Source: a virus
Lineage: Duplodnaviria; Heunggongvirae; Uroviricota; Caudoviricetes
Virus record (IMG/VR): IMGVR_UViG_647533160_000003
Direction: 5' to 3' (one strand)
DNA: 64,000 bases
Part shown: piece by piece, positions 1 to 64,000 of the stretch
Position numbering within the stretch: the stretch's first letter is position 1
How the letters are laid out: every line of letters starts with the position of its first letter
Program-made: the position numbers and the translations under genes
Notes under the pieces: generated by a model
What the model was told of the DNA's origin: nothing
Database searches by the model: none
The model's input: the letters and a program-made list of their open reading frames with translations, nothing else

Positions 1-361
1 CATCATGAGTTGCACAATAAGTGGTTGCGTGATTAAGCCTCAATCCTCTGGTGTGCTTTTCTGCGATGCGGCTACACCGCTATACATCAGCCGTGATGAT
101 CTCATGACCGAAGAGACTGAAAGGGAAGTACTTTTTCACAATATGATAGGGGAGCGATTGTGTGGATGGGGCAGAAAAGTGCCATAATAAAAGCGGAATT
201 TTCTAACATAAAATTTGCATATTATTAGAGCACAAGGTAGATTTGAAGCATGGATGTCAAGTAAATCATACCTTGTTTTAATAAATCGACGCATACTCGT
301 AGCCTCTAAACCGACAAGGTCGCCGCTATGACATAAAGTTATTACCGGCTAAGGTGGAAAC

Positions 362-760
362 ATGCATACTGCACTTAACGCATCTCGTTCTATTCAGACG
401 ATAAGAGACTGTACCAAGATGATCGCATCGGTTCCGTTGCGGCATTGGAATGACTCGCTCCAAATTCGTGAAATGAACAAACCGGGTATGCTTAAGGATC
501 AGCGTTTCATCGTTAACCTTAAAAGTGACGTTGAAGAAGGCAAGTTTACCATCAAATTGTTTGCAGAAATGATGGTGCTCAACAATCGGTTACGTTTTCT
601 TGTTAAGCCAGAAAAACAGTTTCCCGATGTTGTGCGTTGTGAACAGGATGCTTTCTATGAGATTGAAAGCAAAATAGCTAAATTTATCAAAGATAAATAC
701 CGCGTAGATGTTAAAATAGCGAAACTGGATTCATCTACGGATATGCGGCTTGCGAACTAA
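362..760 (+). CDS. hypothetical protein
   Basis: 132-aa ORF; stop abuts ATG of next ORF (758-763); no recognisable motif. Confidence 0.45.
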   Translation: MHTALNASRSIQTIRDCTKMIASVPLRHWNDSLQIREMNKPGMLKDQRFIVNLKSDVEEGKFTIKLFAEMMVLNNRLRFLVKPEKQFPDVVRCEQDAFYEIESKIAKFIKDKYRVDVKIAKLDSSTDMRLAN

Positions 761-1537
761 ATGTCACCATCATTCATAGCAGAGTATTCAAAAGTTCTGT
801 CTGATTTCCCTGAATGTGAAGCAAGAGAGAAAATCAGAGTTGGCTACATGGTTAACTCTGATTTTTCTGTTTTACGGCTCACAGAATGGTCCTTGACGGG
901 ATCTAATTATGATTACTGTTTGACAGTATCATTTGTAGGCGACCCTGATGCAGATTGGCTTCAAGAACATGCAATGGATCTTGACGAGCAGGGGTATTCA
1001 GAAGCAGAGATAGTTCATAGTGTTCGTGAGTTAGTTGGTGATGAACAAGAAGATGATGACGGCATTCAGATTGCCAGGTTCGTCTACAAACGTTTCCAGT
1101 TTCGCTCACAAAAAGGCTCTCACCTTGGTGTCCAGATCAAAGGGGCATTTGTAACCCCTTCAAAGGAACAAAAGGGACTTGCTAGAAGAGTTTACAATTT
1201 CCTTCTCAATTGGCATGACCATGTGGTATGTGATGACCATCAGACGGTTTACGGTGCCAGAATTTGGGCGGTCGGTATGCTTCTGGTCGGGCGTGTCCAA
1301 ATCTATGACAATTTAAATAAAGAATTTATAGATGTCCTTGTTGAAGGTGGTATTGGGCAGAATGGCGTCAAACCGTGGGATGCGCTGCTATTGAACAGCG
1401 AGGCTCAGTTACGTCACTGGAACCCTATGGCTGTCAGCATAGACCCATCTAGTCAGATTCTCACCATCATCTCCAAAGAAGACCGCCACATTGAAGTGGG
1501 CGTTACAACATTTGATGCCAGGTCTACCAACCACTAA
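761..1537 (+). CDS. hypothetical protein
   Basis: 258-aa ORF with acidic stretch; followed by intrinsic terminator. Confidence 0.5.
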   Translation: MSPSFIAEYSKVLSDFPECEAREKIRVGYMVNSDFSVLRLTEWSLTGSNYDYCLTVSFVGDPDADWLQEHAMDLDEQGYSEAEIVHSVRELVGDEQEDDDGIQIARFVYKRFQFRSQKGSHLGVQIKGAFVTPSKEQKGLARRVYNFLLNWHDHVVCDDHQTVYGARIWAVGMLLVGRVQIYDNLNKEFIDVLVEGGIGQNGVKPWDALLLNSEAQLRHWNPMAVSIDPSSQILTIISKEDRHIEVGVTTFDARSTNH

Positions 1538-1544
1538 TTCCTAA

Positions 1545-1567
1545 ACCCGCTACGGCGGGTTTTTTGT
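1545..1567 (+). terminator. rho-independent terminator
   Basis: CCCGC-TACG-GCGGG hairpin followed by TTTTTTGTT. Confidence 0.6.
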
Positions 1568-1699
1568 TATTAAGTCCTTACCAAATCTATGTACCTATCA
1601 TTAAACCTTTACACCACAGCCGTAGGCATTTAGGCTATATCACATATAAGAAAACAAGTTGTTTCAGACGATAATTATATACGCAAAGGGAACTCTCCA

Positions 1700-2368
1700 A
1701 TGACCAAGATCTTTGTGGTTGGCGGCACAAAGGGCGGGCCTGGCAAATCCACCGTTGCCCAGCAAATTGCCGTTTGCCTGAAAGTCAAAAAGAAGAAGAA
1801 GGTTTATATCACCGATATAGATATTCAGCGCACGACAACGAGCTGGTGTGAAGACCGTCGACAGAACGAAGACCTTGAGCTGATTCCTTTTGCATACGTT
1901 CAGGATGACATCATTAAGCACCTAAAATCGCTTCAGGGTAGAGCTGAGTATGTAGTGGTAGATGCTGGTGGCTTCGACTCCGAAATTCAGCGACAAGCGA
2001 TGCTGATGGCTGACGTTATCATTATCCCGCTGCGTCCTAAGCGTCGTGATTTGAAATCTTTACGTGACATCGATCCTATTATCGACAATGTTCGCAATGT
2101 AAACGATAAAGTGAAGGTCCGCGCGGTCATGAACCAGTGCCCGGCTTTGCCATCACAAGTGTCTCGCATTCTGGCGGCTAAAGAGATTGTCGAGACGTTT
2201 GGCATCGAGTCTGCGCCTGTCAATCTATATAACCGCAACGTCTACGATGATGCGGAAGAGTCTGGTCGTTCTATCTTTGAAATGACCGGTAGCGAGCGCG
2301 ACAAAAAGGCGGAAGCCGAGTTTGAAGAATTTGTAGATTATCTGTTGAGTCTGGAGGAAGAAGAATAA
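1700..2368 (+). CDS. parA: ParA-family partition ATPase
   Basis: N-terminal deviant Walker A KIFVVGGTKGGPGKST; about 220 aa as in small type-Ib ParA; AAAACAAGTTGTTT box upstream. Confidence 0.85.
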   Translation: MTKIFVVGGTKGGPGKSTVAQQIAVCLKVKKKKKVYITDIDIQRTTTSWCEDRRQNEDLELIPFAYVQDDIIKHLKSLQGRAEYVVVDAGGFDSEIQRQAMLMADVIIIPLRPKRRDLKSLRDIDPIIDNVRNVNDKVKVRAVMNQCPALPSQVSRILAAKEIVETFGIESAPVNLYNRNVYDDAEESGRSIFEMTGSERDKKAEAEFEEFVDYLLSLEEEE

Positions 2369-2727
2369 TGTCCATGAAAATGGGTGACCTAGCAAAGCGC
2401 AAAGAGCCTGATGCACCGGCTAAGAACACAACTCCTTTGCGCCAACCAGTCAGACCACAGGGACGCCCGACTCGTGGCAAAGAGAAAATTAAAAGCCGCA
2501 CAATGTCACTGGAAGACGAATACTTCGAACTGCTGGAGATGATGAAGTTCATCCCTCGCTTCGAGAAATTCACCCGCTCTGATGTGATTCGTGCTGCTAT
2601 TTTCCATCTGGCAGAGAAGTCGCCGCAGGAAATCGAGGATATCGTGAAACTTAACGAGGCGATCACTGCTGCCGACGTCACGATGCGTACCGATGAAATC
2701 AAACGCGAGTTGATGAAGAAAGGTTAA
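2368..2727 (+). CDS. small partition partner protein (ParB/ParG-like), putative
   Basis: 119-aa ORF translationally coupled to parA by TAATG overlap; basic N-terminus; size fits type-Ib centromere-binding partners. Confidence 0.5.
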   Translation: MSMKMGDLAKRKEPDAPAKNTTPLRQPVRPQGRPTRGKEKIKSRTMSLEDEYFELLEMMKFIPRFEKFTRSDVIRAAIFHLAEKSPQEIEDIVKLNEAITAADVTMRTDEIKRELMKKG

Positions 2728-2732
2728 TTTTA

Positions 2733-3323
2733 TTGAGGTGCTGCTTGGCACCTCTTTCTATAGGTTCCCTAATGCTCTACAAATATATTGGAAGTGAAGA
2801 TTCGCAAAAAGTGTTACGTAACCTCAAACGGTTTGTAGAGGACGGCACTATCTCTGCTAGCGCACCTTCTTCATTCAACGACCCATCAGAGTTCAAAGTT
2901 TCGATAACGATGGGAGGTACAGAAGTGGAGCGCCGGAAACACTTTGAAGACAATGGATGTAAGGATTTTTCCTTTGAAGACTGGGATGCTGTAGCTCCTG
3001 AAGCTGCAAAATCGTTGGCTGTGGATTTGCGGAAAGAATCATTAGGGGCTTTTGGTGTGGTGTGCTTGTCACCAAACGAAGATAACATCTTGATGTGGTC
3101 ACATTACTCAGTGTCGCATAAAGGTTTCTGCATAGGCTTTGATGATGATTTTGTTACCTCTATTGAGGGGTATCACAGCTTTGATAATGTGAAATATATA
3201 CCTTCTGTTCCCGTGTTCGATGAAGTTACAGATGAGTTTAAGGTACTTTTTGATAAGCTCTTTTTCTACAAGCACGAATGCTGGAAATATGAGGAAGAAC
3301 AAAGGGTTATTACTAAAAAATAG
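2733..3323 (+). CDS. DUF2971-like protein (tentative), probably frameshifted
   Basis: N-terminal LYKYIGSED...FNDPSEF pattern; coding signal continues in another frame from the A6 run at 3317 to a stop at about 3490. Confidence 0.45.
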   Translation: MRCCLAPLSIGSLMLYKYIGSEDSQKVLRNLKRFVEDGTISASAPSSFNDPSEFKVSITMGGTEVERRKHFEDNGCKDFSFEDWDAVAPEAAKSLAVDLRKESLGAFGVVCLSPNEDNILMWSHYSVSHKGFCIGFDDDFVTSIEGYHSFDNVKYIPSVPVFDEVTDEFKVLFDKLFFYKHECWKYEEEQRVITKK

Positions 3324-3532
3324 GCGCTCAGGCATTTGATAAGAAATATATTAGAGAGATCATTCTTGGGTATAACGTTTCTCCTGAAGTAGAAGAATAT
3401 GCCCGGACACAGCTAGACACGAGCATCGAGGTTTACAAAATGAGTACACCTGATGATGGTTATCTTCTTGTCAAAGAAAAGCTGAAGTAGCTCCAGACTT
3501 TCCTCAAATGATTATGTTGGGCGCTTTTCTTA

Positions 3533-4729
3533 TTGAACTGGTTAGTGAGGCTAATAATGGATTTGTTCTCAACCAAAATAGCAAAAAACAAGCTGCACGA
3601 ATCTTTTAAACAGATTTATCAAGATAATACATATGCTCCAGTAAGAGAAGTGATACAGTCGTGGGGGCGTGGGTTACTGGAGCGTAGCGGTGAGCAGACT
3701 AAATTCGTTAAAGAGTTTCAGACAACCTTCAATTCCGCCTTATGGGAATTGTATCTGAACGAAATGTTTATTCGTCTCGATTATTCTGTCGACTACACAA
3801 AAGACAGTCCCGATTTCTGTGTTACTACACCGTCAGGCTACCAGTTTAACGTCGAAGCTGTGATATCAGATCGGCCACATAATCCACCTGCAGGTGCTCT
3901 TTTTAGCGAATCAAAATTCAAACATCAATCAACGCTAAAATTAATCGGAAAAATCAAAGACAAACATGATCTTTTTACAGGAGTTAATGGCAAAAAATTC
4001 CCGTACTCTACGATGTCTCATGTAGTTAATAAGCCGTTTGTTCTGGCGCTTGCACCCTTTGACTCCGATTTATCATTGTCTCAAAATAACACAATCATCA
4101 ATCGAGTGTTGTTTGGCATTGAGGAACCTACCACCAGAAATTTGGTGACTGGCAGCCAAACTAAAGTTACCTCAATCAAAAAGAATGAAGACGTTGAAAT
4201 TCCATTAGGTATATTTACTAACGACTCATATAAAGAAATAAGTGCGGTTATTTTCTCCACCACCGGCACTTTTGGAAAAGCCGTGGTTCAAAGCGGTATC
4301 GGTAGATATGTAAGGTCAACACGATATCGAGCCATTGATGTGAATGATTTCATCGCCAATGAAGGGATGAAAAACGAGGGAAAGCACACACAAAGGATAG
4401 GACCTGATCATTTCATCACTACATATCGGCATTTTTTAAATAACGAAGTCACTGGTGCGGATATTGTAGTTTGCCATTCCACTGCTCATGAAGAGACGCA
4501 CTTTGACGGCCTTCATATTTACTACAATCCTTTTGCGACAGTGCCACTGGACAGAAATATTTTCTTCCCCCCAGAGATAACTCATAATTTTTACGATATG
4601 GAAAAAGAACAGTCTGTTCAGAATCATCCTGATGGAGCGCTGGTATCTAGACAGGTTTTTGAACCAACTAGAGCACATTTTAGGTATATCATGAAACATT
4701 GGTTTCCAGGCTTTCTAAAAGATGTTTAA
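3533..4729 (+). CDS. hypothetical protein (accessory, lower GC)
   Basis: 398-aa ORF; no confident motif; likely start at Met 3557. Confidence 0.5.
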   Translation: MNWLVRLIMDLFSTKIAKNKLHESFKQIYQDNTYAPVREVIQSWGRGLLERSGEQTKFVKEFQTTFNSALWELYLNEMFIRLDYSVDYTKDSPDFCVTTPSGYQFNVEAVISDRPHNPPAGALFSESKFKHQSTLKLIGKIKDKHDLFTGVNGKKFPYSTMSHVVNKPFVLALAPFDSDLSLSQNNTIINRVLFGIEEPTTRNLVTGSQTKVTSIKKNEDVEIPLGIFTNDSYKEISAVIFSTTGTFGKAVVQSGIGRYVRSTRYRAIDVNDFIANEGMKNEGKHTQRIGPDHFITTYRHFLNNEVTGADIVVCHSTAHEETHFDGLHIYYNPFATVPLDRNIFFPPEITHNFYDMEKEQSVQNHPDGALVSRQVFEPTRAHFRYIMKHWFPGFLKDV

Positions 4730-4917
4730 GCATCCTGCTGGTTGAATTTGGAACCTGCTTCTGTATATAAATACTAAGTTACTTATTATTATTTATACGG
4801 AAGCAGGTCTTTTTCTATGCCAACTTCCCAGACACATTCCCTTCCGTTTCCACTTCCAAAAACTGCCACCAGTCGCTATCATCCGCTCATTGCAATAAGT
4901 AAGTAACTACCTATCAG

Positions 4918-5667
4918 GTGAGCCACATGAGCCAAATCTTTTTTGATACCATTGACAACGACCAGTACGACTTCATGACAGAGTGGAATACCGCTGTTAT
5001 GGACAAGTGGGTCGCTGAAAACATTGGTTTGTCGCGCTGCAAAGACGAGGCTGAACTCTTCGAGACGAAGTGGTTTGATTACCGCGATATGCATCCTCTC
5101 ATGGCCACCTGTCTGTTTACGGAGGCGTACAAACGTCAGTACTCAAATATCATGCTGACGCACGGTCGCGAACACTTTGAAACAGCTCCGTTCACCACCG
5201 GGTTAAAACGCCTGCCTTATCAGGAGTTGTCGACTGCCAATAAAACGTCGCTATGGAAAGCACGCCAGTTTGCTGATCGCTATTGCTGTTCATACGACTA
5301 CTTTATCTCCACGGTTCTTTCCGCAGCTGCACGGCGTCTGTGGGACAAGTTGCCGCGCCCACAGCATTTATGGCAGCCAGAACTGATTGAGATATTCGAA
5401 GAGAAATTATCCAGACGCGCAACAACCCGTCTGGATGACTCTCTGGTTAGCTTTAAGCATATGGGAGACATGCAGTTCAACCCGATTCAGGAAAGCTATT
5501 TTGAGTGGATTCTGGAGCGTTTGCGCATCATCCCCCGCAGCAAGCGCATACGCGCAATTTTCTCTGCTATCTGGCTAATGGAAATCGTTCCAGAGCGCCT
5601 TATTTCCGCCCACTTTCCAGAAGAACTGGAAGAAGCACGGCGGTTTATTGATCCCCTATCTAATTAA
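4918..5667 (+). CDS. hypothetical protein
   Basis: 249-aa ORF immediately upstream of helicase gene. Confidence 0.5.
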   Translation: MSHMSQIFFDTIDNDQYDFMTEWNTAVMDKWVAENIGLSRCKDEAELFETKWFDYRDMHPLMATCLFTEAYKRQYSNIMLTHGREHFETAPFTTGLKRLPYQELSTANKTSLWKARQFADRYCCSYDYFISTVLSAAARRLWDKLPRPQHLWQPELIEIFEEKLSRRATTRLDDSLVSFKHMGDMQFNPIQESYFEWILERLRIIPRSKRIRAIFSAIWLMEIVPERLISAHFPEELEEARRFIDPLSN

Positions 5668-5710
5668 CTAATACTAGAAAACAATTTGTTTAAAAAACAA
5701 AGGAAAGCAC

Positions 5711-7051
5711 ATGACCGAACTTTGCCATACAGGACGCGGGCTGTCCGAAGAGTTTGATGAAGATTTCCAGAACAGACTGACGGCATATTTTTGTCGTGAT
5801 CACGAGTTTCTTACTCGTGCGGGAGATCTGGTTGTGCCTAGCCAATTTGCCAATGCGGCCAATGCCATATTGGTTAATATGGTTTCGGGCTATTACCGTA
5901 TGTACAAGAGCGCGCCTTCTTCATCTGCGATTCTGGATATGCTTAAGCGCGCGAAACGCGATAAGACCATCCGTGAGGAACTCTTCCCGGATGTTGTTGC
6001 TGCGTTTAAGCGCATCCTTGCAGAAAAATTGTCTGATACCTCGTACATGGTTGACCAGGTATCCACATTCGCAAAAAGTGTAGCGTTTGATGATGCTCTG
6101 ATTAAAGCTGCTGAACTGAAAGAGAAGGGCGACTTTCAGGGGGCGATGGCAATCATGGCCAAGGTTCAGCAGATAGGCTCGAACGAAGCGACCGGAATCT
6201 ATGACTACTACACCTCCGCAAGTGAGCGATTGAAAGCGCGTGAATATGAGGCTTCAGAGGAGTATGTGCCAAACAGCATTACAACTGGACTCCCTCTGCT
6301 CGATAGGTTGCTGTACCAAAAAGGCTGGGCGAAGCGTGAAATGGTGCTCTTCATGGGGTTCGCTAAATCCGGCAAATCGACCGCAATGGGTGAGTTTTCC
6401 ATAAACGCAACGCTTGCTGGCTACAATGTTCTGTATCTCTCGCTGGAGGTTCACACCACCATTTTATCCGACCGTTTTGATGCAAGATTGTCGGAGACAG
6501 AAATGTCCAAGCTGGTGGAACGGCGCGATGAGGTTCATCGTAAGTTGGCAGAGTTGGGAGCCACGAAGGGGATTGGTAGTTTGTGGGTGGTTGAGCGTCC
6601 GTCAGGAAGTATGTCACCGGCAGATCTGGACCGTATGCTTAACAGCATGAAAGCCAACGGCATGGTGCCTGACATGGTTGTTGTCGACTACGCAGATTTG
6701 ATGCGTGCCAGTTATGACCTTCGTGATGATCGCGCCAACATTCGTAGTATCTACACCGATTTACGTGCTCTTTATGACAAGCATAACGTTGCTGGGATCA
6801 CGGCATCGCAGACAAACCGTGAAGGTGGCGCGTCAGAAGTTGCCACAATGATGCACGCTGCCGACAACATCGAAAAAGTACGTATTGCTGACCTGGTAAT
6901 AACGATCAACAAAACCGAAGAAGAAGAAGCGAAAGGAGAGGCTCGTCTCTACTTTGCTGGTTCACGTAACCAGCAGGGAGGGATCAGCATTCGCGTTAAA
7001 CAAAACCTCGAACAAATGCGCTTCATTGAGCGAATCTTAGACGTTACCTAA
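5711..7051 (+). CDS. DnaB-like replicative DNA helicase
   Basis: Walker A GFAKSGKST and Walker B-like VVVDYADLM in C-terminal RecA-like domain; AAAACAATTTGTTT box upstream. Confidence 0.75.
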   Translation: MTELCHTGRGLSEEFDEDFQNRLTAYFCRDHEFLTRAGDLVVPSQFANAANAILVNMVSGYYRMYKSAPSSSAILDMLKRAKRDKTIREELFPDVVAAFKRILAEKLSDTSYMVDQVSTFAKSVAFDDALIKAAELKEKGDFQGAMAIMAKVQQIGSNEATGIYDYYTSASERLKAREYEASEEYVPNSITTGLPLLDRLLYQKGWAKREMVLFMGFAKSGKSTAMGEFSINATLAGYNVLYLSLEVHTTILSDRFDARLSETEMSKLVERRDEVHRKLAELGATKGIGSLWVVERPSGSMSPADLDRMLNSMKANGMVPDMVVVDYADLMRASYDLRDDRANIRSIYTDLRALYDKHNVAGITASQTNREGGASEVATMMHAADNIEKVRIADLVITINKTEEEEAKGEARLYFAGSRNQQGGISIRVKQNLEQMRFIERILDVT

Positions 7052-7060
7052 AAAATAAGC

Positions 7061-8314
7061 GTGGAGAACGCCTCCACGCTTGATTCATTGGTGAAACAAC
7101 TTTTCTTTTGCCAAACCACAAAAGAAAAACACATGAGCCTTTATGTTATATCAACATTTAGGTTGGTCACAATATTGCCTGTTAAAAGTGGAATTATCGT
7201 GAGCGAGCTGAAAGAGCTAATTACCGAATTAGATTTTGAACAATGGTTGGACACTGAAGGTATCATTTATCGGCGCGGAGGCGTGAGTGCTCGCGGTCGT
7301 GAAGTGAATATCAAGGAGTGTCCGGTATGCGGCAGCTCCAACTGGAAGGTATATTTCAATCTGACCAGTGGTGTGGGTAAATGTTTCGCTGGCGACCATC
7401 CTGAAGAAATACAATTTAATAAGCTGGTGTTCCTCAAGCACTACAGCGGTAAATCACGGCGACAGTTCGAAGAATATGTGCAGAACGCCCTTCTTTCTCA
7501 GGGATGGACACCAAAGAAAGAAGAGATAGTGCTTGCAAGCACAGTCGAGTTAGAGGGACCAGTTGCCCTCCCTCGTCATTACGAACTGCCTATAGATGGC
7601 CGTCTTCCAGACTATCTGGTTGAACGAAACATATCGCCTGAAATGGCAAAGTATTTTGACCTACGATACTGCGTCGAAGGCAAACACGCCTATGTAGATC
7701 CGTATACAGATCAGGTAAAAGGACAGATATTCGATATGCGAATACTCATACCGGTTTACGATCTGGATGGGGTAATGAAGACATTTCAGGGACGAGACAT
7801 TACCGGTACAGCAGAACGTCGCTACCTCTTTCCTATGCAGCTTCCAGCTTCAGGTAAGTTTCTCTACAACGGCCATAATGCAGTCGGCAAACAGACGGTA
7901 GTTGTCTGTGAGGGGGCGTTCGATGTTATGGGGGTCAAACGAGCTATTTTTGACGAAGAAACATTACGTGATTACGTGGAACCAATAGGAACGTTCGGGA
8001 TGCATCTATCTGGCAACACCACTCAGGATGCAGAAGATCAGCTGGGCGCGTTCCTGACGCTCAAGGCGCGTGGATTACGTAATGTGATCATGATGTGGGA
8101 TAGTGAAAAGCAAGCTATACGCAACACTATGGCCGCAGCTAGGCGACTCACAAGTATTGGTCTTAATGTCAAAGTTGCGTGTTTGGGCGAGGAAGGACTC
8201 GACCCCGGCGATGCGACACCGGGGCAGATTATCAAAGCCTACTATTGCGCAAAACCTTATTCACGACAGCTTGAACTCTTAAGCAAGGTGAAAGGCATTG
8301 CAGCACTAGTTTGA
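7061..8314 (+). CDS. DNA primase (zinc-finger plus TOPRIM)
   Basis: CPVCGSS...KCFAGDH zinc ribbon and TOPRIM-like VVVCEGAFDVMG; true start may be internal (7133 or 7200). Confidence 0.75.
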   Translation: MENASTLDSLVKQLFFCQTTKEKHMSLYVISTFRLVTILPVKSGIIVSELKELITELDFEQWLDTEGIIYRRGGVSARGREVNIKECPVCGSSNWKVYFNLTSGVGKCFAGDHPEEIQFNKLVFLKHYSGKSRRQFEEYVQNALLSQGWTPKKEEIVLASTVELEGPVALPRHYELPIDGRLPDYLVERNISPEMAKYFDLRYCVEGKHAYVDPYTDQVKGQIFDMRILIPVYDLDGVMKTFQGRDITGTAERRYLFPMQLPASGKFLYNGHNAVGKQTVVVCEGAFDVMGVKRAIFDEETLRDYVEPIGTFGMHLSGNTTQDAEDQLGAFLTLKARGLRNVIMMWDSEKQAIRNTMAAARRLTSIGLNVKVACLGEEGLDPGDATPGQIIKAYYCAKPYSRQLELLSKVKGIAALV

Positions 8315-9451
8315 ACCAGTATTAGTCACATACACATTGACCGAAAATGATTTAACTTCTGTATTGAAGTTGTCAGTCATTACTGCGAGGTAGGCATTCT
8401 TGGTATCTCTGAATTGCTTCAGGATGATTTGAACGTTGTCGGTGCAAACAAACGAGGTAGCCAGATTGCCTCCTTTCTCTGAAAAATCCTTCAGGAAGGT
8501 GCAGTCAACTTTGCCATCATTAGCGGTGAAGGTAGCATCATCACCCTGCCAGGTAAATGTAGCGTTAACGCCCTTATCAATGGATTTAGCAATAAGTCGC
8601 TGGGTGGCGGATTTTGTTTTGGCTTTGGAAGCCGGCGCTCGATATTTGCCGCTTTCTTTCAGTTCTGCAATGTAATCGCAGCCTCTTTTTTCTCCTTTAT
8701 CGCAAGCAGTCTGATAAAGGTCGGCTGCTTTTTTATAGTCCTTTTTTACACCTTCCCCATTCTCATACATAATGCCAAGATTGGTTATGGCGTCGGCGTT
8801 TCCAAGTTCCGCTGCCTTTTTATACCACTTAACTGCTTCTGCATCATTGCGTTTAACGCCTAACCCATCATCGTATAGTATTCCTAATCCTATCATAGCT
8901 TCTGAACTGCCTTGGTCTGCCGCCTTTTTGTAATAAGTAAAAGCCTTTTTATAATTCTTTTTAACGCCTTTACCATATTGGTAATACGCCCCAAGAACTG
9001 AAGTTGCTTTAACATACCCGGCATCAGAGGCTAGTTTGAAGTATTTAATGGCGAGTGCATGATCTACTTTACCAAGCATCCCCTTTTGATAAATAGCACC
9101 AAGATTGTTGTAGGCTCTACCTTCACGAGCATCCCCCGCAAGTTTGTAGTACTCAACAGCTTTATTTAGGTCTTTATCTACACCCTCGCCAAATGTGTAC
9201 ATAACTCCAAGTGCATAATATGCTACTTTATCTCCCTTTTCTGCAGCTAGATCAATCCACTTCTTGGCCTCAACTACATCCTTATCAAAACCATTGACAC
9301 CATCAAAATAATTTGTACCTAACTCACTTTGTGCTGCGGTATCCCCTGCGGTAGCGGCTTCTATCAGCGTTTGTTTATTGTCTGCGTTAACGAATCCAGA
9401 GTTAAAAAGCAAAGTTAATGCCAGCAACGATGAAGATTTTATGTATTTCAT
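8306..9451 (-). CDS. secreted Sel1-repeat (TPR-like) protein
   Basis: Signal peptide MKYIKSSSLLALTLLFNSGFVNA; tandem Sel1-like repeats (A..Y.LG.MY..G.GV.KD...A..WYKKAA); opposite strand to backbone. Confidence 0.75.
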   Translation of the reverse strand: MKYIKSSSLLALTLLFNSGFVNADNKQTLIEAATAGDTAAQSELGTNYFDGVNGFDKDVVEAKKWIDLAAEKGDKVAYYALGVMYTFGEGVDKDLNKAVEYYKLAGDAREGRAYNNLGAIYQKGMLGKVDHALAIKYFKLASDAGYVKATSVLGAYYQYGKGVKKNYKKAFTYYKKAADQGSSEAMIGLGILYDDGLGVKRNDAEAVKWYKKAAELGNADAITNLGIMYENGEGVKKDYKKAADLYQTACDKGEKRGCDYIAELKESGKYRAPASKAKTKSATQRLIAKSIDKGVNATFTWQGDDATFTANDGKVDCTFLKDFSEKGGNLATSFVCTDNVQIILKQFRDTKNAYLAVMTDNFNTEVKSFSVNVYVTNTGSN

Positions 9452-9684
9452 GTTTTTTTGTTCTGTTGATATAGGATGAACAGTTTAGACGCGGCAAGCG
9501 TCCAGTGTGCGAAAAGGGTACTTAAATTTAGTTAATCTGTCAGCTTTGATAATTTAATTTATGAACTGTAAAGTTGATGTGATATTAATCACCGATGGAA
9601 ATAATGAGCTATGGAATTATTGTGGCACGGCTCGTGTTTTGGTTAACTAATACCTACGATAAATATAAATAAAGGGAAGTCAAA

Positions 9685-10098
9685 ATGAGCAAAAAGAAGT
9701 TGATTTTAACAGGTGCTTTATTGTCTTTGTTTGCATTAGTTGGGTGTAAGCCTACAGACGAGAAGGCTATTACTCTGGGCCAACAGGCAATTGCGGATGA
9801 TATGAAAGATCCCACGTCGGTGATGTTTAGGAAAGATAAGTTTGTCAGGACTGATCATGATGATGGGAGTGTGACAGGCTTTGTGTGTGGTGAATTAAAC
9901 GCCAAAAATGGCTTTGGTGCATACGTGGGCTATCACTCATATGTTGTTGAACTCGAAATGAAGCCAAAGGGCATGTTTTCAAAAGGGGTGGTATACAAAA
10001 TCCTATCGAAGTCGTTGGCACCTAATGATCCTCATGATTTACAGCGTTATAAGCAGGTCTACAGAAAGATGTGCAACAGTGAGGCTGTAGCTCATTAA
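9685..10098 (+). CDS. lipoprotein, function unknown
   Basis: Signal peptide with lipobox LFALVGC; 137 aa. Confidence 0.55.
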   Translation: MSKKKLILTGALLSLFALVGCKPTDEKAITLGQQAIADDMKDPTSVMFRKDKFVRTDHDDGSVTGFVCGELNAKNGFGAYVGYHSYVVELEMKPKGMFSKGVVYKILSKSLAPNDPHDLQRYKQVYRKMCNSEAVAH

Positions 10099-10223
10099 AG
10101 GTGAATGCTGGGCTGCGGATACGCCCGGCATCTTAGTATAAAGAACTATTGCACCTAAAATGATAAGTAGATACATACTTAAGTTTTTGTAAGAATACTT
10201 TCATCCGTTAGCTAGGAGTTGGT

Positions 10224-11006
10224 ATGAAAGAAGAAATTAAGAGATTAGCCTGCAACATCATTGATAAAACTGGTTTAGAAATCAGCGAGAGCAATCGGCT
10301 AGACATCATTGGAAAAGCCGTCAATACGGCAATGGATCATATCGCCACTCGTTTGGTCGAGATCCCGCTACCGGGGCTACCTTATCTGAAGGTTAAGTTG
10401 TGCGTATGGGGCGAACCTGCACATGCACGACGTTCTGCATTAGTTGTTTTTGTACGCAAAGAAAACTTACGAACTCTAAAAGTGCAGGTTGGGACGTGGT
10501 TTGATGGCAGAGTCATCTATACAGATACCATTATCTGTCCTCCAGGTGACGAACATATTGAAGCCGTTATTCGAGAATCAATTCGAGCTATGCGTAGTTT
10601 AGCTTTGCTGGAAGACAAGCAAAACTTTGAAGATTACTTGCTGTCGGTAAAAGCTGAACCAACATTGTCTCTGAAAGCCGATTTCGTCACCCCGACAAAT
10701 CTGTTGGAGGTTTTGATTAATAAAGGGGCTAATGATGCTGTAAATCTAATCAGGGAGAGCGAATATTCGACTCTTTGGGACATGTGCAAAAGCCAGTTGG
10801 ATCTTGTGCATATCATTGTTGATGCGGGTAAGGCGTGTGATGGCGTAATGGCGGAATTTGCTGGGAAGATGGTCAGGATTGCTAACGAATTACCGATGAT
10901 AGAGCAAGAGGCCAAATCATACGCCACCAATCATGTCACAGAGCTTCTTGCCCCCTATCGCTTAGAAAGCGATCAGCGCAAGATGATTAGCTGGGGAAGT
11001 TGGTAA
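10224..11006 (+). CDS. hypothetical protein
   Basis: 260-aa ORF, no motif recognised. Confidence 0.45.
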   Translation: MKEEIKRLACNIIDKTGLEISESNRLDIIGKAVNTAMDHIATRLVEIPLPGLPYLKVKLCVWGEPAHARRSALVVFVRKENLRTLKVQVGTWFDGRVIYTDTIICPPGDEHIEAVIRESIRAMRSLALLEDKQNFEDYLLSVKAEPTLSLKADFVTPTNLLEVLINKGANDAVNLIRESEYSTLWDMCKSQLDLVHIIVDAGKACDGVMAEFAGKMVRIANELPMIEQEAKSYATNHVTELLAPYRLESDQRKMISWGSW

Positions 11007-11073
11007 GCTCTCTGTGTGTCGTTTTTTACGCAAATAATGATAGGTAAGCACAAGATTATTTCTGGCGGTAATT

Positions 11074-11544
11074 GTGAAAGCTGATTTGTCAAAAATCCCT
11101 TCTATTTCAGGAAATAACGGTTATTCACTTCGTTGTGAGGAAGTAAAGATAAACGGTGAGTCGGCATATTGCAGCTACTCCGTTTGCCAGCACACCATTC
11201 TTGCCTTCAAAGAAAACCGTCTTCCTCGAACGTCTTTCCAGTCGTGCGCAACCGCTATTAAAGCAGGCAAATGCAAGGCGTTAAAAATGATGGTTGAAGA
11301 GATTCGTAAAGGAGAATCTCTGTATTACGAAGATATGACCGCACTCATTAAGGAGGTTGAAGAACGGAATAAACAAGCCAGAACTATAAAACGAAAACGT
11401 GACAGTGTAACGATTAATAGCATGGTTAAGAAGAGCGCCACATCACAAACAGCGATCACTGACGTGTATGCGGCGTTGATTGAAGAAACAACAAAAGAAA
11501 CACATGAGCAAATCGATCAACATATGGAGGCAAAACAACAATGA
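11074..11544 (+). CDS. hypothetical protein
   Basis: 156-aa ORF, Cys-rich N-terminus; ATGA overlap with ligase start. Confidence 0.45.
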   Translation: MKADLSKIPSISGNNGYSLRCEEVKINGESAYCSYSVCQHTILAFKENRLPRTSFQSCATAIKAGKCKALKMMVEEIRKGESLYYEDMTALIKEVEERNKQARTIKRKRDSVTINSMVKKSATSQTAITDVYAALIEETTKETHEQIDQHMEAKQQ

Positions 11545-12863
11545 AAAAGTTGATCGCACTTAAGCATAAGCTGGACGAAATGAAAGCTATGGGAACCAAT
11601 GCAAAAAAAGAGGCATTGGCCAACATGGATGACTTTGAACAAAGCATGGTTTCATTGATGCTCAACCCTTTCATCCGTTTTGGGGTAAAGAAATACAAAG
11701 TGGCAGAGCCGCTTAGTGAGTCCGTCCCAAGTGACGAAAAAGCCATTGATGTACTGAATAAGCTGGCCTCTCGCGAGCTGACGGGGAACGCAGCAATAGC
11801 TGCTGTTGAGTCTATCGTGGCGTCAATGTGCGCCGATGGGCAGGACGTCTTCCGTCGTTTCCTCTTAAAAGATCCGAAAGCTGGCGTTGGGATTAGCCTA
11901 TGCAACAAGGTTTTTGAAAATCCCATTCCGAAATTCGAGGTGCAGCTGGCGTCACCGTATAAAGAAAAAGGCGACAAATACCCCTTCAAGCCAAACCCTA
12001 AAGCAAAATGGCCGATGATTGGCAGCCTTAAGCTCGATGGTTTGCGAGTAATTTGCGAGGTTATTGTTGACGAAGAAGAGGTTAACTTCCTTTCTCGTAC
12101 TGGTAATCCAATCACGTCTCTCGATCACCTAAAGCCAGCCATGCTCGAATTAGGCAAACTTTCAGGCCACAAACACATCTTCTTCGATGGTGAAGGCACA
12201 GCCGGTTCATTTAACCAGTCCGTATCTGCATTGCGCAAAAAGAACGTGCAGGCAATTGGCGCTATTTATCATGTTTTCGACTTCTTCCTACCGGAATGGC
12301 GAGCACAGGCTAAATCCAAAGAGTATGCAAAGACAGGTATGAAGCTGAAAGAGCGCCTGGCTATGCTCGTGGCGTTGTTCAAAAACGATCGCAGTGAAGG
12401 CTACGCACAAGACATTCACCTGCATCCGTTCTACATCATCCATAGCCACGAAGACTTCATCGAACGCTTCATGAAACGCCTGGACGATAACGAAGAAGGG
12501 GAGATGGGCAAAGATCCGAACTCTGTTTACGAGTTTAAACGTACCCGCAGCTGGTGGAAGTTAAAAGACGAAGATTCAGAAGATGGTGAAATTATCGATT
12601 TTGAGCCGGGCGACCCGGACTCTGGTTTTGCCAACACGCTTGGGAAAATTGTTATTCGTCTTGAAAACGGCGTCATCGTTCGTGCGAGCGGCATTAAGCA
12701 TAAATATCTGGACGAGATCTGGAACAACAAAGAGAAGTACCGTGGTCGTATTGTCGAGGTTCATTGTCACGAGAAAACACCTGATGGCAGCTTACGCCAC
12801 CCACGACTGAAATGGCCGCGTTGCTTACGCGATACCGAAGATCGAATCGGAGATAAAGAATGA
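11541..12863 (+). CDS. ATP-dependent DNA ligase
   Basis: Adenylation motif I KLDGLR (IGSLKLDGLRVICEV); 440 aa. Confidence 0.8.
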   Translation: MKKLIALKHKLDEMKAMGTNAKKEALANMDDFEQSMVSLMLNPFIRFGVKKYKVAEPLSESVPSDEKAIDVLNKLASRELTGNAAIAAVESIVASMCADGQDVFRRFLLKDPKAGVGISLCNKVFENPIPKFEVQLASPYKEKGDKYPFKPNPKAKWPMIGSLKLDGLRVICEVIVDEEEVNFLSRTGNPITSLDHLKPAMLELGKLSGHKHIFFDGEGTAGSFNQSVSALRKKNVQAIGAIYHVFDFFLPEWRAQAKSKEYAKTGMKLKERLAMLVALFKNDRSEGYAQDIHLHPFYIIHSHEDFIERFMKRLDDNEEGEMGKDPNSVYEFKRTRSWWKLKDEDSEDGEIIDFEPGDPDSGFANTLGKIVIRLENGVIVRASGIKHKYLDEIWNNKEKYRGRIVEVHCHEKTPDGSLRHPRLKWPRCLRDTEDRIGDKE

Positions 12864-13075
12864 TCGTATTAAGTAAACGGGAGAAAGAAACGCTTCATGA
12901 AATAAGTAAGTGGCCGGAGTTCCCTGAGTACTGGAAGCCTAAAACGCGAGCTAAGTTAGAGCGTTTAGGGTTGGTTGCAAACGTTTCTGAAACGTGGCGC
13001 TCGGCCAACTACCAGTTAACTGATAAAGGGAAATTATTGCTACAGCAATTAGTAGAATCAGGAGCCTTTAAATGA
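12860..13075 (+). CDS. hypothetical protein
   Basis: 71-aa ORF overlapping ligase stop. Confidence 0.4.
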   Translation: MIVLSKREKETLHEISKWPEFPEYWKPKTRAKLERLGLVANVSETWRSANYQLTDKGKLLLQQLVESGAFK

Positions 13076-13220
13076 TTCCATACATCCCATTGGCTTTTAT
13101 GGCTGGCTTCCTTATCGGCTTCGGCATCTGTCATGATTTGATTAAGCAGGAACTTAAAACCAAAACACTGTGCATCGGAAAGCGCGTGTATCGAGTAGTT
13201 CATGAAACAAAGGTGAAAAA

Positions 13221-13511
13221 ATGAGCATGTTAACTTCTTGGGAATGGTGGTTGGTCACCTATTTCTTAGCGGCCGGAGTCGCATTCGCCTTTTACGTAGG
13301 TCAGTTAGTCGTAAAACTGTTGCTGATTAAATTTGCTAGTCATAAACGTATCGATGATGGTCTGTGGCGTCTTGGCACCCTGGTGGAAACTCGCTACGGG
13401 CAACTTAAGGAGAACGAAACCATTACTATCCAAGCGAAACAATTCACTGCCACCATCACAAGAACACCTAGTCGTAGAGTGGCCTTGATCAAAAAAGTCA
13501 CAACCGAATAA
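13221..13511 (+). CDS. hypothetical membrane protein
   Basis: N-terminal hydrophobic helix WWLVTYFLAAGVAFAFYVGQLVV. Confidence 0.45.
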   Translation: MSMLTSWEWWLVTYFLAAGVAFAFYVGQLVVKLLLIKFASHKRIDDGLWRLGTLVETRYGQLKENETITIQAKQFTATITRTPSRRVALIKKVTTE

Positions 13512-14288
13512 AAATACAATAATAAGTATTTACTTACCTATCTTTTATGTATAAGATGACTTTGTTTTCGTTGAGACGCGACTGTTTGAACTTAAATACA
13601 AGTGCAAACGAAGAAGTCTATCTGGCAGTAGCCTAATAAGCCAAACACCAGCGAGGTCAGTTTCCAGCCTCGTTACCGAAATGGGACACACTGAGCGAGT
13701 GTGATTGCAGAACGCAGGAGGGAACATGAGAGTTCCCTCCGATGAAGTAACAGAATGGGCGGTCAGTATATTTTCAACTCATATACGACTCCCGGATTCT
13801 TAGCCAATGACCGCCCATCCTGTTACGTCATTTTGTTCAATTATGTCGTTTATACTGGGTTAAAAAGCGGCGACGTAGCCCGGCTGGTATGGTTAGCCAG
13901 CACACAACGTTGAGGCCATTATATTTTTATCAATTCTAAGGTTCTATTCACAGAGATACCGGCGAGCGTTGATATGTAACATGTTGGGCAAACATTCAAT
14001 CGGAGTAGTGGCCTCAACGTTGTGAAGACAGGATTGTTGTATAGGTTTAACCACTGTTGCCATTAGTGCCTGTTTTCACAACAAATGATTCCATACATCA
14101 CATTGTATAAATTACAAAGTAGGTGCTGTCCTCAGAAACATCATCTACTTAAAGATTTTGCCTTCTATTGAGCGAAGTCGAAAACGTCTGGCACTAACGG
14201 AAAGTGCCAGTAGCGGTGTGTTTCCTGGCAGAAACTAACACCGCCGCGATTGGCACTGTTGAGTAATAAATACTGGCAGTGCTGAATT

Positions 14289-14363
14289 GATGGTGTAGCT
14301 CAGCGGTAGAGCAGTTGGCTGTTAACCAACTGGTCGGTGGTTCGAATCCACCCACCATCGCCA
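14289..14363 (+). tRNA. tRNA-Asn (anticodon GTT)
   Basis: Cloverleaf by eye: acceptor GATGGTG/CACCATC, T-arm GGTGG-TTCGAAT-CCACC, anticodon loop CTGTTAA, 3' CCA. Confidence 0.8.
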
Positions 14364-14368
14364 ATTTA

Positions 14369-14455
14369 GGGGAGTTAGTCCGTAGAGGTAGCGGGACAGA
14401 CTGTAAATCTACTGTCATTGCGACTCGGGTGGTTCGACTCCATCACTCCCCACCA
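14369..14455 (+). tRNA. tRNA-Tyr-like (anticodon GTA), class II, atypical anticodon stem
   Basis: Acceptor GGGGAGT/ACTCCCC, loop CTGTAAA, long variable arm, CCA; outer two anticodon-stem pairs are A-C mismatches. Confidence 0.55.
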
Positions 14456-14459
14456 AATT

Positions 14460-14535
14460 GCCGGTTTAGCTCAGTTGGTAGAGCGCCTGCCTTGTAAGCA
14501 GGATGTCAGCGGTTCGAGTCCGTTAACCGGCACCA
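14460..14535 (+). tRNA. tRNA-Thr (anticodon TGT)
   Basis: Acceptor GCCGGTT/AACCGGC, D-arm GCTC-AGTTGGTAG-AGC, anticodon stem CCTGC/GCAGG with loop CTTGTAA, CCA. Confidence 0.85.
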
Positions 14536-14759
14536 ATACAACGATAAGATCATTACGGTTAATCGTCGTTCATGTGCACAATGACTGGTCGAAAGGTAGT
14601 GATCTTACCGTTGTGGTGGATTCGCAGACTGATGCGATAGCTTTCTTGGATGTTAGGGAAATGCGGCCGCAAATCTTCCCTTTCGCGAGCGGTGATCGTC
14701 CGTAGTCCTAATTGGCTGCACCGTATGCCGGAGATTCAGTACCGGCCACCACAACGGCC

Positions 14760-14846
14760 GGAGAGTAGGGAGCATGGTGCTCAAGCGGTCTTGAAAATCG
14801 TCCCATTGTGCAAACGATGATGGTTCGATTCCATTACTCTCCGCCA
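14760..14846 (+). tRNA. tRNA-Ser (anticodon TGA), class II
   Basis: Acceptor GGAGAGT/ACTCTCC, anticodon loop CTTGAAA with G-U-containing stem, long variable arm, T-loop TTCGATT, CCA. Confidence 0.65.
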
Positions 14847-15001
14847 GACACAGCGTTGAGCGGTTTGGCCTTTTAATCAACTCGATTAAGACTCCGCTAA
14901 CATAAACCAGACCGCTCAACGCTGTGATTGACAATTACGGCAGACGTTCTTAACCATAGCTTGCTAACATCCTAGCAACACTTTTTTTCAGCGCAATATT
15001 C

Positions 15002-15024
15002 AAAGGGGCTTCGGCCCCTTTTCT
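15002..15024. terminator. bidirectional intrinsic terminator
   Basis: GGGGC-TTCG-GCCCC hairpin flanked by A-run and T-run, between tRNA cluster and convergent minus-strand operon. Confidence 0.6.
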
Positions 15025-16236
15025 TCAAAAAAGTTTTATAAATTCATAATTCTGGTCAATTAAGGATTCAATACACACCATGCAAAAATCTACATCGTTA
15101 AAATCAGGTGTGTAATATTCATCCTCATAACATTCATTTAGACCTTCAATCAATTTTTCTTTAAAAACTCCCCACGTTTCAATATGAACCATTTCCATAT
15201 AAGGCGCATGTGTATGTACTTGCAATACATCCCAGGTGTCTATAACCTCGATCCGCGGCTTGCAATTAATTTTTTCTAAATATGCCCTCCCAGAATTGTA
15301 AATTTTCGACATTGATGCCCCAAAACCTGATGGTTGGTAATGAGTGTAAATGTCATAAATTTTTTGTCCTATTCTAGGGAGTTGAGAAGCATTGGATATT
15401 TGTGGCGAATGAAAGTATCGCTCTATGGAAGAAAACGCAGAAACATTAACTAGAGTAATCGTATATGGTGCTAAAGTTCTCTCGTTCAAATTTCTACATA
15501 AAATAGCAAACCCATGGCTATTAGTCTTTTCACCGTCTGAGGACATTTTTGCCATGCTGGCTTTAATAACATTCAATTTCGAATGTAAACGAGAAGTGGA
15601 AGTCGGTTGATTATACATTTCATCATCATACAAACATATATGAAACCCGCCAAGATGACGAAATGAGAACTTGAGTGCTTCTTCCGCAATAACTAATTTA
15701 TTAATATCTAAAGGAGTAAGTGATACGTTACCTTGTAAATCATAGCAAGGTTCTAAACATAGAAAGTTTTTCTTCTGCCACACGATCATATTAAAAATAA
15801 AGTGTCTAACCAAAGGTGGCCAGTCAGGTGATATAAGTACATTGGTAATATCTCCATCAGACAAGTATGACAAGTAACTTTTTAGTTCCGCAGCATATGC
15901 CACTAGCTCAGTTCCAGCTTCCCTTGTTGGTGTTGAAAAATTTTTTAACTCAATAAGAACTAAGGATTCATTCTCTGTTGAATAAGCAACGACATCAGGT
16001 CTTAATATCTCAGATTTTGTTGCTGAGATATTCTCATCATCTGTCATTAAATGTAACAATGTTATGTTCTTTAAACAAAACTGATAACTCTCCTTAATTT
16101 TTTTCTCTTCGGGTCTTTTCGGATTAAATTCATTTAATTTATCAATATTGATGATTGAATTATATAATCCATCTTGATCAGATAATTTGTCAATTATCCA
16201 ATTTTGCATTTCCTTTTCGCTTAAAAATATTGACAC
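15025..16236 (-). CDS. PD-(D/E)xK nuclease-like protein, second gene of candidate two-gene defense operon
   Basis: 403 aa; RPDVVAYSTENESLVLIELK is a PD-x14-ExK match; GTG start preceded by GGGAG RBS; very AT-rich. Confidence 0.6.
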   Translation of the reverse strand: MSIFLSEKEMQNWIIDKLSDQDGLYNSIINIDKLNEFNPKRPEEKKIKESYQFCLKNITLLHLMTDDENISATKSEILRPDVVAYSTENESLVLIELKNFSTPTREAGTELVAYAAELKSYLSYLSDGDITNVLISPDWPPLVRHFIFNMIVWQKKNFLCLEPCYDLQGNVSLTPLDINKLVIAEEALKFSFRHLGGFHICLYDDEMYNQPTSTSRLHSKLNVIKASMAKMSSDGEKTNSHGFAILCRNLNERTLAPYTITLVNVSAFSSIERYFHSPQISNASQLPRIGQKIYDIYTHYQPSGFGASMSKIYNSGRAYLEKINCKPRIEVIDTWDVLQVHTHAPYMEMVHIETWGVFKEKLIEGLNECYEDEYYTPDFNDVDFCMVCIESLIDQNYEFIKLF

Positions 16237-16262
16237 TAATTAGGCTCCCGTTAAACCAAAAA

Positions 16263-17084
16263 TTAAAAATCTTGCTTTACTTTATCCATGGTCAGAATTT
16301 TGCTAATAATTGAAGATTCAAATCCATCTAAACCTGAGAGAAAGTTAATTAGCTTTTGGATATGTTGTTCTTTAGGTATAAGTATATATTTTATATCATT
16401 GAACTCAAAATCAATGCCAAACTTTGAAAATTTTGAGCTAATTTTTGCTTTGTCATCAGAAGTGATAACACGCTCCAAACTCAGACTAGGCCATAAATCA
16501 CCAATAAAAGGAGCTGGCACATAACGCCACTCTTTCTCGTCTGCATATATATAATTCTCTATTGTTTTATTATCTTTTCGCTCTAGCTTGCCTCTGTAAT
16601 TTTTCATATAACGCAGTAAATTATATAGATCAGAATATTCTGCTTTCAATTTCTCAAACTCTATTCTGTTTTTGGTATCTAAATTTCCTCTAGCCTTCCA
16701 AAGCGGCACCAACTTATTTTTAATAAGTCGAATTCTGGCATTGTATTTAGAAAATATTTCACTACTCTTATTCATATATAGAACTGGGTGTAGACCTTTC
16801 TTTTCCGCCCAAGACTTAGTTAGCCCAAGACCGAATTCTCCATATTTTCCGCTATGATCTCTGATTTGTGATAGTTTTATGTCACAAAACGATACCATTG
16901 GTACTGCAAACCTCCTGCGTCCCCCGACTCCTCTTATTTCCTCGCGAGCAAGAAATGGTTTAAAATATTTCTCAGCCAATATGCTATAGAAAGCATCTTC
17001 GTTTTTTGTAAAATGAAACAACGTGGTTGGATGAAGACTATAAACAGATTCAACATTCGCATCAGGATTTTCAAGGATAGTCAT
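16263..17084 (-). CDS. hypothetical protein (LFHFT N-terminal motif), first gene of candidate two-gene defense operon
   Basis: About 273 aa from Met 17084 (AGGTG RBS 5 nt upstream; ORF open to 17129); 26-nt gap to downstream gene; AT-rich. Confidence 0.55.
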   Translation of the reverse strand: MTILENPDANVESVYSLHPTTLFHFTKNEDAFYSILAEKYFKPFLAREEIRGVGGRRRFAVPMVSFCDIKLSQIRDHSGKYGEFGLGLTKSWAEKKGLHPVLYMNKSSEIFSKYNARIRLIKNKLVPLWKARGNLDTKNRIEFEKLKAEYSDLYNLLRYMKNYRGKLERKDNKTIENYIYADEKEWRYVPAPFIGDLWPSLSLERVITSDDKAKISSKFSKFGIDFEFNDIKYILIPKEQHIQKLINFLSGLDGFESSIISKILTMDKVKQDF

Positions 17085-17373
17085 TTTACACCTTGTGGAA
17101 AGCCAGTTTAGTTCTGTAAATAGTATCACACGACAGGCGGCTATTCTTCTATCAATAAATGATAGGTAAGCACTTACTTTTTACGCACGTTAACTGTATA
17201 GTTCTTTCGGATACTCACTTGAAAGGACTCAATATGGGAAATAAATGTAAACATGCGCGTCGCGCATCTCGTCAGGTGCAGAAGTCAAATCCATACATTC
17301 ACGAGCACTACCACCTCAGCTCTTTCACTAACCGCTACACGTTCCCCAGCGAAGCGCATAACGAGGCAAAGCA

Positions 17374-17619
17374 ATGACGATCACTATCTATGGACGAGAT
17401 AACTGCTCATACTGCAAACGTGCGGTCGAGCTGGCGAAGCAGCTTCACGGTCACGGTTTTGGCGATTACGAATACATCGATATTGTGTCTGCTGGGATAG
17501 ACAAAGAGAAATTGAGCGCCCTGGTTGGCAAGCCGGTGGAGACCATACCGCAGGTGTTCGTAAATGGCGAATCTATCGGTGGCTATACGGAATTCGCCGC
17601 TCTGGTGAGTACATTATAA
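17374..17619 (+). CDS. glutaredoxin (NrdH/NrdC-like)
   Basis: 81 aa with CSYC redox motif near N-terminus and TIPQVFVNG motif. Confidence 0.75.
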   Translation: MTITIYGRDNCSYCKRAVELAKQLHGHGFGDYEYIDIVSAGIDKEKLSALVGKPVETIPQVFVNGESIGGYTEFAALVSTL

Positions 17620-17624
17620 TTAAG

Positions 17625-17645
17625 AGCCGCTTAGGCGGCTTTTTA
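17625..17645 (+). terminator. rho-independent terminator
   Basis: AGCCGC-TTAG-GCGGCT hairpin followed by TTTTT. Confidence 0.6.
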
Positions 17646-17786
17646 CATGAAAGTGTGCGCTCAAATCAACTATATCTATGAAAAGGACAGTTATAAATAT
17701 TAAAAATATCTAAAATCCCTTCCGATATATGAATTATCAGATTAAAATTTCACACAATGTGCTTTTAATGAGTTATTATTTCACCT

Positions 17787-18411
17787 NNNNNNNNNNNNNN
17801 NNNNNNNNNNNNNNNNNNNNNNNNNNNNNNNNNNNNNNNNNNNNNNNNNNNNNNNNNNNNNNNNNNNNNNNNNNNNNNNNNNNNNNNNNNNNNNNNNNNN
17901 NNNNNNNNNNNNNNNNNNNNNNNNNNNNNNNNNNNNNNNNNNNNNNNNNNNNNNNNNNNNNNNNNNNNNNNNNNNNNNNNNNNNNNNNNNNNNNNNNNNN
18001 NNNNNNNNNNNNNNNNNNNNNNNNNNNNNNNNNNNNNNNNNNNNNNNNNNNNNNNNNNNNNNNNNNNNNNNNNNNNNNNNNNNNNNNNNNNNNNNNNNNN
18101 NNNNNNNNNNNNNNNNNNNNNNNNNNNNNNNNNNNNNNNNNNNNNNNNNNNNNNNNNNNNNNNNNNNNNNNNNNNNNNNNNNNNNNNNNNNNNNNNNNNN
18201 NNNNNNNNNNNNNNNNNNNNNNNNNNNNNNNNNNNNNNNNNNNNNNNNNNNNNNNNNNNNNNNNNNNNNNNNNNNNNNNNNNNNNNNNNNNNNNNNNNNN
18301 NNNNNNNNNNNNNNNNNNNNNNNNNNNNNNNNNNNNNNNNNNNNNNNNNNNNNNNNNNNNNNNNNNNNNNNNNNNNNNNNNNNNNNNNNNNNNNNNNNNN
18401 NNNNNNNNNNN
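17787..18411. other. assembly gap (625 N)
   Basis: Uninterrupted run of n. Confidence 0.99.
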
Positions 18412-19241
18412 GAAATGTTTCTACCACGGTGATAATCCATTCCATAAACCGAATCAATTCCTGAGTTCACTATCTTCATCTGAATTTCAAAAAAATCATT
18501 ATTTAAATCAAAGTAAACAATAGGGACCTCATATCTTCTGCTAGAAAAATCCATTGGTGATAGATAGTTAAGACCATTTGCACTGACCTTCACTTGAATT
18601 CCAGCCTGTATACCTGAATTCGACGTTGGAGCAGAAATAAGTAATTGAGAAAGTGGGTCTCGTTTGTCTATCCACACAATGTCCCGTTGAGTATCATTAG
18701 GTTGATATTTAGTAGGATAGTTAATTTTCGTATAGTTGAGTCCAGTCCCAACAGCTTTATAATTAGACAAACTATCTGTGAAAGGGGTATATCTCTTTGC
18801 TAATAATGCCCAGTTTTCATTTTGTTTCGCGTTTTTTTCACATTCTTCAACAATGAGTGCTTCCGCAATTTTACCTAATATTCTCATAGTTGTTTTATGG
18901 GGATCTAGTTCGATAATGATGTTTGACTTGATCACTCCTTCTTCATTAATACCAACAAGACCTAACTCTTTATCCATGAGTTCAAATAAATTTTCCCCAT
19001 GCTCAATTGCTAACAAAGCTGAAGGTCGTGATAATAATGAAGAGTTATTCCAATCTCCGAGGGAGATATCCAGACCTAAATCAATACCTTTAGTCGTCAC
19101 TACTAGCTGAGGTTTGGGAGGCGTAGCCCCTAATAACTCAGATAGCGTGTTGACTTCCGGTGTCTCTTTTATCATTTTTCTTATCCTGTTGCAGCGATCG
19201 CATGACAATACTATAAAACCAGCCATTTTCAAGTAAATCAA
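18412..19241 (-). CDS. hypothetical protein, N-terminal 276 codons only (interrupted by gap)
   Basis: Minus-strand ORF starting at 19241 and running into the N-run; AT-rich; no motif recognised. Confidence 0.5.
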
Positions 19242-19449
19242 TTACCTTTTAGGTGATGAAGATAAAAGTGAAGCCAACCCCTCCGTTCGAAAAGATAGAT
19301 TCAAAAAAATCGCCCCCCAATGATTCCATACCTACTATGTATGGAATCATTACTGAAAATGAGTTACTTTTACTCTTGATCCTATAAGAATCTATGCCTA
19401 ATATACTGTTTACTTATACAGTGCATCGGCGTAACTCGGTGATTGTCAT

Positions 19450-20553
19450 ATGAAAAATAGCTTTGACAGAGCACGCGCTGCGGAGAACACCTCAAAAGAG
19501 GCGATTGAGTATCTCGAAAGAGCATCTCAAATGCAGGCCGTTATGATCTCCCAGGTCAGCAATGACATGAGATTCTCGGACGCATTCATGTTATTCACTC
19601 GCTTATCTCTGCTGATAACAAGACGTCGGCCAGAGATCGCTGTTCATTGTATTTTGATACATGTTTTGCCGCACATTGCCGATGTAAAAGTAAGTGATAT
19701 TAATAGGTTCATGGTGAACCAACTGGTCAACCCACTAATACTGGATGGCAAAATTGTTATGGGTCGCCGCGTTTTCTCTCTGATGAAGCAGTTCCTCAGC
19801 TGGTGCGCCTTCCAGGGGATGATCGACGTGTCACCGTTAAACGATATGTCACTTAACAAAGTTGCCGGTGGCGCAAAGCCCACACCTCGCGAGCGGAAGC
19901 TGACCGACGCAGAGGTATGGGTGTTCTGGAATATATGGGACTACTTCAATGTGTGTGCTGGTACAAAATGGGCGGCCAGGCTATGTCTTGTATCCGCAAG
20001 ACGACCTGACGAAGTACTGCGGGCTAAAAAAAGTGAGTTCAATCTTAAGCGTGGGGTTTGGAATCAAGGCAAGAGGAACAAATCTGCCCGTGAGCATTCT
20101 CTGCCTTTAAGCTCATTAATGCGCACATGTATTGAAGAGTTGTTCGAATATGGTAAAGACAGCCAGTGGCTCGTGCCTTCGAATAAAAAAATCGGGAAAG
20201 ACCTTCCTATGTCTAAAGTGGCAATAGCCCAGGCATTACGTCGTATTCTGGAACGACCAGAACTGATGGAGCTTGAGCCATTTACACCCCGAGATTTGCG
20301 CCGTACTGCGCGTAGTTACTTCCCAGCATTAGGCATAAGCCAGGAGGTATCACGTAAAATCATGAACCACAGTCTTGAGGGGATAGATCGGGTCTACGAC
20401 CGGCACGATTATATGGACGAGATGCGAGACGCCTTAGAAAGTTTCTCGACGTACATCGCATCAATCGTAGAGCAACCGGATTTAGACGAAATTGACCACA
20501 AATTTAAGGGAGATCGTCTATCAACAGAGCTTATTCGTGTAAATTTTTCATAG
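19450..20553 (+). CDS. tyrosine recombinase/integrase, apparently lacking N-terminal arm-binding domain
   Basis: Catalytic-domain residues in order: R (FNVCAGTKWAARLCLVSARRPDE), H-x-x-R (RDLRRTARSY), NHS, C-terminal DRVYDRHDY; 367 aa. Confidence 0.7.
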   Translation: MKNSFDRARAAENTSKEAIEYLERASQMQAVMISQVSNDMRFSDAFMLFTRLSLLITRRRPEIAVHCILIHVLPHIADVKVSDINRFMVNQLVNPLILDGKIVMGRRVFSLMKQFLSWCAFQGMIDVSPLNDMSLNKVAGGAKPTPRERKLTDAEVWVFWNIWDYFNVCAGTKWAARLCLVSARRPDEVLRAKKSEFNLKRGVWNQGKRNKSAREHSLPLSSLMRTCIEELFEYGKDSQWLVPSNKKIGKDLPMSKVAIAQALRRILERPELMELEPFTPRDLRRTARSYFPALGISQEVSRKIMNHSLEGIDRVYDRHDYMDEMRDALESFSTYIASIVEQPDLDEIDHKFKGDRLSTELIRVNFS

Positions 20554-20940
20554 AGACTTTATGGCCTCAACAACCTTTTGTGATGCGCCTTTCTCTTTAC
20601 CGAATCGCTCGTTATATGCAGCAAGAACCTGTTTTTCGTCCTCGTTAAGAGGAGCAGTGCCTTCTTTGTATAAAAATGCTGCGAGTTCGGGTTGGCGTTC
20701 TTCCAGCACCATCATCATAAGACGACTTGGCTCAATACCCAGTGCCAGCGCCAGCGGACGAACCTTATCGATAGGCAAAGGAATTTTGCCGCTTTTAATT
20801 AAAGAAAGGTTGTTGGCGTTTTTATACCCAATTGTTTTGGCTATCTGGGCCTGGCTCATAGGTGAGGATTCAATCAACCCTGCGATAAAAGCAGCGTAGC
20901 GACTTTCTATAAATTCAATCTTGTTATCAGACATGGTCAC
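20548..20940 (-). CDS. HTH (XRE/Cro-CI-like) DNA-binding regulator
   Basis: Helix-turn-helix MSQAQIAKTIGYKNANNLSLIKSGK; convergent with integrase; palindrome motif copies in the next 170 bp. Confidence 0.6.
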   Translation of the reverse strand: MTMSDNKIEFIESRYAAFIAGLIESSPMSQAQIAKTIGYKNANNLSLIKSGKIPLPIDKVRPLALALGIEPSRLMMMVLEERQPELAAFLYKEGTAPLNEDEKQVLAAYNERFGKEKGASQKVVEAIKSL

Positions 20941-21185
20941 AACCTTTGCGCGTTCAATTCTCTCTGGTAAGTGCTTACCGATATTACATCAAAGGTTAGG
21001 GTTGTAAAGCTATTATCATTTTTTTCGATAGGCACTTAAAAGACCGGTTAAAGGCCATTGCACGGAGAAAAATTAGCCCAAAATAGGTAAGAAAAGTAAC
21101 TTGCATATGATATGAATGTATTCAGTATTGATACAAATTTTAGTAGTATTCCTTACCATAGTATAAGTTAGAATGGATTGATTGA

Positions 21186-21398
21186 ATGAACACCACTATT
21201 TCCAGCCTAATCGCTCTTGAGATCGGACACGTACAAAAATTAGCTGTTGAGTGTGTAACAGACATCCTTACCGATCTACCGAATGAGCAGATTCAGGTTG
21301 GTGTGAATGACACCACTGGCTTTATATTCGAACTTAACAACAAACGCTTCACGCTTCTCAATACCGGCTCCGGGTCTTTAGCCGTCAGAATCTGTTAA
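21186..21398 (+). CDS. hypothetical protein
   Basis: 70-aa ORF. Confidence 0.35.
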   Translation: MNTTISSLIALEIGHVQKLAVECVTDILTDLPNEQIQVGVNDTTGFIFELNNKRFTLLNTGSGSLAVRIC

Positions 21399-21496
21399 CC
21401 CCTCTTCTCCCTGCGCGAATGGCTTAGTTCCCTGTTCGCGCAGTGCTACATTAAACACACTAGTAAATAATTTGTTTTCATAACAAAGGATTAGCC

Positions 21497-23605
21497 ATGT
21501 CTAAAAAACGTTCCATCAAAGAGGTTCAGGACTTCCGTGACAGTGTAAAACGAGTAGTCGCTCTCCTTTCAGGTAAAAACATCCCTGTTGCAGAACGAGG
21601 GGACGACGCTTATGTACGCTATAACGATGATGGAGAGCCAATTCTCGTAAACATCCCATCAATCCCGGATAACGCAACACCGGCATTGATGAATGCTGTG
21701 CGCGGATTTCTCGATCATGAGGTTGCTCACATTTTGTTTACCGATATTCGTGTGTCCAACAAAATGAGAGAAAAAGGACGCGTTCCTTCCTGGTCGCTAT
21801 GGAATGCCTTAGAAGACGTGTTCATCGAGCGAAAAATGGGTCAGGTCTTTAACGGAACAAGACGTAATCTGATGGCAACTCAGCGCCTTATAATCGAAAA
21901 AGTCTTTAAACCAAAGGCTTCAGAGGCTATTGCTTATTGTGGCAAAGATCAGCGCGCGCTTTTTCTAAACTTCTTTCTCTGTCCGGTTGTAAGAGCCTGG
22001 GATGGCCAAGCACCGTTCGTAGATTTCATGGATGAATACTGGCCTGTCATTGAGAAACCAATTTCATTATTAAAAGAACATGGTATCGATGTGGCCGTGC
22101 GTAACATGTCCTGCACCGAGGATTGTGTAAAGGTGGCTGCGACCATAGCTAAGATCCTCAAAGACACTGAAAGTGAAAGCAAAGGTAAGGAGTCAGCTCC
22201 GGGAAAAACTCCCGATCCTTCAGACGCTGACCAAGCGGATTCCTCTGGAGAAAGTAATGAAGACAATGAAGATCACAAGACACATGAGATGCTAGATAAC
22301 CACATATCTATAGATGATGACTCACAAGGTAAGTACATACATGATAATAACGATAGTGATGATTCAGATAATTCTGAATCATCAGAAACAATATTCGATG
22401 ATACAAAAAATGATAAAGAGGTATTAGATTCTGATACTTCCAATAGCGCGACGACAGAAGCAACTACCTCGGATCACGAAAAAAGAAAAACGGCAGAAGA
22501 CGGCTCTTCAGACATTCCCACTCCGTCCAAAATGAGTCTGGAAGAGGCTTTAGAGGAGCTTGATAGCATGGAAGATGAAGTCGGAGGCATGACAGAAGAT
22601 GCACTATCCGAAACGATTAAAAGCGAGTTAACAGAAAGCTCGAAAAGCGAATACAGGCCATACAATCGCTCATACGACTTCATCGGTTCGATTGATCAGG
22701 CAGAAGCCCATATCAAACGGCTTATTAAAACATTCTCCGATATTGATTTAGGTGGATATCCAATCAGCCGTTATCGCATCGTTCCTGAAGGCAACCAACT
22801 CTTCGACAAATATATTGAAAAGCATCTTTCGTCAGGTGTTTCGTCGACGCTGGCAAAAGACCTGGAGCGTGCAATTGCAAGCAGAAACAGAGTTCAGTTT
22901 ATACCGGGCCAGCGTCGGGGGCGCATTCATGGTTCTAGTATCTACAGATTAGCAATGAATGATGATCGCGTGTTTCGTAAAAAAGAAGAATCTAAGGCCG
23001 TTAACGCCTGTGTTCAACAAGTGATTGATTTATCAGGTTCAATGAGCGGCGAAACGATTAAACTGGCTCTTGCAAGTGCATATACCATCGCCGATGCGCT
23101 TGATCGAATAAATGTTCCCAACATTATCACCGGCTTCACAACATTTGGTAGTCATATGGCAGCAGGAGAGCTTAAGGCAATCAAGTATGAGTTCTCTCGC
23201 TTTGAATCTTTAATGCTACCTATCATCAAAAATTGGAATGAAAAGGCCAATTCTCGCGAAGTTCGCTCACGTATGGGGTGCGTAGGCTACACATTCCCAC
23301 TTCTTAATAACGTGGATGGTGAAAGCATAGCCAGCCTTGCATCGTTATTTTCTGGTCGCATGGAGGACAAGAAGATCATGCTTGTTCTAAGCGATGGCGC
23401 GCCGTGGGCTGTTGGGAGAGGTTTTGACGCTCATTTGCGTTCGGTTGCGAAGCAAATTGAAACGCAGACTGACATTGATTTGATGGCAATTGGCATCATG
23501 ACTGACGCACCGGAGAGATTTTACGCAAACCATGCCCTGGTAACGAGCGTTGATAGTCTTGGTTCATCTGTAGTTACTGAACTATCTCGTATCATTTTGA
23601 AGTGA
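21497..23605 (+). CDS. vWA-domain protein (CobT-like), with long acidic linker
   Basis: MIDAS motif VIDLSGSMSG in C-terminal third; central D/E/S-rich low-complexity region. Confidence 0.65.
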   Translation: MSKKRSIKEVQDFRDSVKRVVALLSGKNIPVAERGDDAYVRYNDDGEPILVNIPSIPDNATPALMNAVRGFLDHEVAHILFTDIRVSNKMREKGRVPSWSLWNALEDVFIERKMGQVFNGTRRNLMATQRLIIEKVFKPKASEAIAYCGKDQRALFLNFFLCPVVRAWDGQAPFVDFMDEYWPVIEKPISLLKEHGIDVAVRNMSCTEDCVKVAATIAKILKDTESESKGKESAPGKTPDPSDADQADSSGESNEDNEDHKTHEMLDNHISIDDDSQGKYIHDNNDSDDSDNSESSETIFDDTKNDKEVLDSDTSNSATTEATTSDHEKRKTAEDGSSDIPTPSKMSLEEALEELDSMEDEVGGMTEDALSETIKSELTESSKSEYRPYNRSYDFIGSIDQAEAHIKRLIKTFSDIDLGGYPISRYRIVPEGNQLFDKYIEKHLSSGVSSTLAKDLERAIASRNRVQFIPGQRRGRIHGSSIYRLAMNDDRVFRKKEESKAVNACVQQVIDLSGSMSGETIKLALASAYTIADALDRINVPNIITGFTTFGSHMAAGELKAIKYEFSRFESLMLPIIKNWNEKANSREVRSRMGCVGYTFPLLNNVDGESIASLASLFSGRMEDKKIMLVLSDGAPWAVGRGFDAHLRSVAKQIETQTDIDLMAIGIMTDAPERFYANHALVTSVDSLGSSVVTELSRIILK

Positions 23606-23700
23606 TTAGAATAGCCTTAATGATAAGTAATCACTTACGATATTTGATGGTATATTTATATAAGAAGTTGAAAGCTCATTAGAAAACAAAGGAAAAACGC

Positions 23701-24936
23701 ATGACTACTACTGCACTGCAAAATGAAAAAAATCCTTCTGATTACCTTGTTTGCAAGTGGTGCGGAAAATCATTTCACTATTTTAAGTCCCATGTAGCCA
23801 ATGGTAATTGCGAGGGCATTCCTGAGTCAGTAAAAGATGCCGATCCTGACACCGTACTGAAAATGTACACAACGCAGTTTCCAGATGAGCCAACGCTATC
23901 GAAAAAGGCACTTGATGCAATTCAAGCTAAACGTGCCGAGCAAAAAAGCGAAATGGCCAAATCATCTGGCGTGACCAATAGCCCAGGCTATACAGGCACA
24001 GTTGAGTACAAGACAGATCTGGTCGCAGCTCACGAACTGCTAAATGTAACGGTGAAAGAACTCGGAACAAAACGTGGGACGCCGCTCATGGTTAGCGTCA
24101 ACGTCAATACGCCGTTTCCAGAGTTCGTTCCAGAAGTGAAGAAGGGATACGTATATGGCGACTTCGAACTAATCAAAGACATTTTCATGATGCTTGAACT
24201 TGGCATACCAGGCTATTTGTGGGGTCATGCAGGAACAGGCAAATCTTCATTGCCTACACAACTATGTGCTTTGCTCAATCGTCCGTTAATCCGTGCCCAA
24301 CATACAGCATCAATGGAAGAGGCTCATGTTACGGGACAAATTCTGGCGCGTGATGGCTCTACGTATTTCGAGCCTGGCTTGCTTGCGCTCGCAATGAAGC
24401 ATGGCTGGGTTTACCTCGCGGATGAATACGACTTTGCGTTTCCACAGATTCTTGGCGTGTATCAGCCAGTGCTGGAAGGTGAAGCGTTGGTCATCAAAGA
24501 GGCGACTCAAGAATGGCGTCGCATTACTCCGCATGAACGGTTTGCTTTCATTGGCACTGGCAACACGAACGGATCTGGTGATGAAACCGGCTTGTACCAG
24601 GGTACAAACATCCAGAACGCCGCTAACTTTTCGCGTTTTGGCATCGTTTCGAATGTGAAATACATGAGCAAAGAGGCAGAGATCAACATGTTGATAAATG
24701 CTGGCATCGTGGATGAATACGCTGAAAAGATGGTTAAGTTTGCCGGTATCGTTCGCGATGGATACGAAGAACACCTGATCAGTCAGCCGATTGGCCCTCG
24801 TGAACTTTTGTTGTCGGCCAAGATTGGAATGATGCGAGGCGACTTTGTGACAGGTATTGAGCGTTCTTTCATTAACAAACTCCCTTCAGCTTCTGCGCAA
24901 GCGGCACGTGAAGTTGTTCAAAAAATATTTGGTTAA
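23701..24936 (+). CDS. AAA+ ATPase (CobS/MoxR-like)
   Basis: Walker A GHAGTGKSS, Walker B VYLADEYD; paired with upstream vWA protein. Confidence 0.7.
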   Translation: MTTTALQNEKNPSDYLVCKWCGKSFHYFKSHVANGNCEGIPESVKDADPDTVLKMYTTQFPDEPTLSKKALDAIQAKRAEQKSEMAKSSGVTNSPGYTGTVEYKTDLVAAHELLNVTVKELGTKRGTPLMVSVNVNTPFPEFVPEVKKGYVYGDFELIKDIFMMLELGIPGYLWGHAGTGKSSLPTQLCALLNRPLIRAQHTASMEEAHVTGQILARDGSTYFEPGLLALAMKHGWVYLADEYDFAFPQILGVYQPVLEGEALVIKEATQEWRRITPHERFAFIGTGNTNGSGDETGLYQGTNIQNAANFSRFGIVSNVKYMSKEAEINMLINAGIVDEYAEKMVKFAGIVRDGYEEHLISQPIGPRELLLSAKIGMMRGDFVTGIERSFINKLPSASAQAAREVVQKIFG

Positions 24937-24938
24937 TC

Positions 24939-25142
24939 GTGCGTAAAGGATGTTTCGGCTCTCTTATCGCTGCTTCTGAAACTGGCAAGGCTTGTCTGGT
25001 GTGTCCAGACAAGCCCGATTGTCACCAATCAGCAAAAGAAGTTGCGATTTCGATGTATGGGAAGTTCGTAGGCTTCCCCAATGACAAAATCAAAAAAACC
25101 AGAAAGGTAAAAACACATGAAGGCTCTGATGGTTCGAACTGA
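24939..25142 (+). CDS. small Cys-rich hypothetical protein
   Basis: 67-aa ORF between AAA+ gene and polymerase, overlaps polymerase start. Confidence 0.3.
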   Translation: MRKGCFGSLIAASETGKACLVCPDKPDCHQSAKEVAISMYGKFVGFPNDKIKKTRKVKTHEGSDGSN

Positions 25143-28100
25143 CTTCTCTCTTGGGGAGTCGGCTCTAAAAGCAGAAAACGCGGTGAAGATTGCCAGAGAA
25201 GCTGGCTACACCGCTGTAATTTCGGCAGATAGCATGAATATTGCGAGTGTTATTCCACTACAACGTGCCGCTGGTGACGACATGGCGGTTATTTGTGGTG
25301 TGAAACTAAACATTGTTGATGATCCCACATACGAGCACCGGGCTAAACTTGCTAAAGAGTCTATGGGATGTATGGAATCATTAGAGCGTGGGCGGAACTA
25401 CTCCTTTACCGCTCTAATTAAAAATGAGCAGGGATATCGAGACATCTGCGAACTAATGACGGCGGCCAACACACGAGAACAGTTCTACTTTGTACCGCGT
25501 CTCTCGCTCGAACAGTTGGTTTCTACATATGCCAAAGGCAACATCATCCTGCTCACTGCCGACATCGGTAGCGTGTACCAACGCAACGATTTTGCAAAAA
25601 TCATAAGCTCACTGATTACAGCGGGTGGAAAAAACAACTTCTATAGTGTGGTTTATCCGCACCCTACCCCATTCTACGACCAGATTAACGTCCGGGCGAT
25701 GAAAGTCGCCAGCGCACTGAAAATAGAGCCAGTAGCGTTCTATCCCGCTTATTACGAATCGATCGACGATGCAGACATTAAAGACATTGCGCACATGGTT
25801 ACGAACAACATCAAAATCGACCAGCCGCATCGTCTGCGTATCCCCCACCAGCGAGATAACGCCGTCAATGGTCGCCGCCATCTCCTTGAGGCGCTGAAAG
25901 CCTTCTCCGTTCGCATGGATGTGCCGGTAACAGCCGCAATGGCCTCAACAACGCAGGATACCATTATCGATGCCTGCACATGGCGCTGGCATGAATTGCC
26001 ACCAGCACTGCCAAAGATGGCAGACGACGAGCCTGCAACGCTGATGAAACTGGCCGTTGCTGGGCTGCGTAAACGTCTTACCACAAAAGAGTTTGGCTAC
26101 ACACCACCGGCTTCTGAGAACAGGGTTTATGTTGAGCGACTTAAGTACGAAATGGACACGCTTACTCGCCTGGGATTTTGTGGTTACTTCCTGATGGTAC
26201 GCGATCTGATGAATCACAGCCGTGAAACTGGCATTCCTGTCGGGCCTGGTCGTGGTTCCTCCGCTGGCTCTTTGGTGGCATGGTGCATAGGCATAACCAA
26301 CGTCGACCCTATCCGTCACGGTCTTCTGTTTGAACGTTTCATCAACCCTGAGCGTCTCGACTTGCCAGATGCGGACTTGGACTTCAGCCAGGCACGTCGC
26401 CATGAGGTGATCGAGTATCTGAATGAACGCTACGGCGAAGATTACGTTGCAGGCATTCCGAACTTCACCTACCTGGGCGCGGCCTCTGCACTACGTGACA
26501 CCGCTCGTATTTATGGTGTGGAGTCCGCAGATATGGCGGTATCAAAAGAACTGAAGAACGTCGAGGATGATAGCCTTCCATTGGAAGAGCTGCGCGAACA
26601 ACTGGCAAGCCTCGACAAATACGCGACAAAATATCCTGATGCATTCAATGCAGCCTGCAAGTTACAAAGCCTTATGCGTGGCTATGGTAGACATGCGGCA
26701 GGGATGATCGTAGCAGGTGTTCCTCTGACAGAACGAACACCGGTTGAACGACGTGGTGACGCGCGTTGTATCGCATTTGACAAGCGTTACTGCGAGGCTA
26801 TGGGCCTAATTAAGCTGGACGTACTTGGCCTGGCGACTCTCGATTTGCTCGATAGTGCAAAACGCTACATTAAAGAGAACACAGGTGAGGATATCAATCT
26901 TGATGCCATTTCTCTTGAAGATCGCAAGGTGCTGGATGGTTTTGCTGCTGGGTACACTCAAGGTGTTTTCCAGCTTGAATCAGGCCCAATGCGCAAGCTG
27001 CTTAAAGATTTAGGTGGTGGAATTGAGCCAATGAGCTTTAAAACGGTCGTTGCTACGACTGCGCTCTTCCGGCCGGGGCCAATTCAGTCAGGCATGTTGG
27101 ATGATTATGTTTCTGTCGCCAAAGGCTTTATGACGCCGGAATCATTACACCCCGTTCTTGATGAACTTACCGCAGAAACAAATGGCGTGATTCTCTATCA
27201 GGAACAGACGATGAACGCGACTCGATTGCTTGCCGGCTTCACAATGGCTGAAGCTGACGGCGTTCGTAAAGCGATCGGCAAAAAAGACATGGAGAAAATG
27301 AAGAGCATGGGTGAGAAGTTCATCGTTCAGGCTCAAGCTGGCTGGATCGACGTTGAGCTGGAAGATGGCACTACACAGCGCATTCACCGTGCGGAACATT
27401 TTAAATGCGAAGACGGAACTCTGAAAACTGTCGAAGAGGCACTTGAGTTCGGTGCAAAACTACCTATAAACGCAGTACGCGTTACAGCGTCACATCCAGG
27501 GCTATCAGAGATGAAAGCGAAGGAGATCTGGACCGCATTCGAAAAGAATGGTGCCTACCAGTTCAACAAATCACACTCTGTTGCTTACTCCTTAATCAGT
27601 TATCAATCTATGTGGTTGAAAACTCATTATCCCGCAGAGTTTTTCGCTGCTGCTCTCACTATTCTTGGCGAAGATAAACACCAGGGGCTGGTTAAAGATG
27701 CGCTGACCTATGGTATTCGCGTATTGCCACCAGACGTTAACGTGTCATCTAACCGAATCGAGATCCGCACGCTTGAAGATGGCAGCCAGGTGCTGTATGC
27801 GCCCTTCTCTGCTGTGAAGGGGTGTTCTGAGAATGGCTGCCAGGCCATCATGAGAGCGCGAGAAAAGGTTGGCGGCAAATTCGAGTCACTTGCGCAATTC
27901 GAAGAAGCTGTCGAGAAACGTGCCTGTAATAGTCGAGTGCGCGAATCGCTGCAAAAAGTAGGGGCGTTTGCATCCATCGAGCCAGGTAGTCTGCCAGCAA
28001 CTGATCCAGAGCGCCTCCGCGACCAGGCTGAATTGATGGGAAACCTTGTCATAGATGCAGTTAAAGCCTCACGTCCGTTTGAGATGAACCCCAAACGTTC

Positions 28101-28635
28101 GGCTGAGATTAACGTGCTCATGACACGGATGGCGGCTGAAATGGGCTTAGGTGATGAACTAATCCGCCCCAGCATTGGTATTAAGCCGAAAATCATGATC
28201 ATTCTGGACAATGCGAACGGCAATGATGCTCGAACCGGTTACTTTATGGAGAACGGATACGACGATTTTAAGGCCAAGCTATTGACGGCTGGAGATTTAC
28301 GCATGGGCGATCTCTATGTCACAGGCGTTTGCAAGAAGGTTAAAGACAAAGAAAAAGACTACACCAAAGACGAGATCGGCCAGTTCACCGACTTTATGCG
28401 TGAAGAGATCAATCTGGTGCGTCCGACCTATGTGCTGACGTGTGGCAGCCGGGCAACGTCGCTCTTCAACAACAAGATCAAACCATCCGACCTGGTTGGA
28501 CGCAAAGAGTATCTGCCGGAGCTGGATGTGACTGTTTTCTACGGATTTAACCCGAATATTTTGTACTTTCGCCCAGAGGAAGGCGAAAAGCTGGAAGCAA
28601 TTCTGGCAGAGGTAGCGGAGACTATTAGCAAATGA
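25117..28635 (+). CDS. dnaE: DNA polymerase III alpha subunit (DnaE-like, PHP domain)
   Basis: 1172 aa; N-terminal PHP region; core motifs GLIKLDVLGLATLD and FNKSHSVAYS. Confidence 0.85.
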   Translation: MKALMVRTDFSLGESALKAENAVKIAREAGYTAVISADSMNIASVIPLQRAAGDDMAVICGVKLNIVDDPTYEHRAKLAKESMGCMESLERGRNYSFTALIKNEQGYRDICELMTAANTREQFYFVPRLSLEQLVSTYAKGNIILLTADIGSVYQRNDFAKIISSLITAGGKNNFYSVVYPHPTPFYDQINVRAMKVASALKIEPVAFYPAYYESIDDADIKDIAHMVTNNIKIDQPHRLRIPHQRDNAVNGRRHLLEALKAFSVRMDVPVTAAMASTTQDTIIDACTWRWHELPPALPKMADDEPATLMKLAVAGLRKRLTTKEFGYTPPASENRVYVERLKYEMDTLTRLGFCGYFLMVRDLMNHSRETGIPVGPGRGSSAGSLVAWCIGITNVDPIRHGLLFERFINPERLDLPDADLDFSQARRHEVIEYLNERYGEDYVAGIPNFTYLGAASALRDTARIYGVESADMAVSKELKNVEDDSLPLEELREQLASLDKYATKYPDAFNAACKLQSLMRGYGRHAAGMIVAGVPLTERTPVERRGDARCIAFDKRYCEAMGLIKLDVLGLATLDLLDSAKRYIKENTGEDINLDAISLEDRKVLDGFAAGYTQGVFQLESGPMRKLLKDLGGGIEPMSFKTVVATTALFRPGPIQSGMLDDYVSVAKGFMTPESLHPVLDELTAETNGVILYQEQTMNATRLLAGFTMAEADGVRKAIGKKDMEKMKSMGEKFIVQAQAGWIDVELEDGTTQRIHRAEHFKCEDGTLKTVEEALEFGAKLPINAVRVTASHPGLSEMKAKEIWTAFEKNGAYQFNKSHSVAYSLISYQSMWLKTHYPAEFFAAALTILGEDKHQGLVKDALTYGIRVLPPDVNVSSNRIEIRTLEDGSQVLYAPFSAVKGCSENGCQAIMRAREKVGGKFESLAQFEEAVEKRACNSRVRESLQKVGAFASIEPGSLPATDPERLRDQAELMGNLVIDAVKASRPFEMNPKRSAEINVLMTRMAAEMGLGDELIRPSIGIKPKIMIILDNANGNDARTGYFMENGYDDFKAKLLTAGDLRMGDLYVTGVCKKVKDKEKDYTKDEIGQFTDFMREEINLVRPTYVLTCGSRATSLFNNKIKPSDLVGRKEYLPELDVTVFYGFNPNILYFRPEEGEKLEAILAEVAETISK

Positions 28636-28773
28636 ATAAAGAAAACACCATAAAGGAGGCCAAAGAGTTTATGAAAGTAAACAAGATTGGCGATGTGAGA
28701 TAGTACAGGCTGAAACGCCAGACCAGAGTCACTCTATCCAACATCTTGGGTAAGAAAGTCGCATAAATAAAAA

Positions 28774-28797
28774 ACCCGCCAATCGCGGGTTTCATTT
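28774..28797. terminator. bidirectional intrinsic terminator
   Basis: ACCCGC-CAATC-GCGGGT hairpin flanked by A-run and T-rich tract. Confidence 0.6.
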
Positions 28798-28853
28798 ATT
28801 AATTGCAGATTCCGTGTAGTGATAGTTATTAATTATCTTCCGCCAATAAGACA

Positions 28854-29444
28854 TCAACTTAACTCTTTTATCTGCTTCCAAGTTTCAATACCTATTTCAG
28901 TTAAAGCATTAAAGTAATCGTTTTTTATTTCCGCATACTTGGAATCATCAAAGTTCAGATTACCATTATTTTTTTCTTCGACGCATTCCATGAAAAATTT
29001 AAGTGCATCATTACATTTATTAAAAATAGTTTGCTGATGAGTTTTTTTAGGATTAAGCAATACAATTATCTGATTGCATTGAATCATTACAATTTTCGCC
29101 AGTTCGTCCCCAGCTTGTTGATATGTCGGGATTGCCTGCGGATTTATCGGTCGTTTTAATAAGTTGTAATTCATATCGAGATTCGCATAAAACTCACTAC
29201 TTCTTGACCTTAGCTCTTGAAGCCAACGAAGTCTTTCTGCGGTAATTATAGTTGCTTTTAATTTTTTATCTTCAATAGCAGCAGCAGAATTAATTTGTTC
29301 GTTTGTGCCTCGATATAACAAATATGCACCAATAGCAGCGCCTGCAATAGCTGATATTGAAGATATTACAGCAATCCAAATAGCAGAATGGTCAGGTTTC
29401 GTGTTCTCTGCTATTTGCTTTAATAAATTATAAATATCAAACAT
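28854..29444 (-). CDS. single-pass membrane protein, function unknown (AT-rich moron)
   Basis: 196 aa; one TM helix IWIAVISSISAIAGAAIGAYLLY; minus strand, very AT-rich. Confidence 0.55.
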   Translation of the reverse strand: MFDIYNLLKQIAENTKPDHSAIWIAVISSISAIAGAAIGAYLLYRGTNEQINSAAAIEDKKLKATIITAERLRWLQELRSRSSEFYANLDMNYNLLKRPINPQAIPTYQQAGDELAKIVMIQCNQIIVLLNPKKTHQQTIFNKCNDALKFFMECVEEKNNGNLNFDDSKYAEIKNDYFNALTEIGIETWKQIKELS

Positions 29445-29688
29445 GAGGATAATATTTCCTTTTAATTTGAATAATTAATGATAAATGCTGTGCGGAAACA
29501 TGAAGATTCTATCCTTTTCAAAACCCATATTTCTTTCGATTAAATCCACGAACACAATAGGAGAAACTCCTGCAATTAACAAGCCCTAAGAAATGGTTGT
29601 TCGAGCAGATAGCATAACGGTCTATCTTGGATTAGCGTTAATTTAAGCTCTATAATCAATACATCATGATAAGTGAGAATCTATCAAA

Positions 29689-30120
29689 ATGAGCACCAAT
29701 ATATACGAAAAAATCATGTCCGATCTCGAGTTTGACCGAGACAATCTGGAAGAAGTCTGGCGTAGACAACCCCGCCTGTTGATGGAATATGGCTCAAAAC
29801 TCGCCCATGCAGAAAGAAGTGTCGCAGAAGCAAAACTTAACCTTGAAGCTGTTGAAGCAAAGCTATACGACACAGAGCGTAAGAACTTGAGTATGAATGG
29901 CATTAAGTTCAACGAATCTGTACTGGACGCTAAGGTTAAAACAAACCCACAGTATCTGTCTAAACGGCAGAAGTTGGATGAAGCACGGCACATCGCAGAC
30001 ATATACAAACATGCTGTCGCCGCCTTTTCGCATCGCCGAGACATGATCGTTCAGGCGTCAAAGATGGCCATCGTTGAATTAGAGCGATTAGGCTCTGAAC
30101 GCTTTATTACTCCCCGTTGA
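29689..30120 (+). CDS. hypothetical protein
   Basis: 143-aa charged ORF. Confidence 0.5.
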   Translation: MSTNIYEKIMSDLEFDRDNLEEVWRRQPRLLMEYGSKLAHAERSVAEAKLNLEAVEAKLYDTERKNLSMNGIKFNESVLDAKVKTNPQYLSKRQKLDEARHIADIYKHAVAAFSHRRDMIVQASKMAIVELERLGSERFITPR

Positions 30121-30237
30121 TTTTTGATAGATAATAAGTAAGTACTGATCTATCATTTAACAGCTCGAAAGAGCCACGAATGAACGAAAGCCCAACGCGC
30201 ATAGCGCCATCGGCCAAATCACAACAAGGAGAAACAC

Positions 30238-31266
30238 ATGTCTAAGACATTACTTGATTTGCTTAACAAAACTCGTGAAGACATTGCCGCCAAACGTGGT
30301 AACAACGTTGATCTGACTCGCTTAAAAGACGGCGTCAACTATATCCGCATCTTCCCGAATAAAGACGACCCAAACGGTAAGTTCTTCCAGACTTTCGGTA
30401 TGCACTACGTTAAGTATCAGAACGAGGAAGGTAAAGAAGCAACCAACGCTTATATTTGTGAGCAACATACTCACGGTCGCGCTTGTCAGCTATGCGAAAT
30501 GGTGATGGAAGGTCGCGCTCGTCACAAGGGTAACAAAGCAATGGAAGAACGCATCGGTCAAATGCGTGCCACGCCTCGCTACCTGGTCAACGGCATTCTT
30601 TCAGCTCGTGAGGATTTCGCCGATGCAGAGAAATGCCAGTTAATCGAACTGCCTTCCACTGTATTCGATGATATCTGCAAAGCAATCACCGAAGACATCG
30701 CTGATGATATCGGTAATCCACTGAGCAAAGAGGAAGGCTACGCATTCCTGATTAAACGTACTGGTTCTGGTCGCGATACCAAATATGACGTCTCGCCTAA
30801 GCGTAAAGTCTACAAAGGCGATATCGAAGATAAATTCTGGAATACCCAGCATGACCTGATCGCATACGCAAATCAGGCTGATGAAACTCGTCTTCTCTCG
30901 ACAGTTCGCACTATGGGTCGTCTGATTGGCATCGCAGCACCAACTGCCTCTGCATCTGCACCAGCAATTTCCTCTACCGCGAAAACATCGACCGCGGCAC
31001 TGCCTGGATTTGGCTCTGTCACTGGTCATACGGAGGGTGCGACTGCTGTAGCAACCGCTCACACCCCAGCTTCTGAACCAACCAGTCTGGTTGATGAAGA
31101 AATCCTCCGAGCCGTTGAAACTGAATTTAAACCAGAGGCAAGTTCCGCTGCCGTTGCCGTATCAGTCAAAGAGTCTGAAGCAGTCGCAGCGACATCTGTA
31201 GCAGCCGCATCTGCGACGGAAGATGAAGGTCTGGATGATCTACTGAGAGAGCTTGACTCTCTGTAA
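30238..31266 (+). CDS. putative ssDNA-binding protein
   Basis: Cys/His cluster (CEQHTHGRACQLC), Ala/Ser-rich linker, acidic C-terminal tail EDEGLDDLLRELDSL. Confidence 0.4.
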   Translation: MSKTLLDLLNKTREDIAAKRGNNVDLTRLKDGVNYIRIFPNKDDPNGKFFQTFGMHYVKYQNEEGKEATNAYICEQHTHGRACQLCEMVMEGRARHKGNKAMEERIGQMRATPRYLVNGILSAREDFADAEKCQLIELPSTVFDDICKAITEDIADDIGNPLSKEEGYAFLIKRTGSGRDTKYDVSPKRKVYKGDIEDKFWNTQHDLIAYANQADETRLLSTVRTMGRLIGIAAPTASASAPAISSTAKTSTAALPGFGSVTGHTEGATAVATAHTPASEPTSLVDEEILRAVETEFKPEASSAAVAVSVKESEAVAATSVAAASATEDEGLDDLLRELDSL

Positions 31267-31283
31267 TCCCATTACGTGACCAG

Positions 31284-31313
31284 TAAGGCGTCTACGGACG
31301 CCTTACTTTTTTG
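31284..31313 (+). terminator. rho-independent terminator
   Basis: GTAAGGCGTC-TACG-GACGCCTTAC hairpin plus TTTTTT. Confidence 0.7.
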
Positions 31314-31327
31314 GAAGGAATGCACCG

Positions 31328-32272
31328 GTGAATTATCTCTTCGTAGATGGCAATAGCCTAGGTTATTACCACCAACAATCTGACAAATTGCACAACGGCG
31401 AAATGGAAGTTCAGGCTGCTTTCGGCTTTGTTAAGAACGTCCGTCGTTATGCCTCCATCCTCCATGCCCGACCTATGATTCTTTGGGATGGATTTAGTGA
31501 CAAGCGTCGCGACTTTTACCCGGACTACAAAGCAAATCGCGACGACGATCCTGATATGAAAAAGATGAAGGAAGGCTTTGCTGTCCAGAAGCCATACATC
31601 CTCAAAATGATGACCGCGCTTGGTGTTAACCAAATCATTGCAAAAGATGCAGAAGCGGATGATCTGGCCGGGCTGCTGGTATCCCGCATGGCACCGCAGC
31701 CAACCGTTGAACACATCTATCTGTTAACAGGCGATAGCGACTGGCTTCAGTTAGTTCGTGAAAACGTAAGCTGGGTAAGCCTGCGTGAAGACGCCAAAAA
31801 CAAGCAGGTTAATTTTGAGCAATTTGCGGAGCTGACAGGATTCGCCACGCCTCGCGCATTTTTGGAAGCAAAAGCATTACAAGGCGATAACTCGGACAAC
31901 ATTAGCGGTGTTGGTGGCATTGGCGCTGGCGGTGCGAAAGAGCTGCTGCATGAATGGGGAAGCGTCGCAACGATGGTGCGCGGCATTAACGACGGCTCAA
32001 TAGTGGTTGACAAAGGACGCCATAAAACCGCCTTCAACAAACTAGCGAAGAATGCCTTCAACGAGAAAACAGGCTGTCGAATGCTCGAAGCGTTCAAGAG
32101 AAACATCACGCTAATGAACCTGATTGAGACGAAGTTTCCGCCTACCGAAATCGAAACAATCAAAGGCAATCGTGACGTGAAAGCATTCGAGCAACTGTGC
32201 TACGAGCTGAATTTCCGTTCGTTCCTTGAAGACCTTGAAGTGTTTGTTCTTCCATTCGAAAGGTATTGCTAA
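31328..32272 (+). CDS. 5'-3' exonuclease / flap endonuclease
   Basis: FVDGNSLGYY N-terminal motif, LLTGDSDWLQL, H3TH-like GDNSDNISGVGGIGAGGAKELL; GTG start. Confidence 0.75.
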   Translation: MNYLFVDGNSLGYYHQQSDKLHNGEMEVQAAFGFVKNVRRYASILHARPMILWDGFSDKRRDFYPDYKANRDDDPDMKKMKEGFAVQKPYILKMMTALGVNQIIAKDAEADDLAGLLVSRMAPQPTVEHIYLLTGDSDWLQLVRENVSWVSLREDAKNKQVNFEQFAELTGFATPRAFLEAKALQGDNSDNISGVGGIGAGGAKELLHEWGSVATMVRGINDGSIVVDKGRHKTAFNKLAKNAFNEKTGCRMLEAFKRNITLMNLIETKFPPTEIETIKGNRDVKAFEQLCYELNFRSFLEDLEVFVLPFERYC

Positions 32273-32538
32273 TGCTTAAATCAATTATTAATGGCGCTAC
32301 AACCACCCCTGCCCAACTGGCAAAGGAGATTGTCTTTTATCACGGTGAGTACGCTGTCATCGCGCTGCCGTCAATTCTAGGCGCTGCCGGAATGAAAGCG
32401 ACAGATCGCGAGTTTGGATTAGTCAGCGAGCAGGTCGTAAAAATCCTCGCTCGTGTATCCAGACTCCTTAACCACGATGCGATTGTATTCGACGAATCCG
32501 CCGCTTTAAAACGAATCAACGAAACAAAAGGAGCCTGA
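32266..32538 (+). CDS. hypothetical protein
   Basis: 90-aa ORF between exonuclease and RecA genes. Confidence 0.4.
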   Translation: MLMLKSIINGATTTPAQLAKEIVFYHGEYAVIALPSILGAAGMKATDREFGLVSEQVVKILARVSRLLNHDAIVFDESAALKRINETKGA

Positions 32539-32540
32539 TC

Positions 32541-33614
32541 ATGGCAAAAGGAAAATCCGCACTGGCACTTGCTCTGAAAAAGAAAATCGGTAGCAACGAC
32601 GAAATACAGAAAGTAACTCATTGGATTGACACAGGCTTTCCTCCGTTAAACAAAGCGATTTCCGGTCGTTACGATGGCGGTTTCCCATGTGGTCGTATCG
32701 TAGAAGTATTCGGGCCGCCAAGCGCGGGGAAAACCTTTTTGGCAACGGCAGCAATGATCTCCGCTCAGAAACAAGATGGTCTGGCGGTATTCCTCGATCA
32801 TGAGAACAGTTTTGACGTTGGCCTGGCTGTCGCCAATGGTCTGAACGCAGATGAAGATGACGGCCAGTGGGTATACAAGCAGCCAGATACCTTCGAAGAC
32901 TCTGTGGAGTTGATCGGCACAATACTTAAATTGGTACGTGATGAAGAGCTTATCCCTGAATCAGCACCTATCTGTATCGTGGCGGACTCACTTGCGTCTA
33001 TGGTTCCGAACTCCAAAGCCGAGAAGTTCGAAAAGATGGCTGAAGGCACTGCCAAAGACAAAGATCAGCTAAACATGAATGACAATACGGCGCTGGCTCG
33101 TGCGACGAGTGCGAACTTCCCCACTCTGGCTTTGTGGGCACGCAAATACAACGCCTGCATCATCTTCTTGAATCAGGTTCGCACAAAAATCGGTGTAATG
33201 TTTGGCGACCCTACGACGTCACCAGGTGGCGATTCGCCGAAGTTTTACGCTTCTGTGCGCATCCGTCTCGGTGCATCGGTGATGAAGGATGGTAAAGAGA
33301 AGATCGGTCAGGACGTAGGCGCAGAGTGCATCAAAAACAAAGTTGCACCACCTTATGGCAAGTGCACCTGGAAATTCTACTTCGATCCTACTCGTGGCCT
33401 CGACGTTATCGAATCGCTCGTCGAGTACATGCTGGATGAAGGATACCTGCCAAAGAACGCAAGCGGTCGAGTAGAAATTGGCGACAAGAAATACACCAAA
33501 TCACAGATCGTCGAGATGTATCGGGAGAAGCCACTAGCTGAAATAATTGCGGCTTTGCAGGCAATCGACGACCGGAGAGCAAAAGACACCCCCACCGAGT
33601 CAGTAGAAGAGTAA
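32541..33614 (+). CDS. recA: RecA-family recombinase
   Basis: Walker A GPPSAGKT in RecA-like core; 357 aa. Confidence 0.8.
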   Translation: MAKGKSALALALKKKIGSNDEIQKVTHWIDTGFPPLNKAISGRYDGGFPCGRIVEVFGPPSAGKTFLATAAMISAQKQDGLAVFLDHENSFDVGLAVANGLNADEDDGQWVYKQPDTFEDSVELIGTILKLVRDEELIPESAPICIVADSLASMVPNSKAEKFEKMAEGTAKDKDQLNMNDNTALARATSANFPTLALWARKYNACIIFLNQVRTKIGVMFGDPTTSPGGDSPKFYASVRIRLGASVMKDGKEKIGQDVGAECIKNKVAPPYGKCTWKFYFDPTRGLDVIESLVEYMLDEGYLPKNASGRVEIGDKKYTKSQIVEMYREKPLAEIIAALQAIDDRRAKDTPTESVEE

Positions 33615-33618
33615 ACAC

Positions 33619-33644
33619 AAGGCGTCCACAGGACGCCTTTTTTA
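33619..33644 (+). terminator. rho-independent terminator
   Basis: AAGGCGTCC-ACA-GGACGCCTT hairpin plus TTTTTTA. Confidence 0.7.
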
Positions 33645-33706
33645 TCTCTTGAAAATATATAAGTACTTACTTATTATTTTCGCATAACAACCACATAGGA
33701 AAACAC

Positions 33707-33907
33707 ATGATCAAAATCTATCTATTGGCAGTAACCACAGGCCTTTCAGTGGCTCTCATCTACGGTTTACTGGTTCCGTCGCTGATTTCTACCAAGAGTG
33801 ATTTAGCCGTCATGTTTGGAATTATCGTTGGTTTTGGTGCTCCTGTAATCGGTCTTATTGCTGGTCGTAAATTTATTAACTCATTAATCAAAGCAAAGGG
33901 GAAATAA
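33707..33907 (+). CDS. small membrane protein
   Basis: 66 aa, two hydrophobic helices. Confidence 0.45.
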   Translation: MIKIYLLAVTTGLSVALIYGLLVPSLISTKSDLAVMFGIIVGFGAPVIGLIAGRKFINSLIKAKGK

Positions 33908-33910
33908 GTA

Positions 33911-34741
33911 ATGAAGAAAGGTTTACTTGCAGTTGCTCTGGCGGCTATTTGCACAATGGGTCTTACTGGCTGTGATCGCGTGGAGCCTGGATACGTTGGC
34001 ATCAAAGTAAACAAATTAGGTGAAGACAAAGGGATTGGTGAAGTAGTTGGCGTTGGTCGCCAATGGACAGGTCTTAACACCGAACTTTACGTATTTCCGA
34101 CCTTCAAACAAATGAAGACCTACGACGAGCCGTTCACATTCCAGATGAGTGACGGTACTGCTATTGGTCACAAAATTGGCGTTGCGTATCTGGTTAATCG
34201 TGACAAGGTAACGACGGTGTTCCAGACCTATCGCAAAGGCGTAGACGATATCACCGAATCAGATCTGCGTCAGAAAATTGCCGACTCTCTAAACCGTTTG
34301 GCCAGCCGTATGACCACTGACTCATTTATCGACGGTGGTAAGGCACAATTGCTGGACAACGCACTGAAAGATATTCAGAAAGAGATGTCTCCGGTTGGTA
34401 TTGAGGTACTGAGCCTGTCATGGGTTGGAAAGCCTGATTACCCAAAAACCGTCATTGAATCGATCAACGCCAAAGTAACGGCTAACCAGCGTACTCTGCA
34501 ACGTCAGCAGGAAGTTGAACAACGTAAAGCTGAGGCGAATATGCTACGTGAACAGGCTAATGGTGAAGCTGATGCTATCCGTGCTCGTGCGCAAGCAGAA
34601 GCAGACGCCATTCGTCTGCGCGGTGAAGCTCTGCGTCAAAACCCGAACGTTATGGAACTGGAAGCCATCAATAAATGGAATGGCCAGTTACCGCAGTACA
34701 TGACTCAAGGGGCTAACACTCCTTTCATTACAGTGAAATAA
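33911..34741 (+). CDS. SPFH/band-7 (prohibitin-like) lipoprotein
   Basis: Lipobox LTGC; SPFH-like core; Ala/Glu/Arg-rich coiled-coil C-terminus. Confidence 0.65.
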   Translation: MKKGLLAVALAAICTMGLTGCDRVEPGYVGIKVNKLGEDKGIGEVVGVGRQWTGLNTELYVFPTFKQMKTYDEPFTFQMSDGTAIGHKIGVAYLVNRDKVTTVFQTYRKGVDDITESDLRQKIADSLNRLASRMTTDSFIDGGKAQLLDNALKDIQKEMSPVGIEVLSLSWVGKPDYPKTVIESINAKVTANQRTLQRQQEVEQRKAEANMLREQANGEADAIRARAQAEADAIRLRGEALRQNPNVMELEAINKWNGQLPQYMTQGANTPFITVK

Positions 34742-34757
34742 CTCCCCTAAAAAGTTC

Positions 34758-34783
34758 AGGCGTCCAGTTGGACGCCTTTTTTA
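34758..34783 (+). terminator. rho-independent terminator
   Basis: AGGCGTCC-AGTT-GGACGCCT hairpin plus TTTTTTA. Confidence 0.7.
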
Positions 34784-34832
34784 TCGCAATTATCTTATTA
34801 AGAAAACAATTTGTTTGAAAGGATAAGAAAAC

Positions 34833-35258
34833 ATGACAGCTATTAAGAAACTCTACGATGCTGCAAACGTGGCTCTGGATGTTATTGATGATGAAGTAGC
34901 AAAAGGCTTTCCTGAACCTGATTGGGCGCATCAGCTACGAAACGCTATCGCAGAAATGACCCCACCAGATCCAACCCCCGACGAGACAGACTGGCAGCGA
35001 TTCATCCGTATGTACGCTCAGGAAATAGGTCCAACGCCAACGGCAGAGCAGGCAATGCTGCTGAAATACTTCAAAGAGGCGGGAGAGGATTTACCAATTG
35101 ATGACTCAGCATATTGGTTCCACTGCGCATGGCGTAAGTATGACGTGATATTCACACAAGGCATGGGAAGCAAAGATATGGTTGTGTGGCATCTACTCCA
35201 TATAGACACAGCCGTTGACAGAGTTATTGAACAGTTTTTCCCTAAACAAGAAGATTGA
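34833..35258 (+). CDS. hypothetical protein
   Basis: 141-aa ORF preceded by AAAACAATTTGTTT box. Confidence 0.5.
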   Translation: MTAIKKLYDAANVALDVIDDEVAKGFPEPDWAHQLRNAIAEMTPPDPTPDETDWQRFIRMYAQEIGPTPTAEQAMLLKYFKEAGEDLPIDDSAYWFHCAWRKYDVIFTQGMGSKDMVVWHLLHIDTAVDRVIEQFFPKQED

Positions 35259-35313
35259 TCGCCTATTCATAACTAACAAAATAAGTAAACACTAACCACA
35301 AAAGGAAAAACAC

Positions 35314-35589
35314 ATGAGAGTTTTAGTTCGAATCGTTACCAGCACTGTCTATGACGTGTTTCCGCTTTTTATGGTCAAAGCCGATGGCCTTAACGACGAA
35401 GAAACTGACGCGCTGATCCAGCGTATTCTCGTTGAATATACAGGTCATGACGCTGATTCAGTGATGATTGATGATGATGGTGTTTGTTGGCATAACGGCA
35501 ACTGTTGGTACGTAGAAGAGACTCAACAAATCAGTGATGAAGATGCCGCACATCTTGAGCGTATTTTAAGCATCAGCACTTTTGAGTGA
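35314..35589 (+). CDS. hypothetical protein
   Basis: 91-aa ORF with conserved AAAGGAAAAACACATG start context. Confidence 0.45.
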   Translation: MRVLVRIVTSTVYDVFPLFMVKADGLNDEETDALIQRILVEYTGHDADSVMIDDDGVCWHNGNCWYVEETQQISDEDAAHLERILSISTFE

Positions 35590-35804
35590 GTTTACAGTAA
35601 AATTTATATAAGTTAGTATCTACCTATCATGAAGATTTTTATTGAATACTTGTTACTCATCGTGTCAATAGCTTTTGTCATCGACTGCATTTTCACTGGT
35701 GTCATTCGTAAAGTCTTTTCCCCGGTGAACGACGTAGTCATAAACGCTTTGGCTATCGTGCTCGTATTTAATTCAGCATTTGATGTAATCAAAGAGGTGG
35801 CAGC

Positions 35805-36140
35805 ATGAAGGCCATCCCATTCGCGCTGTTGTTCCTTTCTTCGATCGTTGTGGCCGACACCACTGTTTATCAGTGTGAAATGTCTGTAGCCGACGTTAAG
35901 AATGGCGCTCTTACCGACGTCATAAAAGCACCATATGGCGCGATGGTCGTAGACAGCGGCGACCAGTTCTATGTTGTGCGAGACGATCGAGTATTGTCAT
36001 CCCCATATCTCACAAACCGTAATGGCAAATTAACCGGCGTCGGAGAAGACCACTTCGTATACAACAAATACAAGGGCTTCTATGGCGTTCACGCTTCTCA
36101 GCAAAGCTACCTTTTCGATGACTGCAAGGAGGTTGGATAA
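35805..36140 (+). CDS. secreted hypothetical protein
   Basis: Signal peptide MKAIPFALLFLSSIVVA; 111 aa. Confidence 0.5.
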   Translation: MKAIPFALLFLSSIVVADTTVYQCEMSVADVKNGALTDVIKAPYGAMVVDSGDQFYVVRDDRVLSSPYLTNRNGKLTGVGEDHFVYNKYKGFYGVHASQQSYLFDDCKEVG

Positions 36141-36352
36141 TGGCATTAACACTGGCAGGTCTGGAAATCGAGAAAACAAGCGGATACTGGCGTGCTAAGG
36201 GTTTCAAGCAGCCTGGCATTCTTGAGCGTCTGGAACGTGAAGATGGGTATATCGTCCACCAGCGGCGTGAATGGCGTATGTACGATCCAGAAACAGGAAA
36301 ACTGACTACAAAAGCCGGAACACTTTGGGGTCTGTTGAAGAAAATACACTAA
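36140..36352 (+). CDS. hypothetical protein
   Basis: 70-aa ORF, ATGG overlap with upstream stop. Confidence 0.4.
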   Translation: MALTLAGLEIEKTSGYWRAKGFKQPGILERLEREDGYIVHQRREWRMYDPETGKLTTKAGTLWGLLKKIH

Positions 36353-36399
36353 ATGCAAACTGACTGCGGCACGTGCCGCAGTCATATTTCATAGTCGTC

Positions 36400-36933
36400 A
36401 CCGCTGACAGCATACACAATCAACTGCCGCTGATAGCATATCGAGAGTCTATCTCACCGCTCACAGCATACTTTACTCGATTTTTTACCGCTGACAGCAT
36501 ACTTAAGACATTGCATGAATAATATGTCCCGGTATGGGTATAACCAGAACAAAATTACCGCTGGCAGCATACGAAGGTCTGACATATACCATTAATTACC
36601 GCTGATAGCATATCCAAACAAAAATTCCTCAATAAAACACCGCTGACAGCATACGTTCTATCAGAGAGCAGCAGGCAATAAATGCCTTTCACTACAAGCA
36701 ATCAGCGCAATGGCAATAGAATGTTAGTGAGCGCAAACCTTTATGGAATGCACTCTTCGAGGTTAGTAACCACTGGGGAGGTATGACAGAGCATTGAGTG
36801 GTGATAGATGATTAACCGCTCACAGCATACGTTTATCTCACTATACCGCTGGTAGCATATCTTTTAACCGTTCACAGCATACTTTTCAGGAAAATAGCCG
36901 CTGATAGCATACATTTCACCGCTGACAGCATAT
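36400..36933. repeat. iteron array downstream of rep (incA-like): 12 copies of CCGCTGACAGCATAC
   Basis: 15-bp direct repeats starting at 36401, 36427, 36457, 36488, 36558, 36599, 36640, 36816, 36846, 36868, 36898, 36919. Confidence 0.8.
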
Positions 36934-38027
36934 CAAAGCAGTTTGAGACTATTGGAAAGGATCTCAATCATCTTGATATTTTCAGGCGTCAAATTCTGCG
37001 AAAGTTCAGTTATCTTGTTGATAATGTTCTGTTTAGCATCAATTTCCCCGGCTTTCTCATCTGGTTTTTTGGGTTCGATGTCTTCAGGTTTTGGCGGTGC
37101 GACTTTGAGTTTTGGATTGCGGCTGTGAATCTGGATATAGATCGACCGCCCCCGCTTAATCTCGCTATATTCGAGATAGCCCAAATCTTGGAGAGCTTTT
37201 AAGCCGTTACGTATAGTCTGATTCTGCGAGCTGACATTCCTGCTACTCAAATTGAGTCGCGCACGCAATCGAGCAAGCGATACCGGCGCAGGCTTGGTTG
37301 GAAGACTTTCGATGAAGGTGTACAGAGCCTGTGCTGTTTCTTTGCGTGGTAGCTTATTGATAACCTTTAACTGCAAAAGAACCTTATGGTCAAAGCGATA
37401 TAGTTCGGCCAGCTTCGGTTCTGCATAGAACACCACCGTATCTTTCTGCTCGTTGTAGTCCACGCTATTGATGAGGTGCACCATCAGAAGCGAGATCTTG
37501 TTAGAGCCGTCGACGTTCTTTTCTTCATACGTTCTCTGGAAAGACAGAGTTGTACGCATGATCTTCAAAAGACTGTTTGTAAGCCGGTCGCGGAGTGTTT
37601 TGCGGATCTGTGACGATGGATAGCCACAAAACTTCGCAAATTTCGTGATGCTTAACTCGACACGACCGTTAGGTTCGCCGTATTCTGCCAGCGAACGCAC
37701 AACGCCCACCCACGTTTTGAAATCATGATCCATGTCGAGACGAGGACCGGTTATCTTGATATCGGAATAGCCTTCAGAACGGGCTACTTCGAGCTGAACA
37801 AGCTCCTTTGAAGCATCGATCTCATTTGGCTTGTTACGCTTGCTGTATTTTGTCCCCTTGAGCGTGGGCACGAACAACCCCAGCCGCATCAACGCAATTG
37901 GTTGGACTGTATTGTTGCTATTAGGGACAAGTTCCCCTGTGTACAATTCAAGGGAACCTTCTTCAAAGTTGTCGAGATTATCTTCTACTTCTTTGTTATT
38001 TTTACCTTTTTTATTTTTTGTGGACAT
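36933..38027 (-). CDS. plasmid replication initiator (Rep), iteron-flanked
   Basis: 364 aa from Met 38027 (MSTKNKKGK); ORF open to 38147 but that extension runs through iterons; Rep call is positional only. Confidence 0.65.
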   Translation of the reverse strand: MSTKNKKGKNNKEVEDNLDNFEEGSLELYTGELVPNSNNTVQPIALMRLGLFVPTLKGTKYSKRNKPNEIDASKELVQLEVARSEGYSDIKITGPRLDMDHDFKTWVGVVRSLAEYGEPNGRVELSITKFAKFCGYPSSQIRKTLRDRLTNSLLKIMRTTLSFQRTYEEKNVDGSNKISLLMVHLINSVDYNEQKDTVVFYAEPKLAELYRFDHKVLLQLKVINKLPRKETAQALYTFIESLPTKPAPVSLARLRARLNLSSRNVSSQNQTIRNGLKALQDLGYLEYSEIKRGRSIYIQIHSRNPKLKVAPPKPEDIEPKKPDEKAGEIDAKQNIINKITELSQNLTPENIKMIEILSNSLKLL

Positions 38028-38048
38028 GTGGACACCTTTGTCATTCAA

Positions 38049-38149
38049 CCGCTGACAGCATACTTGATTTGCCGCTGGCAGCATACCAAAAACAGTTGGC
38101 AGCATACGGCGAACCGTTGACAGACTATCAATTACCGCTGGCAGCATAC
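38049..38149. repeat. iteron array upstream of rep (incC-like): about 5 copies
   Basis: Same CCGCTGRCAGCATAC family starting at 38049, 38072, 38093, 38114, 38135. Confidence 0.75.
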
Positions 38150-38189
38150 ATGAACATGGCTTCAGACCAGTCGTGGCGCGGCTTACAGC

Positions 38190-38265
38190 GATCGGGGATC
38201 TTATTTGATCTATACAAGGATCTATCTATGGATCTCTTTATTAGGATCTATCCTGTGGATATGTG
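38190..38265. promoter_or_regulatory. origin-like region: five clustered GATC sites plus DnaA-box-like TGTGGATAT
   Basis: GATC at 38197, 38207, 38219, 38231, 38245 within GGATCTAT-type repeats; TGTGGATAT at 38254-38262. Confidence 0.55.
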
Positions 38266-38348
38266 AATAATTAAAACAGGCATTTACTACCTTCGGCGCA
38301 CCTGGTGAGTTATCGTTGCCTCGGCTAACAATCACAGAAAAATGACAT

Positions 38349-38993
38349 ATGGATCTAAAACGCACGCGCTGGGTTCGTCGTCTTGAAAACGGCTCCTACA
38401 CTATCGAATCAAATTCCAACCTGAATAAGCAGAAGTTGCTTTGTGACATCTGCGGTATAGCGGCGAAGTGCCCGATCTACGAAACCAGAATTAAACTTGA
38501 TAAGGCTGGTGTGAACTTTCATTTAAACAGTTGCATCAGGTACGTTCCATTGCTCGCATTTCGTAAACCGATCATCGGATTGGATGCACCCTACTTCAAC
38601 ACACTCCGTTCAGGTGTGACGTGGCGAGATCGTTTATCACCAGACAAGCTGATTTGCCTTGTATCCGCAGACACAGGGAAAATCATCCGTTTTGGGAAAG
38701 TAGACAAGATTTACTCAGGCCCAGTAGACGAAATGTTGCGGAAACACAGCCGGTTTAATCATCTCTGTATGGGGGGTGAGAAAATCGAGAAGGTAGAAGA
38801 AGTGATCCGCAAATCCTACGGACACTTCCTGACCAAAGATAGCCTGCTCACCGCAATCTACATCAGACATGTAAAACGTGAGTTCGACCTCGAATACCAC
38901 AGTGAAGAAGAGCTTAACCTTGTTGATCCACGTCCAAAAGCTGGCGTCATAAGCATAAACGCAGCGCGTAAAAAGCCCACTGACGCGCTGTAA
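38349..38993 (+). CDS. hypothetical protein
   Basis: 214-aa ORF. Confidence 0.5.
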   Translation: MDLKRTRWVRRLENGSYTIESNSNLNKQKLLCDICGIAAKCPIYETRIKLDKAGVNFHLNSCIRYVPLLAFRKPIIGLDAPYFNTLRSGVTWRDRLSPDKLICLVSADTGKIIRFGKVDKIYSGPVDEMLRKHSRFNHLCMGGEKIEKVEEVIRKSYGHFLTKDSLLTAIYIRHVKREFDLEYHSEEELNLVDPRPKAGVISINAARKKPTDAL

Positions 38994-39247
38994 CCCTCCA
39001 GATCGTATATTGGCGTAGATAGAATCTACGCCTCCTCAAAATAGCTCTCATAGCGTTCTACAGTGATTCTGTCTTATTTTTAGTCATACAGACAAGCAAA
39101 CTTGCGCCACAATAAATAGGTATATACTTACTTATAAATTTTGTATATTAAGGTGCTAGTTTCATTCCTAACATACCGTTATGCATAGTTGTTTACCTTC
39201 TCATTGCTCTTAGAATTTGTATCAAAATAACCACAAAGGAAAAACAC

Positions 39248-40333
39248 ATGACTTTGCCATACGGCGTCATTTCTGACTGCCACTACCACAAATGGGATGC
39301 GTTCTCCACGACGAACGCTGAGGGGCTTAACTCCAGACTTGAAATACAGTTGGAGGCAACGAAAGAAGCAGCCATCGCCATGAAGAAGGCCGGTTGTAAG
39401 TACATGTTGGTTGCCGGTGATACATTTCACGTCCGAGGAACTGTGTCCCCTTCTGTTTTGCATTACGTAACTGAAACGTACAAGTGGATTATCAACGAGC
39501 TTGATCTGACAGTAGTAATGCTGGCCGGTAATCACGATCTTGAAACCAACGATTCAGTATATAGCGCCAACGCAGCAGCATCGCTGAGTTCTATCGGCGT
39601 GGTAATCGTATGTGGCAAACGCCCACACTCAATAAAAATTGGTGATGTGACTGTCCACCTGATTAGCTGGCGTAACAATCATGCGGAGCTTATCAGCGAT
39701 CTGAAAGCATTACGTAAGAGCGTAGAAGGTGATAATCATGACGTTGTTATCCATACATCCATTAACAAAGCCATACCAACAATGCCTGACGTCGGTATCG
39801 ATGCGCAGGAGTTAAAGGATATCGGCTTTCGTCTCGTGCTTAGTGGGCATTACCACAACCACAAAGAGGTCATTCCTGGAGTTATCAGTGTCGGTGCACT
39901 GACTCACCAAAATTGGGGAGATGTTGGATCTCTGGCTGGCTACATGATCGTAAACCCGGACGGCAGTTTCAGTCACTACGAAACCAGTGCGCCTAAATTC
40001 ATTAACCTGGAAGATGATGTTGCTGATGACCAAATTCGCGGCAACTACGTGCGTTTCCGCGCCGTAATTGAGAACGATGAAGAAGGCATTAAGTACCAGA
40101 ACATCCTCAAAACAATGGGTGCAAAAGGTGTCGTGTGCAACTTCATCCGTAAGTCATCAATGATGGAAGGGACAGCCAGCACAACTGAAACCAGCAAAAT
40201 CGATAGCCTGGGAGAGTCGGTATCTGCTTATTGCAAGATTGTCCACGATACTGACGGCGGATTTGATTTGAGCAAGTTGGATATTTTGTGTCAGGAAATC
40301 CTCACCGAAGCGGAGAGTTCGGAGGCTGTGTGA
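39248..40333 (+). CDS. SbcD/Mre11-like nuclease (calcineurin-like phosphoesterase)
   Basis: Metallophosphatase motifs GDTFH and AGNHD; 361 aa. Confidence 0.75.
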   Translation: MTLPYGVISDCHYHKWDAFSTTNAEGLNSRLEIQLEATKEAAIAMKKAGCKYMLVAGDTFHVRGTVSPSVLHYVTETYKWIINELDLTVVMLAGNHDLETNDSVYSANAAASLSSIGVVIVCGKRPHSIKIGDVTVHLISWRNNHAELISDLKALRKSVEGDNHDVVIHTSINKAIPTMPDVGIDAQELKDIGFRLVLSGHYHNHKEVIPGVISVGALTHQNWGDVGSLAGYMIVNPDGSFSHYETSAPKFINLEDDVADDQIRGNYVRFRAVIENDEEGIKYQNILKTMGAKGVVCNFIRKSSMMEGTASTTETSKIDSLGESVSAYCKIVHDTDGGFDLSKLDILCQEILTEAESSEAV

Positions 40334-40562
40334 AGCAAAGTCGTTATGGGAGCTTTCGAGACTTTGCCATCACGATGAAAAGACTTGAACGAGGCCAGAC
40401 GGTGATGTTTCACAAGCCCTACCCGCCACAAGGAAATCCCGTAGCGTTTTATCTTGGAAGGTTAACAAGAAAAGGCGTATTGAGGCGCAGATCCTTCCCG
40501 GCGCATACGGAGTTCAGATTGAAAGAAGGCCAAAAGCTAACACACGGTATCAGAGGTGTTAT

Positions 40563-42479
40563 ATGAAGTTTTTAAAGCTCCAGGTTGAGAATTTTATGGC
40601 TATCGCCAGCGCGGAGGTCGAGTTAGATCAGCGTGGTTTAGTGCTCATTCAGGGTGTTAATAGTGATGATAGTTCCGCATCAAGTAATGGCTCTGGAAAG
40701 TCAACTCTAATGAATAGCCTGATGTGGTGTCTTTATGGCGAAACAGCTCATGGTGTGAAGGGTGACGATGTGTTGTCTACCGACCATGAAAAGAACTGTC
40801 GTGTTGCAGTAACCATCGAGGATGAAGGCAAGAGATACGCAATCATTCGTCACCGTAAACACAAAGAGTTCAAAAATCGTCTTATCGTTCGTGGTGAAGA
40901 TGGCGATATGACGAAAGGCAAAGATGCGCTGACGCAGGAGTTCGTCGAGCGTCTGATCGGTGCATCTAAAGAGGTTTTCATGGCTTCCATCTATGCGAGC
41001 CAAGAAGCTATGCCAGATTTACCTGGAATGTCCGACAAAAACCTCAAAACCATCGTAGAAGAAGCCGCTGGCGTTGACAGACTGACACGCGCCTATGCTA
41101 TTGCTCGTGAGCGAGCTAATGCAGCTGCCGCACGTATGGATGTGGTTAAAACCAAATTGGAGTCGACAATCTCGACCATTGAGGCAACACAGTCAGAAAT
41201 TGAGTCCGCGAAAGCCTCCTCTGAATCATGGGAACAAGAGCGTTCTAAACGTTATGACGATGCCCTAGCTGGGCTGGCAAGTGCCGAAGTTGAGTTAACG
41301 GAAGTTGAACTTGAGATCCGCACTCTTCCCGAACAGATCCGTGATACCGAGAAGGCAATCGAAAGTGAGCGCAAAAAGTTAGCCTCAAAAGAAGAACATG
41401 ACGCTAAGTTGCTCAAAGTGCGTGGTGCGATAACTGATATTCGGGCAAGCATCAAAGCTACAGAAAATAGTCAGGCTGATGCAATGAGCCGCGCGCGCAA
41501 TTTTAAGACCAAAGCAGAAGAGGTTGGTACTAAAGTAGGATCACCATGCCCTACTTGTGGCAAAGCCTACTGCGAAGAAGATCTATCAACGGTGAAGGAG
41601 AATTTCATTGAACAAGCACGTCAGGAAATTGGTCAGGCGAAGACACTTGCAGAGGCAATGGCTAAACACAAAACGAATCTTGAGAAAGCGTTAAGCATTG
41701 AGTCTGCCCTTGTTAAAACGACACCTGATGTAACGGCTATCATCGCTCGGATTGAAGAGCTTACGAAACAACTCTCATCTTTGCGTCATCGTGAGAAGGA
41801 GGTTGTTGCTATTGAGTCTCTTGTTACTCGTGCTCGTACTGAGGTCGATCGTATATCAAAAGAGATTAATCCGTTTATTGCTCTTATCGCCAGACACGAA
41901 GATAACCTGGCATCCAGTAAGTCTACCTTCAAGTCCTTAAAAGACGAGTTAAAGGCTATTCAGGAACAAACGTTGCTATTGGAAAAAGCTCGTCAGGTCT
42001 ACTCTCCTGCAGGGGTGCGTTCTCATATTTTGACGTCTGTTACGCCTTTCCTGAATACACGCACAGCCGAGTATCTCAATACGTTGTCTGACGGGAATAT
42101 TACTGCTGAGTGGTCGACGATGGATGTCACTAAAAAAGGTGAGTATCGCGACAAATTCAACATTAGTGTGCAGAAGAAAGGTTCAAGTAAGTCGTTCCAG
42201 ACCCTCTCTGGTGGTGAGAAGCGGAAGGTTCGCATTGCGTGTTCTTTGGCATTGCAAGATCTGGTCAGTAACCGGGCGAGTAAAAACATCGATTTGTTTA
42301 TCGGCGACGAAATTGACGATGCACTCGATACAGCCGGTCTTGAACGCCTCATGGGTATTCTGGAGTCCAAAGCTCGCGAACGGGGCACTGTGCTGATTAT
42401 CTCCCATAAAGAGATGAAGTCATGGTTCCGCGAAACTATTACTCTGGAAGTTAAAGAGGGGCGCAGCTATGTCGTTTAA
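40563..42479 (+). CDS. SbcC/Rad50-like ATPase
   Basis: Walker A NGSGKST, coiled-coil, CPTCG zinc-hook-like motif, signature LSGGEKRKV, Walker B LFIGDEIDDALD. Confidence 0.85.
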   Translation: MKFLKLQVENFMAIASAEVELDQRGLVLIQGVNSDDSSASSNGSGKSTLMNSLMWCLYGETAHGVKGDDVLSTDHEKNCRVAVTIEDEGKRYAIIRHRKHKEFKNRLIVRGEDGDMTKGKDALTQEFVERLIGASKEVFMASIYASQEAMPDLPGMSDKNLKTIVEEAAGVDRLTRAYAIARERANAAAARMDVVKTKLESTISTIEATQSEIESAKASSESWEQERSKRYDDALAGLASAEVELTEVELEIRTLPEQIRDTEKAIESERKKLASKEEHDAKLLKVRGAITDIRASIKATENSQADAMSRARNFKTKAEEVGTKVGSPCPTCGKAYCEEDLSTVKENFIEQARQEIGQAKTLAEAMAKHKTNLEKALSIESALVKTTPDVTAIIARIEELTKQLSSLRHREKEVVAIESLVTRARTEVDRISKEINPFIALIARHEDNLASSKSTFKSLKDELKAIQEQTLLLEKARQVYSPAGVRSHILTSVTPFLNTRTAEYLNTLSDGNITAEWSTMDVTKKGEYRDKFNISVQKKGSSKSFQTLSGGEKRKVRIACSLALQDLVSNRASKNIDLFIGDEIDDALDTAGLERLMGILESKARERGTVLIISHKEMKSWFRETITLEVKEGRSYVV

Positions 42480-43212
42480 ATTAAGCCGCTCGCAGTTTTT
42501 GCAGGTGTTTGCGGTGATGCAGTCGATAAAACTGATCAATGGGCATACTTCCAATGGTGCGGCTCCACGTATTCTGTGGGGCAGCAATAATATTGACAAA
42601 GCACAATTCGCCCCGTTGCTTGGTCTAATATCCGAGACACCATTGATGCAAAGTTTGGAATCACTGCCGTCTGGATGTATTGCGCCGATCTTGATTAATC
42701 CTTTTGTTGAGGGAGGATATCTTCCCAACGTCGGACCTGGGTTTATCGCAACCCATGAAACTGAAGATCTTAACATTGATAGCGAAGGGTTCTTTGGGGC
42801 AATGGATGCGCATCTCTGTATGGCTTTCACGAACCTTATTCGACTTGCCAATAAGCGAGCGGATAGTTTGGCATCGCCAGGTGATGCTTTTACTGGTTTC
42901 CTTATCCAAAGGAGAGATAAAAAGTACAGTGCGGATAAACTACAGTTTATTGGTAAGTATGGGGAAATGGTAGAAATCGAACTTCAGCTCCCTCATGTTT
43001 TAGCAAACGATAGTGCAGACAGTCGGAGGCTGTTGGGCATCATGCGTCATTTCATAGCAAGTGGCGTTAAACATGCCGTAGATAAACGTGTCACGCAGGA
43101 AAATGAGTGTTCAGACTTTGCAAACTATCCCCAACCAACGTTGCAAACGGCAATAGTAGCCAATTCGTTGGAGGCGAGATTATTGGAAAACCCTATATGG
43201 GGAACATGGTAA
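42469..43212 (+). CDS. hypothetical protein
   Basis: 247-aa ORF overlapping sbcC-like stop. Confidence 0.5.
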   Translation: MSFKLSRSQFLQVFAVMQSIKLINGHTSNGAAPRILWGSNNIDKAQFAPLLGLISETPLMQSLESLPSGCIAPILINPFVEGGYLPNVGPGFIATHETEDLNIDSEGFFGAMDAHLCMAFTNLIRLANKRADSLASPGDAFTGFLIQRRDKKYSADKLQFIGKYGEMVEIELQLPHVLANDSADSRRLLGIMRHFIASGVKHAVDKRVTQENECSDFANYPQPTLQTAIVANSLEARLLENPIWGTW

Positions 43213-43221
43213 GGAGACTAT

Positions 43222-43791
43222 ATGAGTAAAAAAATCAGCGTAGTTGGTGTTGATCCCTCAATGAGCAACTTTGGGCTTGCTGTGGGCACTTTAGACCTTG
43301 AAACGGACGAACTTGAGATTCACGGCCTTACTCTTGTTGAGACTAAAGCGGGGAGTAACAAAAAGACAGTTCGTGTGAACAGCGACGATCTGCGCCGTGC
43401 CAGTGAAATATGGCGTGTTGCGAAGCCAATCATTGATAAGGCAAATATGGTTTTTTGTGAGCTACCGGTTGGGAGCCAAAACTCTCGTTCGCAGACGTCT
43501 TACGGTATTTGTATCGGTGTACTTGCGTGTGTGGATAAGCCATTGATCCAGGTTACTCCAAACGAAATTAAGCATTTTGTCGGCAATAAACTTACTACAT
43601 CGAAAGAAGAGATTATCCAGTGGGCTACGAAAAAACACCCTAAAGCACCGTGGCTGCGTCGTAAGCAATCTGGACAGGATGTTCTCGTGAACAAAAACGA
43701 ACATTTGGCTGATGCGGTGGCTGCCATCCATACCGGTATGCAAACGGATCAGTTCCGCCAGGTGCGCGATGTTCTTAAGTCTCTCATTTGA
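43222..43791 (+). CDS. RuvC-like Holliday junction resolvase
   Basis: VVGVDPSMSNFGLAV (RuvC motif I-like) and C-terminal HLADAVAAIHTG. Confidence 0.6.
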   Translation: MSKKISVVGVDPSMSNFGLAVGTLDLETDELEIHGLTLVETKAGSNKKTVRVNSDDLRRASEIWRVAKPIIDKANMVFCELPVGSQNSRSQTSYGICIGVLACVDKPLIQVTPNEIKHFVGNKLTTSKEEIIQWATKKHPKAPWLRRKQSGQDVLVNKNEHLADAVAAIHTGMQTDQFRQVRDVLKSLI

Positions 43792-43864
43792 TTTTATTGA
43801 TAGGTAAGTGCTTATCTATTAACATGGGCCACTATATTTAGTGGCCCTCTTTATTTGGTGATAC

Positions 43865-46180
43865 ATGATAAGCATCGTAAAACGTAACGGCCAAACAGAG
43901 CCGTTATCCGAAGAAAAATACAACCGCGTCGTAATGTATGGCGTAGAAGGCATTCGTGGCGTAAGCGCATCCGCTGTAGCAATGGGAGCTGCGGCCAGCA
44001 TTTTTGATGGGATGACCACCAGCCAGTTGCATGAGGCTTTGGTTAAATCTGCCGCTGATTTGATCTCACCAGAAGCACCAAATTACTCACAGGTGGCTGC
44101 CCGCCTGAACATTTTTAAAATCCGCAAAGATGCCTTCGGTCGTTACGACTATCCGAACTTCTACCAACACATTGTCAAGAACGTTAACAAGGGCGTTTAT
44201 GACAAGGATTTGCTGACACATTATTCGTTTGAAGAGATCGAAGAACTCGGCAATTACATTAAGCCGAAACGTGACGATCTTTTTGGCTATGCAGCTACGG
44301 TACAGTTGCAAAGCAAATACCTCGTTCAAAACCGTGTTACTGGAGAGATTCACGAAGGTCCGCAACATATCTATATGCTGGTTGGCATGTGTCTGTTCCA
44401 GAATTGGGAAGACGACTGCGCGGGCAAAACACGTATGGAGATGGTTAAAGGTTTCTATGACATTACAAGTACGTTCAAACTGTCTCTGCCCACACCAATC
44501 ATGGCCGGCGTCCGTACTCCAACCCGTCAGTTCTCCAGTTGTGTGCTGATTGAGTCTGGCGATAGTCTGAAAGGTATTAGTGCAGCTTCAGCCGCAATTA
44601 TCGACTACGTTTCACGTCGTGCTGGAATTGGTATTGGTTTTGGCCGTATCCGTGCGCTGGGCAGCGAGATCCGCAATGGTGAAGCCACCCATACCGGAGT
44701 TATTCCATTCCTGAAGCATTTCCAGACGGCTGTTAAATCTTGCTCGCAAGGTGGTGTTCGTGGTGGCGCAGCAACAGCGTTTTACCCGATCTGGCATCTT
44801 GAAGTTGAAAGTCTGCTGGTGGTGAAAAATAACCGTGGTATTGATGAAAACCGCGTTCGCCATCTTGATTACGGCGTCATGAGTAACCGTCTAATGTACC
44901 GTCGACTCGTCAGAAGCGAGAACATCACTCTGTTCAGCCCGCATGATGTGCCTGATATGTACGAAGCCTTCTTCACAGACCAGGAGCTGTTTGAAAAGCT
45001 GTACCATAAATACGAAGCCGATGATTCAATTCGCAAGAAGTCAGTACCTGCCATTGAGCTGTTCTCATCTCTGATGCAGGAACGAGCGTCCACGGGCCGA
45101 ATTTATATTGCGAACGTCGATCATATTAATGAGCATGGCGCTTTCATTCCTGCTCTTGCACCTGTCCGCCAGTCAAACCTGTGCATGGAGATCACTCTAC
45201 CCACTCGTCCACTGGCATTTACCGACGACCCGAACGGTGAGATCGCGCTATGCACTTTATCCGCTTTTAACCTCGGAGCCATCCGTTCACTGGAGTCTCT
45301 TAAAGAGGTGGCGTTCTATGCCGTTGCTGCACTGGATTCGTTACTGGATTATCAAGACTATCCGATGGAGGCAGCCGAAGTGCCTGCCAAAGCTCGTCGT
45401 AGCTTGGGAATTGGTGTAACCAACTTTGCTTATTACCTGGCAAAGAATGGCGTTCGTTATTCTGATACCGCTGGCAATAAACTGGTGCATGAAACGTTCG
45501 AAGCTATCCAGTATTACCTTCTTGATGCCAGCTGCCGACTTGCTGAAGCAAAAGGTGAGTGTGACTGGTTTGAGCAGACCAAGTACGCAATTGGTCAGTT
45601 GCCGATCGACCATTACCGTTCTTCATTAGACGAAAGTGGCGAAACCAACTTTGAGTTAAAGATGCCGTGGGAAGAACTGCGTGAACGTATTGCAAAATAC
45701 GGCCTTCGCAACTCCACACTGACGGCACAAATGCCATGCGAGACTTCCAGCCAGATCACTAATTCCACCAACGGCATCGAACCGCCTCGTGGCCCGGTGT
45801 CGGTGAAATCTTCTAAGGACGGCATCGTTAAGATGGTCGTGCCTGAGTTTGAAAAACTGAAGGAACAGTATGAATACCTGTGGGATATGCCGGACAACCG
45901 CGGCTATCTGACAAAGGTGGCGATCATCCAGAAGTTCTTTGACCAGGCTATTTCAGCCAATACCAACTATGACCCTTCTCGCTTTGAAGGCGATAAAGTC
46001 CCAATGATGACGCTACTGTCAGATTTGCTTCTCGCCTACAAGATGGGAGTTAAAACGCTTTACTACCACAACACCAGAGATGGGGCAGGAAAGCGTGATG
46101 ACGACGAACCGCAGAATCCACTGACGCAAGCTGTAGCCGTCGAGCCAGAAGATGAGTGCGACGGAGCCTGCAAAATCTGA
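43865..46180 (+). CDS. nrdA: ribonucleotide reductase large subunit (class Ia)
   Basis: N-terminal ATP-cone, active-site NLCMEI, C-terminal Cys pair; 771 aa. Confidence 0.9.
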   Translation: MISIVKRNGQTEPLSEEKYNRVVMYGVEGIRGVSASAVAMGAAASIFDGMTTSQLHEALVKSAADLISPEAPNYSQVAARLNIFKIRKDAFGRYDYPNFYQHIVKNVNKGVYDKDLLTHYSFEEIEELGNYIKPKRDDLFGYAATVQLQSKYLVQNRVTGEIHEGPQHIYMLVGMCLFQNWEDDCAGKTRMEMVKGFYDITSTFKLSLPTPIMAGVRTPTRQFSSCVLIESGDSLKGISAASAAIIDYVSRRAGIGIGFGRIRALGSEIRNGEATHTGVIPFLKHFQTAVKSCSQGGVRGGAATAFYPIWHLEVESLLVVKNNRGIDENRVRHLDYGVMSNRLMYRRLVRSENITLFSPHDVPDMYEAFFTDQELFEKLYHKYEADDSIRKKSVPAIELFSSLMQERASTGRIYIANVDHINEHGAFIPALAPVRQSNLCMEITLPTRPLAFTDDPNGEIALCTLSAFNLGAIRSLESLKEVAFYAVAALDSLLDYQDYPMEAAEVPAKARRSLGIGVTNFAYYLAKNGVRYSDTAGNKLVHETFEAIQYYLLDASCRLAEAKGECDWFEQTKYAIGQLPIDHYRSSLDESGETNFELKMPWEELRERIAKYGLRNSTLTAQMPCETSSQITNSTNGIEPPRGPVSVKSSKDGIVKMVVPEFEKLKEQYEYLWDMPDNRGYLTKVAIIQKFFDQAISANTNYDPSRFEGDKVPMMTLLSDLLLAYKMGVKTLYYHNTRDGAGKRDDDEPQNPLTQAVAVEPEDECDGACKI

Positions 46181-46285
46181 CATATGGTGGGGTATAACCC
46201 CACCTTCTCTTTGATTTGTAAGCCTTGTTTAAACAAATAAGATAACAACTTGTTTAAACACATCAAAAAGCAAAAGGAAAAACAC

Positions 46286-47428
46286 ATGTCATATTCAACG
46301 TTCCGTTTGGGTGCTAATGATGCAACCAAAGAGCCTATGTTCCTCGGACAATCTGTCAACGTGGCACGTTACGATCAGCAAAAATACCGTGATTTTGAAA
46401 AGTTGATTGAACGTCAATTGTCTTTCTTCTGGCGGCCGGAAGAAGTTGATATTTCGAGCGATCGTATCGACTTCAACACGAAGCTGCGGGACCACGAACG
46501 TCACATTTTTCTGAGCAATCTCCGTTATCAAACGTTACTCGACTCAGTTCAGGGACGTAGCCCAAATGCAACGCTGCTGCCGCTTATCTCTATTCCTGAA
46601 CTGGAAACGTGGGTTGAAACATGGTCTTTCTCTGAGACTATCCATAGCCGCAGCTACACCCACATTATTCGTGGCATGGTGGACGATCCGAGCATTGTTT
46701 TTGACGGTATTGTTACGGATGAAGAAATCATCAACCGAGCGATCAGTATCTCTGCTGAATATGACAGGCTTTATGGGATGACCTGCGAGCGCCAGTCGTT
46801 AGGTGAGAAAGAGTTTGAACGTCTGTACGTAAATGAATATGGCTGGGAGCCATACCCTTTGCATCGTCAGCTTTTCCGCACGTTGGTGTCCATTAATGCG
46901 CTTGAGGCGATCCGTTTCTATGTAAGTTTTGCATGTACGTTTGCCTTTGGCGAACGGAAGTTGCTTGAGGGTAACACCAAAATTATGCGCTTTATTGCCC
47001 GTGATGAAGCTCTGCATTGCGAAGGAACTGAACGCATGATCCGCTTCATGCGTACCGGTCGCGAAGGTTTATTGTGGAAAGAGATTGCTGCTGATGAAGA
47101 AAACGTCATTTACGACACCATGAAATCAGTCGCCGAACAAGAAATGAACTGGGCAGACTATCTCTTCAAAGACGGTTCGATGATTGGTTTAAACGCGGAT
47201 ATTCTGAAGACCTATGTAAAATACCGAACCAATCTGGCTATGAATCGTCTTGGCCTGAAGGCTTTATTTCCAGAAGTTACCACTGATCCGCTGGTCTGGA
47301 TGAACAAGTGGTTGTTAACCGACACACTGCAAATTGCACCACAAGAGGCAGAGCAAAGCACATATCTGGTAGGTCAGATCGATTCTACCGTGGATAAGGC
47401 TTCTCTAAGCCAGTTTGCAGACCTGTAA
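46286..47428 (+). CDS. nrdB: ribonucleotide reductase small subunit (class Ia)
   Basis: Close to E. coli NrdB over most of its length ([43 protein letters not shown]); start at Met 46286, ORF-track start 46250 is an upstream extension. Confidence 0.9.
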
Positions 47429-47505
47429 ACCGATACAAAGCATTATGTGGCCTGGCAACGCTGGGCCACAATGGATCACAAGAATTAAGAAGGAACAAAA
47501 CTAGC

Positions 47506-48375
47506 ATGAACTTTACCAAACTGACTGACCACCTGAAACTTGCCACCGATCGACTCATTGGATTTAAGCCAGAACCATATGAGTTGCATGAAGGCCATGG
47601 TGTAGCCACTGAAAGTATTTACAAGATGGTCGATCAGTTTCATGAACTCTTCCAGCATCCGAGACGCGTTATGCCGACACCAGAGCTGCTTCGTCTCCGT
47701 GCAAGCCTGATTCATGAAGAAGCTGTAGTGGAAGGTATTCCAGCCGCAATGAATGGGGATATTGAGCAACTGCTGGATGCCATGGCCGACTTTTTATACG
47801 TTGGTGTTGGTACGATGGTCGCCATCAAAGGTGGTATTTCTACCGGCATGACCTATTACACGCAGGAACAGAGCATTGATCGCTTTATGCAGACAATTTT
47901 TGTGCCTGGTAACACTGTTTTCGATGATATGGCAATGCCATTTCAGGAAGCTCGTGAGGCGTCATGTATGCTCGAAGAGCTGGCAGATAAACTTGAGAAC
48001 AAGACTGTTAAGGATTCTGAGCTGATTCAGGAACTGCGCCGTGTCATGAACAAAATCTATGTGGCGTGCATGATGACCTATCGACTGGCTGATTTCCTCG
48101 GCATCAATGTAGTCGAGCTGGTTGGCGAAATTCATCGGTCTAACATGACAAAATTATGGCCTGCTGATGTCGAGGAACGTCGCCAGGCTGTGGCCAACTG
48201 CAAATACGACTCTTCAGACCTGGGATTTCGCCATGCTGATGGTACCGATAAGATGATCGGTTTTCGAATTTCCGATGGAAAGATTCTGAAGTCTCCAACC
48301 TATAGTGATGTCGATTTATCCTCCTTTGTTGAGCAAGCTAAAGCCTCAGCAATGTACGGAATGATCAAAAAATAA
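47506..48375 (+). CDS. hypothetical protein; possible MazG-like NTP pyrophosphohydrolase
   Basis: EEAVVE and D-x-x-D acidic motifs in predicted helical region; weak. Confidence 0.4.
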   Translation: MNFTKLTDHLKLATDRLIGFKPEPYELHEGHGVATESIYKMVDQFHELFQHPRRVMPTPELLRLRASLIHEEAVVEGIPAAMNGDIEQLLDAMADFLYVGVGTMVAIKGGISTGMTYYTQEQSIDRFMQTIFVPGNTVFDDMAMPFQEAREASCMLEELADKLENKTVKDSELIQELRRVMNKIYVACMMTYRLADFLGINVVELVGEIHRSNMTKLWPADVEERRQAVANCKYDSSDLGFRHADGTDKMIGFRISDGKILKSPTYSDVDLSSFVEQAKASAMYGMIKK

Positions 48376-48444
48376 TTGTAGGTAGTTATCTATCTATGTA
48401 TATTATGTTGGCGCGTTAAATTCCTGAAGCAACTATTCGTTTTT

Positions 48445-48470
48445 GGTGGCCATAGGCCACCATTTTTTTA
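48445..48470 (+). terminator. rho-independent terminator
   Basis: TGGTGGCC-ATA-GGCCACCA hairpin plus TTTTTTT. Confidence 0.7.
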
Positions 48471-48546
48471 TCTATCTGGCCTTGTTCCCACAATAAATGT
48501 AAACTCACTTAATGAATAAGTGATTACTTATCTTTGTGAGGTTTTT

Positions 48547-49650
48547 GTGTCACTCCTTTTGAATCGTGAGCATACGAACGGTCAGGTAACAAACGCATCG
48601 TATGCAAAAGTTATTGAGACGGTGCTTAAAAGCGGCGTGCAGGCTGATGATCGCACAGGCACTGGTACTTTAAGCACCTGCTACGTTCCCTCTTACTACA
48701 TGCTTACTGGTGGGACTGTGCCGCTTATTTCTGGAAAGGCGGTAAATCTTAAGCCACTGCTTGTCGAACTTGAGTGGTATCTGAAAGGCACGGGCAACAT
48801 CCAATTTCTCAAGGATAACGGCGTTAAGATTTGGGATGCATGGGCCGATGAGAATGGCGATTTGGGGCCGGTTTACGGTAAGCAGTGGCGTCGATGGGAA
48901 GATACCCGCATCGTGAGCCATAGTGAATATCTGAGCAAGATCGCTACTTTCCGTGAACGCGGGTACAAAGTCGAGGGATACCTGGGTATCAGTGAAGATC
49001 GCGTAGTGCTGTCCCGTGAAATCGATCAGCTACAGCGTATTGTCGATACACTGCGCACGAACCCTACCGATCGTCGCATCATGCTTAACGCATGGAACGT
49101 AGGCGAGCTTGAGGATATGAAACTGCCACCTTGCCACTTTGTCTTCTCTTTGTGGAGTCGTGAGCTGGATTTTGAAACCCGTTTAACGATGGCAACTGAC
49201 ATTGGTCTTCAACACAGTCGCCTCGGTTACGAGTCTATCTACACCAAGATGCTATACGATCTGGAGATGGACGGCAGTGTTACTGAAGCTGAACTGGATG
49301 AACTTGGAATCCCCAAACGCATCCTCAACTCCTGCCTCGTACAGCGTAGCGTAGACACTTTTGTTGGTATGCCATTCAATATTGCTGGCTATGGCATTCT
49401 CACTCATTTTCTCGCGAAGATTACGGGTCACATGGCCGGTGCATTTGTGCATTTTGGCTTTGACGTGCATTTGTACAACAACCACATGGAAGGTGTGTGT
49501 GAGCTAATGAAACGACAGGCTCCAGAGCATTCAGATCCGGTCGTTATTTTCCCTCATGAATGGTCAGAGTTGGATGATTTCAAATGGGACGAAGTTTTAA
49601 TTCTTGGCTATGACCCTCTACCGTGGATCAAGGTTCCAGTGGCGGTGTGA
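48547..49650 (+). CDS. thyA: thymidylate synthase (ThyA) with two insertions
   Basis: DRTGTGTLS, WADENGDLGPVYGKQWR, RRIMLNAWNVGELEDMKLPPCH, GMPFNIAGY match E. coli ThyA; start set at GTG 48547 after GAGG RBS (ORF open from 48520). Confidence 0.8.
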   Translation: MSLLLNREHTNGQVTNASYAKVIETVLKSGVQADDRTGTGTLSTCYVPSYYMLTGGTVPLISGKAVNLKPLLVELEWYLKGTGNIQFLKDNGVKIWDAWADENGDLGPVYGKQWRRWEDTRIVSHSEYLSKIATFRERGYKVEGYLGISEDRVVLSREIDQLQRIVDTLRTNPTDRRIMLNAWNVGELEDMKLPPCHFVFSLWSRELDFETRLTMATDIGLQHSRLGYESIYTKMLYDLEMDGSVTEAELDELGIPKRILNSCLVQRSVDTFVGMPFNIAGYGILTHFLAKITGHMAGAFVHFGFDVHLYNNHMEGVCELMKRQAPEHSDPVVIFPHEWSELDDFKWDEVLILGYDPLPWIKVPVAV

Positions 49651-50065
49651 TATGGCAAGAGGTATGTATGTCTTATGCGAAATTGAAGGTGTGCTGGCAA
49701 ATGCCAGCCATCGTAAATCAGTATCTGACGCGGATGCAGGCCAGCTCATTGCCGGTGATGAACTCATTTTCCCCACCAGCCGTATGTTGCGTGGTTTTGC
49801 TCGCTCAGGGGCTGAAGTGGTGCTTATCAGTAGCCGCTCTGAAACTCTTGAAGCGCCAACTAAACGATGGCTGAAAGATTTTGGCGTTGATTATGACTGG
49901 CTTCATCTCGTACCGAATGGCACCAGTTATGAGAAGCATATTAAGCGCACATTAGCGGAGCATAAAGGCGATCTGCTTATCGCTGCGCTGGTGCACGATC
50001 CTCGACTCCGTGCCGCTTTAGCCGACTCTCACCATCGACCGGTCATCTATGAGGTGAGCAAATGA
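49651..50065 (+). CDS. hypothetical protein
   Basis: 138 aa from ATG 49651, immediately after thyA stop. Confidence 0.4.
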
Positions 50066-50538
50066 AGATGATCGCTGCTGTTGGCCGTAACTATGAGATC
50101 GGCATAGCGAATGAACTCCCCTGGCGTTGTTCTACCGATCTGAAGCTATTTAAGAGACTCACCAAAAACGCCACTGTCGTTATGGGGCGTAAAACGATGG
50201 AAAGTCTCAAACGCCCTCTTCCAGAGCGTCATAACCTCGTTTTGACGCGCTCTCATGGCTTTGTACCAAATGGATTCTACCCTGCTGGTATGGATGATGT
50301 GTTGCGATTACCAGAGCCTGTGTGGGTGATTGGCGGGGAACAAATTTACTCGCTATTCATGCCGCATGTTGAAGAGATTTGGCTCTCCCACATCGGCGTT
50401 GATGTACCAAACGCCGATGCATTCTTCCCGGCAAGCATGATGCGTAACTTAGGCTTTGTGCCTGTTGAAACAGCTTATACCCAACGAGCCAGCGAGGAAG
50501 AGCCTGGCTTTTCGCAGATCGTATACAGAAGGTCGTAA
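50062..50538 (+). CDS. folA: dihydrofolate reductase
   Basis: MIAAVGRNYEIGIANELPW, VVMGRKTMESL, VWVIGGEQIY match DHFR. Confidence 0.8.
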   Translation: MKMIAAVGRNYEIGIANELPWRCSTDLKLFKRLTKNATVVMGRKTMESLKRPLPERHNLVLTRSHGFVPNGFYPAGMDDVLRLPEPVWVIGGEQIYSLFMPHVEEIWLSHIGVDVPNADAFFPASMMRNLGFVPVETAYTQRASEEEPGFSQIVYRRS

Positions 50539-51182
50539 TGGATTACCGGATTGGGATCACTGGTGCTCAGGGCAGTGGGAAAACAACCCTGGCTAAATAT
50601 ATCGACAAACATTACGGAATCCCTTACGTGGATGCTGGTGTCGGAAGTTTGATGAGCCGCCTCGGTGTTCGAGTAGGTGATTCTATGCCTCTATATGAGC
50701 GGCTTCAGATTCAAATGGAAATAGCAAAGCATATAGAGCTACTTACGCGTGGTGTTGAAGGCTTTGTTATCGATCGCACACCTGCTGATGTTATGGCCTA
50801 CACGTTGGATTTGGTCGGCCATACAAATGAAGATCGGTGTATTGAGTTAGCCCTCGATATCGAAAAGTTTTGCCACAAAACTGCTATTTCAAACTTTAAC
50901 GCCATTGCTGGCTTACGCCCGGGAGTCGCTCTCTCAGAGCGAGATTACTTGCGATCACAACGAGCATCATTAGACCGTCTGTATGTCGCTCGTATTGATG
51001 CGTTGATGTGCGGGGAACTGACAAAAATTCACCTGCATCCGCAAAGGGGAGATCTGCAAACCTTCGTCGTTTCCAACCGGTATCGCACGGTTGAAGCAAG
51101 AGCCAGATCAGTGATGAGAATGCTAGATAACGCTGTAGAAAAGATAGAAAACCGGTTCTGTGGCCGAGTGACCGTTCATTAG
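50538..51182 (+). CDS. P-loop NTPase, putative nucleotide kinase
   Basis: N-terminal Walker A GITGAQGSGKTT; 214 aa; sits in dNTP-metabolism module. Confidence 0.5.
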   Translation: MDYRIGITGAQGSGKTTLAKYIDKHYGIPYVDAGVGSLMSRLGVRVGDSMPLYERLQIQMEIAKHIELLTRGVEGFVIDRTPADVMAYTLDLVGHTNEDRCIELALDIEKFCHKTAISNFNAIAGLRPGVALSERDYLRSQRASLDRLYVARIDALMCGELTKIHLHPQRGDLQTFVVSNRYRTVEARARSVMRMLDNAVEKIENRFCGRVTVH

Positions 51183-51243
51183 AAATTGTTCGCCTCTTCG
51201 ACATTGCGACAATAAAACTCTCAAAATGGGTTAAGGATAAAAA

Positions 51244-51663
51244 ATGTTTAGTGAAATGTTGCTTGAAGATGAACTGGATCGGAAAACAACAGAGGCTTTG
51301 ATTCGTGTAGCGGACGAACATTCCCGGTCGCTTATGAGCGATCGAGAGGCTCGTCTGGCTATTCGTGCCATATTCGAAACTGCGCAGGGGCTTGTTGGCG
51401 CACAAGTAGGTGAAGCCATTAGCATCGCCATGTCTCAGTTCAGTGAAGGCAGTAAAAAGCCTCTGTTTCCTATGCATTTGATGCTGGCTGGTGGCACGGT
51501 GCTTTATATCTCTGTTTGTCTGGATAGCAACCAAATCAATATTCTCAACACTGCGTCAGGTAAGTGGAAAGATCCGATTTTCTGTGAAACCAGTGAAGAA
51601 ACTTTGAAAAAAGCGGCTCAATTTGTACGTAGCGCACTACTTAAGGGCGCTAAGAAGTTGTAA
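51244..51663 (+). CDS. hypothetical protein
   Basis: 139-aa ORF. Confidence 0.45.
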   Translation: MFSEMLLEDELDRKTTEALIRVADEHSRSLMSDREARLAIRAIFETAQGLVGAQVGEAISIAMSQFSEGSKKPLFPMHLMLAGGTVLYISVCLDSNQINILNTASGKWKDPIFCETSEETLKKAAQFVRSALLKGAKKL

Positions 51664-51672
51664 GGAGTTCTG

Positions 51673-52230
51673 ATGACAACGATTGTTGCAGGCATCGATA
51701 TCGAGTCTACGGGACTGGATTTCCTTGCTGGTCATAAAATTATTGAAATCGCAATTACCCGCTATGAACTGGAGACACAGAGACATATTGATAGTCTGGA
51801 GATGCGTTTTAACCCTCGCAGAAACATAGATCCGAAAGCTCAAGCCGTTCATGGCATTTCATTGGAACAGCTCGCAGCTGAACCTTTGTTGTCAAATCAT
51901 GCCAGCGAAATTGGCGCTTATATGGGGGCATGTAGTGCGTGGATTGCTCATAACGGCGAAGCGTTTGATATACCATTTATTCGACACGAGTTTTCAGGGT
52001 ATGGAGTAAGACTGCCAGAAGTTCCTGTTATAGATACTATGTTATCGGGATTGTGGGCCACAGAAGACGGTAAACGTCCCCGCCTTGAAGAGTTGGCCTT
52101 CTCTCTTGGCTTTATATACGATCATGCCAAAGCACATAGTGCCTTATATGACACAAACTTAATGATGCAATGCTTCTTTAAGGCACGTAATAAGTACGGA
52201 TTTTTTAAATTACCCTCTGAAATTGTGTAA
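51673..52230 (+). CDS. DnaQ-like 3'-5' exonuclease (DEDDh)
   Basis: Exo I GIDIESTG, Exo II AHNGEAFDIPF, Exo III HSALYD. Confidence 0.75.
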   Translation: MTTIVAGIDIESTGLDFLAGHKIIEIAITRYELETQRHIDSLEMRFNPRRNIDPKAQAVHGISLEQLAAEPLLSNHASEIGAYMGACSAWIAHNGEAFDIPFIRHEFSGYGVRLPEVPVIDTMLSGLWATEDGKRPRLEELAFSLGFIYDHAKAHSALYDTNLMMQCFFKARNKYGFFKLPSEIV

Positions 52231-52235
52231 AACAA

Positions 52236-52273
52236 AAGCCTACTTTAAAAAGTTTAAAGTAGGCTTTCTTTTA
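52236..52273 (+). terminator. rho-independent terminator
   Basis: AGCCTACTTT...AAAGTAGGCT hairpin followed by TTCTTTT. Confidence 0.55.
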
Positions 52274-52388
52274 AACAACAGTCGCCTTTCAATCATTTCC
52301 TGCCTGTATTTAATACTTTTCCGCCTGATAGGTTTAGTCAAAATGTAGCCATCGAAACGCAAATGTAACCAAACAGAAGGAGACTTAC

Positions 52389-53198
52389 ATGAGTTCGGTT
52401 GAAAATGTAATGACAAATGATGATCTGGACGAGCTGACAGCCATGTTGCAATCACTTGATGAACCAGTAAAAAAAGCTGCACAGGTTGAAAATACTGATG
52501 ATATTGACGATCTGCTGCTCGGCCTCGATGCTGGCGTAGCCATGAGTTCTGATGATGTTGCCGAAGAACTGTTCAATGAAGAAAAAGCAGGTGATTTCAG
52601 CTCTGCTTTAAATGAGTTGGAGTTAGCGCATGAGCCTATAAACGTAATTAACGCTGAAAGTGTTGAAGCTGCCGAAAACGAGCCAGAACAATTGGGATTT
52701 ATTGAGGTTGAAGAGTGTGTTGAGGTTAATGATGAATTAAAAGTTCAACAGTCAAATGATAGCAATACAAATAAAAAAGCTCGTGCTGCAAGAGGTCCTC
52801 GTTTTACTTTAAGTGATAAAGATGATTCGTTTTTCAATAAAGCAGGCTTAGAAAAAGATATTTTCTTAGACGCTTACGAAAACGCGCCTGTCAAAGCGAA
52901 GGATAAGATATTAAACCTTCTTAATTGGTTTAGCGGAGGTCCAGATATTAGTGTTTACACGGTAATTTCCATGAGACACCTTCTCACAGAAAAGAAGGCT
53001 ACAAGTAATAGTATTAAGATTGCTTTAATGAGCAATCCAGAAAAACCGTATCCGCTTAACACTGCGTCAACTCAGGCTGGGCAAATGATGGCTGTATTTC
53101 CAGCTACAGGAATTGCCGTTAGAGACGGTGGAAATCTAACATTGAACGAAGAATCACCGATCGTTAAGAAGTTTGTCGCGGAGTACACTATTGGATGA
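52389..53198 (+). CDS. acidic hypothetical protein
   Basis: 269 aa; D/E-rich N-terminal half. Confidence 0.45.
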   Translation: MSSVENVMTNDDLDELTAMLQSLDEPVKKAAQVENTDDIDDLLLGLDAGVAMSSDDVAEELFNEEKAGDFSSALNELELAHEPINVINAESVEAAENEPEQLGFIEVEECVEVNDELKVQQSNDSNTNKKARAARGPRFTLSDKDDSFFNKAGLEKDIFLDAYENAPVKAKDKILNLLNWFSGGPDISVYTVISMRHLLTEKKATSNSIKIALMSNPEKPYPLNTASTQAGQMMAVFPATGIAVRDGGNLTLNEESPIVKKFVAEYTIG

Positions 53199-53380
53199 CG
53201 TTCCCCTACTGAAAATAAAGCCCATAGAGAGCTTTATAGTGCTGGGTAAGCTAACCCATACCCAGCACCACAAAAACGCGCCAGAGAGCTTCTTGTTCGC
53301 ATTTCTGGCGCGTTTTATTTGATTGCCATACATGAAATCAAATGCAAAAATAGGTAATCACTTACCTATCGAGAAAGAAG

Positions 53381-53974
53381 ATGATTGCAGCCGAAAAAAT
53401 CAAACAGCGAAAGCGCGACAACTCTCTTCGTGACCTCTGGAGAACACCTGATTGGCTGTTTTCTGCCATTCAACGTTATCTTGGAGTGACATTTGATGTT
53501 GACGTTGCCTGCAACAAGGACAATGCAAAGCTGCCTAATTTCATAGGCGTTGAGCGCGATGCTTTGAAATCTGAATGGGGGCAGCCAGGTACAATTGCCT
53601 TCCTCAATCCACCCTACTCCAAAATCTCCCCCTGGATTGATGCGGCTATACGTGAGCAGGCTCGCGGAGTTACAACAGTGATGCTAATTCCTCAATCCCT
53701 CGATACAAAGTGGTATGAGCGTGCAACAGAGTATGCGAATGAGACGATTATTCTATCTGGTGGCCGCGTAGCGTTTGTCGAGCCTGACGTCAATTTGGGT
53801 CAGGTAGAAGTAAACATCAACCCCGGTGGCAGTATGCTCGTTGTTTTTCGAGGATTCTGTCAGGACGCCGGGCACTCTATAAGTAAGATCCCTTTGGACG
53901 TGATGAAAAGTCTGGGAGGGTATGATCCTGCGAATGTGATCAGGAAAAAAAGACCATCAAAGAAGGCTGCTTAG
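53381..53974 (+). CDS. DNA N6-adenine methyltransferase (phage Dam-like), orphan
   Basis: Catalytic NPPY motif (AFLNPPYSKISPW); 197 aa; no adjacent endonuclease ORF. Confidence 0.65.
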   Translation: MIAAEKIKQRKRDNSLRDLWRTPDWLFSAIQRYLGVTFDVDVACNKDNAKLPNFIGVERDALKSEWGQPGTIAFLNPPYSKISPWIDAAIREQARGVTTVMLIPQSLDTKWYERATEYANETIILSGGRVAFVEPDVNLGQVEVNINPGGSMLVVFRGFCQDAGHSISKIPLDVMKSLGGYDPANVIRKKRPSKKAA

Positions 53975-54135
53975 TTTGTTCTGGCGTCTGTAATTAGCCT
54001 GCTTCTGTATATATAAATAACTACATATTAATTATTAATATACGGAAGCAGGCTGTTTTGTATCAGAGACTCTAGACCTGAACATCACTACAGAATCCAC
54101 TAGACCCCCTTCCCAGACGCTTTAAAATCGATTTT

Positions 54136-54390
54136 ATGAACCACTTTAAGGAAACTAACATGTCATACCCGACTAATGTCGTTGCGCTCGTAGAGAGCGA
54201 TTTTCTGGCCCAGGCTCGTGAAATGATGAAAGATCGCGAGCAGGCTTTCAACTTGTACGAATGGGCAATTAAGTGCTTGCATCTTGGGGAGCATCGCGAA
54301 CTTGTTGAACAGCTTTTAGGTGAGTTGATCAACGAGGTGTTTGCCTTGAATGTTCAACTACATGGTCGAGAAAATAATCAATCGCAATGA
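54136..54390 (+). CDS. hypothetical protein
   Basis: 84-aa ORF. Confidence 0.4.
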   Translation: MNHFKETNMSYPTNVVALVESDFLAQAREMMKDREQAFNLYEWAIKCLHLGEHRELVEQLLGELINEVFALNVQLHGRENNQSQ

Positions 54391-54973
54391 TAGATAAGTA
54401 CAAACTATTCATAAGATGAATTGTAAGTGCTAAGATCTGATAGTTTCCAGTCGTAGACTGGAGACTCGACCTGATGGGTGGGGGTAAGCGTCACTGGCGT
54501 CAGGTTTAAAAAAGCTCACTACCAGCGTAGAACTGGTGCCGTTTAGGTGTCGGGGAAGGGGGAACCAAAGTGAGCAGAGACAAGGGTCACTTTATGATTG
54601 TCGAGTCTGGGGTGTTTCGAGAGGTTGAATCCAGTACTCCCCTTCATAAAGTGTGGGAAGATCTCGGTTCTGGGGTGCTGTCATCCATAACTTCCCAAGT
54701 CTAAGCTGGCAGTAGACTTAGACCATAGCTTTTCAGGTTATGAAACGACCAGGTTGGTGAGGAATTTTATACTCACCTCCCTGGGAGAGTATTACCTGAA
54801 AAGACAACCTCTCACTTCGTTCGAGGTGAACTTCACTCACTTCGTTCGTTCAGTTCAGGTTTATAAAAACCTGTTCTGGGAAGTAATTTGTTTATTTTAA
54901 TAATTATTAACACGCACGCGTGTGCGCACGCGCGAGGAAAAAAATCGGCGCGGCGCTTGATTCAGGAGTTTAT

Positions 54974-55567
54974 ATGACGACGAAGACACCAGCCCGATCG
55001 CAAGCAAAAACTCGCAAAAAAGACAAAAACAAAAATTCTCCCCGCACCAATCCCACAACGCCTGTCGTAGAGTTCAATCCCCAGCTTAAAACCGTGAAAA
55101 TCTTCAGTGATGGCTCTTGCCTTAAAAATCCGGGTGGCCCGGGCGGTTACGGTATAGTTCTCCAGTATCGTGGTGAGGAACGCGAGTTCTCAGATGGTTT
55201 TCATAGCACCACCAATAACCGCATGGAGATGATGGGGGCACTTATCGGGCTGGAGCGTTTGAAATATCCATGCAACGTTATTTTGCACTCTGATAGCCAG
55301 TATCTGAAAAACGGCATGACACAGTGGATGAAATGGTGGAAACGCAATGGATGGATGACTTCTGACAAAAAACCGGTAAAGAATGTTGATTTGTGGAAGC
55401 GTCTGGATGAGGCCGCAAGTCGACATAATGTTCGCTGGAAGTGGGTTAAAGGTCACGCCGGGCATCGTGAAAATGAAATATGTGATCGACTCGCGAAGAT
55501 CGCAGCTTTTTCCGCAGCAGATATGCCTCACAAGAAAGATATTGGTTTTATTTATAACAAGCAGTAA
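54974..55567 (+). CDS. rnhA: ribonuclease HI
   Basis: [56 protein letters not shown] match E. coli RnhA; start at ATG 54974 after AGGAG. Confidence 0.85.
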
Positions 55568-55712
55568 GTAAGTATTTACCTATTATATTAAATCATGTAT
55601 CTTATCGGCGTCAGGATGACAATGTGTCGGTAAGACACAGTTCCAGGATGGAACGAGAAAGGCGGCTGGCAATCGCCAGCCGCAACTCTTTCTGACACTG
55701 GATGGAGTCCAC

Positions 55713-56207
55713 ATGGCACGTCAAACCTATTTCACTTCTGCAACTAAACGTCCTCGTTCACTACTTCAAATTTTGGCCGAATTATTTAGCGGTCGTGTTC
55801 TGTCACGTCTTGATGAACTGGAGACTACCGTTCGGTTGCTGAATGAACGTTTAGATAAGCAAGCGTCAGTTGTTGCGAACGTGGGGGCGATTGTTACCTC
55901 TGGTTCTTCACACCAAGCGAAAAATGCACGGCCTTTAGTGAAGGAGAAAAACAACAAGGACAGTTCGAATGGAAAATTTTCAAAGAAAGAGGCTGAAACC
56001 AATGGCCTACGTTCTCATTATAGTTTCACTGGCGACGGTAGCCGTTCCAGCCGGCCAGAGCCTTTTGATGCCGGATTCATCCATCACCACACCTCCGTCG
56101 ACGACAATTACCACCACTCCAGTAGAGCGACCTGTCACTCTGGATGGGATGACGGTGGATGCGATACCTCAAGTTCATCCAGTTACTCAGGATCATGCTG
56201 TGACTAA
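55713..56207 (+). CDS. hypothetical protein (frame ambiguous at 3' end)
   Basis: 164-aa ORF; an overlapping alternative frame (about 56002-56220) encodes a TM helix and ends in an ATGA overlap with the next gene. Confidence 0.3.
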   Translation: MARQTYFTSATKRPRSLLQILAELFSGRVLSRLDELETTVRLLNERLDKQASVVANVGAIVTSGSSHQAKNARPLVKEKNNKDSSNGKFSKKEAETNGLRSHYSFTGDGSRSSRPEPFDAGFIHHHTSVDDNYHHSSRATCHSGWDDGGCDTSSSSSYSGSCCD

Positions 56208-56216
56208 GGCGGTTGT

Positions 56217-56405
56217 ATGAACTGGTTTTCAAATCATTTGGGAAAAATATGGTTGGCAACTCTGGCTCTCATGGCCGCCGGTTGGGTATCGAACATTATA
56301 AAACTTGTTTGCTCTGGCGATCTCCAGTTTCAGGCTGGTATGACCTTGGCTCGTGTAGTTGGGATTTTTATTTTTCCAGTCGGTTCGGTACTTGGTTATT
56401 TCTGA
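56217..56405 (+). CDS. small membrane protein
   Basis: 62 aa, two hydrophobic helices. Confidence 0.4.
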   Translation: MNWFSNHLGKIWLATLALMAAGWVSNIIKLVCSGDLQFQAGMTLARVVGIFIFPVGSVLGYF

Positions 56406-56498
56406 CGGTTGTTAGTGCATATGCATTGACCGTCTTTGCGTAAGCAATTTATGTAACCAGAAAACAATTTGTTTTGACAAATAGCAAAAGGAAAACAC

Positions 56499-56924
56499 AT
56501 GTTAGGTTTCTTCAAAAAGAAAACTCGTAAAGCTGTTATCGAAGTCAAAAAAATGGAGAACCGTGATGCGGTTGAAGCCACCGTGTGGGGCGGGTACATG
56601 ATCTCCTATGCCAACGGTACATGCGATGCAAAAGAAATTTCCATTCTTGAGAAAACAATTGCAGCTCTGCCTGCATTTTCTCCTTTTGCTGGTGAGATTG
56701 CCCAGATGAGCGCCAATATCCGCGCTCAATATGAAGCCTCACCGCGCCGTGCTAATGCCCAGGCTTTACGTGAGCTGGCGGATGTGGCCGGGACTGATGA
56801 TGCAGTAGATGTACTGTGTCTGTGCCTTGATATTGCCGACCAAGACGGCATTGATGAACCAGAAGAGCAGGCGCTGAAAAAGATCGCCCAGGCGCTTCAG
56901 TTGTCACTGGATGCTTATCTCTAA
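56499..56924 (+). CDS. hypothetical protein, possibly TerB-like
   Basis: 141 aa; conserved start context and AAAACAATTTGTTT box upstream; TerB guess is weak. Confidence 0.45.
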   Translation: MLGFFKKKTRKAVIEVKKMENRDAVEATVWGGYMISYANGTCDAKEISILEKTIAALPAFSPFAGEIAQMSANIRAQYEASPRRANAQALRELADVAGTDDAVDVLCLCLDIADQDGIDEPEEQALKKIAQALQLSLDAYL

Positions 56925-57082
56925 TGCTTGAGAGATTCCGGCTTGTGACCGTCATTGCTCTTCTGGTGATGGCGGTGTTGGTGGATTTTACGGGAAAGAT
57001 GATGTCCATCATTTCTGATGGCGTCCTCATTGGTCTGGCGATCTACTTCGCTTATCCGCTAGTCCGTAAAGCAACGTGTTAA
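56924..57082 (+). CDS. small membrane protein
   Basis: 52-aa hydrophobic ORF coupled by TAATG overlap; followed by terminator. Confidence 0.3.
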   Translation: MLERFRLVTVIALLVMAVLVDFTGKMMSIISDGVLIGLAIYFAYPLVRKATC

Positions 57083-57084
57083 TG

Positions 57085-57112
57085 ACAAGGGCCATTTGGC
57101 CCTTGTGTTTCG
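57085..57112 (+). terminator. rho-independent terminator
   Basis: ACAAGGGCC-ATTT-GGCCCTTGT hairpin plus T-rich tail. Confidence 0.65.
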
Positions 57113-57221
57113 TTGACCGAAATAGAGAGTTTGCACCTTTACGTTTAGCTTTCTCCCCTTTTATGCCACATCACAATAAAGCCAATAAGAAAACAACTTG
57201 TTTAAGCATTAGGAAAAACAC

Positions 57222-57785
57222 ATGTGCAAGAAATGCAAAGCGATAGCTGATGAACAAAACGCCTTATTCGAAGAAATGGATGCTAATGAATTGGTCAAAA
57301 TGTTAGCCATTCTTCGGGGAATAGAAGACGTTTCCATATTTGAGAGAGTGGTTACAGCACTTAATTTTGAGTCCACCTTTGAAGAGCCAACTCAGGTTGT
57401 AGCTTTAGCACATCATTTCGGTGTTCATTACCTTGCTGAAAAAGAGAGAGCTGATAAGTTGCAAGCGACTTTGGATATGGTGAGCGAGACTCAACGAACT
57501 CATGACGGTAACAATAGTGAGACGATTATTGCCAGCAAAGATCGTGAAATTGCCGGACTTAAGTCTTCTCTAACGATGTTGATGTCTGCAATCAATCTTA
57601 TGTCTTCTAAAGCGGGATATAAAATGCCATCACTAAACAGTGACGATCCAATGGCCGTTCGCCAGCTTTTAGGTGCAATGGCCGACCAGCTCGACGACAC
57701 AAAGAGTCGCCTTGAAGACATGATGCGGGAGCTCACGCATCGCCATGACTTGAATAAGCAGCCGCACAAAACGCAATACGCATAA
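57222..57785 (+). CDS. hypothetical coiled-coil protein
   Basis: 187-aa ORF with AAAACAACTTGTTT box upstream. Confidence 0.5.
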   Translation: MCKKCKAIADEQNALFEEMDANELVKMLAILRGIEDVSIFERVVTALNFESTFEEPTQVVALAHHFGVHYLAEKERADKLQATLDMVSETQRTHDGNNSETIIASKDREIAGLKSSLTMLMSAINLMSSKAGYKMPSLNSDDPMAVRQLLGAMADQLDDTKSRLEDMMRELTHRHDLNKQPHKTQYA

Positions 57786-57808
57786 TTCTAATACCGCACA
57801 AGTCGACA

Positions 57809-57831
57809 GGGGGCGAAAGCCCCCATTTTTA
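57809..57831 (+). terminator. rho-independent terminator
   Basis: GGGGGC-GAAA-GCCCCC hairpin plus ATTTTT. Confidence 0.7.
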
Positions 57832-57932
57832 CACCTTAAATCTGCTGTAACGCCTATGAATGCAGCTTTTATGCCTTTTCAAGTTTGTAATAATTACACC
57901 AATAAGAAAACAATTTGTTTAATGGTGTGATT

Positions 57933-59618
57933 ATGAATACAGCCCTTTCCATCATCCACGATGCCAGCTCAAACACGGCTATCGACTATCGTCAGGAAAT
58001 GAATGTCATCAACGAAATCGTGGCTGAGTGCGAGAAAGAGATCGCCTTCATGTATCAGGTACACGACTTCGTTTATGGCGACGAACGCCACAACATGATT
58101 AATCGCCTGCTGAGACTAAACCATCGACCAGATGAAGATCGCTCCCGTTTGAATCGAATCTGGCTGGATAAAGTCGATCTGGAATGGGTGAAACAGAATA
58201 TTTGGGCCGAGTACTGGAGGAAGGTCACGGACATGACTAACGTTTTGCTGATCATGCCAGCTTCCCGTCGAGATGAGTGGCGCGAGCAGTTTATAGAGGG
58301 CAAACAGGAAGTCATCAAAACTGACAGAACCGGCTACCAGATGAGGGTTAAAGAGTTCGTTGGTGTACCGGAGTTCAAAGCAGAAACGGTCATACCCACG
58401 ATGCTTAATTTGCTGAATGACAGGCACAAATATCTCTCTGAGCGCGTGTATGGCTTGTTTAAGGCGCTGAGTCCTGCGCACAAGACAAATAAGACAAACG
58501 GTTTCAGCGAGCGGCTGATAATCGCTGACTGCATTTCTGATTTCTGGCGGGACAGCGTTAGCGTGAACTATCGCAAAGAGGACTACATCGACGATCTGCG
58601 TGTCTTGCTTCATTTCTTCGCGCACAAAGAATTTATTACCATCAACCGCACTGCTGAGGTGCTATCAGCTGCGTATCGGGCAAACGACTGCCAGACTGGT
58701 GACTGGATGAACGTCGATGGAAATCTGATGCGCGTGAAGATGTTCAAGAACGGCAACGTTCACTTTGAAATACATCCTGACGTGGCCTGGAAGTTGAATG
58801 AGGTGCTGGCTTACAGTATGCCTGCTGCAATCCCCGCGCCATGCCGAACTGCGCCAAAAACACGGGCACCAAAGCAGTTCGGTTTAATCCAGAAGACGAT
58901 CTCCGTGCCGGTTCGCACTGCGCTTCGTGACGGGCGATTGAGCAAAGACAAAGGCGTATGGTACTTCTCTGATTCAGCTCTCCAGAAGTCGCAGGTGGAA
59001 GAGCTTGAGCGCACACTGAGCTTCATTGGCGGCGTGCAGGAGAAAAAGCACTGGCAGTTCCCGTATGACATCGGCCATACGCTAAATACGATTGTGGCTA
59101 CCGGTTTAATACCGGATACAAAATCACACCAGTTCTACCCTACCCCACGCTTGATTGCTGAGTACGTTGCCAGAGCCACTGAATTGAAGCCTGGTGAGAA
59201 GCTGCTGGAGCCTCAAGCCGGACGTGGGGATCTTCTGGCCTATATTAACGCCGATCTGGAAGATGTTACCTGCATAGAAATCGCACCTCTCTTCGCTGAT
59301 ATCCTGCGTGGAAAAGGGTATACGAACACGATTTGCTGTGACTTCATAAAGTGGTCTGAGGACAACGCAGGTTATCAGTTCGACAAAATCGTTATGAACC
59401 CGCCGTACTCGCTTGGTCGTCATAGAGAGCACACGCTGGCTGCGCTGGGGCATCTGAAAGTCGGCGGGCGTCTTGTAGCAGTATTGCCGGGCACTGCGCC
59501 AATACTGGACTGGATGACGATGGATAATTACGTTTATGCCAGAGGGAAGTCGTTTACCAACGAGTTTGAAGACACAGGGATCACAGTCAGCGTATACGTT
59601 TTCAAACGCGTTAAATGA
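57933..59618 (+). CDS. two-domain protein: unknown N-terminal domain fused to C-terminal DNA methyltransferase domain
   Basis: C-terminal SAM motif LEPQAGRGDL and catalytic NPPYS; about 400-aa N-terminal region without recognisable motif; start at ATG 57933. Confidence 0.6.
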   Translation: MNTALSIIHDASSNTAIDYRQEMNVINEIVAECEKEIAFMYQVHDFVYGDERHNMINRLLRLNHRPDEDRSRLNRIWLDKVDLEWVKQNIWAEYWRKVTDMTNVLLIMPASRRDEWREQFIEGKQEVIKTDRTGYQMRVKEFVGVPEFKAETVIPTMLNLLNDRHKYLSERVYGLFKALSPAHKTNKTNGFSERLIIADCISDFWRDSVSVNYRKEDYIDDLRVLLHFFAHKEFITINRTAEVLSAAYRANDCQTGDWMNVDGNLMRVKMFKNGNVHFEIHPDVAWKLNEVLAYSMPAAIPAPCRTAPKTRAPKQFGLIQKTISVPVRTALRDGRLSKDKGVWYFSDSALQKSQVEELERTLSFIGGVQEKKHWQFPYDIGHTLNTIVATGLIPDTKSHQFYPTPRLIAEYVARATELKPGEKLLEPQAGRGDLLAYINADLEDVTCIEIAPLFADILRGKGYTNTICCDFIKWSEDNAGYQFDKIVMNPPYSLGRHREHTLAALGHLKVGGRLVAVLPGTAPILDWMTMDNYVYARGKSFTNEFEDTGITVSVYVFKRVK

Positions 59619-59679
59619 TAGGTAAGCACTTACTTGATTTGTGTAAGAATGTAGTAACTAAACGATAAGAGAAAAACAC

Positions 59680-60036
59680 ATGAGCAACCTCCAGTTAGAG
59701 CATTTTAATGTCACAGGCCATTCCGATTTTCCTTTCAAGTTTACATTGAAAGGTTATGCGGAGGATGCGGTAGGCCAGATCATTATTGATAAAGACATCG
59801 TTAAGTTTGAGGGGAATTTTGATGAATCCGCGAAAACATTCATAGACTTTGTTGCCAAACGTTGGAGCGAGCAATGGAAAGACCTTGAAAAGCGCGCCAA
59901 TGAGTTTGACCGGTTCATGGGCGCAATGGATACAGCAAAAGAGGCATTGGCTATGGCGCTCCCTGAACAAAATGACGAAGGCAGGTATGCCAGAAAGCGT
60001 GCGAGTTGCCTGAAAGTCCAGAAAGGCTCACCCTAA
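59680..60036 (+). CDS. hypothetical protein
   Basis: 118-aa ORF with conserved start context; last gene carrying element-type signals. Confidence 0.45.
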   Translation: MSNLQLEHFNVTGHSDFPFKFTLKGYAEDAVGQIIIDKDIVKFEGNFDESAKTFIDFVAKRWSEQWKDLEKRANEFDRFMGAMDTAKEALAMALPEQNDEGRYARKRASCLKVQKGSP

Positions 60037-60890
60037 ATCTGATTTATACAACAAAGCCTCAAAGTGGTCTGGGATGCTTCTTTCGCCACGCCATCCACAT
60101 TCTGTATTCTGTCCTTATGTTTCCTTCAGAGGTTACTTTATTATACTTTGTGGTCGGTGGAGAGGCTAAAACGCTTTCGAGCGTTTCACCAGCATCGAAT
60201 CGCGCGTACAGCTTGTAATCGGCGGCATTCGGGTTTGTCGGCTCACTTTTACCATGACTCATTTTTATCATCCTTTGCGATAAGGTCTTAACCCTGCCAG
60301 ACACCGGCTGCTGACGTCATAAACGAATTTTACGTCAAGTGGTAAAGCACCTTAGGGAATCGACACTTCAGAGATTTCAAATCTTAATACATAGTGAAGA
60401 TCTTACTCAATACTCGCCTGAACGGAATTATTCTTCATCACCGACAGGGGCTGCTGTGCAGTCGAAGATATTGCGCAAAAAGGACTATGGCGCTGGACTG
60501 CTGTTCGTTAACAGGAAGTGTTGATAGATTGTCGGCAGGAAGGGCTGGTAGATTAGCGGATATCTGATAGAGAACAAATACGCCGCACTATGAAGCTGGT
60601 AGCGTCAAAAAACATTGAAACTAAGGAGTCGAGCACTTCGAAAGCATTGTGTAAAGCCACGATACGAATAGATAAAAAAAGGGGAACACACTGAGACCTA
60701 AAACAGCGCACGGAGAACTATATCTTAATAGGGAAAAATAAAATTTATGAAGGGTATGCGTTGAAAACTCTTGCTATTATGTGTGTCGCATTGTTTTTTA
60801 TATTAAATGCATAAAATTTCATGTGGCATTAGAAACCTTGTACTGTTATACTTAACTATTAACAACTATTTTATTGCTATTTATTCAATA

Positions 60891-61400
60891 ATGGATACAG
60901 CGATGAACAATGTGTCTCTTTTGGAAAAGATACTTAGCTATCAAAAAAATAAAGATCAGACTTATCCTGTTCAGGAACATTTGCTAATGCTGTTATGTGT
61001 CCGGGTTAGCAATAAAATTCAAGATGTTATATCAGATGGATTTGGCAAGTACAGAATAAACAACACTATGTTTATGGTATTGTCTTTATTATATATGACA
61101 GATGATTATTGCTTATCTCCTTCTGAAATTAGTAAGGTGTTGCAGGTTACTAAACCAAACATAACGCGAATCACAGATATCTTAGAAAAGAAAGGGGTTA
61201 TTAAACGCGTTGATAATAAACACGATCGACGAGGCAAAAACTTATGCTTAACTCCGGATGGTGTTTTGTTTACGCAAAAAATGATACGTGTGAAAAATAT
61301 AATTATGAAGAAAATTTGGGAAGAGCTATCTGATGATGAACTGAAGATATTCGAGAGTGTAAGCAAAAAAATACTGAATAGTATCGATTATAAATCATGA
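60891..61400 (+). CDS. MarR-family transcriptional regulator
   Basis: Winged-helix region LSPSEISKVLQVTKPNITRITDILEKKGVIKRVDNKHDRRGKNLCLT; start at Met 60891 (ORF open from 60807); AT-rich upstream region. Confidence 0.6.
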   Translation: MDTAMNNVSLLEKILSYQKNKDQTYPVQEHLLMLLCVRVSNKIQDVISDGFGKYRINNTMFMVLSLLYMTDDYCLSPSEISKVLQVTKPNITRITDILEKKGVIKRVDNKHDRRGKNLCLTPDGVLFTQKMIRVKNIIMKKIWEELSDDELKIFESVSKKILNSIDYKS

Positions 61401-61930
61401 ACTCCGTCAAATGATTATTTGAAAACACTTGCACACCATAATGTTATTAATACGATGTACTATCAATTTCAAAGTTATCTAAGGTGAAGTCGCTTATTAA
61501 GCGATGAGTACATGCAATATATGTACTGATAGAGCATCCATTATCTAAAAGTTGCTATATAGATATGAGGTGGGCGTTATTTCTCTAAGTTATGATTCAT
61601 GAATCAGATTATTTTTTTTCGTCAATCAATGAACCATAGGAAATGAAAGAAATTTCATTCTCCATGGTTTATCTCATGTGTTGAAATGCCCCTCTCTTAT
61701 TATATGAAAAAACATTATCAACAACATTGTATTTAATTCGAGATAACGATTTAACAACATTTATTTGACAGGTATTGAATCTCGATTAATTCATGTGTTG
61801 TTACACTTTTTTGTTTGTGATAGCATCCGCGCCCCTGTTGGGGGCATAGACACTCCAATCCAAATATTTCTGGAAGCAAATGCTTTTACTCGCAGTTGCA
61901 AATGTTCGTTAACTCGTTCATCAAGAAATT

Positions 61931-64000
61931 ATGTCAATGTTACGTTTAAATAAAACCTATAAACAACAACGTTTCCGCTATTCTGCCTTGGCTAGATGTA
62001 TGGCATGGGCAAACATCTCTGTTCAGGTTCTTTTCCCATTAGCTGTCACTTTTACACCGACAATGACAGCGCGGGCGCATAATGCGGCTCTGCCTCGTCT
62101 AAGTGCGGAAAATACTGCTGTTGCTACTGACAATAATGCAGAAAAAAATATCGCGTCGGTTGCCGCGAATGCCGGTAAATTTTTAAGCAGTCAGCCGGAT
62201 AGCGATGCGACTCGCAACTTTGTTACCGGAATGGCTACTGCTAAGGCCACCCAGGAAATCCAGGAGTGGCTCGGGAAATATGGCACCGCGCGCGTCAAAC
62301 TGAATGCCGATAAAGATTTCTCGCTGAAGGATTCTTCGCTGGAAATGCTTTATCCGATATATGACACGCCGACAAATATGCTGTTCACTCAGGGGGCAAT
62401 ACATCGCACTGACGATCGCACTCAGTCAAATATTGGTTTCGGCTGGCGCCATTTCTCAGGTAATGACTGGATGGCGGGGGTGAATACCTTCATTGACCAT
62501 GATTTATCCCGTAGTCATACCCGCATTGGTATTGGTACGGAATACTGGCGTGATTATCTTAAACTGAGCGCCAATGGTTATATCCGGGCTTCTGGCTGGA
62601 AAAAATCGCCGGATGTTGAGGATTATCAGGAACGTCCGGCGAATGGCTGGGATATCCGTGCTGAGGGCTATTTACCGGCCTGGCCACAGCTTGGCGCAAG
62701 CCTGATGTATGAACAGTATTACGGCGATGAGGTAGGACTGTTTGGTAAAGATAAACGCCAGAAAAACCCACATGCTATTTCAGCTGGGGTGAACTACACG
62801 CCTGTACCTCTTCTGACCCTGAGCGCAGAGCATAAGCAGGGCAAGAGCGGTCAGAATGACACCCGTTTGGGCCTGGAAATTAACTACCGGATTGGCGAAC
62901 CTCTGGAAAAACAACTCGATACAGACAGCATTCGCGAGCGCCGTGTGCTGACAGGCAGCCGCTATGACCTGGTTGAGCGTAATAACAACATCGTTCTTGA
63001 ATACCGCAAATCTGAAGTGATCCGTATTGCTCTGCCTGAGCGTATTGAAGGTAAGAGCGGGCAGACGGTATCCCTGGGGCTTGTGGTCAGTAAAGCAACC
63101 CACGGTCTAAAAAATGTGCAGTGGGAGGCGTCGTCTTTGCTGGCTGCGGGCGGTAAAATTACCGGGCAGGGCAACCAGTGGCAAGTGACGCTCCCGGCTT
63201 ATCAGGCAGGCAAAGACAATTATTACGCGATCTCTGCGGTAGCATATGATAACAAAGGCAATGCCTCGAAGCGTGTACAGACACAGGTGGTCATTACCGG
63301 TGCGAGTATGAGTGCCGATCGTTCTGCGCTAACGCTTGACGGACAGGACAGTATCCAGATGCTTGCTAATGGTAGCTCGCAAAAAACGCTGGCGCTGTCT
63401 CTGCGCGATGCCGAGGGACAACCTATCACGGGTATGAAAGATCAGATCAAGACTGAGCTGACGTTTAAACCTGCCGGAAACATCGTAACGCGGGCTCTTA
63501 GGTCTGCTAAATCACAGACACAGCCAACATTGGGTGAGTTCACCGAAACTGAAGCAGGGGTGTATCAGTCAGTCTTCACTACTGGTACGCAATCAGGTGA
63601 AGCAACCATTACTGTGAGCATTGATGGTATGAGCAAAACCGTTACTGCCGATTTGCGTGCCACAATGATGGATGTGACAAAGTCCACTCTGAGTGTGAGT
63701 GAGCTTTCAGATGATGTGGCTGCTGATGGTCAGCAATCCTACACGCTGACGCTTACAGCGGTAGATACCGATGGCAACCCGGTGGAGGGAGAAGCCAGCC
63801 GTTTGCGCTTTGTTCCACAGGACAACAGCGGTGTTACCATTGGCACTATTTCGGAGATAAAGCCGGGGGTCTATAGCGCCACGGTTTCTTCGACCCGTGC
63901 CGGAAACGTTGTTGTGCGTGCCTTCAGCGAGCAGTATCAGCTGGGCACGTTACAACAAACGCTGAAGTTTGTTGCCGGGCCGCTTGATGCAGCACATTCG
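61931..64000 (+). CDS. fdeC: inverse-autotransporter adhesin FdeC/EaeH (intimin/invasin family), 5' partial
   Basis: Translation from 61931 (MSMLRLNKTYKQQRFRYSALARCMAWANISVQVLFPLAVTF...) matches E. coli FdeC as recalled; beta-barrel then Big-like repeats; runs off window end. Confidence 0.8.
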   Translation, partial: MSMLRLNKTYKQQRFRYSALARCMAWANISVQVLFPLAVTFTPTMTARAHNAALPRLSAENTAVATDNNAEKNIASVAANAGKFLSSQPDSDATRNFVTGMATAKATQEIQEWLGKYGTARVKLNADKDFSLKDSSLEMLYPIYDTPTNMLFTQGAIHRTDDRTQSNIGFGWRHFSGNDWMAGVNTFIDHDLSRSHTRIGIGTEYWRDYLKLSANGYIRASGWKKSPDVEDYQERPANGWDIRAEGYLPAWPQLGASLMYEQYYGDEVGLFGKDKRQKNPHAISAGVNYTPVPLLTLSAEHKQGKSGQNDTRLGLEINYRIGEPLEKQLDTDSIRERRVLTGSRYDLVERNNNIVLEYRKSEVIRIALPERIEGKSGQTVSLGLVVSKATHGLKNVQWEASSLLAAGGKITGQGNQWQVTLPAYQAGKDNYYAISAVAYDNKGNASKRVQTQVVITGASMSADRSALTLDGQDSIQMLANGSSQKTLALSLRDAEGQPITGMKDQIKTELTFKPAGNIVTRALRSAKSQTQPTLGEFTETEAGVYQSVFTTGTQSGEATITVSIDGMSKTVTADLRATMMDVTKSTLSVSELSDDVAADGQQSYTLTLTAVDTDGNPVEGEASRLRFVPQDNSGVTIGTISEIKPGVYSATVSSTRAGNVVVRAFSEQYQLGTLQQTLKFVAGPLDAAHS

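Follow-up and report, generated by a model that had tools for sequence, protein, structure and literature searches.

The minus-strand open reading frame that runs into the only assembly gap of the window, a 64,000-nt stretch of a virus record (IMGVR_UViG_647533160_000003), is best explained, from sequence comparison with relatives, as an intact gene of 307 codons whose final 53 codons lie inside the scaffold gap. The encoded protein probably has a restriction-endonuclease-like PD-(D/E)xK fold, its family is rare, unnamed, and spread over many phyla on mobile elements, and its gene stands alone in a variable cargo slot of a phage-plasmid. With moderate confidence we propose that the gene is a one-gene cassette in this slot encoding a stand-alone PD-(D/E)xK-type nuclease, which most likely acts against competing phages and plasmids.

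The gap consists of exactly 625 N (positions 17787-18411), in agreement with the length given in the original prediction, and is the sole N-run of the window. Nine public records were found whose flanks match the window (seven complete E. coli plasmids and two IMG/VR viral contigs, the latter retrieved using a 34-nt flank pattern), and 185 nt separate the flanks in every one of them, the two viral contigs containing the same 185 nt. The closing records are the loci L001, L060, and L061 together with six further E. coli plasmids. Six of the seven plasmids matching both flanks of the N-run were 100.0% identical to the window and the remaining one was 99.2% identical. In L001, positions 5587 and 5773 correspond to window positions 17786 and 18412, respectively, and the flanks are 100% identical to the window across 1,587 nt on one side and 2,189 nt on the other (18412-20600). 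The 185-nt stretch completes the gene with codons 255-307 (SPEIHEKLCAYYNLIYSIIIGDMKLEALLLNEEALKGYVTEIKDRQGKRIIVT) and the stop, adds a spacer of 26 nt, and in these relatives holds neither a repeat nor an additional gene. The C-terminus and any downstream gene, which were initially regarded as unresolved, can therefore be read from nine records with identical flanks, and the suggestion that the gap might conceal repeats or further genes of an island finds no counterpart in the relatives. Because every relative with identical flanks closes with 185 nt, the 625 N are most likely a size estimate of the scaffolder that overstates the real 185 nt. A repeat behind the gap was considered and ruled out, as the region occurs in one place per E. 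coli genome and never on a chromosome. The gap is ordinary, can be closed by homology, and requires no special explanation.

It is improbable that the 625 N represent the true length in the source strain, in which case some 440 extra bases (e.g., a small insertion) would break the 3′ end and leave a pseudogene. The N-run does exceed the 185 nt of the relatives by 440 nt, and about ten draft assemblies, independent of one another, have contig ends in the 3′ region of the gene, with two (draft loci L062 and L063) breaking off at most 1 nt from the edge of the window's gap (region 18412-18700 plus gap). However, the site is 185 nt long and free of insertions in each of the nine spanning records, a second copy of the region is absent from E. 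coli genomes, and the draft truncations are spread over codons 212-283, which a coverage drop in the AT-richest stretch predicts and a fixed insertion does not. The truncations were recognized in the 90%-identity cluster of the protein, where about ten "partial" entries have an intact N-terminus and end at residue 212, 225, 238, 250, 251, 255, 269, 274, or 283; these entries are contig ends within the final 300 nt of the gene in independent drafts. The protein record WP_000588995.1 (255 aa) equals the reading frame of the window translated up to the gap, with the incomplete codon TCN read as Ser. The 3′ end of the gene and the spacer toward grxA form the locally AT-richest stretch (25-35% G+C per 100 nt), and neither a repeat at the drop-out region nor a second copy in any E. 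coli genome was found. A drop-out of coverage is the simplest reading and probably the cause of both the gap and the contig ends in the drafts, and the gap would then exemplify a repeated assembly drop-out at an AT-rich gene end.

The reading frame is indeed open on the minus strand from a TTG at 19241 to the gap edge at 18412 (276 codons), which bears out the predicted frame of at least 276 codons running into the N-run, but the likely start lies 66 nt downstream of the predicted one. An AGGA resembling a Shine-Dalgarno sequence (19184-19187, minus strand) is located 8 nt upstream of an ATG at 19175, RefSeq places the start there in seven identical plasmids, and the homolog P0002 (Salmonella/Erwinia, 49% identical) aligns from the same first residue (MLKETPE versus MIKETPE). 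For these reasons ATG 19175 rather than TTG 19241 is almost certainly the true start. The resolved portion of the gene (18412-19175, minus strand) comprises codons 1-254 and 2 nt of codon 255, and carries the whole predicted nuclease core as well as all 15 family-invariant residues. In the relatives the full gene measures 924 nt and encodes 307 aa (WP_052322692.1, annotated as "hypothetical protein"), and it is neither a short fragment nor a housekeeping gene. Its G+C content (36.6%, compared with 44.9% for the window) confirms the reported AT-richness. The reported integrase neighbor is also present, as a divergent tyrosine recombinase gene (19450-20553, plus strand; Phage_integrase, E = 2.9e-10). 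About 30 nt upstream of the start codon, two candidate promoters of the sigma-70 type overlap on the minus strand (TTTACT-16-TATAGT and TTGAAA-16-TATTGT; 19205-19237; window 19237-19205 corresponds to L001 6598-6566); these are consensus matches only, and the number of promoter-type matches in the region is not above shuffled expectation.

The initial description as a gene of unknown function holds; RefSeq lists the protein as hypothetical and the family libraries gave no match. Searches of Pfam, NCBIfam, PADLOC 2.0, and PHROGs using both the fragment and the full-length protein of 307 aa returned nothing at E-values up to 1, while the neighboring AbiGi, scanned together with it as a control, scored 5.5e-47. 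Pfam placed no domain in residues 1-90 or in the remainder of the protein, and recognized neither a modified-base reader (SRA, EVE/PUA, YTH, or MspJI-type) nor an NTPase motor. No paper was found under the accession of the protein. A word-indexed search yielded 68 homologs with 28-53% identity, all of them unnamed or "hypothetical", and when 1.84 billion representative proteins were searched exhaustively with a profile, only 238 clusters were obtained at E-values up to 1e-3. Relatives were present in 41 of 185,579 species genomes and in 22 of 2.9 million viral contigs, and the phyla represented are Campylobacterota, Gamma- and Betaproteobacteria, Planctomycetota, Cyanobacteria, Bacillota, Bacteroidota, and Actinomycetota. 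The genomic contexts of the family are prophages, plasmids, integrative and conjugative elements (ICEs), and islands: one member adjoins an integrase in a Salmonella-type island, another lies in the cargo of an Azotobacter ICE amid toxin-antitoxin genes, others are on Acinetobacter plasmids of 6-12 kb, and still others are in Clostridium and Agathobacter phages, in the latter directly before the tape-measure gene.

An alignment of 56 homologs contained 15 invariant columns, namely G101, E105, C112, A141, T144, D165, W168, G192, Q194, K196, S198, Y215, P218, Y221, and F222. The initial statement that no motif could be placed is superseded by this alignment, as the family has an invariant E...D...QxK signature. 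The stretch with the putative catalytic signature (18588-18863, minus strand; codon positions checked) includes E105 (18861-18863) within a long helix, D165 (18681-18683) where a strand begins, and Q194 (18594-18596) and K196 (18588-18590), which share the next core strand; all four codons are on the minus strand. The domain and structure search that had been proposed for the complete protein gave a divided result: the domain libraries were silent on the 307-aa protein, whereas structure prediction, performed with AlphaFold on a 283-aa representative of the cluster and on the core of the window's own protein (residues 86-254), yielded a PD-(D/E)xK-like core. The model of the representative had a pLDDT of 87.6 and a pTM of 0.84, and that of the core a pLDDT of 88.6 and a pTM of 0.86. 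Both models contain a helix at residues 92-114 (with E105), strands at 139-143, 166-170 (with D165 at the head), and 192-198 (with Q194-x-K196), followed by a helix at 201-211, a strand at 219-223, and a helix at 228-237. The predicted order of the core, alpha-beta-beta-beta-alpha-beta in a mixed sheet with flanking helices, is that of the PD-(D/E)xK fold. In the models the invariant E105, D165, and K196 are at the canonical places, and the middle position is occupied by the invariant Q194 instead of D or E. Variants of the PD-(D/E)xK motif with Q for D/E are known in some branches of the superfamily.

Structure comparison of the core model placed it among proteins of the same fold. Twenty matches covered 85 or more aligned residues, and 19 of these were PD-(D/E)xK-fold proteins, nearly all of them nucleases, with the CdiA-CT tRNase 4g6v (5.3), NgoMIV (4.9), PaqCI, Bax1, and N.BspD6I at the top and SwaI, HindIII, AgeI, BsaWI, PspGI, YaeQ, Cfr10I, BstEII, and PfoI among the others. 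Foldseek found no match in the PDB below E = 3, sequence-profile searches against the PDB using the full and the core alignment gave chance matches only (E near 1), and no sequence-profile match to a curated family of the PD-(D/E)xK clan was obtained in Pfam, NCBIfam, PHROG, or PADLOC at E-values up to 1. The family is remote from every solved structure, and similarity of this weakness does not allow a subfamily to be assigned. On the basis of the models a restriction-endonuclease-like PD-(D/E)xK fold is probable, and the invariant E/D/QxK set argues for catalysis.

The region 16200-20600 was compared by megablast with 5,426 complete E. coli genomes, of which 252 gave a match, in all cases on plasmids of about 110 kb and never on a chromosome. 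Across positions 30-54 kb the window shares 97.6% identity with Escherichia phage Cyrano and about 77% with Salmonella phage SSU5, and the fully annotated relative pLH09-a-C encodes RepB and ParB alongside terminase, portal, capsid, and tail genes. By virtue of the plasmid-only matches, the identity to Cyrano and SSU5, and the gene set of pLH09-a-C, the window is a portion of an SSU5-type E. coli phage-plasmid.

Within this element the gene occupies a variable cargo slot (17621-19318; 35.4% G+C) that extends from the stop codon of a grxA-family glutaredoxin gene (17374-17619, plus strand) to a perfect 12-bp inverted repeat, ATGATTCCATAC-ctactat-GTATGGAATCAT (19320-19350), with a 7-nt spacer. 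A terminator-like hairpin (17625-17640) is located by the 3′ end of grxA, and the inverted repeat lies about 100 nt upstream of the recombinase gene. In comparisons of sister plasmids the identity of the backbone ends at 17600-17620, at the end of grxA, and resumes at 19299-19319 at the inverted repeat. Three states of the slot were observed: a spacer of about 80 nt (L013), a 202-aa ORF together with a YafO-family toxin gene (L012, i.e., pYLMB30c, 2016-3044), and the nuclease-fold gene alone, as in the window and in seven of the 252 matching genomes. The gene is accordingly missing from about 97% of the sister plasmids. At 35.4% G+C, the cassette lies below grxA (49.6%), the recombinase gene (46.7%), and the window as a whole (44.9%). 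The inverted repeat is conserved across all three slot variants; judged by its sequence it is a candidate lox/dif-like core site, which might account for the exchange of cargo at the slot. It was also observed that the final codons of grxA vary with the content of the slot (window 17600-17620 compared with positions of about 1900-1921 in L012 and L013). Together with the end of backbone identity at 17600-17620, this variation points to a recombination breakpoint at or just inside the 3′ end of grxA.

These properties of the slot would also suit a free-standing homing endonuclease, in which case the gene would be selfish, cutting the empty-slot allele of related phage-plasmids and copying itself in by repair while the host gains nothing. 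The PD-(D/E)xK fold is found among known homing endonucleases. The gene is solitary with its own putative promoter, members of the family occupy intergenic sites in phage genomes (between grxA and int here, and before the tape-measure gene in Agathobacter phages), the gene is sporadic in otherwise near-identical plasmids (7/252), and the difference in the grxA 3′ end between slot variants is possibly a co-conversion tract. Nevertheless, we give a homing role little credence: the family is equally common in chromosomal islands, in ICE cargo, and on small plasmids near defense genes, where homing is unexpected, and the same slot accepts the unrelated YafO pair, which marks the slot as a hotspot rather than the gene as an invader.

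The gene was initially assigned to an AT-rich island. The low G+C content was confirmed, but the island is not a single one: it consists of an AbiGi pair belonging to the backbone and a separate one-gene cassette, with grxA of normal G+C content between them. The AbiGi gene and the gene of its 403-aa partner (15025-17129, minus strand; 33.6% G+C; AbiGi matched by PADLOC at 5.5e-47) occur in sister plasmids irrespective of slot content, and a single unit of this pair and the nuclease-fold gene was for this reason ruled out. The 403-aa partner itself matched neither AbiGii nor any PADLOC model, and had a weak match to the N-terminal nuclease domain of the type I subunit HsdR (E = 0.008); AbiGi and this protein may form an AbiG-like pair whose second component differs. 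A cluster of four tRNA genes (Asn-GTT, Tyr-GTA, Thr-TGT, and Ser-TGA; 14289-14846) is located just upstream of the pair.

The neighborhoods of the family were analyzed at 48 loci. An all-against-all BLAST of 264 flanking ORFs revealed no cluster in common beyond the elements of close relatives, and among the 150 nearest neighbors no Pfam family was present in more than three and no methyltransferase recurred. A search for methyltransferases within about 8 kb of the 48 loci (phmmer with a C5-methylase domain and the plasmid's Dam-like protein as queries) found none except for a fusion, P0074, and one weak match, such that the putative nuclease of the family is solitary and without a linked methyltransferase at these loci. 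About 20 of the 150 neighbors match known defense proteins (a rough count without a matched control), including Bunzi BnzB, Lamassu LmuB, MADS mad2/3, a type IIG restriction-modification (R-M) enzyme, RmrA, Septu PtuA, Gabija GajB, PD-T7-3, AbiEi, and type I specificity subunits. Defense systems usually make up a few percent of genes, and the share among the neighbors, rough and uncontrolled as it is, lies far above this level.

P0074 (Priestia aryabhattai, 662 aa; L055 6001-7989) consists of a full-length C5-cytosine-methylase-like domain (Pfam E = 5.5e-36) fused to the whole length of the family protein, and is a genuine single ORF adjoining the gene of an AAA_15 ATPase. Motif I (FSGIGG) is kept in the methylase-like domain, PCQ is replaced by ASLIRR and ENV by ESL, and the GN motif is degenerate. 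Lacking the PCQ cysteine and having degenerate ENV and GN motifs, the fusion was ruled out as evidence for an R-M enzyme. Its methylase-like domain is likely a DNA-binding or recognition remnant rather than a methylase, and a remnant of this kind supports DNA as the target while lending no support to a classical R-M enzyme. Extended variants of the family were also observed (P0030, P0042, P0043 of 411 aa, and P0125 of 644 aa), some with about 110 additional N-terminal residues that are rich in Cys and resemble a zinc ribbon, and one with C-terminal MORN repeats.

The same neighborhoods bear on whether the gene encodes an orphan type II-like restriction endonuclease that cuts a specific unmethylated site and is shielded by a methyltransferase located elsewhere (Dam or Dcm of the host, or an N6-adenine methyltransferase of the plasmid), a role that we consider to have a slim chance of being correct. 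Type IIP enzymes of the Cfr10I/NgoMIV/AgeI/BsaWI/PspGI branch account for many of the best structural matches, and the host plasmid has a "phage N-6-adenine-methyltransferase" about 75 kb away. The enzymes of this branch likewise do not have the middle acidic residue of the motif. Yet no methyltransferase recurs beside family members at the 48 loci, the sole methylase fusion, P0074, does not have the PCQ cysteine and is probably non-methylating, and an unlinked protector would be an unstable arrangement for a gene moving between phyla.

Slightly less probable still is an addiction or abortive-infection toxin, i.e., an RNase or DNase like the PD-(D/E)xK toxins of CdiA-CT, which would stabilize the plasmid with an unrecognized small RNA or tiny ORF as the antidote. 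No ORF for a small antitoxin was found in the flanks of the cassette, and at none of the 48 loci was there an adjacent small ORF or a conserved neighbor. The non-coding DNA of the cassette amounts to only about 150-190 nt on each side, and an Rfam scan of the cassette gave nothing significant (best E = 0.097, with 18.7 bits against a gathering score of 117).

The fold may also be correct and the role lie outside conflict, e.g., in repair or recombination as a nuclease, or in DNA binding without catalysis on behalf of the mobile element itself. PD-(D/E)xK domains serve many functions, the similarity is too weak for a subfamily assignment, and the SSU5 backbone is rich in genes of DNA metabolism. 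We regard such a role as unlikely, though somewhat less so than those of a homing endonuclease, an orphan restriction enzyme, or a toxin: the gene is an accessory one that most sister plasmids lack, across the loci it is unlinked to any set of replication or recombination genes, and the invariant E/D/QxK set favors catalysis.

Our preferred reading is a nuclease that acts in conflicts between mobile elements, and we infer its catalysis, its substrate, its role in defense, and any mechanism sparing the host along the following lines. The restriction-endonuclease-like PD-(D/E)xK fold would occupy the C-terminal two thirds of the chain, about residues 90-250, and in it a metal-dependent phosphodiesterase site would be made up by E105 of the first long helix, by D165, which heads the second core strand, and by Q194-x-K196 of the third strand. 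The N-terminal domain of about 85 aa and the C-terminal helical tail would probably serve target recognition or oligomerization. The gene would be carried as a self-contained cassette of low G+C content with its own promoter, in an exchangeable slot between grxA and the lox-like repeat beside the recombinase gene. Its product would be a nucleic-acid-cutting effector by which incoming phage or plasmid DNA is excluded or restricted, and either this one polypeptide would itself tell self from non-self, in the manner of type IV restriction, or its activation would depend on infection.

The closest known systems include type IIP enzymes with the PD-(D/E)xK fold (Cfr10I/NgoMIV/AgeI/BsaWI/PspGI) and the CdiA-CT PD-(D/E)xK toxins (tRNases of Burkholderia pseudomallei 1026b and E479, and the DNase of E. 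coli EC869). The latter form the C-terminal parts of secreted polymorphic toxins and are accompanied by a neighboring immunity gene, whereas the protein described here is free-standing, cytoplasmic, without an immunity partner, and about twice their size. It resembles Shedu (SduA, DUF4263) and Mrr-type IV enzymes in being a putative one-polypeptide nuclease without a methyltransferase that is found on mobile elements and in defense islands. Mrr-type enzymes have a D...QxK motif, a Q-x-K variant as in this protein. Unlike Shedu and Mrr, it is matched by no model of PADLOC 2.0 or Pfam (including DUF4263 and Mrr_cat) at E-values up to 1, and has no recognizable sensor or modified-base-binding domain. 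Phage-plasmids of the SSU5 group have been reported to carry variable defense cargo (AbiH, PrrC, PD-T4-3, PD-T7-5, R-M, and Lamassu). The gene shares with this cargo its accessory, variable status and the type of element that carries it, and the contents of its slot are exchanged among sister plasmids; in contrast to the reported cargo, it is missed by the PADLOC models, and the slot at the recombinase site is absent from that report.

The gene is in our view a reasonable candidate for a one-gene defense factor in a rare and uncharacterized family within a well-known enzyme superfamily. A stronger proposal, which we put forward only tentatively and consider rather doubtful, is that the family is a new single-protein immunity system, in which a nuclease of about 300 aa alone distinguishes foreign from host nucleic acid, blocks phages and plasmids, and is traded at a lox-like site of phage-plasmids as well as in defense islands across phyla. 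If the predicted function proves correct, an unnamed and very small nuclease family would join the one-gene defense and exclusion factors of temperate phages, plasmids, and ICEs, and a partner-free enzyme of 300 aa that discriminates self from non-self would offer a compact model of target discrimination and possibly a new reagent. SSU5-type elements are frequent among clinical E. coli, Salmonella, and Shigella, and the slot between grxA and the lox-like repeat is a defined place in which to seek new cargo in these phage-plasmids.

Further patches of low G+C content were observed in the window at 61001-62000 (0.33), 29001-30000 (0.37), and 3001-5000 (0.39-0.40), which may be additional accessory cargo; a 197-aa ORF is located at 60807-61400 and a 196-aa ORF at 28854-29444. 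The sister plasmid NZ_CP100547.1 has annotated copies of metG and apbC and a dfrA51 gene (80630-83921 and 98761-99237 in its own coordinates), the last of which encodes a trimethoprim-resistant dihydrofolate reductase and adjoins a thymidylate synthase gene.

Follow-up and report, generated by a model that had tools for sequence, protein, structure and literature searches.

T4 Imm, HK97 gp15, P22 SieA and lactococcal Sie2009 are small inner-membrane exclusion proteins that come from phage morons. Other described membrane proteins share one trait or another with the protein discussed here: small membrane toxins and pinholins show glycine-zipper-like faces on their transmembrane (TM) helices, such a pattern of small residues favouring tight helix-helix packing, and LemA has an N-terminal TM segment followed by a four-helix bundle, about 190 aa in all, a layout that is similar overall to that of our protein. 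A membrane-protein moron sitting in a variable slot is a known kind of feature; the protein family itself is uncharacterised. Our gene lies at 28854..29444, on the minus strand of a stretch of viral DNA of 64,000 nt (the whole of this stretch is called the window below), and a sequence-only reading had proposed that it is an AT-rich, single-gene membrane-protein moron, of the kind often involved in superinfection exclusion or abortive infection.

The CDS, which starts with ATG and encodes 196 aa on the minus strand, was found where that reading had placed it, and was studied through the ORF listing, hydropathy, an AlphaFold model, family alignments and dN/dS. The expectation of a single N-terminal TM helix agrees with the Kyte-Doolittle profile, whose 19-residue peak (1.99, residues 21-39) marks the sole hydrophobic segment of the protein, and that of a charged soluble domain agrees with the remaining ~150 residues, which are soluble and of mixed charge (19 K+R, 20 D+E, pI 5.9). 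The gene is also as AT-rich as had been said, with a GC content of 0.33, whereas the window averages 0.449 (sd 0.045); a value equally low is reached in 2.8% of 591-nt segments. All the adjacent genes are indeed on the plus strand: a CobS-like AAA_5 ATPase, the 1172-aa DnaE, a 143-aa ORF, and gp32-like, 5'-3' exonuclease and RecA-like genes. The gene is real and under purifying selection, its dN/dS against the pHCM2 allele (WP_000459729.1, 84% identical to the 196-aa protein) being 0.20. The RefSeq entry in the identical E. coli plasmids is WP_000459728.1, labelled hypothetical protein; in PHROGs the same protein is phrog_24982 (full-length match, E 6e-139), whose function label is "unknown". 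A literature search by the RefSeq and PHROG identifiers and by presumed pHCM2 locus tags returned no mention of the gene, which also goes undiscussed in the pHCM2 and SSU5 papers.

The nature of the element that carries the gene is clear from its surroundings. The segment 28640-29690 is 99.9-100% identical in 11 E. coli IncFIB plasmids (pGD31-F25 for example) of about 72-113 kb, most of them of about 110 kb, and 86% identical to pHCM2 of S. Typhi CT18. The flanks match the SSU5-group phage-plasmids PhiR41_1, CMS-2020a and SSU5; the window is therefore a phage-plasmid of the SSU5/pHCM2 type. Within this group the gene is accessory. In PLSDB it was found in 46 plasmids (32 from Salmonella, 11 from E. 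coli, and one each from Klebsiella, Citrobacter and Enterobacter), against 816 that have the adjacent 3' end of dnaE, its share among related plasmids being about 6%, and the same search found it absent from Y. pestis pMT1. Sixteen of 5,426 complete E. coli genomes carry the gene, every copy being on a plasmid of about 72-113 kb, in most cases of about 110 kb. It was found by tblastn in 0 of 50,697 deposited phage records, and a profile search of IMG/VR returned 8 loci, 6 of which belong to the same SSU5/pHCM2 type of phage-plasmid. PhiR41_1 is ~94-95% identical in the flanks, and its site can be called empty because the 143-aa gene starts there 125 nt after the dnaE stop; the site of CMS-2020a is likewise empty.

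Other relatives have different cargo at this place. In SSU5, pMT1, E. albertii and Enterobacter the slot contains a minus-strand pair made of a 74-83-aa ORF and a 185-192-aa "DNA-binding protein" (with an additional 214-aa ORF in Enterobacter), the E. coli plasmid pYLPD4a has only a 192-aa "DNA-binding protein" annotated, and K. pneumoniae pKP301b has two lipoprotein-like ORFs; none of these alternatives is present anywhere in the 64,000 nt of the window. The comparison of presence and absence across relatives, which the sequence-only reading had recommended, thus gives a variable picture, with plasmids that have the gene, plasmids that are empty and plasmids with other cargo, and not a position conserved in all relatives with a structural role. 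These empty or differently filled sites make the interpretation of the gene as a moron, housed in an exchangeable slot that separates dnaE from the 143-aa gene, well supported. The idea of a single-gene moron agrees with a fixed site between conserved genes, a patchy presence, a deviant GC content and no conserved partner.

Kinship of our protein with the usual occupant of the slot, SSU5_054, was also considered, and the comparison shows no similarity. In the usual pair (positions 4305-5172 of locus L002 for SSU5; also L032, L035 and L031) the small gene comes first and is followed by its partner, which is HTH-like at the C-terminus. This layout recalls toxin-antitoxin modules of the HicAB type, and we mention it as a lead only, because neither protein matches Pfam or NCBIfam.

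The borders of the variable cassette, as drawn from a four-way alignment, would be at about 28798 and about 29645. On the left, the alignment with SSU5 is lost completely from 28798 onward, and 28798..28853 is the 3' spacer that leads from the stop codon to the backbone terminator. On the right, the alignment of PhiR41_1 and SSU5 picks up again at 29646, where the backbone restarts (29646..29688, plus strand) with a perfect -10 box, TATAAT, at 29651-29656, ahead of the conserved 143-aa gene (29689-30120) and common to all aligned elements. The terminator, identified by a terminator scan and by alignment, is an intrinsic-terminator-like hairpin at 28772..28792, AAACCCGC-CAATC-GCGGGTTT, with a stem of 8-9 bp, an A-run upstream and a T-run downstream, and it has a terminator-like score on either strand; the region as a whole has 5 terminator-like sites for 1.0 expected. 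It lies 61 nt beyond the stop codon of the minus-strand gene and is predicted to terminate this gene too. SSU5 and pHCM2 have the same hairpin, which in the four-way alignment closes their dnaE/DUF7740 unit, and it is therefore a backbone element located outside the inserted cassette. The statement that the gene adjoins a bidirectional terminator was thus right as far as the hairpin and its two strands are concerned, and has to be amended in that the hairpin belongs to the backbone and is no part of the cassette.

A trace of the ancestral arrangement is visible just before this hairpin. Both pHCM2 and SSU5 have an additional DUF7740 gene after dnaE (PF24886 on the intact gene), which ends at the hairpin that they have in common with the window. 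In the window, alignment and tblastn reveal a remnant of this gene at 28636..28770 on the plus strand, residues 104-141 of SSU5_053 matching 28650-28763 with 87% identity; ~310 nt have been lost internally, and the last 38 codons are still recognisable, with an in-frame stop. A 56-aa minus-strand ORF (28625-28795) overlaps the remnant and is probably spurious.

On the other side of the gene, sequence and alignment define an AT-rich 5' region of ~200 nt (29445..29645, minus strand), which is co-inherited with the gene, is 90.6% identical to pHCM2, and presumably holds the promoter. Since a scan upstream of the gene with the sigma-70 consensus found no site of at least 9/12, we infer both this promoter and the expression of the gene. 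The sole promoter-like pair, spotted by eye, is TTGTTA-17 nt-TATTGT on the minus strand (29582->29554, 8/12). Inside its 17-nt spacer is the palindrome AGGAGTTTCTCCT (29559-29571), whose copy in pHCM2 differs once, in the loop, and which could be an operator. A weak Shine-Dalgarno sequence, AAGGA, is located 13 nt ahead of the ATG. An Rfam scan of the cassette gave nothing above threshold and no antisense RNA family, the only match being a sub-threshold one to the Trp leader, caused by the terminator hairpin.

The divergence from pHCM2 is not uniform along the gene: dS is ~0.11 over codons 1-100 and 1.16 over codons 101-196, the values for the flanking genes being 0.76 (dnaE) and 2.1 (143-aa gene). 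This mosaic speaks for a recombination breakpoint within the gene, and suggests that the stretch of low dS is a recent recombination tract that ends there.

The family to which the protein belongs appears, from our searches, to be small, uncharacterised and tied to no described family. We found 45 relatives by a word-indexed search (5.8 billion clusters) and 254 at E<=1e-3 by an exhaustive HMM search (1.84 billion representatives), with members in Vibrio, Pseudidiomarina, Aeromonas, Proteus, Trabulsiella, Enterobacter, beta-proteobacteria and Verrucomicrobia, and among Bacteroidetes-like metagenome sequences. An alignment of the 25 closer homologues has 22 invariant columns, and the block T-A-E-R-L-R-W-L-Q-(D/E)-x-R, with the motif R-x2-W-x4-R within it, is invariant in all 25; a wider set of 76 diverse members has R71 throughout, and has W74, R79, L130 (in an L-N-P turn) and W189 in at least 90% of the sequences. 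In one proteobacterial MAG (positions 1085-2021 of locus L024) the family gene appears as two overlapping ORFs, through a frameshift or as a pseudogene.

Profile and fold searches were largely silent. The Pfam scan of the query at E<=1 gave two sub-threshold noise matches, YfbR-like (E 0.0045) and DUF5820, and that of the 76 members gave weak, scattered matches and no consistent family; no PADLOC family matched the query at E<=1, nor did any NCBIfam profile, nor any annotated PHROGs family (phrog_24982, the only match, is unannotated). The best E-value of a sequence-based profile search of the PDB was 8, and a fold search of BFVD gave nothing at E<=0.001. Through Pfam, PHROGs, PADLOC and NCBIfam, no homology was found to the superinfection-exclusion families Imm, SieA/SieB, Sie2009, gp15 and Cor/Llp. 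LemA was set aside, as it is absent both from the two Pfam matches of the query (E<=1) and from the 25 most often matched of the 91 families that the members hit (E<=0.1). A holin, a pinholin or a pore-forming effector was rejected too, the protein having one TM helix and no matching profile, and its neighbours being replication genes and not a lysis cassette.

The AlphaFold2 model, obtained with the family alignment as input (mean pLDDT 82.9), has a helix at 2-14, a 79-residue helix at 19-97 that includes the TM segment, and three more helices; as modelled, the protein is an N-terminal TM helix running into an up-down four-helix bundle. Its parts are an amphipathic tail (residues 1-18, carrying the conserved LLxQIAENT), the TM segment (about 21-43) and the bundle (about 58-195), in which the invariant ERLRWLQ(D/E)xR motif is located. 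Small residues (G/A/S 0.67-0.95) recur along the TM helix as a conserved stripe, at positions 25, 28/29, 31/32, 35/36 and 40, and with such a face the protein is probably oligomeric.

The orientation of the bundle can be predicted from two independent sequence arguments. In 59 short-form members the mean number of K+R is 0.95 in the 15 residues before the TM segment and 3.0 in the 15 residues after it, K+R being higher on the C-side in 53 of these members and lower in 1. The other argument comes from the N-extended homologues: a signal-peptide-like hydrophobic start is present in 10 of the 14 N-extended long forms of the broad family alignment, and also in the homologue P0030, and five of those N-extended homologues, all of them non-Bacteroidetes-like, have 2-4 Cys in the ~60-aa stub that precedes the TM segment. 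Variants with several TM segments have an even number of them ahead of the conserved domain. The charge bias and the N-extended homologues together put the bundle in the cytoplasm, with the C-terminus inside, and topology prediction, which the sequence-only reading had advised, accordingly returns its single N-terminal TM helix with the soluble domain on the cytoplasmic side. A cytoplasmic bundle would suit a mechanism acting at the inner face of the membrane, or abortive infection, better than a periplasmic entry blocker. The N-terminal extensions of the long homologues contain no Pfam domain save for one DUF4062 fusion, which would oppose a cytoplasmic bundle; we discarded it as a clue to function or topology, as it is a single case on a 1.3-kb contig and was judged unreliable.

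To judge from the genes annotated or detected around the homologues in other genomes, their contexts seem to be mostly mobile-element cargo or to resemble defence islands. In Vibrio fluvialis the gene is in the cargo of an ICE, together with a TrwC relaxase and a T4CP, ToxN being ~8 kb off; in Pseudidiomarina it is in an island downstream of glmS; in an integrative element it accompanies a DUF5906 primase and an MmeI fragment; and in an enterobacterial prophage it is at the far end, past the tail fibre and UmuDC. In a soil contig, GmrSD_N and HEPN are immediately upstream of the homologue, and SNF2 and DUF1156 are downstream. One homologue is directly upstream of a DpnII-MboI-like protein, another is directly beside an EcoRI-type MTase and a GmrSD_N REase, and others are directly beside a RelA_SpoT/PDC-S33 protein and a full-length PDC-S06 protein. 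PADLOC, applied to 136 neighbour ORFs, gave further matches to PD-T4-6, PDC-M49A and AriA-like proteins. A few contexts resemble ordinary chromosome. Defence or candidate genes are located within ~3 genes in roughly 6-8 of ~17 independent contexts, which is a raw count without a background rate, and the association with defence is suggestive. In the Aeromonas-type prophages the family gene comes after the NinB region and is followed in one of them by a HipA_2/DUF3037 and AAA_15/AAA_21 pair, and in the other by a cluster of Dcm, HATPase_c_3 and Response_reg_2; with its differing defence-type cargo, this NinB-adjacent site may mark another hotspot of exchange.

An all-against-all BLASTP of the neighbours at 18 loci found no conserved partner gene. 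As no neighbour is conserved across independent contexts, the gene would work alone or with host factors. Upstream ORFs of ~206-217 aa, present in Vibrio, Aeromonas-type and soil contigs, were examined as a possible partner and turned out to be alike in length and unrelated outside the two Aeromonas-type prophages. In these two (positions 2797-4130 of L025 and 8282-9591 of L036) the gene is preceded by a homologous 2-TM protein of 205-217 aa, with 40% identity.

Our best guess for the role of the gene is superinfection exclusion or abortive infection, to which we would give a probability of about 0.45. This reading is an inference based on the presence of homologues in mobile-element cargo and beside defence genes. 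We propose the following course of events. As long as the element persists as a plasmid, a weak promoter of the gene's own would probably drive its expression. The resulting protein would be anchored in the inner membrane by its one TM helix, with a tail of ~18 residues in the periplasm and the four-helix bundle in the cytoplasm. The TM helices would probably pack via their small-residue face to form oligomers, and the role of the protein would most likely be to shield the carrier cell and the element from other phages or mobile DNA. An infection cue might be sensed by the conserved Arg/Trp surface of the cytoplasmic bundle, or by the short periplasmic tail, and the outcome might be either that DNA entry is blocked at the inner membrane or that the membrane is permeabilised by the clustered TM helices (abortive infection). 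A bolder proposal, which we put forward tentatively, is that the protein founds an undescribed family of single-gene defence against phages and mobile elements, in which it would be a partner-less sentinel of the inner membrane that senses infection with the R-x2-W-x4-R surface of its cytoplasmic bundle or with its short periplasmic tail, and whose glycine-zipper-like TM helices assemble to block DNA entry or to collapse the membrane, and that the dnaE-proximal slot of SSU5-group phage-plasmids is a hotspot for the exchange of protective cargo.

Several other explanations have to be weighed against superinfection exclusion or abortive infection. Our gene could stand in for the usual DNA-binding module of the slot and encode a membrane-tethered sensor or regulator of the element's own life cycle, for example by sequestering and releasing a regulator and so coupling the state of the envelope to lysogeny, induction or replication. 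We regard this as unlikely: Pfam revealed no DNA-binding, kinase or other output domain, homologues are present in unrelated elements and in chromosomes without a common partner that could be the target, and a gene found in only ~6% of the related plasmids, and missing from close relatives, is hardly what one would expect of a life-cycle regulator. The four-helix bundle might also evoke the NarX/PilJ/4HB_MCP type of protein, which binds its ligand in the periplasm and has an N-terminal TM segment and its C-terminus outside. The fold does match such sensor bundles, a match that is generic because de novo designed bundles score equally well; however, PilJ, 4HB_MCP and NIT are matched by 0 of 76 members at E<=0.1 (among the matches listed), the charge bias (53/59) and the signal-peptide-like starts of the N-extended homologues put the bundle in the cytoplasm, and the protein ends with the bundle, with no second TM segment and no output domain, all of which makes a periplasmic sensor highly improbable.

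The glycine-zipper-like face of the TM helix would also suit a factor of addiction or competition, that is, a membrane protein resembling a toxin and either stabilising the element or harming cells or rival plasmids in the manner of post-segregational killing or entry exclusion. The occurrence of the gene on plasmids, ICEs and prophages goes in the same direction, as does the arrangement of the slot's usual small ORF and ~190-aa DNA-binding protein, if one follows the lead of their likeness to a toxin-antitoxin pair. We nevertheless find this quite unlikely, since there is no conserved antitoxin-like neighbour and no antisense RNA family in Rfam, since type I toxins do not resemble a protein of 196 aa in which a large soluble domain is conserved, and since the gene is a stable single gene in many genomes. 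Finally, the protein could act in counter-defence or modulate the host, and so help the element to become established, for instance through inhibition of a host defence associated with the membrane or through a change in envelope physiology, as a lysogenic-conversion trait without any anti-phage role. Its accessory distribution and its association with mobile elements would be explained in this way too, and phage-plasmids have been reported to be rich in anti-defence genes (10.1101/2025.09.12.675607). Yet chromosomal homologues adjoin restriction-modification or candidate defence genes, and not the early or leading regions of mobile elements, and no anti-defence protein resembling ours was found in PHROGs or in the BFVD fold search, so that we consider a counter-defence factor unlikely.

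The window has other features worth mentioning. Another of its AT-rich minus-strand islands, at 15025-17129, encodes a 288-aa AbiGi-domain protein (PF10899, E 4.8e-25) and then a 403-aa ORF without a Pfam match, which by its domain content looks like an AbiG-like abortive-infection pair. A masked run of 625 N (17787-18411) breaks an AT-rich region and cuts a large minus-strand ORF (to 19241), whose readable part has no Pfam match. A third AT-rich island (60481-62082) contains a 197-aa MarR-family regulator on the plus strand (60807-61400; PF01047, E 2.8e-12). The RecA-like gene (32541-33614) encodes 357 aa in the window against ~780 aa in PhiR41_1 (L001, from 6811 to the end), and its counterpart in pYLPD4a (L033) is annotated as a LAGLIDADG homing endonuclease; this suggests that the RecA-like gene of some relatives has an intein or homing-endonuclease insertion which is missing in the window's element.

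S. Typhi, Shigella, E. coli and Klebsiella commonly carry phage-plasmids of the SSU5/pHCM2 type, which are as a rule dismissed as cryptic. DefenseFinder has been reported to detect no system in pHCM2-like elements (bioRxiv 10.1101/2025.09.12.675607). If superinfection exclusion or abortive infection is the right explanation, the 196-aa gene gives these elements a selectable function, a compact and partner-less family of membrane defence proteins joins the catalogue, and the slot downstream of dnaE becomes a place to seek more protective cargo; otherwise, the list of conserved hypothetical morons grows by one.

How, then, does this protein compare with the known systems? It resembles the sensor bundles of Tar/Tsr, TorS, NarX/NarQ and PcaY in having a four-helix bundle after TM1, but with 3-10% sequence identity and on the opposite predicted side of the membrane. 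The likeness to the Imm, gp15, SieA and Sie2009 morons is one of genetic arrangement, in that a single accessory gene of deviant base composition, followed by a terminator and absent from close relatives, encodes a membrane-anchored protein; there is no sequence or profile similarity, and our protein is larger and consists mostly of a conserved four-helix bundle that is predicted to be cytoplasmic and not periplasmic. From the SLATT-type TM effectors, whose SLATT_fungal profile drew weak matches (E 0.011) from 2 of the 76 members, it differs in having one TM helix and not two, and no generator of a nucleotide signal nearby. With the single-gene defence proteins of PADLOC and DefenseFinder (Abi, PD-T4/PD-T7 and SLATT-type) it has in common its stand-alone nature and its sites in mobile cargo or in surroundings that resemble defence islands, and with their TM effectors the combination of a TM segment suited to oligomerisation and a soluble domain that is possibly a sensor.

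What the first reader, a model, noticed from the sequence alone, without database searches (positions are those of the whole stretch)
36400..38265. P1-type plasmid replicon: Rep gene flanked by two iteron arrays plus five clustered GATC sites and a DnaA-box-like site
Twelve 15-bp iterons (CCGCTGACAGCATAC family) lie downstream of the minus-strand Rep gene, and about five more lie upstream within its apparent leader. Beyond them, five GATC sites sit within about 50 bp (38197-38248), followed by TGTGGATAT (38254-38262). This mirrors the P1 oriR/incC/repA/incA layout and supports extrachromosomal maintenance, together with the ParA pair and the element-encoded Dam-like methyltransferase. The 160-bp iteron-free spacer (36655-36815) is unexplained.
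Basis: partly seen in the sequence, partly recalled or inferred. Interest (0 to 1): 0.55.

Follow-up and report, generated by a model that had tools for sequence, protein, structure and literature searches.

The report
P1/RepFIB-type replicon of a phage-plasmid
This stretch is the plasmid replication unit of an SSU5-like phage-plasmid of E. coli, built almost piece for piece like the well-studied phage P1 plasmid origin, so it is real but ordinary, apart from one small conserved DNA element of unknown role inside its copy-control repeats.

Summary
Window 36385-38270 holds a complete iteron replicon.

- **Initiator:** a minus-strand gene (36933-38027) whose product is 43.5% identical to P1 RepA along P1's whole length and about 50% identical to classical IncFIB Rep proteins.
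- **Origin side:** five iterons at 21-23 bp spacing, a GC block, six (not five) GATC heptamers, then two overlapping DnaA boxes (38254-38270). This core aligns base for base with P1 oriR.
- **Control side:** twelve iterons in direct orientation, the first touching the rep stop codon, as in P1 incA.

Iteron sequences differ between lineages while the origin core is conserved. Rep is under strong purifying selection.

The same replicon is found in 119 of 5,426 complete E. coli genomes, always on plasmids, usually 100-114 kb SSU5/pHCM2-like phage-plasmids. Typing schemes already file the SSU5 group as IncFIB. It is therefore a member of a known kind, and function is inferred by homology, not shown.

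The one new detail is in the "empty" 160-bp spacer. It holds a conserved two-box element (AGTGRYYACTAAC twice, exactly 39 bp apart). This element is specific to SSU5-group replicons and independent of iteron type. Its function is unknown.

The parts
36361..36384 (.). Perfect GC-rich hairpin (TGACTGCGGCACGTGCCGCAGTCA), a two-way terminator-like site that bounds the replicon on the left
   Evidence: The terminator scan finds it on both strands and it appears as inverted repeat I2. It is conserved in the E. coli-type loci that were used as a landmark.
36401..36654 (-). Distal block of seven control iterons, equivalent to part of P1 incA. Starts: 36401, 36427, 36457, 36488, 36558, 36599, 36640. 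All are in direct orientation.
   Evidence: The first three are precisely deleted (36400-36486) in phage PhiR41_1, between identical iterons at 36401 and 36488. 26 of 27 complete E. coli-type loci keep all 12 downstream iterons.
36655..36815 (.). Iteron-free spacer between the two control blocks
   Evidence: No iteron within 3 mismatches. The S. Anatum plasmid pSAN1-1735 has a spacer of the same size.
36723..36778 (-). Conserved bipartite element inside the spacer. Box B is 36723-36738 (rep sense GTTTGCGCTCACTAAC). Box A is 36762-36778 (rep sense CCCAGTGGTTACTAAC). The consensus is AGTGRYYACTAAC twice, with an invariant 39 bp from start to start. Function is unknown.
   Evidence: Against S. 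Anatum the boxes are 89% identical, compared with 45% for the non-iteron sequence around them. The element is present in 77 IMG/VR loci of about 7 sequence types and in 5 enterobacterial genome contigs, each time next to a Rep homologue. It is absent from P1, JK004, RCS47 and classical IncFIB replicons.
36816..36933 (-). Proximal block of five control iterons (starts 36816, 36846, 36868, 36898, 36919). The last one touches the rep stop codon, as iteron 9 of P1 incA does.
   Evidence: P1 annotation.
36933..38027 (-). rep gene, 364 aa, a RepA/Rep_3-family initiator. The likely start is the ATG at 38027, preceded by AAGGTG. RefSeq's 404-aa call from 38147 runs through the origin iterons.
   Evidence: Pfam Rep3_N, E = 3.9e-9; phrog_775, E = 5e-133; 43.5% identity to P1 RepA; alignment A2; dN/dS about 0.03 against S. 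Anatum. The PhiR41_1 record annotates the 364-aa form. The frame upstream is not open in P1 or SSU5.
38049..38149 (-). Five origin iterons, equivalent to P1 incC. Starts: 38049, 38072, 38093, 38114 (degenerate), 38135. Spacing is 23/21/21/21. By analogy with P1 they are expected to overlap the rep promoter.
   Evidence: P1 incC spacing is 22/21/21/21, with PrepA inside the iterons. Klebsiella, JK004 and RCS47 show the same pattern, and P1 is shown alongside; in SSU5 only three upstream iterons passed the mismatch threshold.
38167..38182 (.). GC-rich block CCAGTCGTGGCGCGGC, lying between the iterons and the GATC array
   Evidence: 15 of 16 positions identical to P1 oriR; well conserved in Klebsiella P-P, P1, JK004 and RCS47, weakly in SSU5.
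38190..38248 (.). Six GATC sites, five of them in (G/T)GATCT(A/T/C) heptamers, in a stretch that is 62% A+T. This is the presumed Dam-methylated unwinding region.
   Evidence: The sites correspond one to one with P1's five annotated Dam sites plus P1's degenerate GGACCT. The right-hand part resembles the third 13-mer of E. coli oriC and the adjoining DnaA box (that box is R1 by recall).
38254..38270 (-). Two DnaA boxes overlapping by one base: ATATCCACA (8 of 9) and TTATTCACA (perfect fit to TTATNCACA)
   Evidence: They sit where P1's annotated tandem DnaA site sits, 9 bp after the last GATC in both.
53381..53974 (+). Element-encoded Dam-family N6-adenine methyltransferase. It is a possible trans-acting helper for the GATC-rich origin; the E. 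coli host Dam would also serve.
   Evidence: Pfam PF05869, E = 2e-38. Its target sequence and any role at the origin were not tested.

Best explanation
This is the functional theta-type plasmid replicon of an SSU5/pHCM2-like phage-plasmid of E. coli. It belongs to the P1 RepA / RepFIB family of iteron replicons.

The mechanism below is inferred by homology with P1 and RepFIB; none of its steps was tested here.

1. Rep monomers bind the five origin iterons (38049-38149).
2. Host DnaA binds the two boxes at 38254-38270.
3. Together they open the A+T-rich GATC-heptamer region (38190-38248), where the host replisome is loaded.
4. Full Dam methylation of the six GATC sites is needed for firing. Hemimethylation after firing delays re-initiation.
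5. The rep promoter lies among the origin iterons, so Rep represses its own gene.
6. The twelve downstream iterons (36401-36933) titrate Rep and pair with the origin iterons ('handcuffing'). This holds copy number near one or two per chromosome and determines incompatibility.

The iteron sequence (RTATGCTGYSAGCGGT) differs from those of P1, SSU5 and classical IncFIB plasmids. This lineage should therefore be a separate specificity and incompatibility group.

The conserved two-box element in the spacer is most likely a binding site for a factor other than Rep. It is particular to SSU5-group replicons and its role is unknown.
For: **Shown here.**
- Seventeen iterons are arranged as described.
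- Rep matches Pfam Rep3_N. It is 43.5% identical to P1/P7 RepA, E = 2e-64, aligns end to end with P1 RepA, and is about 50% identical to IncFIB Rep proteins in more than 5,000 plasmids.
- The origin core aligns with the annotated P1 oriR, Dam sites and DnaA site. Distances match: last iteron to first GATC is 41 bp here and 40 bp in P1, and last GATC to DnaA box is 9 bp in both.
- The same core is conserved in Klebsiella phage-plasmids, JK004, RCS47 and SSU5. Classical IncFIB plasmids also show GATC sites at 11-13 bp spacing upstream of rep, with a DnaA box beside them in two of three loci. Meanwhile the iterons differ with each Rep lineage.
- Against a Salmonella relative, iteron columns are 77% identical and surrounding sequence 45%.
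- rep dN/dS is about 0.03.
- The replicon is in 119 of 5,426 complete E. coli genomes, never on a chromosome.
- It is the only replicon typed (rep_cluster_488) on the 100-111 kb plasmids inspected.
- 26 of 27 loci keep all 12 control iterons.

**From the literature.**
- The SSU5 supercommunity types as IncFIB (PMC7969092).
- In FIB replicons the upstream iterons go with the origin, and the downstream block alone displaces the plasmid (PMC11983097).
- The P1 GenBank record lists the iterons, PrepA within them, the Dam sites and the DnaA site.
Against: - There is no experiment on this lineage. Rep binding, autonomous replication, Dam and DnaA dependence, and copy control are all inferred.
- The promoter scan found no sigma-70-like site among the origin iterons at its threshold. 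The best hand-picked candidate (TTGGTA, 18-bp spacer, AAGTAT) is weak.
- Unlike P1, there is no DnaA box between the iterons and the rep start, and no control iteron is inverted.
- The first DnaA box has one mismatch, and the two boxes overlap by one base rather than abutting.
- The element also encodes its own DnaB-like helicase, primase and Pol III alpha. A second, phage-type replication mode certainly exists, and its share in prophage maintenance is unknown.
- NCBIfam and PDB sequence searches gave no hit.
Confidence: 0.9

Rival explanations
1. The replicon is a decayed or silent relic. The prophage is instead maintained from a separate phage-type origin, using its own helicase, primase and polymerase.
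For: The element encodes a DnaB-like helicase, a primase, Pol III alpha, a gp32-like SSB and a RecA-like protein. No experiment ties rep to maintenance in this lineage.
Against: - rep is intact and under strong purifying selection, with dN/dS about 0.03.
- Iterons are conserved islands within diverged sequence.
- The origin core is conserved across the family.
- 26 of 27 loci keep the full iteron set.
- It is the only plasmid replicon typed on these plasmids.
Confidence: 0.05
2. The upstream repeats are coding sequence: the N-terminus of a 404-aa Rep as annotated in RefSeq. On this view they are not primarily origin or operator sites.
For: The ORF is open from 38147, and RefSeq annotates 1,215 nt. 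The extended frame is also open in the Klebsiella and S. Anatum relatives.
Against: - The repeats have a 21-bp (7-codon) period, so a frame that is open in one unit stays open in all of them.
- The extension is not open in P1 or SSU5.
- Homology to P1 RepA begins at residue 32 of the 364-aa form.
- AAGGTG sits 5 nt before the ATG at 38027.
- The PhiR41_1 record and many plasmid records start at the 364-aa ATG.
- The repeats match the spacing of P1 incC.
Confidence: 0.04
3. The repeats are something other than initiator-binding sites, such as phage attachment sites or a CRISPR-like array.
For: The record for Klebsiella phage pJN2-26 labels two of the homologous repeats attL and attR.
Against: - Seventeen copies of a 16-nt core flank a RepA homologue in the exact P1 layout.
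- Spacing is irregular, at 21-70 bp, and no cas genes were seen among the window ORFs that were scanned.
- The element is never chromosomal in 119 genomes.
Confidence: 0.01

Closest known systems
Phage P1 plasmid replicon (oriR/incC - repA - incA; IncY)
   Same: - The initiators are homologous: 43.5% identity over the full length of P1 RepA.
- Both have five origin iterons at about 21-bp spacing.
- The GC block, GATC heptamer array and tandem DnaA boxes align at the DNA level with near-identical distances.
- In both, the control array begins at the rep stop codon.
   Different: - The iteron sequence differs: RTATGCTGYSAGCGGT here, GATGTGTGCTGGAGGGAAA in P1.
- There are 12 control iterons, all direct and in two blocks, whereas P1 has 9, of which 6 are inverted.
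- There are six GATC sites instead of five.
- The DnaA boxes overlap by 1 bp, and there is none on the rep side of the iterons.
- Rep carries about 30 extra N-terminal and about 52 extra C-terminal residues.
- A two-box ACTAAC element is present that P1 lacks.
- The par genes are not adjacent to the replicon.
Classical RepFIB replicons of IncF plasmids (P307, F, pO157)
   Same: - Rep is about 50% identical.
- rep is flanked by upstream origin iterons and downstream control iterons. GATC sites lie at 11-13 bp spacing upstream of rep, with a DnaA box beside them in two of three loci (PMC11983097).
- PlasmidFinder files SSU5-group replicons as IncFIB (PMC7969092).
   Different: - The iterons are different (ACTCACTACAGCTTATAT type).
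- Two of the three classical IncFIB loci inspected have a tyrosine recombinase gene right after the control iterons.
- They lack the ACTAAC element.
- They are carried by conjugative plasmids, not by a phage.
Replicons of SSU5, of a 108-kb Yersinia pestis contig (possibly pMT1) and of the Klebsiella IncpKPHS1 phage-plasmids
   Same: - The genomic setting is the same: 70-aa gene, control iterons, rep, origin, 214-aa gene.
- The Rep C-terminal tail is shared with SSU5 and the Klebsiella lineage.
- The ACTAAC two-box element is shared.
- Rep is 85% identical in the Klebsiella lineage, which uses the same iteron, and 48% identical in SSU5.
   Different: - SSU5-type iterons are unrelated in sequence (CTATCCACTGTAGTGAGTA), and three of them are inverted.
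- The Klebsiella lineage has 8 control iterons, and the ACTAAC element lies beyond them.
- In SSU5 the element is inverted.
- The published IncpKPHS1 description reports only four downstream iterons and no recognisable Rep domain (PMC6735626).

Membership tests
P1 RepA / RepFIB-type iteron replicon | Initiator homologous to P1 RepA and RepFIB RepA | tested here: met
   43.5% identity to P1/P7 RepA, E = 2e-64. About 50% identity to IncFIB Rep proteins. End-to-end alignment A2.
P1 RepA / RepFIB-type iteron replicon | Rep_3-type winged-helix initiator domain | tested here: met
   Pfam Rep3_N (WH1), E = 3.9e-9, 37.5 bits against a cut-off of 22.4.
P1 RepA / RepFIB-type iteron replicon | Cluster of direct iterons at about two helical turns next to the rep start (origin set) | tested here: met
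   Five iterons at 38049-38149, spaced 23/21/21/21, compared with 22/21/21/21 in P1.
P1 RepA / RepFIB-type iteron replicon | Second iteron array downstream of rep (control, incA-like) | tested here: met
   Twelve iterons at 36401-36933, the first touching the stop codon. Spacings of 21-41 bp, plus gaps of 70 and 176 bp.
P1 RepA / RepFIB-type iteron replicon | A+T-rich region with clustered GATC (Dam) sites beside the origin iterons | tested here: met
   Six GATC in 59 bp, 62% A+T, p about 0.001 by random placement. The sites align with P1's annotated Dam sites.
P1 RepA / RepFIB-type iteron replicon | DnaA box or boxes at the outer edge of the origin | tested here: met
   ATATCCACA and TTATTCACA at 38254-38270, at the position of P1's annotated DnaA site.
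P1 RepA / RepFIB-type iteron replicon | Autonomous replication that depends on Rep, DnaA and Dam; Rep binding to iterons; copy control and incompatibility exerted by the downstream array | not testable with these tools
   Only indirect support. The replicon is always plasmid-borne in 119 genomes and is the sole typed replicon on these plasmids. Experiments on the FIB relative are in PMC11983097.
P1 incompatibility group proper (IncY: same iteron specificity as P1) | Iterons of the P1 sequence (GATGTGTGCTGGAGGGAAA) | tested here: not met
   The iteron core here is RTATGCTGYSAGCGGT, and the P1 iterons differ. It works like P1 but is not expected to share P1's specificity.
P1 incompatibility group proper (IncY: same iteron specificity as P1) | incA with iterons in two opposed orientations | tested here: not met
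   All 12 are direct. P1 has 3 direct and 6 inverted.
Tus-Ter replication fork barrier (considered for the spacer element) | Conserved core GTTGTAACTA with G at position 6 | tested here: not met
   By hand against the Ter consensus recalled from memory: the window box matches 9 of 11 core positions and other lineages 7-8 of 11, position 6 is C, and the positions conserved across lineages (CCCAGTG, ACTAACCT) are not those of Ter (sequences).

The most novel reading that the evidence does not exclude
The two-box element in the spacer is a previously undescribed cis-acting component of SSU5-group replicons. It consists of AGTGRYYACTAAC twice at an invariant 39-bp spacing, at window 36723-36778. 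It would be a binding site for a factor other than Rep, encoded either by the phage-plasmid or by the host. That factor might couple plasmid copy control to the phage's state, for example by releasing handcuffing on induction, or might serve another replicon-linked task such as priming or resolution.

The element keeps its sequence and internal spacing across lineages whose iterons are unrelated. It changes position and orientation relative to the iterons. It occurs only once per element genome.
Probability: 0.3. Interest if true: 0.45.

Novelty: new member of a known kind. Interest (0 to 1): 0.25.

Why it matters
**The replicon.** It confirms that this widespread E. coli phage-plasmid lineage, present in about 2% of complete genomes, keeps itself as a low-copy plasmid with a P1/RepFIB-type iteron replicon. 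It also gives exact coordinates for the origin, the control iterons and the true rep start. These are useful for three things:
- correcting annotation, since the 404-aa Rep call and the 'attL/attR' labels placed on iterons appear to be wrong;
- designing incompatibility-based curing cassettes;
- building vectors.

SSU5-like phage-plasmids carry ESBL genes in some lineages (PMC9600943, PMC8085198), so knowing which DNA controls their copy number has practical value. None of this overturns current understanding.

**The spacer element.** The conserved spacer element is the only part that could lead to new biology.

Tried and rejected
**Explanations for the spacer element, all rejected or unsupported.**
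1. Tus-Ter site. The core matches only 7-9 of 11 positions by hand comparison, against a Ter consensus recalled from memory. Position 6 is wrong. The positions conserved across lineages are not those of Ter.
2. IHF site. There is no WATCAANNNNTTR match anywhere in 36300-38400.
3. Structured RNA. Rfam gave no hit at E <= 1. RNAalifold on 8 sequence types gave -2.2 kcal/mol and no compensatory pair.
4. Operator of a phage master regulator, or a centromere. No further copies above chance were found in the 64-kb window or in the other 47 kb of a near-identical plasmid.
5. A feature general to the P1/RepFIB family. It is absent from P1, JK004, RCS47 and three classical IncFIB loci.
6. A diverged SSU5-type iterons. 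The window's box A shares the 9-mer TAACCACTG with an SSU5 iteron variant, but SSU5's own boxes do not resemble its own iterons. I judged this a chance match.

**Other leads.**
7. An intragenic inverted iteron-like site (37672-37694, 18 of 19 complementary to 38097-38115). It is not kept at synonymous sites in Klebsiella, so it is probably not functional.
8. Sigma-70 promoter among the origin iterons. None was found at the scan's threshold.
9. The 404-aa Rep. I explain this as a by-product of the 21-bp repeat period.

**Searches that gave nothing or could not be run.**
10. NCBIfam gave no hit. PDB sequence and profile searches gave no meaningful hit.
I judged a large homologue search for that purpose not worth the cost.
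12. Papers I could not read: bioRxiv 10.64898/2026.08.19.745698, on phage-plasmid repA and copy-number heteroresistance; the P1 genome paper; and the pMT1 sequence paper.
Full report
**1. What is in the sequence**

The 15-mer CCGCTGACAGCATAC, allowing up to 3 mismatches, occurs 20 times in the 64-kb window against 1.2 expected. Sixteen of these hits lie on the + strand between 36401 and 38149.

Twelve hits lie downstream of a minus-strand ORF. Seven of them fall at 36401-36654 and five at 36816-36933. Four lie upstream at 38049-38149. A fifth, degenerate copy at 38114 is in phase, giving upstream spacing of 23/21/21/21.

Aligning all 17 copies shows a 16-nt high-information core. In the rep sense it reads RTATGCTGYSAGCGGT.

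Beyond the upstream iterons there are six GATC sites, not five, at 38190-38248. This is the densest GATC cluster in the window, and only 20 of 20,000 random placements reach it.

Next come two DnaA boxes that overlap by one base. ATATCCACA lies at 38254-38262. TTATTCACA lies at 38262-38270 and is one of only two perfect TTATNCACA matches in 64 kb.

The right edge moves to 38270.

**2. The protein**

The ORF read from the ATG at 38027 gives 364 aa, with AAGGTG five bases upstream. It matches Pfam Rep3_N and phrog_775.

By tblastn it is 43.5% identical to P1 and P7 RepA over residues 32-309, with E = 2e-64. It is 48% identical to SSU5 RepA and 85% identical to the Rep of Klebsiella SSU5-like phage-plasmids. 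It is about 50% identical to the Rep of classical IncFIB plasmids, of which more than 5,000 PLSDB records match.

The alignment covers the whole of P1 RepA. The SSU5-group proteins add a C-terminal tail of about 52 residues that P1, JK004 and RCS47 lack.

RefSeq annotates a 404-aa form that starts inside the iterons. I think this is an over-extension, for three reasons:
- The 21-bp repeat period is seven codons, which keeps any open frame open across all units.
- The extension is not open in P1 or SSU5.
- Homology to P1 begins after the 364-aa start.

Between the window and a Salmonella relative, dN/dS is about 0.03. The gene is therefore under strong purifying selection.

**3. Comparison with P1**

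The P1 GenBank record annotates, in the same order:
- nine incA iterons;
- repA, with the last incA iteron ending at the last base of the repA CDS;
- five incC iterons at 22/21/21/21 bp, with PrepA inside them;
- five Dam sites;
- a tandem DnaA site.

The window has the same order and nearly the same distances. From the last origin iteron to the first GATC is 41 bp here and 40 bp in P1. From the last GATC to the DnaA boxes is 9 bp in both.

A direct DNA alignment shows that the non-iteron origin core is homologous, running from CCAGTCGTGGCGCGGC through the GGATCT heptamers to CCTGTGGATA. P1's degenerate GGACCT corresponds to the window's extra GATC.

The same core aligns across the Klebsiella phage-plasmid pJN2-26, Cronobacter phage JK004, the P1-like RCS47, and SSU5. 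Three classical IncFIB loci also show five GATC sites at 11-13 bp spacing upstream of rep, with a DnaA box beside them in two of the three.

The right-hand part of the core also resembles the third 13-mer of E. coli oriC and the DnaA box beside it. That this box is R1 is from memory.

The iterons, in contrast, differ with each Rep lineage:
- window and Klebsiella: GTATGCTGTCAGCGG;
- P1 and JK004: ATGTG(T/C)GCTGGAGGG;
- SSU5: CTATCCACTGTAG;
- RCS47: TGTTGACTATA.

This is the pattern expected when initiator and binding site co-evolve on a conserved, host-dependent origin core.

**4. Is it in use?**

Against the Salmonella Anatum plasmid pSAN1-1735, the downstream region is 77% identical in iteron columns and 45% identical elsewhere.

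Of 27 complete E. coli-type loci, 26 keep all twelve downstream iterons. The exception is phage PhiR41_1, which lacks exactly 36400-36486. That is three iterons removed between two identical copies.

The replicon is found in 119 of 5,426 complete E. coli genomes, with 184 places on plasmids and none on chromosomes. It is also in more than 120 PLSDB plasmids, mostly 100-114 kb and non-mobilizable. In the four such plasmids whose records were opened, rep_cluster_488 is the only replicon typed.

The rest of the window is typical of the SSU5/pHCM2-like DNA-metabolism module:
- ParA-like ATPase;
- DnaB-like helicase and primase;
- ligase;
- integrase;
- Pol III alpha;
- gp32-like SSB;
- RecA-like protein;
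- SbcCD-like proteins;
- ribonucleotide reductase;
- thymidylate synthase;
- Dam-family methyltransferase;
- MarR-family regulator.

The remainder of a near-identical plasmid carries siphovirus head and tail genes.

**5. Mechanism**

By homology, Rep monomers on the five origin iterons and DnaA on its boxes open the GATC-rich region. Dam methylation licenses firing. The rep promoter among the iterons is autorepressed. The downstream array titrates Rep and pairs with the origin to limit copy number and to set incompatibility.

The parts of this that rest on established knowledge of P1, recalled and not re-verified here, are the Dam requirement, SeqA sequestration, chaperone activation of RepA, and handcuffing.

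The P1 record's annotation supports the site map. Experiments on FIB replicons show that the upstream set goes with the origin and that the downstream block alone displaces the plasmid (PMC11983097).

Nothing has been shown for this lineage. The promoter scan found no site among the iterons at its threshold.

**6. The spacer**

The 160-bp gap holds two conserved boxes on the rep strand: CCCAGTGGTTACTAAC (36762-36778) and GTTTGCGCTCACTAAC (36723-36738). The distance from start to start is exactly 39 bp.

The same pair, with consensus AGTGRYYACTAAC and invariant spacing, occurs in:
- pSAN1-1735;
- Klebsiella pJN2-26, where it lies beyond all the iterons;
- SSU5, where it is inverted;
- 77 IMG/VR loci of about seven sequence types;
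- genome contigs of Kluyvera (two), Yersinia pestis, Rahnella and Buttiauxella, each with a Rep homologue ending within roughly 300-400 bp of the element.

It is 89% conserved where its surroundings are 45% conserved. It is absent from P1, JK004, RCS47 and classical IncFIB loci. It is not repeated elsewhere in the element genome.

Because it persists in lineages with unrelated iterons, it is not a Rep site. I tested and rejected Ter, IHF, a structured RNA and a multi-copy operator.

Its function is unknown. Each box is a partial 16-bp palindrome (GTTAGT-N4-ACTAAC in some lineages), which suggests a dimeric DNA-binding protein. That is an inference only.

**7. What is already known**

The SSU5 supercommunity is typed as IncFIB by PlasmidFinder (PMC7969092; bioRxiv 10.1101/2025.09.12.675607). 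E. coli pHCM2-like phage-plasmids with repA and parAB have been described (PMC8085198).

The Klebsiella sister lineage was named IncpKPHS1. That paper notes only four downstream iterons and no recognisable Rep domain (PMC6735626).

I found no paper in the library that dissects this origin. One 2026 preprint on phage-plasmid repA and copy number could not be opened.

**8. Verdict**

This is a correct call on an ordinary, catalogued type of replicon. It is a new member of a known kind. Its fine anatomy is now mapped, several annotation errors have been exposed, and one small conserved element in the spacer remains unexplained.

Noticed in passing
window 36723-36778: A conserved two-box element (AGTGRYYACTAAC twice, 39 bp apart) sits inside the 'empty' spacer of the control iterons. 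It is specific to SSU5-group replicons, including a 108-kb Yersinia pestis contig. Its position and orientation relative to the iterons vary between lineages.
   Followed up: yes
L002 (phage PhiR41_1, PV340561), against window 36400-36486: This phage lacks exactly three distal control iterons. The deletion lies between two identical iterons, so it has 9 rather than 12. P1 biology would predict a higher copy number, but this was not tested.
   Followed up: partly
window 37672-37694 (inside rep): An inverted iteron-like sequence within the rep coding region is 18 of 19 complementary to origin iteron 3 plus its flank (38097-38115). It is invariant in 28 E. coli-type loci but not kept at synonymous sites in Klebsiella. 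RCS47 also has an intragenic iteron-like site.
   Followed up: partly
window 36933-37100 (Rep residues about 310-364): The Rep proteins of the SSU5-group lineages examined (window, Klebsiella pJN2-26, SSU5) share a C-terminal tail of about 52 residues: a proline- and charge-rich linker followed by a conserved helix-like LxxExxxxxExL. P1, JK004 and RCS47 RepA lack it. No domain match was found.
   Followed up: partly
L005 (Klebsiella phage pJN2-26, MZ779062), locus 1378-1397 and 2648-2667: The record labels two 20-bp sequences either side of rep as attR and attL. Both are Rep iterons, so this is probably an automatic misannotation.
   Followed up: yes
window 38349-38993 (+): A 214-aa protein of unknown function (phrog_2105, no Pfam hit) sits immediately outside the DnaA boxes. 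SSU5 and Klebsiella pJN2-26 have an ORF of the same length and position. The phage Cyrano record calls its counterpart an ASCH-domain protein.
   Followed up: no
window 16263-17129 (-) and 15025-16236 (-): An AbiGi-family protein (PF10899), a putative abortive-infection component, lies next to a 403-aa ORF without a Pfam match. Together they may form a defence pair on the phage-plasmid.
   Followed up: no
L140 (pLH09-a-C, NZ_CP100547.1), locus 42631-45922: The near-identical plasmid carries host-like metG (methionine-tRNA ligase) and apbC genes next to an S24 peptidase (LexA/CI-like) gene. This region is outside the window.
   Followed up: no
window 35281-35296 (+): This is the only other AGT-N4-ACTAAC match in the window (ATAAGTAAACACTAAC). 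It lies in the intergenic gap upstream of the 91-aa ORF at 35314. It is about what chance would give (0.6 expected).
   Followed up: partly
L136 and L137 (classical IncFIB plasmids), locus about 2770-3560: In two of the three classical IncFIB loci inspected, a 246-aa tyrosine recombinase gene directly follows the downstream iterons. The phage-plasmid has a 70-aa ORF there instead, with its integrase-family gene 17 kb away (19450-20553).
   Followed up: no

Follow-up and report, generated by a model that had tools for sequence, protein, structure and literature searches.

A start-codon context that recurs on about a dozen genes of an SSU5-like phage-plasmid is probably a translation-enhancer start region of the C/A-rich, ACA type, by analogy with enhancers described in Salmonella and E. 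coli, and it is carried by the genes that open transcription units for replication, recombination and nucleotide metabolism. Its design is an AAGGA followed by an A run and then by AACAC directly abutting the ATG. The simplest reading makes the motif a strong, unstructured start for translation, of a type already known, and not a new regulatory system. Judged by comparison of related sequences, the motif is real, is under purifying selection at positions -8 to -1, and is not the product of recent copying.

The stretch of viral DNA analyzed here (IMGVR_UViG_647533160_000003; 64,000 nucleotides, here the window) was placed by megablast and by whole-window alignment. With positions 34000-46000 as the megablast query, the matching phage records included Escherichia phage Cyrano (OV696614; 97.8% identity), further E. 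coli phage-plasmids (98%), and Salmonella phage SSU5 and Klebsiella relatives (about 77%). Aligned over its whole length, the window matches Cyrano in collinear blocks at 95-98% identity, with a few replaced segments between them. On these alignments the window is an SSU5-like phage-plasmid with 96-98% identity to Cyrano, and it contains the half of such an element that holds the genes for partition, replication, recombination and nucleotide metabolism, with nearly all genes on the + strand. Cyrano itself is an SSU5-like phage-plasmid of E. coli LF82; each cell keeps about 5.5 copies of it, and ciprofloxacin induces it (PMC9928086). Gene starts in the window were transferred from the annotation of Cyrano and SSU5. 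An Rfam search of the window returned three tRNAs.

The flagged sequence, accacaaaggaaaaacacATG, is the start of an SbcD-like nuclease gene. Its 16-mer AAAGGAAAAACACATG has 10 matches in the window when up to three mismatches are allowed, and all 10 lie on the + strand. Shuffled controls averaged 1.08 matches and had at most 4, and none of 100 shuffles reached 10. Three copies of the 16-mer are exact (at 35301, 39235 and 46273). The start contexts at 5711 and 33707 are not among the 16-mer matches; they are looser copies that retain an AAGGAAA(G/A)CAC-ATG design. The sequence AACACATG occurs 13 times in the window, against 3.2 expected, and 10 of its 11 + strand copies are gene starts, while CACATG has 22 + strand occurrences, 13 of which are gene starts. 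The remaining + strand AACACATG, at 11499-11506, considered as a thirteenth copy of the motif, lies inside the coding end of an upstream gene in both the window and SSU5, and was set aside as a chance match.

The original prediction had listed near-identical start contexts at ten sites, and all ten indeed end in the ATG of a real gene that is also annotated with this start in Cyrano, SSU5 or both. Two further copies (7120-7135 and 25104-25119) were absent from the list. The twelve copies are as follows, where motif A and motif B denote two upstream palindromes described below.

5692-5713, + strand: start of the DnaB-like helicase gene, aaaaaacaaaggaaagcacATG; copy identical in SSU5; motif A palindrome at 5679-5691 just upstream
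7114-7135, + strand: start of the primase leader, aaaccacaaaagaaaaacacATG; 16-mer match at 7120-7135, AAAAGAAAAACACATG
23682-23703, + strand: start of the CobS-like AAA protein gene, agaaaacaaaggaaaaacgcATG; motif B at about 23620-23640
25098-25119, + strand: start of the DNA polymerase III alpha gene, aaaccagaaaggtaaaaacacATG; 16-mer match at 25104-25119, AAGGTAAAAACACATG
30219-30240, + strand: start of the gp32-like SSB gene, aatcacaacaaggagaaacacATG; 3' end of a conserved structured leader
33688-33709, + strand: start of a small membrane-protein gene, caaccacataggaaaacacATG; 3' of a terminator at 33619-33639 and of a TTGAAA-17-TATTAT promoter-like site containing motif B
35295-35316, + strand: start of the gene for a 91-aa hypothetical protein, aaccacaaaaggaaaaacacATG; exact 16-mer
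39229-39250, + strand: start of the SbcD-like nuclease gene (the flagged copy), aaccacaaaggaaaaacacATG; exact 16-mer; motif B at 39116-39135
46267-46288, + strand: start of the ribonucleotide reductase beta gene; exact 16-mer; follows a terminator at 46186-46204 and motif A at 46243-46255
56480-56501, + strand: start of the TerB/TciA-like gene, atagcaaaaggaaaacacATG; motif A at 56462-56474
57203-57224, + strand: start of the gene for a 187-aa hypothetical protein, aagcattaggaaaaacacATG; motif A at 57191-57203
59661-59682, + strand: start of the Ead/Ea22-like gene, aaacgataagagaaaaacacATG; motif B at 59618-59637

The claim that conservation extends beyond a generic Shine-Dalgarno (SD) sequence was borne out by an ATG-anchored logo of the twelve copies. 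Positions -1 and -3 rank highest, at 1.8 bits each, followed by -5, -6 and -9 at 1.4 bits, and all five carry at least as much information as the SD positions. The AAGGA part of the motif is itself often preceded by (A)ACCACA or AACAAA. Over positions -22 to -1, the motif genes are 60% A, 20% C, 12% G (the SD) and 7% T, whereas the other genes are 36% A, 15% C, 26% G and 24% T. The predicted unpaired probability over -15 to +3 is 0.66 for motif genes versus 0.50 for the others (p = 0.001), and ACA triplets in the interval from -30 to +1 average 3.0 per motif gene, compared to 0.64 per other gene and 0.49 expected.

The distribution of the motif among genes is as distinctive as its sequence. 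Every copy precedes the first cistron after an intergenic gap of at least 40 nt, and none was found on internal cistrons of the window or on late structural genes of SSU5. Of the 36 window genes preceded by a gap of at least 40 nt, 13 have CAC at -3 to -1, against 0 of 20 internal cistrons (Fisher p = 0.002), a second respect in which the conserved signal goes past the SD and ATG. The pattern recurs in an independent gene set, the RefSeq annotation of the complete SSU5 genome: CAC is found at these positions in 13 of the 62 first cistrons that lie outside the structural region, in 0 of 38 internal cistrons and in 0 of 29 late structural genes. The internal and late genes of SSU5 have GGAG- or GGGA-type SDs and show no base preference beside the ATG. 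Together, the shuffles and the contrast between first and internal cistrons rule out chance or base composition as the source of the motif.

The motif marks only about a third of first cistrons. Its genes are mostly involved in replication, recombination or nucleotide metabolism, yet sister genes for ligase, RecA, NrdA and ThyX lack it. The suggestion that the motif denotes a co-regulated gene class is therefore weakly supported by gene function and weakened by the many sister genes without it, as well as by its association with two different palindromes.

Ten of the twelve copies lie no more than about 130 nt downstream of a promoter- or operator-like palindrome, either motif A or motif B. 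Motif A is GAAAACAAnTTGTTTAA, with 8 sites against 0.43 expected. Motif B is a 20-bp palindrome, ATAGGTAAGyrCTTACCTAT. Allowing 4 mismatches, it has 12 sites where 0.3 would be expected, and looser matching gives about 16. Motif B overlaps sigma-70-like hexamers (for example TTGAAA-17-TATTAT at 33649-33677, TAGATA-17-TATCAT at 30128-30156 and TTGATA-17-TAACAT at 43797-43825), and intrinsic-terminator-like hairpins stand 5' of several motif copies (33619-33639, 46186-46204 and one upstream of 7133). Taken together, these elements indicate a common layout of terminator, promoter/operator, short leader ending in the motif, and then the gene or genes. Since the start context is found behind both motif A and motif B, it marks no single transcriptional class. 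We also considered whether motif B could be an RNA hairpin of the leader and rejected this: pair 4-17 shows 21 mismatches versus 19 Watson-Crick pairs, and with arms that do not covary, motif B behaves as a DNA palindrome. The window encodes an HTH repressor at 20548-20934, a candidate for binding motif B.

Comparison with relatives indicates that the start context itself has been kept by selection. The same genes bear the motif in SSU5 and in the Klebsiella phage pJN2-26. In ungapped comparisons of the window with these two relatives, identity over -5 to -1 reaches 0.93 in motif genes, against 0.56 in fourteen other first cistrons (p = 3e-7); over -8 to -1 it is 0.89 versus 0.57, or 0.93 versus 0.69 when the sequences are aligned. 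The aligned flanks from -17 to -80 are equally diverged in both gene sets (0.75-0.78), and identity at third codon positions, taken over the first 60 codons of motif genes, is just 0.45. Among orthologues the distance from GGA to ATG varies from 5 to 10 nt, and is mostly 7-8 nt, because the A run changes length; AACAC always abuts the ATG. The copy before the DNA polymerase III alpha gene is identical across the window, SSU5 and Klebsiella.

Wider sampling in IMG/VR shows how far the motif can drift. Among 39 distinct sbcD upstream sequences, the leader is kept down to 85% protein identity; in a group at 78% identity the leader is unalignable, and its 3' end still reads ggaagaacacATG. In close relatives, variation in the motif consists of C/T exchanges at -1 and -3 (aatacATG, acatATG, atatATG), and the A residues at -2 and -4 are invariant in 77 distinct sbcD and ssb sequences, so that the loosest description of the motif is A-Y-A-Y-AUG. 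The exact 16-mer is present in at least 120 IMG/VR stretches, most of them from unrelated contigs, over a G+C range of 26-67%. It opens an open reading frame (ORF) of at least 50 codons in 74 of the 81 occurrences examined, again mostly in unrelated contigs, which argues that it works as a start site across many backgrounds. Among the IMG/VR matches listed, many copies per genome are found essentially in SSU5-like contigs only.

Two of the copies have unusual surroundings. In SSU5 and pJN2-26, the primase copy opens a conserved leader ORF of 22-23 codons (MSLYGIQ..RLI.ILP.K) whose stop codon overlaps the primase ATG (ATGA), and the primase ATG there has no SD of its own. This stop/start coupling is as expected of a ribosome-loading module. 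In the window, the leader ORF and the primase gene are fused in frame. The ssb leader, in turn, is conserved more than the ssb coding region and is predicted to form two invariant stems with variable loops, followed by the unstructured motif; its minimum free energy has a z score of -3.4. We looked for covariation in these stems and saw none, because the stems are invariant.

How might such a start region work? The motif would be a family-specific translation initiation region in which a moderate SD (AAGGA), a variable A run and AACAC (more loosely, A-Y-A-Y) stand 5' of the AUG. The leader is almost all A and C, so it does not pair with itself and holds several ACA triplets, and the SD would sit inside an unstructured stretch made of A and C only, flanked on either side by ACA. 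SSU5-like phage-plasmids may use this arrangement as a portable, high-efficiency ribosome-loading site for first cistrons, which need a de novo translation start, while downstream cistrons would rely on ordinary GGAG-type SDs and translational coupling. A/C composition, accessibility and ACA content could raise the initiation rate, and 30S docking, possibly via protein S1, is a plausible route to the enhancement.

This proposal builds on experimental precedent. Experiments in Salmonella and E. coli have established that C/A-rich leaders and ACA triplets enhance translation and that their position is flexible (PMC3879156, which also cites Sharma et al. 2007 on C/A-rich enhancers). In yifK, changing one ACA lowers expression by up to about 90%; in dppA, removing four ACA triplets reduces it by a factor of more than 100; the enhancement survives shifts in position with respect to the SD and AUG; and 30S docking via S1 has been proposed for these enhancers (PMC3879156). 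A Kozak-like preference does not account for the CAC. Reporter and profiling data from E. coli favor A at -3 and -6, and in a T4 gene 32 reporter the change of A(-3) to a pyrimidine costs about 40% (PMC6847099). The motif has A at -6 and a conserved pyrimidine at -3, usually C, and its CAC is thus unexplained by a rule of A at -3.

Selection on -5 to -1 is also tighter than absence of structure alone requires, and a sequence-specific binding partner could equally be its source. Some of the C-to-T variants remove an ACA, so the ACA itself is not strictly required. The pyrimidine at -3, the tight selection on -5 to -1, the loss of ACA in variants and the partial coverage of genes together leave room for such a partner.

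One form of this idea takes the shared leader as the operator of a phage-plasmid trans-acting translational regulator resembling T4 RegA, or has the gp32-like SSB bind the unstructured leaders, which would tie replication-protein synthesis to the amount of free SSB. We regard this as unlikely, even though it would offer an account of the conservation at -5 to -1 above that of other first cistrons, which the A(-3) rule does not explain. It would also suit the mostly replication and recombination functions of the motif genes, their position in a module with T4-like parts (gp32-like SSB, UvsY), and the leader of ssb itself, in which two invariant stems precede an unstructured C/A-rich start region. 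The T4 gene 32 operator has a layout resembling that leader. A Pfam search of 30 window proteins, all small unknowns included, returned no RegA, RegB-like or RNA-binding family, and none is named in the annotations of Cyrano, SSU5 or pJN2-26, the part of the element beyond the window being judged from the annotation of these relatives only. The motif is unlike the AU-rich RegA sites of T4 and breaks the rules of RegB/S1 sites, and the invariance of the ssb stems, with no covariation, counts against the SSB version. That the exact 16-mer serves as a gene start in many unrelated phages does not point to a binding site specific to one lineage. Nor is a complementary RNA encoded: with 10- to 13-mers at 1-2 mismatches, no conserved reverse-complement match was found in the window, SSU5 or pJN2-26, and Rfam places no known RNA family at the motif, its hits in the window being tRNAs only. 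Two copies of CATGTGTT, at 61675 and 61792, were considered as an antisense source and rejected as part of an unrelated AT-rich cargo region. The earlier suggestion that the motif is the target of a translational regulator thus found no support in the 30 window proteins or in encoded RNAs.

A host factor could play the same part. The C/A-rich leaders might be targets of the Hfq-dependent small RNA (sRNA) GcvB, silenced via its G/U-rich R1 region, a reading drawn from duplex modeling that would couple translation of phage-plasmid replication genes to the nutritional state of the host. GcvB is present in 5426 of 5426 complete E. coli genomes searched, with its identity confirmed by Rfam; its known targets include ACA or C/A-rich enhancers beside the SD; and predicted duplexes of R1 with -30 to +10 average -17.3 kcal/mol for motif genes versus -13.6 kcal/mol for others (p = 0.004). 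These energies are thermodynamic predictions, however, and any C/A-rich sequence pairs with a G/U-rich one. Several genes without the motif score equally well or better, and the C-to-T variants in relatives would weaken the pairing, so we hold this reading to be very unlikely. More generally, a post-transcriptional regulon in which one trans-acting factor (SSB, or host GcvB with Hfq) binds the AACAC-AUG leaders seems to us quite unlikely, although, if true, it would set translation of the replication and recombination genes in one step at the switch between plasmid maintenance and lytic growth.

Two further readings treat the motif as something other than a site of translational control. It had been suggested that the repeats are module-boundary sequences promoting gene shuffling, that is, recombination substrates or mobile regulatory cassettes comparable to the PeSLs of T4-type phages. 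Near-identical repeats do stand at the 5' end of many transcription units, and one SSU5-specific gene insertion starts just past motif A (window 34816/34845), near a start context. A low-complexity motif of 16-22 nt is nevertheless very short for homologous recombination, and when module boundaries were compared with Cyrano, SSU5 and Klebsiella, the breakpoints (for example 10163, 39114, 29669, 57874 and 1593) fell at or upstream of motif A or B and not at the start context. Across three genera the motif instead keeps to one set of orthologous genes, and no junction falls at it in the 77 distinct regions upstream of sbcD and ssb. Since breakpoints and motifs alike are intergenic, their proximity is by our estimate not significant. 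We consider shuffling highly improbable. The last reading concerns the host toxin MazF, which might cut at ACA to inactivate these mRNAs, or trim them to a near-leaderless form, under stress or abortive infection. The MazF leaderless-mRNA model is itself contested. As read from the sequence, ACA triplets at -4 to -2 and -2 to +1 overlap or abut the AUG in every AACACAUG copy, and MazF is specific for ACA with a preference for sites near start codons (PMC3879156). In relatives, though, the variants AUAC and AUAU lack one of these triplets or both, and exposing essential genes to a host toxin has no obvious advantage, which makes this reading scarcely credible.

Whatever its mode of action, the motif is a signature for locating true start codons, and the points where transcription units begin, in the SSU5-like phage-plasmids, a family that is common in the clinic and carries resistance genes. 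A probable start mis-annotation and the conserved leader ORF before the primase gene have already come to light through it. As a compact, natural C/A-rich start that is selected at -5 to -1 and departs from the A at -3 rule, it also offers a test case for the role of AUG-adjacent bases. If it is true that a trans-acting factor reads it, the motif would provide a regulon-level translational switch in a phage-plasmid. Its practical value is modest.

We found no description of the motif in the searchable literature on SSU5-like elements, and it invites comparison with several known systems. Two familiar start regions resemble it: that of T7 gene 10 (AAGGAGAUAUACAUAUG) alternates A and pyrimidine in the spacer that abuts the AUG, and that of lacZ (CACACAGGAAACAGCUAUG) has a CACA run 5' of an AGGAAA SD. 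Both are unstructured and G-poor; they are single genes and not a repeated class, and we treat the likeness as a lead only. The antisense control of ribosome binding sites by P1 c4/ant differs from the motif, which has no complementary RNA in the window, SSU5 or pJN2-26. The PeSL cassettes of T4-type phages (PMC2839356, PMC4122927) likewise place conserved regulatory sequences before many genes and at the borders of variable modules. PeSLs, however, are promoter-plus-stem-loop units of tens of bases to which indel junctions map, whereas the motif is 16-22 nt long and does not lie at junctions; motifs A and B are the nearer analogue.

The T4 RegA operators and RegB/S1 sites (PMC1702504; reviewed in PMC3014915) are also a shared sequence over the ribosome binding sites of many early and replication genes, and RegB/S1 sites likewise consist of a GGA followed by an A-rich single-stranded stretch. 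A RegB/S1 site requires GGAG or GGAU and then a 7-nt A-rich stretch that excludes C, and GGAA is poorly cut (PMC1702504). The motif has GGAA as its SD, followed by AAACAC with a conserved C, and we rejected its identity with RegB/S1 targets on these grounds.

The closest parallel is with the ACA and C/A-rich enhancers of yifK, dppA and gltI (Yang, Figueroa-Bossi and Bossi 2014, PMC3879156), which share with the motif a single-stranded C/A-rich sequence and several ACA triplets beside the SD, and which act in the same hosts (Escherichia and Salmonella). These enhancers have no strict spacing to the SD and AUG, and in the motif, too, the SD-AUG spacing varies (5-10 nt), but AACAC is fixed at the AUG, a position not reported for the known enhancers. 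The known enhancers also lie upstream of the SD, while the motif lies partly between the SD and the AUG. Unlike them, it recurs on about 12 genes within a single mobile element and across three host genera. With these differences, and by analogy with the enhancers just described, the motif most probably both works like and is a C/A-rich ACA-type enhancer start region.

The start context carried by some 12 genes of the window (AAGGA, an A run, AACAC and ATG) is found well outside its immediate relatives. In numerous unrelated viral contigs, with G+C contents of 26 to 67%, genes start at the exact 16-mer, AAAGGAAAAACACATG; in IMG/VR it is present at 120 loci or more (L089-L208), and it opens an ORF of at least 50 codons in 74 of 81 occurrences there. 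Because it opens ORFs in unrelated contigs, we regard the 16-mer as a generally usable start site that is not private to SSU5-like elements.

Two palindromes also recur upstream of gene starts. Within the window, about 16 intergenic regions carry the 20-bp palindrome ATAGGTAAGyrCTTACCTAT (motif B):

First eight motif B sites: 4895-4914, 10160-10180, 11040-11059, 13522-13541, 17162-17181, 20963-20982, 23620-23640, 30134-30153
Other eight motif B sites: 33655-33674, 35608-35627, 39116-39135, 43800-43819, 48512-48535, 53350-53369, 55564-55583, 59618-59637

When up to 4 mismatches are allowed, 12 matches are found in the window against 0.3 expected. Salmonella phage SSU5 has 20 sites, some of them between late genes, and two scanned stretches of the Klebsiella relative pJN2-26 hold 17. 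Motif B overlaps sigma-70-like -35 and -10 hexamers, and one copy adjoins a gene for a putative HTH repressor (minus strand, 20548-20934), expressed in lysogeny. An RNA hairpin was considered and rejected: the two arms show no covariation, and motif B thus behaves as a DNA operator.

The second dispersed palindrome, GAAAACAAnTTGTTTAA (motif A), lies 14 to 48 nt upstream of gene starts, at eight sites in the window where 0.43 would be expected:

Motif A sites: 1650-1666, 5677-5693, 21465-21477, 34802-34818, 46241-46257, 56460-56476, 57189-57205, 57906-57922

It is concentrated upstream of small accessory genes, is also present in SSU5 (17 sites) and pJN2-26 (16 sites), and in SSU5 precedes the first late gene at two sites. 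A second regulator probably acts at motif A.

Among 38 distinct relatives, the 5' leader (30157-30237) of the gene for a gp32-like SSB shows stronger conservation than the coding region. Two stems, GCUC-GAAA-GAGC and GCC..GCGC-AUA-GCGC..GGC, are invariant while the loops vary, and the leader folds with an MFE z-score of -3.4; no covariation was seen in the stems among the same 38 relatives.

The primase gene is likewise preceded by a conserved element, a leader ORF of 22 to 23 codons:

Window, 7133-7201
SSU5, 35837-35908
Klebsiella counterpart (L087), 11227-11295

An ATGA stop/start overlap couples this ORF to the primase in SSU5 and Klebsiella; in the window and in Escherichia phage Cyrano it is fused in frame with the primase. 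The Cyrano annotation places the primase start at an internal GTG (window 7199), and has probably missed the true initiation site.

Between the nrdA start and the motif B/promoter-like site upstream of it (region 43797-43865), there is a stem-loop rich in G+C with a T run on its 3' side (43826-43847). Its outline is kept in SSU5 and pJN2-26, and it may act as an attenuator of the nrdA leader.

Other features of the window, several of them in segments that set it apart from Cyrano, are as follows:

14289-14532, three tRNA genes in tandem
16263-17129, minus strand, AbiGi-family protein gene, in a low-G+C island
15025-16236, minus strand, 403-aa ORF adjoining the AbiGi-family gene
17781-19241, minus strand, 486-aa ORF, in the same island
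8306-9451, minus strand, Sel1-repeat protein gene
60807-61400, MarR-family regulator gene, in segment 59950-64000
61400-61930, AT-rich gap, in segment 59950-64000

The low-G+C island (14365-19296; 32% G+C) is missing from Cyrano, has the tRNA cluster on one side and the integrase gene on the other, and is probably abortive-infection or defence cargo. Cyrano's tRNAs at the corresponding place are annotated Asn, Thr and Ser. The 1.9-kb segment with the Sel1-repeat gene (8299-10163), whose right-hand junction falls at a motif B site, takes the place of 30 bp of Cyrano. The RecA-like product has 357 aa in the window and SSU5 versus 779 aa in Cyrano, whose sequence is about 1.3 kb longer at the point matching window 32732-32742, perhaps through an intein or homing element. 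Segment 59950-64000, not common to Cyrano, is probably cargo as well; 3' of its AT-rich gap, G+C rises to 51% and the ORFs listed within the window (at least 50 aa) are only short and mostly on the minus strand.

Two of these putative regulatory features recall known systems. The ssb leader may serve in autoregulation as an operator akin to the one of T4 gene 32. The motif B sites appear to form a network of dispersed operators of the P1 C1 kind.
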